Shown: positions 1-48,301 of the stretch, piece after piece
How positions within the stretch are numbered: the stretch's first letter is position 1
How the letters are laid out: each line of letters opens with the position of its first letter
NCBI GenBank assembly: GCA_008636045.1
Contig: SNRW01000010.1
Coordinates: forward strand, 1-48,301
Origin: Streblomastix strix
Lineage: Eukaryota
Direction: 5' to 3'
DNA length: 48,301 nucleotides
Made by a program: the position numbers and the translations under genes
The notes under the pieces: generated by a model
What the model was told of the DNA's origin: nothing
Databases searched by the model: none
What the model saw: the letters and a program-made list of their open reading frames with translations, nothing else

Positions 1-3000
1 CAATATATTGACTTTTCTATTTTCATATTTAAATATAGAATTTTTGATCTTTTGTTTATACTTTCTCGAGATGGAATATGGAACATTATTTAATTTAATA
101 TATAATAGCAATAATTTAATACTATATTGAGTGGAGATATTTCATAAGCATTCTTCGTAAGTAATAATAGAAGTAAAATAGATAATAGTATAGATCTAGA
201 TAATATATAATAGTATGTTTCAGTTAGATTATAATCTCACATTTAGAATAGAAGAATAATTGAATCAATTCATACTTAAAGAGAAAAAGAAAATGAAGTT
301 GAAATAATTTCTGGTATTATTTGTGCAACTGATGAATGTTGTCTGGTTGGAATATTGCTTTCTATTTCTATATCAAATTCTTTATAACCAACAAACATTC
401 ATTGCAGAACAGTTAAATAGATGTTATTACATTATTGTGATGATCAAGGTTTGAATCCTTCTTCTTCTGTTTATACTCCATTATCAACAATGAAAATAAT
501 TGGAGATAATAAAATTAATGCTGATGTAAGAATTAAAACATCATAAATGCGATAATAATAATACCAATAATAAATTTAATCAATATTTGATTAAACATAT
601 ACAACTGATGAATAGCTTTCTTTATTTCATTCTCATTCCCTTCGTGGTATTAAGGAAATAAGATATATATGTCCAATTAATTTATACAATATTAGTTATT
701 AATTATCATCTCATAATTAGTAGACAGATAAATTCAATATAAATTCTGAAGTATTTATTCTATATCAATCAATACATTCATTCATTCTTTGCTCTTAAAT
801 TAATATTAATTGGAAAAATGGACTTATTAATAATGGTACTATTTAGGTATATTAATATAATATATATGAGAAATTATTAATAAATATATTATCAATATAT
901 AATTATATTCAATCTTATATATAAATATTATATTATATTCTATATTCATAATAGTTAGGTCCTCTTGATCCAACAACAACTTTGATTATAAATGTTAGGG
1001 AAGCTATTCAATAATAACTTTATTGGAATGAATATTATATTCATTAGTAATAATTATAATAGAATGAATAATAATAAGAATAAGAATGGAAATATGAATA
1101 AGAAGCTTTATTTACTCTTTTTCCTTCATTTCATGAATAATAAGGATCTTCTTCATTACAATTGTCTAATTAACTTCTATTCCCTTCATAAATAACTTCA
1201 TTGCATTAATTAACTTCCAATTCTTCATCTCAATAAGAACAACAAATATAATAATAATAATAATCAACTATTCTTCCACTTAATCCATACTCAGCAATTA
1301 ATAGTCTATCTTCGCCAATTACTAATAAACTTCTATTAGATTATTAATAAAGAGGTATTACATATGATTATATTATAATGGTTTTACAAATTAATTATTT
1401 ATTCTCTCATTTATTATAATAAGGTCATTTCCCTCCACTTATATTCATATCATCATCTGGTCTTATACTTCTTTCTTCTTATTCTTCTTCTTCTTCTTCT
1501 TCATTCTAAATCTAATCTCATTTCACTCCATATCCATCTGTACTTCATCATCCTCCTACAAGTGCTGTTATTGTTATGAATGAATGAATGGAGGAATAAT
1601 CAATGGGAATTAATGAGAATAATAATATGAAGGATATAGAAAATGAAAAAGAAAAGAAAAATGATAAAGAAATAATCTAAAATTAATCTCATATACCTTC
1701 AACTATATTACATATTCCTTTCTCTTTATAGATATTCATTTCATCTGGACATTAACTTCTTTCTTTCTTTTCTTTTAATTAATCATCTATTTCGTTATTT
1801 CCAAATAAACATCTTGGGAAAATAATTGAAATATAACAGAATATTAAATAAATAGAATAAATGAACAAAGATAATAAGAATATTGAGATATTAAGATAAT
1901 AAGACGGAGAAAAAGAAATAATATAATAATTATATTCATAATAATAAGTGCATTATATATTTATTAGCACTATTCAAGGATCACCATTCCTATATTATAT
2001 ACCAAATATATATTAATAGAAGTAATAATAGATTAAATAAATATAATAAAAAAGAAATCGTAAACCTTATTCACTTCAGTTTCCAAATAAATAAAAAATC
2101 TCAAATCTTCTTCTTTAGAATATAATTAAACCTAAATGTTCAATTGGCATCATAATTCCATACTCTTGATCTTCTGATTAGTTTGATATGATACAACCTT
2201 CTATGTTTATATTAGGAAATGGAACATAGATGTGCGGATAAATACAAATATATTCAAATTAATTATAAATACAGAATGAAAATGAATAATTAATTCCATT
2301 ATTGATGGTAAAAGAATATGAATTGAAGGAGAAGAATGAAGAATAAGAAATAATTGTATCATAAGATATTGAGAATAATAAAGAATTAATAAGAGATGAT
2401 TAATAAGATTAAATTTAATTACAAACATCATACTAAAAATAACCAATTCAATTCACAAATACAATTATTGAGCCATATGATATGTTTTCTATTTAAATTG
2501 AAGGGAAAATAATAAAAAGAAAAGAGGAAGAAGATAATATTATTAGTAAGGATAATTAAGAAAATAATATTCAAGCATCAATTATTCTTTTTACTGGGTT
2601 TATTAATGAGTCAAATAATGAAAGCAATTATATTTAAAGAGAAGAAGAATAAATTGAATTTAATAAGATTAATGAATAATAAGAAAAAGAATTGATTTAT
2701 AATAAAATGGGTAACTTATTGTTTATACGAATGAATGAATAATAAAATAACAATAATTCAATTATGATTCCAATTCATCTTTATAAACTAGGTATTGCAT
2801 CTTATGGACAAACATAATAATTATCTTCTCTTCTTATTCCTCTTCTTCCTTCATAATATTCTTAATCTCAATAATAATCCATCTAATCAGTATAATAATA
2901 ATCTAAACCTTCTTTCTTCTCATTCTTATCATCTAAATAACCTCAGTAACCATAATACAGCCAATAAGAATAATAAATATAACAATAAATATAATAATTA

Positions 3001-6000
3001 TATGAGTAAGAACATTCATTTTTGATTATTCAAGTAACTAATAAAGAAATTAGATTATCTGTTCCATTATCATTTTGTTTTAATAATGAAAACAATAATG
3101 AAATTAAAAATATGAATAGAAATAAATACCATAATGCCATTCATTCAACACTTTAATATTCTTCTTTTTCTTCTATTGTACATCCACATCCATTTATATT
3201 CAATGTTTCATCTCTTAATAATAATAATAAGATTTAATAATAAATATCATCAACATCTTCATTTTAATCTTTATCAACATAGTAACCTAAATATATTCAT
3301 ATTTCATCATCATCTATAACTTCAAATATAATATATATTGTTGTAGATTAAATAGAATTACACATATTTGTTGTAGTAGAAGGAAAATTTGTTAAGTTAT
3401 AAGTAGAAAATGAAAAAGAAAAAGAATAATCAAAAGAAAAGAAAAAATAAATAACTGAAAAGAATGAAATATTTTATCCGTTTCGTCTTTTACATATTTA
3501 TCCTCCAAATGCAACATCACAAACTTTTATTTAAACTTTTGATCAATATTCTGCTATTCATATTCTTCATTCATTCATTATTGGCTAGATTCCATTTATA
3601 GTTTTATCTGCTTCACAATATAATAATAAATAATATTAATAATTATTATAATTATATAGAATAGATAATGTAGAATAGTACATTGGAATTAATGAAAAAG
3701 ATGATGATGAGGTTAATTAAACAAATAAAGAAAAGGAAAAACAGAAGAAATAATAATAAACAAAATAATAACAATAAAATATCATAAACAATATAAACAA
3801 TATTGTAACATTTACATTACTCTATTAAACTACATTATAAACATCTTATTATTCATCTTAATCATTTATTACATCTGCATCATCAATACGAATTGATATT
3901 GAAAAAGAAGTAAGAATAAGCAAATTTAAATAAGATGAGACAATTGTATCCAATTAAGTAAAGTCAGATATCAATGATAAAAGCGAAAAGAAAAAGAAAG
4001 AAGAAAAGACGAATATTTCATATTAATTAAATAATGATAAAATAAATAACGATTAATAACTAATGGATATAACATTAATTGTAATTGGTACATCAGATGG
4101 TTAAATGTATAATTATGCCTTTGAATCAGAATAATTGATCAACAATAATAATTCATAATAACCATAATTACAGTAAAAGTAATAAAACATTTAATAATCT
4201 TCTTAATAATATTAAATCCAAATTACCCCACTTAATCTTAATTATATTCCAAAATCATTTCATCCATGTAATCAACCAATTAAATTCTGTCCAATATTAA
4301 GTAATGAAAGCGAATCTAGAATTAATAAATAAATTAATTAGAAAATAACAAAATAATATACATTTCCTCTTCTTATTTCATATGGAAGCATTTCATCTTC
4401 TTCATAAACATCTACTTAATATAATAATTATAATTCAGTACTACTCTATAATACAATAATTAAATAAGCATATTGGAGATGTATTAATAATGGAGTAAAT
4501 GAAGGAAAAGCCATAATGATGATGTCTAATATAAATATGAATAATAAATATAGTGATATAAATGATAACATAAATATATAGAAGGATATTATTACTAAGA
4601 AGATGAAAATGAGAAGAAATAAATAAACATTCAGAGAAATAATAAATGAATTTGAAGAAAGAGAATATATTGAATAAATATATGAATAATAAAGAAAGAA
4701 TAATGATTCAATTACAAACATTTAATAATCATCATCATCTTCTTCTTCTTCTTCTTCTTCTTCATTATCCTTAATTTCTTAATCTCTCTCTTAAATTATT
4801 CATAATCAGTAATAAAGATATAAATTAGCATATTTAACATATCATTCAATACAATAATTAATTAATAATTAATAAACAGTTCCTTTTACAATCCCATTAA
4901 ACATTGGATAATTAAATATATAATAGAAACAAACATCATCAGTATCACAAACATAATTGTATAATAATATGAATAACATTAACACTTACAATAATATTAA
5001 TATTAATATTAATAATACATATTCCCCAATATAATAATTGTCACTTCCTTGTTCTCCATGTTCTATATCATTCTCATATTAATTGAATATTATAATTATA
5101 GCCATTAATTCATATTAATATATTGATTATAAATGTGAATGTTTGGATGATAATGAAGAAGAAGAATATGAATATAATGAATTTAAAGATAATAAGATCA
5201 ATATAAATAAATAAAATATATTTGATTGGGGATCTGATTATAATCCTGCAGAACCTGGTTTGAATTATATTCGTTAATTAATATATAATAATATTTAATT
5301 TTATTATATTCATAATTTTATTCTAATTCAGGAGCGTCCAATTATCCAACTTTATTAATATATTCTCTTAATGATATGAATCAAATACAACAAATAATCC
5401 ATCTTCCTGCAAATATGAAGATCAGAGATATGAAATTGATTGATGATTAAGAAATGGAAGAATATAATAATTATGATTAAGAAAGAAGAAGAGGAAGATT
5501 TATTAATAATTTGAATGAAAATAAGAATAATAAATAATCTTGTTTTGTTGCTATTTCACTTCATGATGATATTCCTGGTAATTATAAAAATATTTTATAT
5601 TTATTTATTTTATCAATTTTTATCTTTTTCATTTTTCATATATAACAGGAATAGCATTTCATGAATTAGATACAAAATCAGAATTAATTACAAATGCCTC
5701 TTAATCATTACCTTCTTCATCTTCTTCATTAATATTTCAATAATAATAGATTAATAGTAATAGTATATTTCAACCTGTGATATAATAATAATCTATATAA
5801 TAATAATAATAATTAACTAGTTAATAATAAGATATTCCTTAACCATTGAACTAATAAACATAAAATTAATAAACATAAAATAGAACTCAAGAATAAGAAT
5901 AGGAAATATAAAGATTAGCTACAAATTATAGTGGACAGGTATTTACTAATATAGTCAATATTTTATTTATTCTATATATTTATTATTTTCTAAATTACTT

Positions 6001-7738
6001 ATTTATTCAGTCATCATAATCATTTGAATCGCCAAGTATTAATGGAATGATTTTAATTTTATAAATTGAAAAAAAGTTGAAAAAGAAAAATAAATAAATA
6101 AAATAAAAAACAGTAATTAATGAGTAAATTACTTAAAAGGATATTAGATAATAATATTAAACAATAAAAGAATATGATCAAAATCCATCTAGTTAATCTA
6201 TACGTTAATAATATACTCCATCGTTTATATCTGCGCATACATTATGCATCACTTCAGTATAAAGGATAATAACAAAAGGAATTCCATCTCATATATAATA
6301 AATTAATAACAGAATATTCTCAGTTGTTGTTCATTGTTCATTGATGATATTTGGTATTACTGAGATTGAGAAGGAGAAAGACTATGAAAATGAAGACAAT
6401 TAGTTAGATTTAAAAGATAAGAGAAATAATGGATAAATAGATGAATAATATAATGAATATGCAGATGATTTTAGTGAAGGTAAAGATGGATAAGCAAATA
6501 AATAAGAAATAAACAAGAATAAAAAGTATAAAAATGAAGAGAAATAAAATGTTCTCTCACATCCTCTACTTACTTTCCTTCCAAAATTAAATAAAAATAA
6601 ATAATCACATAATAATACATTCAATTATTACAAAGAAAGTAAGAATGAAGTCAAGTTAGTATGTTTTGAATCTTTTCAGACTGTCATATTATAACTATGC
6701 GCATAAACTCCAAGATGTGCATTTAATATAAATAATGATAATGATGACACTCTAATTGCAGCCACTTCACTTCCAACTGTAATAACTGTTCTTCGCTTTG
6801 GTATTTCTGAACAATAGATAAAAGAGAATGAAATTAAAAGAATAGGAAATATTGAAGAATAAGAAAGTGGAGGAATAAATAAAAAATCAGTAGTTTAAAA
6901 ATATTCATAACTTATAGATAGTAATAAATTCATTTCACTTAATCAACAGTTTTATCACAGTAATAATTATTAATTAAATAATTATTAGCATCATTAAAGA
7001 GAGAAAGAGTTTTAGATTAAATTGCCTATTCATAAAAGACTCGATTAATTCACACTATAAATTCAAGCTTCTTCTTCTTTGTTTTAATTACCACTTGCAG
7101 TCTCATTTCTACCTCGTATTTCATATTAGTCTTCAACATATAATATTATGTTTTAAAAGAATAATAAACCCAATCATTAATCCTTATTAGTTGTTTCAAC
7201 TCCAGATTTTTATGTCACATTAGGTCTCTAATTAAAAAAGAAGATTATTTAATAATCATAATCTGACCCATTCCAAATTCATTCAACAAATTAAAATAAT
7301 GATTCGACATTTCTTCAACATCCCCTTTAATAATAATAAATTTAATAACCCCAACAAATACCAGAGCATGGTCCATGGTGGGATCCAAGTTCAACATGGC
7401 TAAGAAAGATTTCTATTGCACAATATGAACTCCATTGTATGTCAGCTACTCCTTATTCTGCTGTAAAAACAAAGATTAATGAATAAGGTGTATAATAAGA
7501 CATAACTACTTCTTCTGCATCTTCTCCTATTACTTCATTTACAATTATTTCCTCTCCAAAAATATATGATTCAATGAACAACTCAAACTCAAAACTTTAA
7601 ATACATGAATATTCGGTAATTGGACTCGCATAAAGTGGGGAAATAAAAAGGATTTTTTAATCATCCAATTCAATAGAAAGTTAAAATGATCAATCACAGA
7701 ACGATGTTAAATTTGGTTTAAATACATAACTACATTGA
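1..7738 (+). CDS. Highly expanded DDB1-family (DDB1/SF3B3/CPSF1-type) beta-propeller protein, 5'-truncated by the window edge, >2,400 codons
   Basis: Continuous frame with TAA/TAG=Gln. GT-AG introns at 847-954, 1355-1423, 5258-5331, 5578-5648 and 5939-6010. Motifs are collinear with DDB1: YIFISTIQGSPFLY (~VFVGSRLGDSQL), LIIQVTNKEIRL (~LIQITSASVRL), LIVIGTSDGQMYNY (~LLCALGDGALFYF), ITKGIPSHIQQINNRI (~EVKGAVYSMVEFNGKL), VIGLAQSGEI (~VLFGTVNGMI). Q/N/E/S-rich inserts separate the motifs. In-frame TGA at 1585 and 2167; terminal TGA at 7736-7738. Confidence 0.7.
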
Positions 7739-7828
7739 ACATTTTTTATTATAACTTTATTGACGTGAATGAATTATAAGAGGTATAGAAACGCAGATGG
7801 ATTAAAATATATCAATGCACGAATGTAA

Positions 7829-8366
7829 TCAGTAGATAACTTTAACAACATTTGGTCCCTTAGATGTAATAGCTGGATAATCACTCAGACAGAACAGATC
7901 GAGTAAATCTTTGTCTCCCAATTTCAGAGTCTGAATATCAGTTTATAATAAGTTTTATATTCATATATAAAGTAATTAATAACACACTATTTTTTGGTAA
8001 TCAACGTTAAATCTCTTCTCGATGGCTGTCTTCACATATTCAACTGTCTGCCCCATTGGAACCTGAACAAAGAATGAAAGAAATAATGAAAGAGAATAGA
8101 TAAAAAAAGCAGACTGTGAGTTTGTGCGACTTTCCATCTGGGAACTGCAGAGTAAGTGGTGCAGCAGCTCCACGAGCATTGTCTTCCTGTAATGCTTTGC
8201 TTTTATTACGGTCTCCCTTTTCAAGGTCTGCGATTGTAAGCTTATTTTTCACTTTTTTCTCGCCCGAGCTTTTGCCAATTCGATCAGCTCCATCTTATAA
8301 TTCATCATCCGAAACTTCTACCTCTTCTTAAACATATTCGTACTCTTCCTCGCCTTTCTTTGCCAT
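7829..8366 (-). CDS. Small protein with an acidic N-terminus and a C-terminal ubiquitin-like (beta-grasp) domain, ~142 aa
   Basis: ATG at 8366, introns 8063-8114 and 7931-7987, TGA at 7829. Spliced product: MAKKGEEEYEYV...LTLQFPDGKSHKLTVPMGQTVEYVKTAIEKRFNVDYQKITLKLGDKDLLDLFCLSDYP...VVKVIY. This has the UBL pattern but no C-terminal GG. Confidence 0.75.
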
Positions 8367-9261
8367 TTTCACAACTAAGGGTGTAAAAAAATTGTAGTAA
8401 ACAAGAAAATAAAAAAATGCTCAAATTTATCAAAATTTGTCAGTATAAAATAAATATTATATGTTATATTAAATTACTTAATAGACATGAAGAGTAAATA
8501 AATTAGTTTCACTTTGAAATTAATCGGATACATTTAGAAAACGGAGATAAAATAACTTCATTCAATTTCGCTTAACAGTTTGTACGTTGGTGGTTCGAAG
8601 AATATGAAAATTAAAATAGTTATATTAATGTGCAATGAATGTAAAAAATAGTAAATATATATTATTTGTTGCTCTTAAGCGCGTAGAAATCCAAATTAAT
8701 TTCGCCAGCAGTTTGCAACAAATACAGCTAGAAAGTATTTGCTACCTTAATAGCAAATTGAGTATGACAACTGCCATGAATAAATATGGGTTATAACATC
8801 ATAATGCAAGTTCCAACGCCAGAAAATCTTGAAACAAAAAATTGTGTACGTGCGTATGGAGGCCAAAAAACCGACAATATCCGGTGAGCTTTTTAGTTTG
8901 AAAATTGAGCTTGGCTGAATTATTTGTAATATATTAAAATGCATTTTACACATTGTAAACCAAAATGAATTTTATATTGCTTTAAAAAATAAAACTATTT
9001 TTTCTACACAAATACGCACTTTTACTTCCTTTTATACTATAATATTTCATTTATTCTAGGTTATTTATCACTTTATAACTCTATTAATAACTTTATTATT
9101 CATCTTAATCACCGAAAATCATTTTTATATCCATTTAAATTAAAGTTACATATTTTTGAATTAAAATTTGATTTTTTAACTAATTATCATTATTATTATC
9201 ACTTCTTACAATATTAATTTAATTTTGTAAATATAAATAATATAAATTAAAAGGAAATATA

Positions 9262-10681
9262 ATGGGTTTTTTTTCTGTGACAAATTTATACTCGTTAGCG
9301 ATTATTATAACTTTGATAATTAATCGATATAATCCTTCACTTGAATCAAGTTTCAACTCAGATAAGCTGTGGAATAGAAAATTTCAAATTTCACAGCTTT
9401 TTCTCCCATTTACATCATTACCAATAAATAACATCTTTTGGATAATAAATCTTTGGATAATGTATGCAATATTAGATTTATTATGTAAATTTCTATTTAT
9501 TTACTATTTATTTCTACTTAATTTATATTTATACACTAAATTTATTATAATAAAATATCAGATATTCATCATTCAATGAATTAGAACATGAAATATTTAA
9601 TAATAACTCCAAATAATTCTTTGCATTAATAATAGTAATTTGGGCAGAAATTATTGTATGTTAATTAATTATATCCTATTATTTTTTATATTAATTCTTT
9701 CATATTTTCTAATAGGTTATTGTTTCATTATTATGGAATGTTTTACCAATTGAATAGCTCTTCTTTATGTTCGTCAATTCAGTTTATCGATTTTAATCCT
9801 GGATAATGAGTTATTAGAGAGGATTGCCTCATGGAAGGCAGAATTGATCTATTAAACTTACTTCTGTTCTTTCTCTTCTTCTTTCTCCTCTTATGAATAT
9901 AGTATTCAGTCTTTTCTTTGTAAGTACAGCTGGTTGGACAATTGTATTAATTGTGTTTATATAACAACTCATCTGTATGTTTGCTGATTTCACATCTTTA
10001 CTATTATTCAAATCAAAAATAAGAGCTGTTTCAAATGAAGTTAATTAAGTATAATTACATGAATAATTAAATGAATTAACTCAACAATTAGGAACATTAA
10101 TATAGTTAGGTTAAATCTTTCGAAATTAATCACCAGCCATAAATGGAGTATTAGAAATTGCAAGAGGAGTATCACCTGTAATTGTTCAATTAGTTTAAAA
10201 TAGAAGCAACTCTCCTGCAATTGAGTAGAATGAGTAAGATAATAATCTTGATGTTTAATCGCCTGTAATGAATCCAAGGAGGAGTGTTAGTGCACTACCA
10301 TAAATACTGGATAGAATCGCTAGAAGCACCAGCAGATAATCATAAATTATTGAAGATGTTTAGATGTAACACAATAGCCGTTCACATGCAATGAATTTAA
10401 ATATTACTCGAAATAGGAGTACTTCATAAGTTGTTGAAAATATACAGAATTAAGAAATTAATCATATTTAAGATGAATAGAATGATTTGCAGATAGAATA
10501 AAGGTAAGATATGATTACTGAATCATAGATTAATTCTATTGCTTTGATTTTAATACTAATAGCTATAGGAGGCTTTGTTATTTTGATATTTCTAGTTTGC
10601 CTCTTATTTCTGTCGTTTTATCAAGAAGTTGAATTAATTGCTAATTCTATTATCATAAAAAATATTAAAAATACATTCTGA
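9262..10681 (+). CDS. Derlin-like (rhomboid pseudoprotease) membrane protein with a long C-terminal extension
   Basis: Introns 9462-9561 and 9656-9715. Spliced FQISQLFLPF...NLWIIYSSFNELEHEIFNNNSKQFFALIIVIW parallels Derlin FQIWRPITATF...NLYFLYQYSTRLETGAFDGRPADYLFMLLFNW. An in-frame TGA at 9845 precedes two further hydrophobic helices. The true end is uncertain (TGA at 10679 or 10895). Confidence 0.6.
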
Positions 10682-11138
10682 AAGGTTATCATGTCACGAT
10701 TTCATTCTTCAATCATCGTTATTAATAAATTGTTACTTCAATTATCGAGCTAAGTAGTTAATATTGTGTTTATATTAATTAAAAATAATATTTCTTGTAA
10801 TAATGTTTAACTTTATTTTATAGAATTTAAATATTAAAACTTCCAATTTGATTAGAATTTAATTTTTTAAATTCAAATGCAGCTTAATCACTATTGAAGA
10901 TTGCATAATACGCTGATATTATATTTTTTTAATAATATAATATTTTTGTGTTCATTTTTTAAACGACTATTATAAATATATCATATTTTAATTTGATTTT
11001 TTTTTTAATTTTGCTTTTTAAAACTCTTCATTTTTGTAGTACCAAACAATGCTTATTAGTATTTCTATTAATTTAATTCATATTATCATAATTAATTTGA
11101 TATTAATTTTATACATTTCATATATTTTAATAACAGAA

Positions 11139-14100
11139 ATGGCGTGCTCTTGCCTTGGACCTTCAAGTAGCAAAGGATAATTTAAAGCCATTGCCAAAAA
11201 CTTCCATTTGCCAGATGGAAATGAAGAGCAGTAGAAAATAAGTTATGGAAAACAAGAAAATGACTGTGAAACATTAGAAGTGATCTTCAAGGATAAGAAA
11301 GATGATAATGGTCGTAAAAGAGCTATTGAAGAAGGAGTTGCAGATGGATATTTGCAAATATTTGAGAGCAGAGAGCTAGAATAAATTACATGACCATTTT
11401 CGTAAGCATTCCTAGTACTTACTGAACCAGCTAGTACAGATGTAGTCCTTTTACTCTTCAATAGAAAACCCTTCCCAGGATTAATTCGTCTTCTTCAACA
11501 TTCAGACATTGGAATTGTTAGTGATTCAATGAGATCAATTGTGAATATCCTTTCATCTGGATCAGAATCAACACAAATGTCAGAAACACATCCACATTTA
11601 AGTGCAATGAAGGAATGCAATGGAATTGAGGAGTTATATTCAGTTTATGAGAATAATGGAGACTAAACATGCCAAAATCTTGCATCAATATGTATTGGAC
11701 ATCTTTTCAGAGGTTAAGAAATTGAAAATAAGAAATAAAATATAATTGATAATCTGAAATAACTTCTTATTGATTCTGATGTTTGGATTCGAGAAGCATC
11801 ATAAAGATCTCTTAAAGATTTAGCTCAGAATTTAGAGAATCGTAATGAAATAATGACTGGAGATTTCATGAAGAATATGGCAAGAGATCTTCAATGTAAA
11901 ATCAGTGGTAATGATGAATAAAAGAATGAAACAATGTTATAATAAGAGAAATATTGTAAGATTCTTCATATTTCATTATAAGGAAGAGAAGATGATGATT
12001 TGAGGAAGAAAGCATTGAATTGTGGAGTAATAGAATCTATTCTTCATATTCTTGAATAACGAGATCTAAGTTAGATCACACATCCATATATATTGGTATT
12101 CTATTCTATATTAACTCCATCTAATGAATCAATCAAATAACTGATACTTAGTAAGAAGCCATATAATGGACTTACTCGTATACTATTCCATTCTGATAAT
12201 AATATATGTTTAGATTCAATTAAATCAATTGATATATTACTTTCTTATAAAACAGATTCATCATCATATTGTGATTCTAATCCATAATTTAATGTAATGT
12301 AAGAATGCAGTGGATTAGAAAAGATCTTATCTATATTCTAGAGAAGTAATGTGAAATAGATTAAAGATATTTCATCATTCTGTATTGGAAGATTGTTTGA
12401 AGGAAGATAAATAGATAATGTTATAATAAAGAAAGAAATATTATTTCATCTTAAAAGACTTATTATTGATTCTGAACTACAAACAAATATAACATCAAAA
12501 TCTATTCTTATGGGACTTGTTAAGAATGAAGGTAATTATTTGTTATATTAATTATTCATTATTTGATTTAATTATTAATTAATAAATTAATCATAATATT
12601 TACAACCTTATTATTTAATCAGTGAATCGCTCTGAAATCTTGAAATCTGATCTGATTAAGAATATTGTTGAAGATCTGAAGCAACCACCAAAAGGAGATG
12701 CAATAAAGAAATAAGAAATGAGTTGTGAATTGATATTAAGATTATTTAAAGATAAAGAAGATGAATAAGGAAGATTAATTGTTATTGATGGAAAGATTAT
12801 AGATACATTCATAAACATCTTTGAGAAGAGAGAACTTATATTAATAAGTCGCCCATATTGTGAAGCTTTTAATTGTTTATTAGCACCAGCGAATGATGCT
12901 GTAAAACTGAAGATATTTGGAAAGAAACCTTATTCTGGACTTCTTCGTATTCTTGATCATGAAGATATCAACATCTTAGAAGATATATTATATTCAATAT
13001 TCATTCTGTTATCATCTGGATTGAATACGGTTCAACATTCATAAGTCCATCCTCATTATAAAGTGATATAATAATATGGAGGGACTGAAAAGATTATTTA
13101 ATTATTTAAGAATAATAAGAATAAAAGAACAAAAGATTTTAGTTCTATTTGTTTCTCCTTCCTTTACAAAGCTCGTGAAATAACAGATTCTTTTCAGAAG
13201 AACGAAATAATTCCTCATCTGAAGACTCTTATTTATGATCAAGATGTTCAGATTAAGAAGAATGCAAGAATTGGACTTACACTTCTAGCTGAAAACAAAT
13301 GTATGAATAAATATTTGAATAATACATTAAGTTTATAAATATAACATTAACATTTTATTATTATTCACATCTTTAATAATATTCAGTGAATTGTGAAGAG
13401 ATTCTGAAAGGAAATTTCCTCAATGATATTGTTCATGGATTGAGAAATGAATATGGAGAAGGAAAATAAACATTAGAATAAGAGAAACTTTCAGGTTAAT
13501 GTGAATTTCTTACAGATCTTATTGTAGTATGTAAGAATGATGATGTAAGAAAGATTTGTATATAAGCAGGAATTGGAGATGCATTATTCCGATTCATTGA
13601 GAGTCAAGATCTAAATTCAATATTACAATCACAATTATACACAAATACATTATTTACTCTATTAAATGGTGGATCTGATATACGATAGTAATTATTTGAC
13701 ATAAAACCATATCCTTCACTTCTTCATCTTCTATAACATCCTAATTCTGAAGTAATATTCTAATCTATTTGTTAGATCCTAAAATTCTTAATTAGTGGAT
13801 CAATTGGAGTTCAATATTAATCTTTACATCCTCATATACCAATTATGCAAGATAATAATGGAATTGAAAAGATATTTGATCTTTTTAAGAGAAATTTGGA
13901 CAAAGAAACAAAAGATTATTCATCCATCTGCATTGGGTACCTTTTCAAAGGATAATAAATTATTGATATTGAAATGAAATAAGTTCTTCTGCATCTCATT
14001 AGAATAATTTATGATAATAATGAATATATCAAAGCAAACTCCAAATAAGGACTTAAATTTCTTGCAGAAAACCCAGGTAATGTTTATTTATATAAATTGA

Positions 14101-17100
14101 ATCATTTAAATAACCATATTATCATTTAATATTTATTATATATTATTATATTATTTTATGTTTTGTATTGAACAGATAATTGTGAATAAATTTTGAAAAG
14201 TGATTTCCTGAAGAATATATCTGAATATCTTAGATAACCTATTGAAGGAAATGATTAATAGAAAAAAGGGATATTGAATAAATAATAAACAGGATGTGAG
14301 ATTATTTATGCGATATTTAATGGAAGAGAAGATTCTTAAGGAAGATAAAACACGATTGATATTGGAATTGTAGATTAACTGATTAGAATCTTAAATAATT
14401 ACAAAATGAATATAATCTCAGAAGCATATGTAAATGCATTATTATCAATATCAGGACCAGCAAGTGATTAAATTAAAGAATAGATCGTTGCTAAGAAAGC
14501 TTATCAATCATTGATTCGAATATTTGATCATAATAAAATTGAAGTAATAAATTCTTCAATTTAAATAATTGATAATCTGTTATCTGTTTATGAGAATAAA
14601 GAACTTGATTTATCAACACATCCACACTTTGATTAGATGCAATAATATAATGGAATTGATAAGATCTACTAATTATTCAAAAAGAATATGAATAAAGATA
14701 TTAGAAATCGATCAGCATTATGTATTGGAAGATTGTACTGTGCATAATCAATTAATAATTAAATTATGAAAGTCGAAGTTATTACACATTTGAAAAAGCT
14801 CACTGAAGATCCAATATTACAAGATTCTGCTTATAAAAGACTATTAGAACTTGCTTAGAATGATGGTATATTATTTTTTACATAATCTATTCATTTGTTT
14901 ACATTATTCATTATTTAATATATTTAATTATCATTATTTATCTATTTATGCAATTTATAGGCAATCGTATTGAAATAATGAATTCTACAATGTTGAAGGG
15001 CATTGCTTTAGATCTTCAAAAAGAAATTATTGGAAGTGAAGATAATATTAATGAGATTAAAGAAAGATAATTCAAACTATGCAATTTTCTAATCTCATTA
15101 ATGAAAAGATTAGAAGATTAAGAAATAATGAAACTTGTAATTAGCAGTGGAATATCTCAATCTCTTACAATTATGTTTTAGAAAAGAGATTTAGAATCGA
15201 TCACTCGAATATTCTCTTAAACATTTTATAATATAACAGCTGCTTCAAAAGTTGATGCTCGAGTGATGATTTTTGAGAAATAACCATTTCCAGGATTAAT
15301 TCGATTACTGAATCATTCGAATATTGATATTGTTTCAGATTCATTAAATTCAATTATGAATATTGTTTTAGCTGGAACTGAAACAACTATTGAAACAAAT
15401 GTTCATCCTTATTTCAATGAAGTTAATGGATGTAATGGAATAGAAGCGATATACTCTATTTTCTAATAGAACATAAACAATGATTTGAAAAATACATCAG
15501 CAATTCTTTTTGGACATTTGTATAGATCAAGAGAAATTAAAGATATTAATCAAAGAATTGAAATTATTTCACATTTGAAGACACTTCTTAACAATTCAAA
15601 CATTGAAATAAAGAAGAATGGAAAGAATGCGATTGTTGATCTTGGATAGAATGAAAGTATTTTATTTATTAATAAACTATTATATTTTAATTAATTCAAT
15701 TTATCATATCTATTATTTTTTTTTATTTATTTTTTGTTCCTCAGTTAATCGAGCTGATATCTTGTCTATTGAATTCCTGAAAAGCATTTCCGATGATTTA
15801 TAAATTCGTGTAGAAGGAAGTAATGAATAAATATTAGAGATTAATTGTAAATAATAATTTTAATGTGAATTACTAACATAAATTTTAAAAGGAAAAAAAG
15901 ATGCTGAAATTCGAAAGAATTGTATTGAAACTAAAATAGTCAAATCTCTCATTAATATTTATTAAGAAAGAAAAATTAATTAAATAACACCTTCATTTTC
16001 AGAACTGTTTTTAGTAATCAGTTAATGTTCAAATGATATTGTGAATTTACTATTTGATGAGAAACCATTTGAAGGATTAATTCGCTTATTTGAGAATCCA
16101 AATAAATTAGTAGTGAGTCATTCAATTAATTCTTTATTCAACATTGTTTGTGCAGGTGCATCAACATAATCAACAAGAAAACCCAATCCTCATTTGGAAT
16201 TAATTGAATAATATGAAGGTATCAATTAACTATTTACGTTATTTCTCAAAAATTCTAGCAAAGATATAAGTGATAAATCAGCATTAATAATTGGTATTCT
16301 CTTCAGATAAAGGCTGATTGAAAATTCAATTATACGATCGCATATAATTTTACATTTACAATAACTTACTAATGATTCAAACTAATAAACAAGATATTTA
16401 GCTTAATCAACATTTGATGGACTAATGAATGTATTTGGTATGAAAAATAATTGATATCAGAATATGAAATAGTTTTTGAATTAATCAATAAATTAAGATT
16501 TCATTTTTAATTATTTTTATTTTTCTTCTTCTAATATTTTTTCAAATAGAAAATAGATCAGCTCTTTCTGACAATGATTAGATTGCATTAGTTGTGAGAG
16601 ATTTAATGATCCCTTTATAAGGTGCTACTGCTGAATAAAAATAAGATATTCTTATAATACAAGATTATGGTTTTAAATATCTTTTCTCATTAATAGAAGA
16701 CTAAGATAAAATGGGTAGATTATTAATTGATTAAGGAGTTATTGATACAATTATCTATATTCTAGAAACACGTGATCTTCCAGATATTAATAGAAAACTT
16801 CTAAGTATTATCGGATATATATGTTTAAGCAGTGACGATGACTCTATGTATATTGTATAAAGAAAGAATCCATTCCCTGGTCTTATCAGGCTATTTAATC
16901 ATGCAGAGGAAAAGACTATTAATACATCAATTGAAATTATATTTTACATTTTGTTAGCCGCCCACCGCAAAACTGAAGCCAAAAGTCTTCATCCATATTT
17001 TGATAATGTTGCATCTGTTGGAATTGAGAAGATTTTGGAACTTTTTAGACGAACTACTGACAAAGAAACAAGAGATTATTCAGCAGGAAGCTTAGGGATT

Positions 17101-18176
17101 GTTTTCAGAGCTCGTGCAATCAATGATCCGACAATGAGACATGAAATAATTTAGTATTGCAGAGCTCTTCTATATGATCCAGAAAAGAAATTGTCATCCA
17201 TGGGATTATGTGCACTCAATTGTATGGCAGAAAATAAAGGTATTCAATATAAATGAAAATATATTAATTATGTTTTAAATTTTTTAGAAAATATCTTAAA
17301 TCTAATAAATTTTCACAATAAATCTTTATTTTCCAGTTAATCGATCAGATTTCTTATATGGAATTTCATTGTAAGACATGGCAAATGATTTTGGAAGACC
17401 GCTCTATGGAAATGAAGAAGAGAGAAATAATATTATAAGAATGTAAGAGTGTCATTGCACATTGATTTTTTCTATGTTCGCAGGTATTGAAGATGACTAA
17501 TTACGATAATTTGTTCTAAATTCATACTTCCCAGATTCACTTCTCCGAATGTTTGAATAAAGAGACTTAAACACCATAAAAGAAATTCATATTGAAGCAT
17601 TCTTCTAACTAACCTTGATAAAGAAAGATGAAGCTCGTGCACAAATCTCGTGGAAAAGGCCATTTCCAGGATTATTGAGGCTTCTTAATCACTCAGAAAT
17701 TATTATTGTTGAGAAATCTTTATTTAGTTTATACAATATCATAAAAAGTGGGATGGTATTATCAAAACGAACGGAGGAAACTCATCCACATTTCCAAGCA
17801 ATGTAAGAATGTTAAGGGATTGAAAAGATATATGCACTTTTCCAAAGGAATTTGAAGAAAGATATTAAAGATACATCAGCTGAATGCATTGGGTATTTAC
17901 ATAAAAACAGATAGATATAAAATAAATATATGCAAAGGGATGTAATAATGCATTTGATTCGATTAATTAGAGATTCTGATCAGACAGATAGAGGAATTGC
18001 ATAAACTGCTTTAATATATCTTGCTCTCAATAATAGTTTGCACATATTTAAATAATTGTTATAAAATTTCAATTGTTTTTTATTAAAAATTAATTTATAT
18101 TGTATTTGATTATATTGTTTCAGATAATCAATAATTTATGATTAGTATTGGTTTTGATCCAATGACTTTACTGTGA
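11139..18176 (+). CDS. ARM/HEAT-like alpha-solenoid protein built from nine ~230-aa tandem modules (~2,090 aa)
   Basis: ATG at 11139 (MACSCLG). Recurrent motifs KPFPGLIRLL.H, HPHF..M..C.GIEKI, SICIG.LF and LA.N..NR.EI. Eight phase-1 introns: 12532-12622, 13301-13386, 14077-14175, 14866-14960, 15657-15744, 16438-16549, 17240-17336, 18036-18123. One in-frame TGA at 11391. Ends TGA TGA. Confidence 0.85.
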
Positions 18177-18649
18177 TGATGTTCAAGTTACAGTGAAAAA
18201 ATTTTAATTTAATTTATTTCATTTCATAATTAATTTTTGTTTTCAACCACAAACTATAATAATTAATTTTATAATTGTTTTTTGTTCACTAAACTGAAAA
18301 TAAATTGATGTAATTATTTTATTTATAAAACTATTATTTTTATATTTTATTAATTATTATATAATATTTTATTATAATGTAGAGCAAAAATAGTTTATAA
18401 TAGAAATTGAAACACACATCAAAATATTTGACCAAGCTATTCTTGAAAAATAAATTGGACCCATAGTTTGAATATATTTTATTTTAATATTCATGATTAT
18501 ATTTTTATTTGCTTTATTTTTCCATTTCTATTTTAATTTATACTTTGCTATATTAACGTAAAGATTATGGAGCAATTTGGAATGTATTTATTTATAATTA
18601 TTACTCATCAAAGAATATTATACTTATTTTTTATGTGAAAATCACACTA

Positions 18650-18880
18650 AAACAAACAGATATTTGTATTTATTGGACTATAAAGCTACACTGAAAGTGT
18701 CGGAAAGCGTGATAATCATTTATAAATTTGCAAATCTTCCAGTTTAATTTATATTTTAATTGATTTATTCATTTATTATGCAATTATTATTCTATTTATA
18801 TACCTTTCTTACTTATATGTAGCTGTCGTAATTAATTGCAATAGATGGTTCGGGGAAAATCCGTGCCTTCGGCTTTGAAA
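18650..18880 (+). pseudogene. Possible MULE transposase fragment, apparently intron-containing
   Basis: YLYLLDYKATLK and LSQLIAIDGSGKIRAFGF resemble the MULE first-Asp region and the 'GID..G.....GF' segment. Short and degenerate. Confidence 0.35.
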
Positions 18881-18884
18881 CAAG

Positions 18885-19571
18885 AGGTTCCTACTGAAAT
18901 CAATAAAACACGAATTAATCCCTCCTGGATAATAGCTTAAAAGGAAAATACCCAAATCAACGATGTACGACATGTTTCACTAACGTAGTAAAGGGGTTAA
19001 ACCCAAAAATCGCGGAAGTCGCAAAAAGATCACTGAAAAAATTTAAAGAAAAATTACCAACTACGCTCGAAGGCATCGAAGATCGGGCCATCGTTCAATT
19101 GCAAGTGGAGCCAAAATAGATGTGTCACCAACTAGCACACAGCAAGTGTTACATGATAACGGTTTCATATCTATTAAGCTGCGGCGTAGACCGTTACTCA
19201 TACATAGTCACATCCAAGCAAGAATTGATTTTATGACGGAATATTTGGTTGACATTTCAATAGTAAATACTTCTATTGCATTTAGCGACGAGAAGAAATT
19301 TCGATATGACAGCCTAGATGGCTGGTCCGTGTATTAGGCTCATATCTTGGACAATCCTGGCGCAGTGCATTTCTCAAAGGACTGTGGTAAATACAAGGAA
19401 GTCATAGTGCATATTGTAATTAGCAGCGCTGGAGTTCTTAGCGTCGCACGTGTTGTAAGGATAATGAATGCAGAGCTGTGGAGAGACTTACTTGCTGACG
19501 AAGTTCAACCTGAGATACATGCTGCACATAGTATAGAGAGTGTATCATTATGGCGAATCATGCACAAATGA
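18885..19571 (+). mobile_element. Tc1/Tc3-like transposase relic with an internal deletion
   Basis: KSTMYDMF...RGSRKKIT...VSPTSTQQVLHDNGF..KLRRRPLL...ARIDF...IAFSDEKKFRYDSLDG matches Tc3 VVFSDEKKFNLDGPDG. The QQDNA and SPDLNP segments are missing. Confidence 0.85.
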
Positions 19572-19634
19572 CTAAGACTTCTGGGCTGCAATATAGGTGG
19601 AAGCCTTAAACAATTTTATTAAGATAAAAATAGT

Positions 19635-19880
19635 TATGAAAATTTAGACACGAAGATTGCTTTCTTCAGGGCACACGCTATTCTTTCAAATGAAACATGC
19701 GTATCGTATTAATCGTTATTCGGAATATATGTTAACACTGTGGGTGAATAATTCTGGCTTAGCGTCGTAGTGACAGACAAGGATCCTACCATCATGAGCC
19801 TGATATCTGAAAATTAATAATATTTTCATCATCTTCCTTGCCGATGGCACATGTTTAAGAATATTAAAGCAAACTCATGA
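19635..19880 (+). mobile_element. MULE (Mutator) transposase fragment
   Basis: AILSNETCVSYQSLF...VVVTDKDPTIMSLI...HHLPCRWHMFKNI shows the MULE 'ET..SY', 'VTD.D' and 'C.WH' signatures. Confidence 0.85.
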
Positions 19881-20319
19881 ATGTTATGATGTATCCAGAA
19901 ATAAAATGATACTAGTAGTAAAATTTATGCACTTATCTTGATACTTTAAAAATGCGCTACTTCCTCTTATTAGTGGTCACAGACCACATATTGAACGTCA
20001 ATTCATCATGACATTTTCTCCTCTACTTCCTATTTCTTTATTTCTTAAAGATATTTCTTTCACTTAATGATTCGCATTGTAAGTAAAATGCTACTGAAGC
20101 ATTCCAATTCATTTCATATAATATAATATTCTTATTTGTCTGAAAAAAATTTTAATTTTTCAAAAGCAATTTTAAAGTGAAAAACAAAATTAAACAATTA
20201 TTGAAAAAAATTTCCATATAAAAAATCTATTATTTAAATTTTTATTTAAAATATTATTTTTTAAAATTTAAATTTTTAAAAATTTTGAATTAAATCTATA
20301 TTAATTTTCAATATATTTA

Positions 20320-21277
20320 GAAACAAAAAACAATTGGTTGAAACAATTGCAGACCTTTAAAAAGTGGTTCGTACCTAAGAAATAGAAATCCAATATTTAA
20401 AAACAAAGTAGAAGGAATCATTGCAACAAGAGCCTTAACTGAAGAAGACTACACTAACACAGTAAAATGCACTTGAAGAAAAAATAATTGAAGCATGCGA
20501 ATGGGTAAAAAAGCAGAAGCAGATCCAAAAAGAAAAACCAACTCCTGCAAAAAAAAGGCTGTATTTCCGTTGAAGAAACATAAAGAAATGAATAATTAAG
20601 AAATTTTGCTGAGATACTTTTAAAATGGAACTACTTATATAATGAAAAATATAAAAGCATCAGGCATAATTCATAGTCACCTAATCACTGGCTATCTTAT
20701 TTTAAGTTCTTTAGTAGATTAAGAAGAGATTGATACATTAGAATAAGATTCTTAAAAAATGAAGGACATGGCAGCTGCAATTTATTACGATGGAGAGCAT
20801 CTTGCAAATGTATGGATTCCTGGTAACGCAAAGTAGAACATAAAAGGTAAAGTAATTGATTTTAATATCAATAAAGATCCCCTTGGAAATCAGAAATATA
20901 TAAATGTTGAAGAGTATGAAAGAATGAAGATGCACCTGAAAGTAAGTTCCAAATTGAAGTAGTTCTCATAAAATTTGGCAAATCTATATAAAAGACTGAA
21001 AAAAATTCTAAGCAACAATAAAATGATGAACAATTAGAAAAGTATTGAGGAAAGGAAGGAAATAAAATCTAATAATTAGAAGGAATATTGGAAAACGTAT
21101 AAAATTAATGGAAGAGGACGTATGCTGTGGGATGAACATGTGAAACATCTGAAATAGTAAACAAAGAAAACATCTTATCGATACTTCGATAACATGAATA
21201 AAGCAAGTACATTGAAGGACAGAAAATATTGGTAAGCATAACTAAGATAATCCCCCCTATTTCAAGAGATGCGTTGA
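20320..21277 (+). pseudogene. Frameshifted intronless hypothetical ORF, probably part of the adjacent viral block
   Basis: Long TAR=Gln frames (…AAIYYDGEHLANVWIPGNAK…) broken by frameshifts in A-runs. No recognisable domain. Confidence 0.4.
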
Positions 21278-21399
21278 CACTGAGAAAGAATTCAAGATGA
21301 AATATGTAATAGTTCGGGGAAAAAGAGTATGACTGAGTTAACATTCCTTTTTAGCGATTGAATAACACTTAACTCTGATTTAATCTCTTGTAAATAAAA

Positions 21400-22216
21400 A
21401 AATAAGTGATAATTATTTTGTATTAAAATGGTTCAAATTATTGATCATTAGATCTTATCTTCGTTATTACGTCCTTGATCAATGTTTTTTTTGCATTGAC
21501 GGTGGATGCTCTGAAACTACAATTCATTATTTCTCTTTCTTTTGGCGGCTTAGTTATTCATAGTCATTTCATGTAAGGATCTCTTTTTATTCCTTATTGT
21601 TTCAATTTAGCTATTAATGCAGTTCGTTCTAAATCATAAAAATCTATATAATATTTTTTCTTCTAATTTCTTTTCCGTATATGGTATTTATCACCTAATC
21701 TTACAGCTGTTGTATAACCATTGACAGTATAAATTACTTTCTTTTTCTTATTATATTCAACCACATTTTCTGGATTGGCTTCATTTTCATCTAAGTCTTA
21801 TTCTTATTCACTAAATTGTATACCCAAATGTTTATCAAATATATATTTTTGAGCACTGACGGCGGATGATAACCTATCAATTTTCTTAATATTTTCGCAT
21901 AATTAACCAATGAGTGTTGCATGATCATCATCTGCATCTTCTCTAAATTATGGATCTCCATACATTCTTATTCTTTGATTCATTTATAGATGAAATGGCG
22001 GCCATCCAAAAAGTTTTTCTCGTGATTTCATTCAGTTCTATCTTGCAATTTGTGATTCATAATAATCGTAATCATCCTCCATTTTATCAACTTCCATCAA
22101 ACCTCTATCTGATTACCCATTTAAAATTAACTTCCTTCTGCTTCAAACTCTCGTCTTGCATTTGTTGATTTCTACGCAACTATTTGTTATTTTTGTTATT
22201 CTGCTAATGATGACAT
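21400..22216 (-). pseudogene. Degenerate hypothetical ORF, head-to-head with the packaging ATPase
   Basis: ATG at 22216. Coding-like frame (…NPENVVEYNKKKKVIYTVNGYTT…) with a frameshift and several TGA codons. Confidence 0.45.
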
Positions 22217-22239
22217 TCTATTTTTAACTAATAAAAAAT

Positions 22240-23050
22240 ATGTTTTATTATATAAAAATTGCGAGTTTAACATAAAAAGTAGATAACATTTTAAAAGAAA
22301 TAAAAGTGAATAAGCACGAAATTCAAACAATTATTCATAAAAAATTAAATTTTTCTTAAAATATAGTAAATTTATTGAAAGATTAGCTTGGCTGTGGTAA
22401 GACATACTATGTCTTTAAAGATTTAATTAAATTGAGCCAATTAAAAAAACATTGTTATACATTGTTCATATACGTCAGCGACTCAAATTATGACACCACT
22501 TACAAAAAGATGAAGGAATTGATTAAAATTCCGACTAGAATTATTCCATATGCCGAAGCAGATTAAGTGTTGAATGATTTGATAGAATGTAAATAAGCGC
22601 ATGATGAAATTTAAGAAAAATAATTATAAAAAAAAATAACGGAAGAATCAAAAGATGATATATTAATAAATGTGTTTAGAACTAGTGGAGAAGGTAATTT
22701 TAGTATAATATTTCCTCAAACAATTGTTTTATTTGACGATGCAATGAATATTTTTAAAAATAAAAATAATCCACTGTTTAAAAAGTTATATAAGAACAGG
22801 TAGCACAGAATAACATACTTCATTTGTTTATAGGACATCATTGGTTTAGATCAGCTATTAAATCAAATCTTGATTCATTATGGTTTTTTGGTTCATTTAA
22901 TATATTAAAATTCAATTAATTTTTCTATTAATCAACTATTTCATCAGATAAAGAAACAATATGGTATGAGTACATACGATTAACTAAATAATAAGCTTTA
23001 GTGATATAATATGAAATGAATGGAATAACTATTAAAATAATCTAAAACAA
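22240..23050 (+). pseudogene. A32-like (FtsK/HerA) genome-packaging ATPase of a Polinton/Maverick-type virus, one frameshift
   Basis: Degenerate Walker A LLKDQLGCGKT (~22375-22404), Walker B TIVLFDD (~22720-22740), A32-type KNRQHRITYFICLQ, then IKSNLDSLWFFG after a frameshift near 22850. Confidence 0.85.
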
Positions 23051-23562
23051 TTAATTATTTTCCATATATTTTTCTCACTTGTTGCATTATTGCAGTTGCT
23101 TTTCGGATTTCTAGAAAAACCCATTTGACTCGATGCACTCGATGCACCCCGTCCACTCAACAGTCATTCATTTCAACGCTTAAACTAAATGGTTCTGAAC
23201 ATCCAAAAACTTGTCTACTTAATATTCGATCCTATTCAATTAATCTTTAGCACAAGTTCTTATACATCTTTGACCTTCTATTTTTGATAACTTATAGCCT
23301 TCCAATTTATATAATTTATATAATTTTTACATTGTTAGTTTAGATAATTGTTAATAATTTTATGAAATAAATTATTTGAAATCGTTTAAGTTCTAAAAAT
23401 ATTTATGTTCATTATTCTATCCTTCGACCCCCTCCTCGAGTGGTATTTCTTCCTACTCATCTGAATCTATTTATAATTTTGAAGAGAATTAATTATTTTT
23501 TCTATTATCGAACATGATTATTTCCATTTTATTTCTACAAAAATAAAACAAATATTGTCTTT

Positions 23563-24814
23563 CAATTGTTTTTCATGTTGCACTTTATAAAATTAATGAT
23601 TTCATCCACTAATTCAGGTTTAAAGATATATCAGTATTTATGAAACTTTAATTAATCTCCAAACAGTTCTTATAATTAATATTTTATTTCATATTTTTTT
23701 GTCATAATTATTGGTATTTTTTCATTGAATAATAAACTATCCTTCAACTCTGTCATTAATTTTTTACTCGTACAGTATTTATTTCTCCTTCTAGTGTTAT
23801 TGACTGTGTTGTCGTTCTCATCATCATCTTCTATTTGAATTGCGAATACATGATCCGCTTAATATCCATCTGGAACAGCTCTTGGTTTTAATTGTTTTAT
23901 TTCATTATTTTTTTTAATTTATTTCTACTTTTTTATTCATCAATAATTCATTAAACCTTTTCTTCCACAAAATCAGCCATTTAGACAGTTCCGATGGTTT
24001 CAGTCTATGGTTGTATTCATATTGGCCTGTGTATATAAATCATAATAATTATTATAATATTAATTGATTACAGTAATTAAATAAAATGTATATACAAAAT
24101 CCTAAATTATATAAATATATATTAAATAAAATAAAAATTTTAATTTTTTTATCAATTAAAAAATTTTTTATAAATTTAATTTATAAAATTTTACATTCAA
24201 ATTTTTATTATTAAAATAATTTTTTTGAAAAATTTTAAATTATTTCATTATTTAATATTATGATATTTGTTAATAAATAATAGAAATCTTTAAAAATTTT
24301 GGTTAGAAATATTCAGTTATGTGACTCATACAATCATTCAAACTAAAAAACATGCTACCATCGGAACAGATCCATTGATGTTTAATCGTCTTGAGATTAG
24401 AATTCAAATTATATACGTTCATTAAATACATCCATTTTCAAATTAACAAGATATAAATATTTTATCGACATTTTCATGCAAATTATGTTTATTAAATCTT
24501 TATAAATGAACGTAGCTTTTATATCATTTATATATTCATTCACTAATTGTTATTCAAGATGGTGCTAGCTTATAAGTGAGCCAGCCGATTTATCTTTCAA
24601 AAATTACTTGAAATTTCTATTCATCTGGTGTCTTATTATAATTTTTTAATTATTTGTTTGTTTGTTATCGTTTATTGAATTTTTAAACTAATTTTGTAGC
24701 ATTAACGTATCCATCTTTATCTCGAATTATTATTTCAAACATCAAATAAGAACAAAATGTGAAAGTTTCATTGATTGATGTAATTTGTTGTATAGATGCA
24801 GCTAGTGCTTCCAT
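23563..24814 (-). pseudogene. KilA-N domain viral DNA-binding protein interrupted by a MITE
   Basis: FEIIIRDKDGYVNATKLV and KATFIYKDLINIICM match KilA-N motifs. Removing 23982-24373 plus one ATT rejoins the frame (…QTSM-ADFVEEKV…). Confidence 0.8.
23982..24373. mobile_element. MITE copy 1 (392 bp, ~18-bp TIRs, ATT target-site duplication)
   Basis: att|TAGACAGTTCCGATGGT … ACCATCGGAACAGATCC|att with an AT-rich non-coding interior. Confidence 0.8.
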
Positions 24815-25039
24815 TTTATGTATTGTTAAAAAAGTTGAAATTATACAAAATAATACAATTAATTTTAAACTCATATTTGTTTATACATTTATTGGTACGG
24901 CTACTTTTAGCCAGACTGCAATTCATTGGGTTATGTTTAATATTTCTAGGGGCATTTTCTTCTTCTAGAGTGGTTTGATGATTTAAACAAAAATATTCGT
25001 ATCAATAAGCCCGTAGTAATTCCCATGAGCTGGTTCGCA

Positions 25040-25435
25040 TCAATATTCCAACATCAATTCTAGAACAAATTTTAATTTTTAATAATTTATATCCAATAAC
25101 TCTTAGTTCTAACGGAACCATATGTATAAATATCTGTTGTGGTTATATTGTATGAAAGGCTTATAAACTCGTTATACGTTACAACAGACAACAAATTAAA
25201 CGAAATATTATTCTTCATGAACCATTGAACTACGAATAGAAATGTCCTCGTTACAGCTTAAGTTTGAACAATAACATTAGCAGAATATTATTTTTCTTTT
25301 ATTATCTGAATTTATAAACGCGTATGGTAGAGCAAAACCAACTCCATTCTAATCGTTCAGTACGATAACAACACTACCAATTTAAGTTAAAGTGTTGGAT
25401 GCTAAATTTTATATTGAAGTCATATTCGAAACCAT
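25040..25435 (-). CDS. Small beta-rich viral protein, candidate minor capsid/penton-like protein (131 aa)
   Basis: Open ATG-to-TGA frame ending YIWFRQNQELLDINYQKLKFVLELMLEY, directly downstream of the putative MCP. The penton role is inference only. Confidence 0.4.
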
Positions 25436-25585
25436 TTATTATGAAATAAGAAAAAATAATAAATATAACTAATGTCCTATTTAATTGGCTGTATTAAAGT
25501 TTCAGCTGATAGTTATATATATATATATATGAATAAAATTAAAATATATAAATATAAACGGATTACATTCTCAAGAACTAAGTAT

Positions 25586-27293
25586 TCATGCACTAAGTGG
25601 TTCAATAACTTCATCAAATCAATGGTTAATATCATATATGCAGCTTCCGCCGCAGCTTGTGAAAACAACCAAAATGTATCATAAACCATACATAAAATAG
25701 GAGATGGTGGTCTTTTCCATTTATATCGACATTATAGTATGAATCTGTTGTTCCTTGATATATTGGTGCTCCTCTGAGTTTGACAGAAGTTTTTTAATTC
25801 TGAGTGTTTAGCCCTTCAAAAGTCAATGCTCCATTGCTGTTGCTTTCACATTAAAGTGTTATAAAAAGGCTTATTAAATCAATGTGGGGATTAAATCTTC
25901 GAGTCGCTGTATTTCTTAGCGTTGTTAAAGCATCTTCAAATTCATTAATGGCTTCCAATAATAGATCAAGATATTAAGCATTGAATTAAAGTTGGAAGAA
26001 TTATTGGACAATCGTATTCATTGGCGTATCTGGGAAGTTTCGTCCGCAAATCGTTACTAACATGTTCTAATAGCAAGGATTTTCAAAGCATAGTGTAGCT
26101 TATACATTTTTCGGAAATAGAAGACAGAAATCCGTTACATGAGGCAGAGCAATATTTTAAGTTGCTTGCATTCCCATTAGTGAAGCACTCTTTGGAAATA
26201 ACCATACTTCCACTCGTTGAGCGGGAACCACAAACGGACGCCAGCTGCAGAATTAACTGACTCGATTAAGGCATGCATCAGTAGCTTTATAACCCGCCAT
26301 ATTAGCTGTAACCTCTGTTATAACATAATTTTTTATACTGATGGTAACGGGTTTGATGTCGCATACTAAGTTCTTCAATCCTGATTCAGTTAATGGTTCC
26401 GCATGTAGTCCTGTTATCAAGTCAGCAGTGCATCCAAATTATGTAAATTATTTGGAATATTTAAATGTCAGAGTCCAATTTCTGAACATCAAATCTATAT
26501 CCATTAACTTCTACCGACTATTACCCAATAAGTTGTCTTTATTCATTGTATAATATTTAACCATTGAAATAATTGGATTTACTTAACAGAAAACAAAAGC
26601 ATGAGGATTTATTTTGAATTTTATACTTAAATCACCAAATAAGCCATTGGAATAATCAGTGAATGAAGAGAATATCAAGAGGTTATTAAGTTGAATACTA
26701 ACTCTGAAACATATTGGAATTGTATATGGAACCGCTGTCTGATTTCCTATCAGCTCTTCAATCTCTCGCATACTTATATGTGTTCCACACGCTGACATAT
26801 CGAACTTATGAATGTTCTCATAAAAGGAATATATATGTTTTCTATTATTTTTCTCACTTTTTGGCTTGATAGTGATATAAATAAATGATTCTGTTGTTGC
26901 ACCATTCTATAGACTTCCATCAATGGTTTTATCTCCATGATAGACGGTATATTCTCTAATAAGATTTAAACCTGATTTGAGACTTACAAATTAAACCAAT
27001 CCATCATAATAGTATTCGTCAATTTAATCAAATTTATCCTTGAGTTATATATTAGAAATTAGTTCTACCGACAAGAACGAATGTTATATCTATATGATTT
27101 TGTGGTCCGTATCTAATAAACTAATGATTATTTCTTTATCAACCAACGCTGGCATATATGATTCTGGTTTGATTTCCTTGATAGAATAACGATGTTCTCC
27201 TTCATTAGTAAATGGAACTACCGCATTATGTAACAATGTTTGTTCAATGGTTTTTGTTTTTAAAAGAGTGACTTTCATTAAGAATCAATTCAT
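25586..27293 (-). pseudogene. Putative double-jelly-roll major capsid protein (~560 aa), with probable frameshifts near both termini
   Basis: Intronless TAR=Gln frame of >500 codons with beta-strand-like composition (FRVSIQLNNLLIF…LFGDLSIKFKINP…RPFVVPAQRVEV…VTDFCLLFP…ICGRNFPD). Size and position next to the A32 ATPase fit an MCP. The fold is not verified. Confidence 0.6.
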
Positions 27294-27399
27294 CTTTTAT
27301 TTACAATAAAAATACAAAAAAGGGCAAAATAAATATCAAAAAGTTATATAAATGTTCAATATTCATTTTATTAATGTTATATATTATCATCATCTAAGT

Positions 27400-28431
27400 C
27401 AATACCCTGTTAAAAGCATTTAAATGCAAATAAGCAGATATTCTTACACATTTATGTGGTTATTTATTCAGCTTCTCTTATTTTTGCAAATTTTAGGTCT
27501 AATAAAGTTGATGGTATTGATTCATAAACTCGATCGCACAAATATCATCAAAGAAAGAAATCAAGAAGGGAAAGATCAGGACTTCTAATAGGCCATTCAA
27601 GGTTCAAACCCTTTCCGATCATGCGTTTACTAAATATATCTTCCAAGAAGATTTTTGTCGATTTGTCTGTATGAGAAGGTGCCCCATCCTTCTAAAAAAA
27701 GATCCATATAATGTTAAAACCCTTGATGTTTTGGTCAACTTAGAACATATCTGCAAAAATCGTCTAGTTTTCCTATTGATCAACAGTACCCATGATAAAT
27801 AAAGGTCCAATTTTCCCTTTTAATAAAAACGTTCACCTGACCATTAGTAATGTTGCCGAATGAGGAATATTTGTTGTTTAGTGAGGGTTACTATGAGAAT
27901 TATAATATCAGTTAAAGGTGTTAAAATGACTAGAATGATCAAAACTGCATTCATCAGATTAATAAATCATATACGGAAAATCATTAATCTCGATCGCCTT
28001 GTCAATAAGAGCTTAACAAGCAGCCTTTCTCGCTGCAAAATCAACTTGTCGTAATTCTTAACAGCGCTATAATCGATAATTATGTATGTGTAAATTCAGT
28101 TTAATACGTTCTGTAGACGTTAACGATAATCATGTCTCTTGTTCAACATCTCTTACTGGCGATGTATTTTTCTTTTCAAAGATGTTCTTCAAACAATGAA
28201 CATTTTCTTATTTTGTTGCAGATTTTTTTCGCCCTGATCTCTCTTTGTCCAATACCGAGCCTGTTTTCTCAAATTTCTTCACCGTGTAAGTGATAAACTG
28301 TCTGTCGGGCTTTTTTTGCTTCTTATCCAGTTTTCGAGAATTTTTTTCGCCGATCAGTACTTGTAGAATAACCTAATTGCTTATATTCTTTCCTTATTTG
28401 TGCGCTCAGTCTGCTTTGCACGTTTTACCAT
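27400..28431 (-). mobile_element. Tc1/mariner-superfamily DD41D (rosa/VS-like) transposase pseudogene
   Basis: KKFEKTGSVLDKERSGRKK, QSDECSF, FFQKDGAPSHT and WPIRSPDLSLLDFFL. I count 41 residues between the 2nd and 3rd Asp. Frameshifts and nonsense lesions are present. Confidence 0.88.
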
Positions 28432-29276
28432 TGAAAAGCAAGTTGATCAGACCCTTAATGAAAAGAACGAAGTCAATTTTTAGGTCTTTTTTGAAAAAAT
28501 CAACAGCTCATTCAAACGATGTTTTTTCTTAAATTTTATTAAATTTTTTTAAAATTAAATACTGGTATATATTATAAGAAATGAAATAATTCAAAATGAA
28601 GAAGTGAGATGGTTATATTTTTTACTATAATTTGATATATTTATTATAAGCATGAATTTTATTAACATAAATCTATTTTTCAAAGTAAAATATCAACATA
28701 TAGAATGTTTAATATTTTTTTTTTATTTTATAAAATAAATTTTTGTGAATTTCGTCTTGTAAAAAGGCCTCCGCGAACGAAAATGACGAATTTTAACTGC
28801 TCTATATTAAAATTAATTTTGTAGAAGAATAGAGGAAAATATTTTTATTTGGACTAACCCATAATGGGTTAGGTCTGGTCTAACTCTGAGTCGTTGGGTT
28901 GGCATCCCCAAAATTATATGCTATTACTCAATTATTTGCATTAAGACGCAAAAATTCTGTACATTTTTGAGATAAATGAAAAATTTATTTACACTTGATT
29001 TTTCTTCGCATACATTGAAATTCAAACTTTAAAAATACATATTTTCAATATAAATTTAAATTATTATTAATTTGAATTCGCCAAATAGTAATAATTAAAG
29101 GAAAATATCGAGTTTTTTCAAATAAAATATTTTTTAAAAATATATTTATATTTTCATGCGTTTTGTAATAAATATATAAAATTTAATTTTAATAATCTGT
29201 GTTATATTATAATATATGTTTAATGAAATATGTCATACCTAAAGTTATACTTTATTTTTCTACTTTTTTTTAGAAA

Positions 29277-32200
29277 ATGAAGATTATTATTGTATTGATT
29301 GTTGCATCATCATTTTGCTTTACCATAGAATCATCTCCTACAAATATTACTATTTCTTGGTTAAATAGAGATTCTCAATCGCCTACTGGACCAACTACAA
29401 GTCCAATTCAAAACTTTGATTGCATTCGGAAATTTGCAAGCATTGTAGAGAAGTCAACTTCTTCCTCATTAATTTCAGATCAAGAATCATTTTCAATTGA
29501 ATCTTGCTCATTTAGTGATGATTACAGTGCGATTACAATAAATGAAAATACAAATATCCTATCACTGATTGAAATTTCTGGTGGAGAGCTTTCACTAACA
29601 AACTGCCAATTTAAGAACATCTATATCGCTTGCAACTCGTTGATTCATTTCGCATCTACATCAACTGGACTCACTATGAATAATTGCATATTCAGGAGTA
29701 TTACTATATGGACCCTTTAAGAGATATCAAGTTCAACAATAATACCATGTGCAGTTATTTATATACAAATACCTAAAATTACATCAACAGCTTCAGTTGG
29801 ACCATAGATAAGCATTCTTGAGTCGTAGTTTGAATAAATCAATCTGGGTTACACTGAAGGTACTTCATCTGACAATCTTTAAGTTGGATTAGATACTATC
29901 TCAGACTTTGCTCCAATAATAATTGAAATATATCCAAATTCATCAGAAACAGAAAACTATGGTACAAGTACTTGTGAATTAAAAAGGTGTCAATTCCAAG
30001 TTACATAAGGAAGTCATTCTGGAGCAATAACAATTCATGGCAACATTGGCACTATCAGAATGTCACAATCGCACTTCATAAGAACAGTAGCTGAATTTGG
30101 TACATAGTATATAGATGCAGTCTATGCATAAGTGCTCTATATGGATACAGTCGATATGGTACCTTCCCTTATTCAAGCTAACTTCATACAGTGCTATGCA
30201 GATACGACCTCACCATAGGTAGCTATAGATGGTGGCAGTGATGACATATCAGGAGCATTTGAAGATAGATTGAAAGTGTACAATCTTGATATTAATGTCG
30301 ATCTTACAGGAAGAGATTAGGATAGTGTTGGTACAACTGATAATCCATTCCGTACACTGAGTGGAGCTGTTTGGGCTTCGAATATGAAGTAATCTCGCTT
30401 CTTGGAAGGTAATGTAGACAATGGGAGGAGCCCTGTTACAATCAAGGTTAATGAAGGATTCTATGAGGAAGAAAGAATAAAAATATATACAGAGACTGCT
30501 CAAATATCTGGAAAAGTTGATGCTAGTAATGATTGGAAGACTAATATATCAAATATAAAAGTCAATACTGGAGTTTCTGATGCTTGTTTGATAACTATTC
30601 CTGTAGATAATGAAAAATGCCTACTATCAATCATGAGTATATCATTCCATCAAATAGTATAATTTGCAACTAATCCACAACCAACTGTAAATTAATATGG
30701 ATTTCTTGAAATAGGATAAGGAATAGTGAGTATTATTAATTGCAGATTCTAATAAGAGAATGTTGGAACTCCAAGCATGTGCCCCATGATTCATATTCTC
30801 TGTCCAGGTGTAATAATGGAGAAATGCTTGTTCTAAAATGCAGCATTTAAATAGGATGCATCTGCTGATATAAGTTCTGAAGCAGTGCTTATTGATAAAT
30901 TAGGAGGTGTATAATTATTAGATTGTTCATTTACTTCCATAACTGGGATGACACTTCGTGCTAAAGAGAGATAATATAAAGATGATCTAATATTTTCTTC
31001 CTGTTCTTTCACATCATGTACAACTGATAGTAACTCTCCAATTGTAATCGAATCAGTATTTGAAAGATCAACTGATGCAATATATATTCATTATGCTGCC
31101 ATTTGCACTACAGTTACATTTACCAAATGTCAGTTCACTAATTGTATTGGAGATAAATCTGGAGCTGTTGAATTACTTGGCACGCTGATTATTTTCTCTT
31201 TTACGGGATGCTAATTCAATAGTAACTCAGGAAACACTGCAAGAAATGTATATATTAATCTTGAAGATGCAACATCATCAACAAATATTTATGGATCTTA
31301 AATGATTCCTTATTCATTTGGTGGTTGTACTGATACAGTCAAATCGGGATCATCCACTTATGGAATATATAGCTCTGATTAATCAGCATTGGATTTCGCT
31401 TCAGTAATCTCAGCTGATAAAAATAAGCATAAAGAATCATATGTCAGAACTTCTGGAAGTGATGCAAATGAAGGTACTTCAGAAAGGCCTTATGCAACTA
31501 TAGCAAAAGCTCTTCTTGATTCCAATGCAGGCCCAGATCAGATTATTCAAGTTACAATTGGAAGAGGAGTATATGATGATGATTTCTCTTAGATTGGAGC
31601 AAGAGGTGTTCTTCTGATTGGTAATGGAACTAATTCAACTGTTCTTTAGAATTAGATAGCATTATAAAAATAGCTTGCATGTATTGTAGGTGGATCTCTA
31701 GAACTACAATCTCTGTCAGTTAATCATTCATCAATTAACAAAGCATATGGGGGTCTTATCATTATGCGAGGTGCTGGATAACTCATAATGAAGAATCTGA
31801 TCATATAACAGAATGATGCTGAACAAGAGCAGATAACAAGTATAATATATGCTACTGCAGGAGATATATATCTTGAGAATGTCTCTGTCACATATGTTAA
31901 ATTCAGTAACTCAGTGTAGCAAACTTCTGAGAATAAATCAATGTATGCTGCAGCTATATATTGCACAGACTTTGTTGGTAATGTTGTACTCAATGGATCT
32001 TCCTTCTCACAGATGATAACATATGACAAACAATCCCCATTGAAGAATGTGGTGGACTATGAAGGTGGAGCAATAGTTATAGAAAGCGCACATTCATTCT
32101 CAGCTAATAGTTGTCGATTCTCTCAGATTGATGGATGGAGAGTAGGTGCAATAATAATTAGAAAACTGACTGTGCCAAATATAACGATAAGTAACTGTGT

Positions 32201-33931
32201 GTTTGATCACAACCGTGCACGAATGAATGATTATATCACAGACCTTATGAATAAAATATACGTAGGAAGTGATTTGGTCCTTGATCATGAATTCATCAGG
32301 AGTAACATTGATGGTAAAATAACTAATAGTTCTTCTACATCGACTTTCCCACTAATTGGATCCATCCATGACCAATTCTGTTATGGTGTGTTTGATTATA
32401 TGCTCCGCTCTCTTAATACAGACAGCCTCTATGTGAGTAATAATGGAAGCAACGAACAAGGAACAGGAGAATAGACATCACCATTCAAGACAATTGAATA
32501 CGCAATTTCTGTTGCATCGTCATCTGCAGATCGATAAGCGGTAATTATGCTTGAAGAAGGAGTTTTTTCAGAGCGTCTTATAATGATAGGAGGCAGATTA
32601 TTAGGATTCTAAGGGGTTTCATAAAGGGATGATGGTTCTACTACAAATTCATCTACAGATTAACCTGGGTTAACATAATTGTCAAGTAATTAAGATACTG
32701 GTTAAGATTTTTTCACTGTCTATAATGGAAGTCTTTCTCTTACCATGCTTGTTCTGACAGCTGATAATTCTGATTCAATGAGCAATAAGAGGTTTTACTT
32801 CATACATTTGTATGGGCAGGAAAGTAGATTCACTTCTGAATCGTGCATATTCTTAGTCTCTGATCCGAAAGTTTGTAAATAAATATATATTTTTAATTAT
32901 AATATTTTTTATCGATTTTTATATTTCATAATATTATATTATATTAATAATCGTTTATCATTATAAATACTTTCAGACTCACATTCTTTGTCAGTATATC
33001 ATGGCAGACAATGGAGCCAACATCTCAATGAAAGAAACAACCTTCCAGAAGATCATAACTATGGACATATCAGTTATGCGTGTTTCAGTGTACAGCAATC
33101 CACTCTCATTAACAAATGTAACTTTCTCAAACAATTAAGTGCAGAAAGTGACAGCTGGATCACTTAAGATAGAGTAATTTGATACCGGCACAGTCTTGCT
33201 TGAAGGATGCAACTTCTAATTCTGCGTTTCACTAACTGATGATTTCTGGGGGACTTAGATTTTTGGAGCAGGGATCACTTTGATTTTCAATTCACAAGCA
33301 TAATCAGGATAAGTTACTTTTCGAGAATGCAGATTTGATACATGTGTTGGAGACTGTTGTGGAGCTTTGACTGTATAAGGGCCTTAATCCTGTCTGAATT
33401 CTGGTGGATTGGTTTTTTAGTAGTGTCTGTTCATATCAAACATCGCCTGTAGTAGTCGAAGATTCCCTGATGCTGTCAGAGCAAATGATATCTATTTTGA
33501 TATTCCTGGATTTTTGGATTTCATATAATCACAAACTGATGAAAGCGCAATGTTCAGTGGCTGCACATCATTATCTAACGCTCCACAAATTAATATTAAA
33601 TCGAATGAAGATAAAATTAATTTGGATAGATATCTTGTCACAGCTGGGAGTAATTCATCTTAATTAATACACCCAAAAGATGTTATTGTATCTGGTTCAA
33701 AAGGAAGTGATTCAAATACTGGAGGAGCTGGTGATCCAATCAAAACAATATAATATGGATATTCGTTTGTGAGCAAAGGAGTTAATACATTAAGTACAGT
33801 AACTGTTGAACTTGGTATATATCATGAATCTCTTATATAGACTAGTGACTGTCATTTAGTGATTAAAGGAAGAGGATATCATAATACAATAGGTATTCAT
33901 TAATAATAATTATTATATTATATATTTATTC

Positions 33932-33998
<67 letters not shown>

Positions 33999-36900
33999 TT
34001 ATTTATTTTCTTATAATATCAATCATTCAAGTTATTAATGATCTAATGCCAGATTTCTCATTCATCTGGAGCGAGAGTGGGACAGACTTAACTTTCTCAG
34101 ATATGAAAGTTATTTAATGCCCCACCGACAACACAGGATCTCCAACATTTGATGTATCACCAGGAGCATATCTGATGATCAAACGTTGTGTTCTGACTCA
34201 CGATCAAGAAATTGAAAATATGGATGAAGCAACAAGACCCAAATATAAATCTCCTTTCTTCCGTATGCGCAGAGCGAGTGGAGGTCTTTTCAGTGTTATT
34301 TTGCATAGTGCTACTTTTGATGATACATATGCTATTCATATTGATGCTGAAGAAGATGATTTTGATTGGGACGATTTTAGAAGTGATCTTCTTCCATTTA
34401 CCTCTCAAGACTAATGCAATAGTTGCTTTTAATATAGTACATCATCTATTACTTGCACAACTGCAAATACTGATATTTAAAATAATAACAATAATGAATA
34501 ATATGATATAGACACTTAAGAATCATCTTATAATAAAAATATAATTGAAAATAGAATGAGTAATAATTTGAGAAAAAGGAAAAATTCAAGAAACGATGAT
34601 GGAACATTAATGGATCCGCTTTAAATGGATCTATTTAATTTAACTGTAATGAATGTATATCCATCTAATCTAACAAGGCCAATAATCAAGTTTGGTGTAA
34701 CTCCTCGTACTAATATACTAGTTTGATATATTTATCGAATATAAATTATTGTTATCTGATTCGATTAATCAAATTATATTTATTTTTTAATATATTTTTT
34801 CTATATTATTTTATAATATTATTTATTATTAAAAGGTAAATAACAGTTTATTCTATCACCATAACTATATTGAGATAGCTTTAGGACCATCTGTAACTGA
34901 AGGCTTTTCAACGATTGGAGCTGTTAGATTCACAAGATGCAGATTTATTAAGATGGGGGAACCTCCAGAAAATAGAGCGTATTTTTATACTAATTATTAT
35001 AATTCATTTACGTAATTATAATTATAATTATAATTATAATATACATATATGTCATATTTATCAATTCATTTATCTTTTAATAATTCTTATCATTATCTTA
35101 ATTCTAATCAGATGCACAAAAGTTTCACCTCAAACATGTGAACGTCCAGCTGTAGGTGCAATTCTTGTATATGAGGCTTAATATGGTGATGACAGAAGTT
35201 TATATGCAACTAAGCAGCCTTGGAGGAAAAATTGCCAGGCTAGGCTAGGATAAGCACTATTTCAGTGTGTATATAATTGTTAGTTTGAATTGATCTGGAA
35301 TAAAAATTAAATATTAGCTTTAATAGAAATAAATTAATATTAAATTATTAACAATTTTTATTGATAATTTTAATATTTATTTTAATATTTTATTAGTTTA
35401 TGCTTCTTTTCTGAATGTGTTGGAGAAATGGTTGATGGAATAGCAGTAGAAAAAGAATATTTAAAAGTGATTCCCTGGATTATCGGAGACAATACCACAA
35501 TCAGCAATTCAAATTTCCTGGAGTCACATTTCATTAGATCTCATTATTGGACAGGATCAAATTCTTCATAAACTATACGTAGTGGATTATCTATAGCATC
35601 TGTTATATTAGAAGCTCGTTCAGATGAAGTAGCTATTGATAAATCACAAAATTATGAACTTCTTCTTACTTCAGGAAATGATAATTTCTTTATTAACGTT
35701 AATACTGAAGAATAATCATAAACACTAAGCCAAATTTCTCCAACAGATGTTTCAATTGAATAAATATTTGGAGGTGATTTGCTCTCATAGCGTGTGTACG
35801 AAATGAGTTTGACTGATTAATCTAAATTTGATATAACACTGAATAAAGGAATATACGAAGAGTTATGCATTGTCGGATATTGTATGAATAATATATATTT
35901 GTTTTTTATATATTTTTATTTAAGTAGTATAAATATACAATTTTTTTATTATTCATTTTTATTATATCAATTTTTTAGTTGGAGAATTTAATGTAAAATC
36001 ATCGGATGGACTTTCTTAGACAGATGTTATAATAAGAGGAAAAAATTCAACATCTGAATTTGTTTAATAATTATTTTAATAAAAATTAATGATAAATTAT
36101 ATAATATTTAGTTATTTGTTTTAAATCTTAAATTATAATTTCAATATATTATTTATTTATTATTTATTATTTATTTATTATTTATTTATTTATTATAATT
36201 ATAGGTATTAACAGATGATGGATATTTCGTAGATCCATACTTTTACTCCCTCATATCGCTTGAAATTGACATGAATATGACATTAATAAAACTAACGCTT
36301 GAACACTTCAATCTTCCAACGGAACAGCCCATTGTTCAGATTCGTGATAGAAGTGAAATTCACACAGATTATGTTCTGGTAAGACCAAGTACCAAATCTG
36401 ATGGAGAAGTTGTATAAAGAGCTCCAACTTTTTGCGCATTTTCTGGTTTAGTTGAATTGAAACATACAATTATTGAAATAATTCATTTGGAAGCTGTTGC
36501 AATATTTAAGACGATGCATGAAGATGGAATGGATGTATTTCCATATGATAGAACTGAAGCAATTTTAACAAACTCAGGAATCATTAATGTTGTAAGAAAT
36601 GTTGGGATAGGAACTGCAGGCAATTCTATTGGGTTTAATCTTACTTTTATTGATTGTGATCTTACTCATCCAGATAATTCTAAATCAGGAAGAAATAGTT
36701 ATCTAAACAGCAACAACTAATCAACCTCTCATACCAATTCCAATTCGTCCTCTCATACTCATACTCATAATCACAAATATTCAAGAAAAGATTCAAAGCT
36801 TCAATAAACTAAATTCCTGAATGAAGGAGAAGAAGGAGAAGTACCAGAACCTCCTCTTGTTCCCAGCTGTGGATGGGAGTCTGGATATATTCGTATGCAA

Positions 36901-38040
36901 GGAGGAAATTTAAGAATTGAAGGAAAAACTGATATCGCTTATCTTCGAAAAGGCGGTTTATCACTCTTCAATACAACTGTTTTCCTTGGTCCAGATGTCA
37001 GGTTCCACCTGAACAAAGAAAACGTCAATATTCCTGAAAATTAAACCTTTGACGCATTATCACGTAAGAATATAGCATGTGGTTGGGGAGCATCAATTGA
37101 AGCATCATTTGAGACGTTTAATGAAGAAGGACTTGAGAGTGATGCATTATGGATACATCGTACTAATGAAGGTGAAGGATTATTTCCTGCTTAATGTGAG
37201 TTAAAAGGTGAAATTGCTGGTGTTACTGCAACGCTTTTTAAACCCACATTATCAAACGTTGTAGGAGATTTGAGCAAAGATAAGCAAGGCTCAGATATTA
37301 CATTCATTGGACACAATCTCATTAAATGTGAAATGATTAAGTATCAGATATGTGAAAAACCAGGAAAGGATGGAATAATAGATGAAACACACTGTATGAA
37401 GGGGATACTTGAGGCTGGAGCTTTGAAATGGGACAATGAAGTCGAAGCGACAGTTCAGACAAGGTTCAAGGTTGTCCGTAAGTGGAAAACTATGAGAGTG
37501 AAACTGATGTATGCAAATGTTGGTGAAACTGAAAGCTTTGATGTCAGTATTGAGAAGATGACTACTGGTATTATTATTATATGAATAAATGGAATAATAT
37601 TTGAAAAATTTTATAAATATGATATTAACCATATATTATTATTATATATATTTTTATTCACTATTTACTTATCATATTTTTTCCCTAATTATTCATATAT
37701 TAATTAGGAATGATTGCTCTAATGGTGATTCTTACTGTGATTATTCTTGCTGTTTCTATTGGAGGACTCATAACCGTATATCTCTATTATAGATATAGAC
37801 AGCATAAAATAGAAGATGCCAGGAAAAAAGAATTGCAGGTATTTATTATTAATATCATATATTATAAATATCTATTATATGATTAATTAAATAAATATCT
37901 TTAAAATTATTATTTTATTTACAATTTTTAAGGAAATGGGACTGGATCGACAATCGTATCCAGATCAAATGAATAATATGAACGTATCCAATGAATATGG
38001 TATAAGTTTAATGCAACCTATGAATTCTGATTATAATTGA
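29277..38040 (+). CDS. Large type I membrane surface protein with parallel beta-helix (pectin-lyase/Pmp-like) repeats
   Basis: Signal peptide MKIIIVLIVASSFCF; many C.F..C and (G)GAI repeats; four G.D...G....PF.TI..A motifs (~30310, 31450, 32440, 33700). About nine introns (e.g. 32871-32976, 33893-34031). TM helix MIALMVILTVIILAVSIGGLITVYLYY followed by RYRQHK and a short tail. TGA at 38038-38040. Confidence 0.85.
33932..33994. repeat. (TTA)n microsatellite inside an intron
   Basis: About 20 uninterrupted TTA units within intron 33893-34031. Confidence 0.9.
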
Positions 38041-38282
38041 TATTCTAACTGCCCTTTTTTCTGTGAAAACGATTTTATTACGGTTATATTTTATTTTGTT
38101 CAATAAGAGTATTGATATTCAGGAGAGTTTTTAGGTTAATACGCTTTAATAACAATAATAACATTCAAACCTCTTTAGTATCATTATTTTTAATTTGGGT
38201 GAAATTTACTAATATTTACGGTGATTCTTTAATTTGAAATATATCTTTTGTTCCAAAACTTGTCTTTTGTTTGTTATATATA

Positions 38283-38572
38283 TTTCAATTTTATTTTTTC
38301 CATTCACTTTCAATTTTATTTTTTCCATTCACTTTCAATTTTATTTTATCGTTTCTATAATTCAAATTCCGTTTCATTCACTTTCAATTTTATTTTTTTC
38401 ATTCGCTTTCAATTTTATTTTATCGTTTCTATAATTCAAATTCCGTTTCATTCACTTTCAATTTTATTTTTTTCATTCGCTTTCAATTTTATTTTATCGT
38501 TTCTATAATTCAAATTCCGTTTCATTCACTTTCAATTTTATTTTATCTTTACTGTAATTCAAATTCCGTTTC
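38283..38572. repeat. 74-bp tandem repeat built from ~25-bp CATTCACTTTCAATTTTATTTT subunits
   Basis: GTTTCTATAATTCAAATTCCGTTTCA recurs at 38351, 38425 and 38499, with a diverged partial copy at ~38550. Confidence 0.9.
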
Positions 38573-39115
38573 ATAGTTATAAATGTCCTTTCTTAACTTT
38601 TTATCAGAAATTTCCTATTATTCTTAATTAATATTGATACTAATAAAACCTTAATTTTGAAAAAAAATCTACATTTCTGATTTATTTCCACAAAATCCGC
38701 TTGTGACTAAGGATGTTATTTTGACAAAACTCCGTGACATTTTGACAAAAATGTGTAACATACCTGATATCGAAGATAAACTGATGTAAGATACCAAAAT
38801 AAACTATTCTAATCTCCACAATATGCGGCGCACGACATCCTCTTTGGGGGCGCGGCTCCATCAATGAAAACGCATTAAAAATTGATTATCCAATGACGCA
38901 TTTTTTCCATCTCAATTTTTAGTTATTTTTTATATATATAAGGTTACCATATATCAAATTGAACTGATCATTATATTTATTATTATGCACAACCCTTAAA
39001 TACATAACATTCAGTTTATGCGCTATTAAATATAAATAAATATTATTTACGATGCTATGCTGTATTTAAATTAACATATTTATCACAATAACTGATTTTT
39101 ACATACAATAGTAGT

Positions 39116-39323
39116 AGTATTGTAAGAAGAAGTTCGCCCTAACCTATAATACAATTGATTTATCCGCGTAATCTCGGATAAATAAAATCGATTCACTCAT
39201 ATTTATTCATTCCGTATGCTTTCGCATCCCTCATTCATAAATATTCATGTCCAATTTTATTTATACACGAGATTACGAAATCAATTGCATTATAAGTTAT
39301 TGCGAACTTTTTCTTATAATACT
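39116..39323. repeat. Long imperfect palindrome/hairpin (~208 bp)
   Basis: AGTATTGTAAGAAGAAGTTCGC…CAATTGATTT…CGTAATCTCG…ATAAATAAAAT pairs with ATTTTATTTAT…CGAGATTACG…AAATCAATTG…GCGAACTTTTTCTTATAATACT. The centre is ATGC-TTTC-GCAT at 39216-39227. Confidence 0.9.
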
Positions 39324-39773
39324 TATACAACATTACTGGCTCCATATATATTATAATTAAAAAAAATAAAAAATTAAAAAAAGTTAGCGTTGTTTATAAA
39401 TTTAATTCACTTTTTATCAACAATAAAAATTGACTGCAAACCTTTCAAACGTATAATCCAATGAACATCATTAAATAAAACGAAGTAAGTTAAGTATTGA
39501 CTGTGAAAATAAGTTTATGCAAACAATGAAAGCTGAAAATTAAAATGAAAATGATATAATTCAATAAAAATTCTAATCAAATTTTCTTTAAAATATCGAA
39601 TAAATTTTACCAAATAATAACATTGAGGTTGATAAAAATAAAAATTTTAACAAAAAAAATATTTAAACAGAATTAATTAATAATAAATTACAAAAATTTT
39701 TCAATATTCATTGTCAAACAAAAATATAATAAAAAATAATATAAAAAATAAAATAATTAATGATCATAATAAT

Positions 39774-40166
39774 GGGTCAGTTCCGATGGTGTCATTAAAG
39801 CGTAACAAACAGGATAACTGGAGATGAATATAATTCAATATATGTATAAATTGAACTGTATATATTAATTTAACAGTAACTAATTCTCAAAATAACAAAA
39901 ATAAAGCATTTTACAAAGAAAATATAAAATTACCAATTTTTTTATATCTTTAAGAAATTAAAATTTTAAATAGAAATTTAATTTTAGCTTAAATTATTTA
40001 TGAAAAATTAAATTTTTAGAAGCAATGTCTAAATAGTTGTTAAATAAATTTCCTTAAAAAGTATGTTTAGACATTGTAATTTATGAATTATTTAATTTAC
40101 AAAATTTAGTTCCAATATTTTTATTACAGCTAAAGCTAAAAATAATGCTACCATAGGAATTGACCC
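39774..40166. mobile_element. MITE copy 2 (393 bp, AAT target-site duplication)
   Basis: aat|GGGTCAGTTCCGATGGT … ACCATAGGAATTGACCC|aat. Same TIR and nearly the same length as 23982-24373. Confidence 0.85.
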
Positions 40167-40180
40167 AATATGGATTTAGC

Positions 40181-40595
40181 TAGGGAATGTTTACGCCGGC
40201 GCTTAGGACCTTTTTCCGCACAAACTGCGCTCCCATTGCGCGGGAATAATATAAGAAAAGATGAAAAAAATCAATAAAAAAATTTTTCAAAAATTTAATT
40301 TTTTATTTTTTCTTAAAAAGATTTTTTTTGTTTAATTAAATCTTAATAAAATATATATTTCGATTTATTATTCTAATATTGTTGCATTTGAAACAAAAAA
40401 ATTACCAATTTAAGAGAAGTAAATTAAAATTCAATATTATTTCAATTTCATCAAATAAGTGCGCACATGGAGAAATTATCATAATTTTATTATAAATATA
40501 TTATATAACTATAATTAATAAGAAAATATATAGCGCGCATAAATATCATTTTTCGCCGCAAAAAGCCAAATATTTTGCGGCGGAAAAATCCCCTA
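40181..40595. mobile_element. Candidate second MITE with TAGGG-initiated (hAT-like) imperfect TIRs
   Basis: TAGGGAATGTTTACGCCG versus the reverse complement of the right end, TAGGGGATTTTTCCGCCG (15/18 match). Subterminal hairpin CGCCGCAAAA…TTTTGCGGCG. No TSD visible. Confidence 0.45.
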
Positions 40596-40609
40596 CTGAG
40601 AAAAAAAAT

Positions 40610-42512
40610 AAAAGAGAGACACTCAAGTATGAAACCTTTAATGATTGGGCTAACATGATACATTTAGCGAGTCTAAGAGAAATTTTAGATAGCTAGAATG
40701 TCGATATTGAGTTACCGTATCTAGAGTACCTTGAAAAGAAAAAAAGGCGAGAATTTGGTTGGTAAATCACAGAAGAAGGAACCATTGATAAAATGAATGA
40801 TGAAATTGCATAAGCGTGTATTGATGGATCGAAAAATCTTGAAATACATAACTATCCTTAACCAAATAATATGGAAGTATCACTATTAAGTGTATTCAGT
40901 GGATTATAATGAAACACTAATGAATCGATTAGAGCTGAAGGAATGAAAAATATACGTAAATTTAACATGCTAAATGTAAATGCTGAAAAGAACTATGGAT
41001 TAGTTGCATCTAATTGTGAACGAAAGCCTAATCCCTGGATCCTAACAAAATCTTAAGATACCACAACAAAAATTTCTATGAATAGATAATTAAACCATTA
41101 TTGAAACAGAATTATGAAGTGAAAAAATAATAGAAAATATCTGATACAGTGCAATAAATGGAGAAGCATGAGATTGATTTAAAAGATCCGTTCACATTAA
41201 TAAATATATCTAGCAAAGCTTTAAATGAAAAATATAAAAATAAATTAGAAAAAGATGCTTAAGATTTATTGAATGTAATTAAAGTTATATTTTGCTAAAA
41301 TTGTTGATGTTTCATCATTAAAAGATACGATTGCATCGCTGGAAAAAATACTATAAAATATAAATTAAAGACAGCAATCTATAATTAGTTACGTTCAATT
41401 AGACTTTAGTAAGATGGAAAGAAGCATATCACAGCAATTGATTCATTAGAATAATATCATTCGTTATTTGAGAAGATTAGTATGAAATTCATTAGTATCA
41501 ATGAAAGTATATTCAGTATATTCTAAGGATTCAGATATATGCAATTAAAGGAAGTGATTTAAACAAAAATAGAACAATTTCTAGGATTAGTCAAAGACAC
41601 TATTGCAGCGAATTATGAATTGATTTATGAATATTTATTAAATTGGTTATCATTCATTATATAGAATATTGGAAAAAAGACTGAAACTTCAATTATTCTT
41701 CAAGGATTACAAGGTATTGGAAAGAATGTATTCACTAACGTATTATGTAAACTGTTTGCAGAATATTCGTCGAAGAACATTACTGATATAGATGATTTTG
41801 TTGGAAAGTTTAAAACTTCTATCGTGAATAAGATGTTGGCAATTGCTAATGAAATAAAGAATTTTAGGGAATCGGGAATGTCCAATATGCATGCACAGAA
41901 ATCAATAAATACTGAAAGTTCATTCGTAATTAATGAGAAATATGTTCCTAAGCATGAAGTTGAGAATATAGTTAATATAATAGCTGTTACAAATATTATC
42001 TTTCTATTAAAAATAGAGAATAATGATAGACGCTATGTTATATACAAATGTAATTCGGTTCATCGAGGAGATCTAGCTTACTTCATTAACCTTTGCAATA
42101 TTTTTGATGAAAATTTTTATAATAACTTATTCACATTCTTTATGACTAGAGATATTTCTTAATTCAATCCAAGAAATATTTCAATGACATAAACGAAAAA
42201 AATATAATAAAAGTATCAATTTCTCCAGTAGACGATGTAAATATCAGTCATTTGAAACCATTTAAAGATGGAGTTGCATGCAATATTGCTGAAAGATGGA
42301 AACTATAAGATATGAAATTAAAGAATAATTAATTAGCGATCAAAAATATACGTGAAAGTATATAAAAATAGGTTGATGAAGTACGCATACTGATGCATTA
42401 ATTAAAATAAGAAATGATATCAATCCATGAAAATATACTAAATGAAGAATTTGATGAGATTAAAGAATAAGTTGAGTAAGAGATATAGAATGATGGTAAT
42501 GAATATATATGA
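40610..42512 (+). pseudogene. D5-like/SF3 primase-helicase of a Polinton/Maverick-type virus, 5'-truncated and frameshifted
   Basis: YEYLLNWLSFIIQNIGKKTETSIILQGLQGIGKNVF (Walker A, ~41690-41735), MLAIANE (Walker B), INEKYVP, KIENNDRRY. Confidence 0.88.
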
Positions 42513-42520
42513 AATTAATG

Positions 42521-43325
42521 AAATTTATTTTTGTTCGAGAATCGTGGAGAATTAATGTGACATGATCAAGTGCACCGAGTCAAACGAGTGCACCAAGTGT
42601 ATGACACTCTATATTGAGATACTGCCATTGCCATATTGCCATTAATGTTTTGTATTGATGGCAATATATTTTTGTTCCTGAATCATGAAGAATTAATGCA
42701 AAACTAATAGAATTTATTTTTGTTCGGGAATCGTGGAGAATTAATGTGAAATTAACTGGTGAACCGAGTTAACCGAGTGCACAGAGTGTAAGACTCTCTA
42801 TATTGAGATATTGCCATTGTCTGATTGCTATTAATGTTTTACTAAATATATAATACTTTTTTTTATTAAAATATAAATGATACAAAGAAAGATGAGATAT
42901 ATTAAATTATTAAAAGTCATGAAGATGAATTCTTAAAAGGAAGAATATTCTTATAAGTTATGAATCTTTAACCAAGAGATATGCAATTAAACGAATTTGC
43001 TACAGTAACGTTTAACAAACTAGATGGAAGATTCTTAACTGAGAGTGGTGAAACATCAGCTAAATCAAGATACTATTAGAAGAAAGATGATAAATGAATT
43101 ATTTTTGTAACTAATTATGTGCGTTAATGATAATATGTACTAATGAGAATTGACAAGTTAAAATATATATGGCATTATGGTTATGGCAAGACCTCAGATT
43201 GGAGTATCATAGATTTGATGCACTCGGTTGACTCGGTGCACTAGTTTATTTTACATTAATTCTTCATGATTCTAACACACAGAAATGCCATACATTTTTC
43301 AACTCGGTTCACTCGGTGCACTTGG
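42521..43325. repeat. Dispersed ~130-bp repeat family with a GTGCACCGAGT core, in direct and inverted orientation
   Basis: Direct copies at ~42521-42650 and ~42711-42840, a partial copy at ~42667-42700, an inverted partial copy at ~43217-43272, and an extra inverted core at 43301-43325. Confidence 0.85.
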
Positions 43326-43388
43326 ACAAATAACCCCATTTACACATAAACCATTAACGCACACACATTAATTCAAAAAAAAATATAT

Positions 43389-43793
43389 TCACTAGTAATA
43401 TTGATCAATTATATCACTAATTTAAAGTAAATCCTGTACGTTAGTTATGATAGTTTTCTGAAGACGTCGAATAAAGAGGAGTTATAAATCGTTGGCAGAT
43501 GCTCGGAATTCCTATCGCTGAATTCTATATTTTTATTGGGCACGGGAACGTTACTCTGCAGCAATGCGTTCGGCTTCTTCTTGTGAGCTATAATTTTTAG
43601 GTCTACCTCCTGATTCTGTTTTCTCCTATTCATGTTAAGTTTACGTTAAAGGAGTATTAATAATTGGAGTCTGATCGATTAAACGAGTATGAAGGACTTC
43701 ATCAATATGACTGGATTATGTTTTAACTAACTAAGGAACTGGTTTCTTTGAAAATATTTTACAGATTTGTTTTGTTTGACTGATTAAATGCAT
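43389..43793 (-). CDS. Small basic putative DNA-binding viral protein (134 aa)
   Basis: Open TAR=Gln frame from ATG 43793 to TGA 43389 containing GGRPKNYSSQEEAERIAAEQRSRAQQKYR (GRP motif followed by a basic helix). Confidence 0.55.
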
Positions 43794-43819
43794 TTGATTT
43801 TTATAAAAATTCTCAATTA

Positions 43820-44978
43820 CTTATATAAAATTAACTTTTATAATTAGCTGGTAACGAATTTATATCATCACTAATGAATTTGCAATAATATATAGGCAAT
43901 TCAACTTAGCTATTTGGACCATTTGATCTTAGTAATTTAAATATCATATTACCATTCTTATAGGTGATGACGGTTGCTAATTCATTGATATTTCTTCTTA
44001 TTTTTGAAGTTTTAATTTTAGTTATTCTATAGTCTAGATGTATCATAATTATATTTCTAGTGTTGAATTCAAATAGATGCTTTGACTATTATTAATGTTT
44101 AATTATATCCAATTATTTCAACTAATATCGTAAGAACTGGCCCTCTAAATCACTAGATTAATGAACCTATTACGGAGTATATTTATTGTTAAATGCTACT
44201 TGCTTATTGTTATTGTATATCATTACCATTTATTATATTAAATTATTATTAGCCATTGAGTTACTATCCTCTCCAAACCCATCTCTAATCATTCTAATGA
44301 CTCTATCCACTAGTCGATTATGCTATGTATATGGTGATGAATTGAAGTTTAAAGACATATTATTATCTGAACAGAATTTATTAATCACATTACCTGTCAA
44401 TCCTTTCTCGCCATCCGATCTAATATTATTAACGTATTATGAATTAATTAATTTATTTAAAGCATTCTTTAATTGTGCAGCTGATTTATCAATTATAGAT
44501 ATTACGACTAGATACGTTGTATTAATATTAATTGCAAATAGGTATATCTATTCTCTATGTTTGATTGTATCGTACGAGAATGCAAGGTCAATTTCATATG
44601 ATCCTGACTTCGGACTAAAGTATGGCCTTTGAAGTCTCCTTAATGGTTTCAATTAATAATCTTATATTTAATTTTATGATGCTTATCTACTCTTTGTTCT
44701 ATATGGATTAGTGATAAAACGTTACTCTTCGCTTGCTTAGCCTTTGGCTGAGGACGTTTGGGTAATAACTAACGCTTTGGGACATTGTATTTCTATGTTT
44801 CTGTTCTATAAATCTAATACCACTATTCTATAAATTTACTACCATATCTAATTAGATCTGCATTATCTATAAATTCTTATGTTTCATCCTTGCTTCTAGT
44901 TATGTGCATATTTCTAATGAATACAGGTAATGTCATCGGTTAAAGATTCTGAGCAAGGTATTCAATATTTAGAATCAT
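43820..44978 (-). pseudogene. Retroviral-type (rve) integrase of a Polinton/Maverick, frameshifted
   Basis: RPYFSPKSGSYEIDL, YLFAININT.YL, NNIRSDGEKG, HNRLVDRVIRMIRD, MVMIYNN…KYTP. Confidence 0.88.
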
Positions 44979-45037
44979 TCTCTAATCAATATCATCAATC
45001 CTCTAGTTTATTTTATATTCAAAAATAATTATAAATA

Positions 45038-45670
45038 TCAGTGACAGATCTTGCTCTCATAAGCATCTTTGTTAGCTGCCTCCCAAATAGTCTTAAAGAT
45101 AGCGTGCCAATCAATATGAAGCTATTCAAGAGCATCAATGGCAACAGTAATATTTGCAATCATTGATTCAAAGATAGGCATTTCTATATTGCAAAATTAA
45201 ATCAATCATAACGTTTTAATAAACTCTTCTAATTAATTTATTTAATTGTCTCGTATTTCTCTATATTCTTCGCAAGCATTATGAAGCTTATTTTCGACAC
45301 TACACTCAGAGTTCATCCAATGAATATCATCTTATATTCTTTCCTTAAGTGACATTCGCATTTCAAACGCAATATCATTATGCGCTTCTTCGAAACATAC
45401 TAGATCCTTTTTATTATTTATTTTCGGTAATTGACCTGCTTGTCTTAAAAAGAATGCTTAATCATCGAAACATTCTGGCTTCTTGTTATTAGTTCTATAA
45501 GGGAATACACCTGCATATTTTACATCTAATTTTGCATCACATCTATCCATTCCATTAAGTATCCTTTATAAATCCATCGATAACTTACATAGAGCATTTG
45601 TTTTTTGCATCGATTGTATACATTATTCAAGACAATTAACGGTTTCGTTTCGTTTTTCTTCGTTTCTCAT
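45038..45670 (-). CDS. Hypothetical viral protein (~210 aa) between pPolB and the integrase
   Basis: ATG 45670 to TGA 45038, intronless, with one internal in-frame TGA at 45206-45208. Confidence 0.5.
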
Positions 45671-45694
45671 TTAGATAAAGTAAAAATAATATAA

Positions 45695-48301
45695 TTACTA
45701 TTTAATAAAATATCTATCTGCACCAATGTTTCTGATGAACGGTAAGCACGATTGATTCGATAATACTAGCATCTTAGTCAACGAGCCTGATATACCATTC
45801 TTTGTCATTGATAATTTGCTCATAATCTTATTCGTCTACGCTAATATTGTGTTAGTAACCTTCATCACTGTACCTGATTTAATATTATCTACGAATGTCT
45901 GTTCATTAATCTATGGATTTTATCGTTGTATGACACCTTTCGCTACTAGTGACACTTCACCGCATTCATCATTTATGATATAATTCTTAGGGCTTAATGC
46001 AATATAATTTAATCCTTGTTTTTCTATATGAACTCCCAATATCTTCCTCTAGTTATATTCACTGAAGAACAATCCTTTATTTTTATTGTAGAATTCAATA
46101 TCTTTAATTATTGTATCAAATTTTTATTACGGATCTCTATTTTTATCACTGCTTATTGCTAATGTCAAGCTATCAGTATTCAATTACACAATGTGCATCC
46201 TCGTTTAATCGAATGCTTTATATAAAAAATTATATATGAAATTAATATAGAAATATTTAGCAGAATCTAATGTGAAGTATCCTACTTACAAACAGTTATT
46301 ACACCTACAATATTCAGAATCTATTTATACAGCATGTAAGTTATCTGTAATTTCTGTATCATGATAATGTGATTAAAATAAATGGGATTAGAATGTATGA
46401 TCACCATCATATAATCTTATATTACTAAATTTTTCACTATTTAATATATCTCCTCCAAAAACAGAATTCAAAATGAGTTTACAGAAGATTGCAAGTCCAT
46501 CATTCTTCTATGATTTAGCATCTGCACGCTACTGCAGAAAATCTTTAATGAATCCATTAAATTTATCATGTTTACTGAATGTAGTTACTGATTTAATTTC
46601 GTCTATAATAAAATGAAAATAATCAATTTATAGCCACAAATAATAGTTGTTGAATGACATTATTTCAATATGTGTATCAACTAAATTTGGTAACTTTCTT
46701 TCTATTTTATCTCATGGTAATTTGTTATCATCTAAGTGTTTATACATATATTTCCCAATAGTTTCTTCATTTGTCATTATATTAATATTTCTTATAATTG
46801 AACCAAAATTAATGCAATAATTAATATAATTCTCATCAATATGACCTCGCACTTATGCTATGAATAATAGTATAGATTAGCATATTTATTCGTCTTCTGT
46901 AAATCTATTTTAATTGTATATTATCTCATTACATCTATGTTAATCAACTATATATTCAAGCACTTATCCACACACATATATCTTATGACAAGTGTACTGT
47001 ATAAATGGATGCGTTTATGAACTCATTATTGATGCGTATTAATTATCAAAATCTAACTAAATCGCATGCGTCATAACATGTTCTGAGTCAATTGAATACA
47101 CTTTTTTATCCTTATATTCTAGATGATTTATCCTTGTTTCTCCTGCTACATTATATTTATGCAATACATTACTCAATCCTCCAGTAATATCTTTTCTAAT
47201 TATTTAGTATACATCCTAGTTCGTTAATGTCATTGGTAACTGTTTCAGTAAGCTATATTTCCTTAGATATATCTTTAGTTTCATTTATTTTTCGTCTCTA
47301 TTACCCTTATACTTATTGCAGTACAAACAACATGGGAGTACATTGTCTTTCGAATGACCCAATTCATTATTGATTCTATCTAAAGTAGGACGATTTTTTC
47401 AAGTGAACTTACAATTACAGATATAGCATCGTTATTTTTCGAATAATTCTTTAAAATATTCATAATCACCAATCGTTACATTTTAACTTGAATCTCTATT
47501 CTTTTTCTAAACTTATTCAATATAGCTCTCAACTTTAGCAGTCCAATAAGGCATTGTTATATTAATAGGTTTATCTGTATCTTCTGTATTGTAGTTTCCA
47601 TTCATTGTAAAATCATCATATGCACTGGAATATTTGAAAGCATTAGCGCATTAAGACATACTAAACATAGCTAGCATATCTATCTTATATTTGAACATCA
47701 TTTTGATTAAATTATCTATAGGTTCAATCATAATACGAGTATCTTATATATTATTGGACCTTGCTTAATCCCATCTAGTTGTGAGCTTCGCTGCTTCGAC
47801 CAGACACTCTTAATACTTCGCTTCAATAATTGATTTGTTCCTTAATTTATTATCGAAAGCTTCTCTAGGAAATGGTTCTGATTTATACAATTCGATTGCG
47901 TAGTTATTAATGTTGATATATTCATATGGAAATCTGCCTTTTTGCATAGTTTCACCGCCTATGTCTCGAACAAACTTCTTAAGAGTCATCTTTGAACAAT
48001 AAATCAATGCATCAACGAATCTCAGCTATATATGAGTATCTTTATGCCGAACTATTATCTATTTAGCAACGGTTCCACTACCTATATGTTTAATGATTTT
48101 ACAATTCTTTGATTTCAAATTCTTAAACACTAATGATACATCAAACTTAGCTGAATTGAATCCAATCACTGGCACTTCAAAATGTTGTGGGATACTTTCA
48201 TCTTCATACTTATTATCCTTCTTAATTTACTTCGCTTCTTCGAAGACCTAGTCTAACCATTAATCCAAAAAATCAGCTTATCGAATATCTTTGCAGAATG
48301 A
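45695..48301 (-). pseudogene. Protein-primed family B DNA polymerase (pPolB), 5' end outside the window, catalytic motifs decayed
   Basis: Exo II GFNSAKFD (~48140-48163), KGRFPYEY, ITGGLSNV, motif A LDFDNQYAS, motif B CKLILNSVFG, motif C LNTDS, ALSPKNY. Confidence 0.92.

Follow-up and report, generated by a model that had tools for sequence, protein, structure and literature searches.

Three genes of Streblomastix strix carry four in-frame TGA codons, and these are real DNA codons of the organism's genes. S. strix is an oxymonad protist of the termite gut in which UGA is the sole stop known. The best explanation, to which we give a probability of roughly 45%, is that the four TGAs are recent nonsense mutations in a genome with a plain TAR=Gln code and UGA as stop; nonsense is slightly more likely than a hidden code change, with read-through close behind. 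The window analysed is the whole 48,301-nucleotide stretch of contig SNRW01000010.1, whose ARM protein is named as S. strix in the source record. Gene models A-E are our own spliced predictions, with A-D translated under NCBI table 6, and the features concerned are as follows.

1..7738, plus strand: gene A, 2447+ codons, 5 predicted introns, 5' end beyond the window
1585..1587, plus strand: internal TGA, gene A codon 465, terminal stop 5949 nt downstream
2167..2169, plus strand: internal TGA, gene A codon 659, terminal stop 5367 nt downstream
7736..7738, plus strand: TGA terminating gene A; the convergent gene E stops 90 nt away
7829..8366, minus strand: gene E, small, 2 predicted introns, TGA end at 7829, 0 internal TGA
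9262..10681, plus strand: gene B, predicted membrane protein, 419 codons, 2 predicted introns, end TGA at 10679
9845..9847, plus strand: internal TGA, gene B codon 142, terminal stop 834 nt downstream
11139..18176, plus strand: gene C, 2093 codons, tandem ARM/HEAT-like modules of ~222 aa, 8 predicted introns, public model EZS28_000142 (P0007)
11314..11415, plus strand: false 102-nt intron in the public gene C model, 35% GC
11391..11393, plus strand: internal TGA, gene C codon 85, module column 75
29277..38040, plus strand: gene D (control), 2560 codons, 9 predicted introns, DUF1565 match, 16 TGG, 0 internal TGA
40630..42520, plus strand: decayed DUF5906/VapE-like (primase-helicase type) element, control, with ~2 frameshifts and 2 in-frame TGAs by eye

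As the earlier note had proposed, the host reads TAR as Gln: 486 of the 7519 codons of genes A-D are in-frame TAR under table 6 (417 TAA and 69 TAG), and a TAA in gene C pairs with a Gln of paralog P0006, which places TAR at Gln positions. The terminal codon is TGA at the predicted ends of all five modelled host genes; the terminal TGAs already reported at 7736, 18174 (TGA TGA) and 38038, and at 7829 on the minus strand, were confirmed, and a further one at 10679, absent from that list, ends gene B. The published code of S. strix is TAR=Gln only (PMC13002328), which favors the nonsense reading; the same paper gives the accession of Streblomastix single-cell transcriptomes from 2026. In-frame use of TAR codons served as a criterion for picking S. 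strix ESTs, according to an excerpt of PMC1501061. CpG is depleted in the genes (0.34-0.47), for which codon use could account and which we do not read as methylation. No tRNA genes were found in the window, and neither JGI metagenomes nor IMG/VR yielded a related locus. An eRF1 of S. strix is catalogued as Streblo_st31068.

The TGAs at 1585, 2167, 9845 and 11391 are all present and in frame, with the flanks quoted in the earlier note. In the spliced table 6 models two fall in gene A, one in gene B, one in gene C and none in gene D, a rate of 4 in 7519 codons (0.053%) across genes A-D. The description of these genes as free of frameshifts and cleanly spliced also holds, with 0 frameshifts in genes A-D and 24/24 modelled introns bounded by GT-AG (59-143 nt, GC 5-14%); intron 1 of gene A has an ambiguous donor, and 836 was chosen. 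The family names fared less well. Searches of Pfam and PDB sequences with unspliced exons as queries returned no family for gene A or gene B, leaving the labels "DDB1-like" and "Derlin-like" unsupported; a word-based homolog search found none for gene B, and an atlas search with its exon 1 returned hypothetical proteins alone, all below 0.8. AlphaFold models from single sequences were not informative (pTM 0.47 for one with two long helices; pLDDT 33 for gene A). Gene A is rich in beta-strands and in Gln/Asn-rich inserts. For the "ARM" label of gene C there are weak HEAT matches and a large paralog family. Gene E was judged ubiquitin-like by eye alone, and Pfam gave no match for its exon 1. A single-copy Preaxostyla orthogroup includes the model numbered one before the ARM gene, which may be B or E.

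The possibility that the TGAs lie in unrecognised introns draws on the fact that every site is spanned by frame-keeping GT-AG pairs, one of which the public ARM gene model uses, so placing TGA 11391 within the false intron 11314..11415. A check for micro-introns, the explanation the earlier note had itself raised, found none of the four TGAs inside an intron-like stretch: candidates with the usual ends are 24-37% GC, as against 5-14% in the 24 modelled introns, and splicing at 11314-11415 would remove residues 59-92, a segment that P0006 conserves. We therefore regard introns as extremely improbable.

Single-cell genome amplification or assembly error could likewise yield stops without frameshifts, through substitution errors, and excerpts of PMC10703272 describe the S. 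strix assembly as fragmentary and single-cell. A run X1 contig at depth 30 contains TGA 11391 and has 0 differences over 11361-14530, which counts against an artefact, although X1 may be the sample behind the window and its agreement is then not independent. Of the four sites, X1 supports 11391 individually; the X1 contig spanning 9845 has 7 differences from the window, and runs X2-X4 cover small shares of the window, with listed pieces spanning none of the four sites. An artefact would also need ~1% error, and the differences observed are enriched for synonymous changes, like real polymorphism. Error is thus very unlikely, and even artefact, editing and introns taken jointly are an unlikely account.

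Under the nonsense reading, single-base changes would have produced the TGAs (TAA, CGA, AGA, GGA, TGG and other codons lie one step away), striking redundant copies, either a single haplotype of a diverged pair or genes belonging to expanded families; eRF1 would terminate at the internal TGAs, and the lesions would be recent, leaving insufficient time for frameshifts to accrue or for an older signal of purifying selection to fade. Comparison with X1 bears on this account. Over 1-10168 the X1 contigs differ from the window by 0-2.5%, so that genes A and B do have another copy or haplotype, which favors nonsense. Gene C, in contrast, shows 0 differences over 10247-18197 and no second haplotype in X1, which counts against it. 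Substitutions across the four genes numbering ~180-220 (0.8-1%) would suffice for four TGAs, and the control gene D has none in its 2560 codons. Pseudogene stops can look like reassignments, as the authors of Codetta caution in an excerpt of PMC8629427.

The state of the genes is harder to reconcile with nonsense. Neither of the hallmarks expected of pseudogenes, frameshifts and relaxed dN/dS, is seen: there are 0 frameshifts, and of 30 single-site differences downstream of both gene A TGAs, 15 are synonymous where 21-29% would be expected (p 0.0003-0.012, among the 40 of 329 difference rows listed), or p 0.01-0.22 if one lineage is assumed neutral since the split. Coding indels between X1 and the window are net multiples of 3, again among the difference rows listed. 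The chance of four TGAs without any frameshift or splice lesion is 0.0005-0.03 at assumed indel ratios and ~0.06 at the by-eye 1:1 ratio of the decayed element. Absent frameshifts and a synonymous excess are compatible with nonsense alleles only if the lesions are young, but young nulls would be required in 3 of 5 host genes of one contig, one struck twice, and the rate of 0.053% matches the frequency of proven sense UGA.

It is a real prospect, though somewhat short of even, that UGA is instead decoded internally, whatever the residue. The version in which it is read as Arg or a near-cognate mixture, and as a stop only near the poly(A) tail, is possible but doubtful. In the mechanism proposed, CGA to TGA would parallel CAR to TAR, with a tRNA-Arg reading first-position U as C and a weakened eRF1. 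The absence of frameshifts and the purifying-selection signal downstream in gene A favor this version, as does the placement of the codons: the internal TGAs lie 834-6027 nt from the true stop, 4/4 of them at least 834 nt away (n is too small for a depletion test), and the 90 nt between the convergent stops of genes A and E, a single gap, makes short 3' UTRs probable. In yeast, Trp, Cys and Arg are inserted at UGA, according to an excerpt of PMC4150775. As a hint only, two X1 contigs share a 30-base overlap ending at 11390 (~1% by chance), which would be expected if the assembly graph branched at 11360 or on the T of that TGA codon.

The residue can be addressed at 11391, the one alignable internal TGA, the other three sites having no homolog. 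For gene C a word-based search for homologs turned up one paralog, and for the family alignment two known proteins. Across 195 paralogous modules, column 75 holds Arg 42 times, Gln 23 times, Cys once and Trp never, in agreement with the earlier observation that Arg, and not Trp, is the residue aligned to 11391, yet the closest paralog, P0006, has Gln there. This variable column, with Trp at 0/195 and a closest-paralog Gln one transition away from TGA, fits nonsense, whereas Arg as its most frequent residue fits the Arg or mixed reading and the P0006 Gln counts against that reading.

Ends of the paralog models supply further positions, with paralog stops taken from protein ends rather than DNA. 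The family is rich in truncated and gapped models, which favors nonsense: there are 30 skips of at least 15 columns, many at true module borders and with stop and frameshift not separable, 30 proteins end abruptly before column 212, and 6 of the 26 abrupt ends of known status belong to complete models ending mid-module. Three complete, mutually non-nearest models and one partial model end directly before column 181, an Arg in 116/207, as Arg decoding would predict, although a helix border could account for them as natural ends. With six positions the log-likelihood was -22.5 for Arg, -25.2 for nonsense, -47.5 for pure Trp and -31.6 for a 70% Trp mixture, this set leaving out 17 partial and 3 Logan-derived models, P0034, P0042, P0101 and P0133 (status not known) and P0158 (complete, with a tail of 2 residues). 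The edge of Arg is lost if column 181 enters a single time (-17.0 vs -17.7 for nonsense) or if these five named ends are restored in a 10-position run, where AT-biased nonsense (-53.3) is level with a 70% Arg mixture (-53.6) and above a Trp mixture (-61.7). The position set was picked after inspection of the data, a further point against the Arg reading. Taken together, the stop positions suggested by the paralog models disfavor Trp, and do not separate Arg from AT-biased nonsense.

The Trp version, known from Parduczia and karyorelicts as NCBI table 27, in which UAR=Gln and UGA is Trp within genes but the stop where they end, is quite unlikely. It has recurrent precedent among TAR=Gln lineages, and the frequency fits (0.053% vs 0.042-0.12%) in the excerpted literature; with three of the four sites unalignable, Trp could still apply there, and P0042, of completeness not known, ends right before the conserved Trp column 206. 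The one alignable site, however, gives 0/195 for Trp, the residue with which UGA aligns under tables 27 and 28, and Trp has the worst score of the residue models with precedent. Column 206 itself holds 86 ordinary Trp against at most 1 candidate stop, p 0.0007 at the window TGA share of 10.5%, though only 0.13 if a 4% share is assumed. An argument against Trp from TGA:TGG usage (4:34, vs 72-86% A-ending in synonymous pairs) was set aside and given little weight, because proven UGA=Trp ciliates are equally low in UGA use, as far as the excerpted sources go.

Two further routes to sense are considered. RNA editing could repair the codon, either U-to-C to give CGA or A-to-I to give UGG; stop-repairing editing occurs in plant organelles and fungi, and U-to-C would yield Arg, the most frequent family residue at column 75. 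TAR codons, on the other hand, are as far as is known kept in S. strix mRNA, and editing is highly improbable. Selenocysteine insertion ranks with introns as a barely credible account: the S. strix entries of PMC10703272 include SelB and selenophosphate synthetase, but SBP2 is listed for M. exilis only, no SECIS was found in the window at Rfam gathering scores, Cys occupies column 75 in 1/195 and the four sites are not redox motifs.

Nonsense alleles within a known table 6 genome are ordinary. Even under the nonsense reading, a stop is masked by a false intron in at least one public S. strix protein model, and possibly in many. If UGA is decoded, which we rate a little below the nonsense reading, this would be an ambiguous stop/sense code variant in another supergroup, its residue probably not Trp; it would bear on how termination is defined by eRF1 and poly(A) proximity, and on what leads lineages with UAR=Gln to give up the one dedicated stop they have left. 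In its fullest form, tentative and rather unlikely, S. strix would read all 64 codons as sense, with UAA/UAG=Gln and UGA as a rare, position-dependent Arg or Arg-rich mixture that stops near the transcript end; the three former stops would be first-position C-to-U forms of CAA, CAG and CGA, and gene predictors would have masked UGA by false introns and truncations. UGA=Arg, if true, would give an ambiguous nuclear code beyond alveolates and trypanosomatids as well as a nuclear UGA=Arg. A literature search, whose reach did not extend to the genome paper or the 2003 code paper, found no description of internal TGAs in S. strix, no ambiguous nuclear code outside those two groups and no nuclear UGA=Arg.

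Compared with known systems, the genes resemble NCBI table 6 (UAR=Gln, UGA=stop) in their 486/7519 in-frame TAR codons and five TGA gene ends, and depart from it in the four internal TGAs. Premature-stop pseudogenes and null alleles in expanded protist families share the single-step codons, the variable aligned residue and the truncated paralog models, whereas the S. strix genes are without frameshifts and retain intact splice sites and a purifying-selection signal. Like Parduczia/karyorelicts and Amoebophrya (table 27) and Condylostoma (table 28), S. strix has UAR=Gln, rare UGA far from the 3' end and probably short 3' UTRs, with UGA at 0.053% here, 0.042% in Condylostoma and 0.042-0.12% over proven ambiguous codes in the excerpts of those reports; in tables 27 and 28, however, UGA pairs with Trp, which the alignable S. 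strix site does not, and in C. magnum excerpted reports show UGA translation by mass spectrometry and ribosome profiling, whereas sense UGA in S. strix is proposed from DNA. Blastocrithidia (table 31) is alike in that all three stops can be sense, but there, in the excerpted account, UAR=Glu, UGA=Trp and UAA terminates, while in S. strix UAR=Gln and UGA terminates. The putative organellar UGA=Arg codes (Craticula vanensis mitogenome, Trentepohliales plastids, oikopleurid mitochondria) are similar in that Arg is the best fit here, if any single residue is; according to excerpts of PMC13672107, in which UGA=Arg is putative and organellar only, a point against Arg, they are abundant (119 UGA in C. 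vanensis) and without protein confirmation, whereas the S. strix case would be nuclear, rare and dual in meaning.

Genes A to D were modelled through frame switches and GT-AG sites, and the four internal TGAs (1585, 2167, 9845 and 11391) were verified in the window sequence at the positions and in the reading frame claimed for them by the earlier note. The spliced models (7519 codons) are free of frameshifts, as had also been claimed, and internal TGA makes up 4 of these codons, or 0.053%. The modelled genes are as follows:

1-7738, plus strand, gene A, 5' end open, internal TGA at codons 465 and 659
9262-10681, plus strand, gene B, internal TGA at codon 142
11139-18176, plus strand, gene C (ARM/HEAT-like module protein), internal TGA at codon 85
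29277-38040, plus strand, gene D (control), no internal TGA
terminal TGA at 7829, minus strand, small gene E

The predicted gene D product is a 2560-aa surface protein with a signal-like start, a late membrane segment and DUF1565/pectinesterase-like matches; its second intron contains a long (TAT)n tract, and 3' of the gene (38280-38560) a T-rich unit lies, by eye, in imperfect tandem repeats.

The labels DDB1-like (gene A) and Derlin-like (gene B) found no support from family, homolog or single-sequence-model comparisons, and therefore neither gene can be called an essential single-copy gene. A supplementary list, as excerpted, includes in a single-copy Preaxostyla orthogroup the model numbered directly before the ARM gene. 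This numbering seems to carry over to the contig because the following number belongs to a Tc3 transposase, matching window position 18879; the preceding model could be B or E, and is hence a lead only. The stretch 18879-19877 holds a fragment of a Tc3-type transposase (PF01498) and, beyond a TGA at 19569 and still in the same frame, a MULE-type fragment (PF10551, scoring slightly below cut-off).

It is highly improbable that the four TGAs sit inside hidden introns, since all GT-AG pairs that span them, keep the frame and have the usual ends show a GC content of 24-37%, compared with 5-14% in the 24 modelled introns. The public model of gene C, P0007 (Streblomastix strix EZS28_000142), agrees with ours from residue 1 onward, but lacks residues 59-92 (34 conserved residues) and thereby skips TGA 11391, through one feature:

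11314-11415, plus strand, false intron of EZS28_000142, 102 nt, 35% GC, encoded residues conserved in the paralog P0006

Several models of paralogs, among them P0017, P0032, P0078, P0100 and P0118, leave out internal stretches in a similar way, and concealed stops or frameshifts may therefore be common in the S. strix public proteome.

Contigs of sequencing run X1, which may be the same sample as the window, gave a base-level view of site 11391 alone among the four; one contig (depth 30) spans 11361-14530 with 0 differences, and TGA 11391 therefore occurs in that run. That the four TGAs are artefacts is unlikely, and RNA editing at them more unlikely still. Relative to the window, X1 contigs show 0-2.5% differences over 1-10168, which suggests that genes A and B have a second haplotype or copy, and none over 10247-18197; the pattern resembles a heterozygous patch, or a duplicate that was collapsed, beside an invariant tract. 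A 30-base overlap joins two X1 contigs and ends at 11390, one base short of the TGA (~1% by chance); it is no more than a hint of a branch in the graph, at 11360 or at the TGA's first base, where another sequence or allele would diverge.

The odds given to all readings are our judgement and not a computed posterior. The anomaly is real and well observed, and an ordinary origin is slightly more likely than a new one: we put at roughly 45% the reading that the TGAs are young premature stops in redundant copies, at which eRF1 would terminate. Distinctly less probable, taken singly, is decoding of UGA as Arg or as a mixture, in which a weakened UGA-specific eRF1 would be outcompeted far from poly(A) by a tRNA (tRNA-Arg being the most plausible), whether cognate or near-cognate, and would prevail near poly(A); a poly(A)/PABP termination model has been proposed for ciliates. 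Consistent with decoding, all four TGAs lie 834-6027 nt from the terminal stop. Four TGA lesions with 0 frameshifts would furthermore be improbable under nonsense (0.0005-0.03 under assumed indel ratios; ~0.06 at the ~1:1 ratio estimated by eye from the decayed element at 40630-42520), although a neutral divergence of ~0.8-1% is enough to yield four TGAs, and gapped or truncated models are numerous in the ARM family. That element is a DUF5906/VapE-like helicase-type ORF with ~2 frameshifts and 2 in-frame TGAs, in a region (38600-48301) resembling element or endogenous-virus-like DNA (CpG ratio ~1.0 vs 0.34-0.47 in host genes). Decoding is also favoured by a synonymous excess in the part of gene A that follows its two TGAs (15 synonymous and 15 non-synonymous differences, from 40 of the 329 window-X1 difference rows, vs 21-29% synonymous expected; p 0.0003-0.012, or 0.01-0.22 if one of two lineages was neutral since the split), but this selection may be older than the lesions or come from the other copy.

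Against a representative library, the first module of gene C had 232 protein matches at E <= 0.001; among the best 150 of these, P0007 ranked first. Alignment column 75, which holds TGA 11391, has a residue in 195 of the 252 aligned modules; Arg stands there in 42 of them, Gln in 23, Leu in 20, Ile in 15, Lys in 15, Cys in 1 and Trp in none. In the closest paralog the residue is Gln. Abrupt ends before column 212 occur in 30 of 153 family proteins, 6 of the 26 with known status being complete models. Three of these six, mutually non-nearest relatives, end right before column 181 (Arg in 116/207), and the others before columns 171 (Arg plurality), 130 (Ala/Gly/Ser) and 200 (two-residue tail). 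The unrelated models P0039, P0057, P0112 and P0127 share an end at column 180, before the conserved Arg; candidate explanations are Arg read-through, a mutational hot spot and a favoured natural end.

In a post hoc analysis, with putative paralog stops taken from protein ends, log-likelihoods were computed for the window site together with the five clearest ends: Arg scored -22.5, AT-biased nonsense -25.2, Gln -34.3 and Trp -47.5, or -31.6 when Trp made up a 70% mixture. Over all ten positions the values were -53.6 for a 70% Arg mixture, -53.3 for nonsense and -61.7 for a Trp mixture. The Arg edge disappears when column 181 is counted once or dropped ends are returned, with Trp still behind, and the paralog-model stops may be natural termini. 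These aligned residues speak against Trp but do not separate Arg from plain nonsense. Internal UGA as Trp is unlikely, and of the two main ways in which UGA could be decoded it ranks lower. Selenocysteine is very unlikely: SelB and selenophosphate synthetase (SEPHS) are listed for S. strix in the supplement of PMC10703272, as excerpted, but no SECIS match was found in the window. The same excerpt lists SBP2 for M. exilis only, not S. strix.

The published S. strix code is TAR=Gln (PMC13002328; PMC1501061). In the literature searched, the genome paper and the paper of 2003 on the code excepted, no account of internal UGA in oxymonads was found. Arg is a minor residue among those inserted at UGA in yeast (PMC4150775), and the UGA=Arg assignments found in the portions of the literature searched were all organellar and putative (PMC13672107). 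In favour of decoding, the internal UGA frequency of 0.053% in the modelled genes matches the ambiguous-code range excerpted from PMC4967479, where internal UGA stands at 0.042% in C. magnum, 0.059% in B. japonicum and 0.120% in Parduczia.
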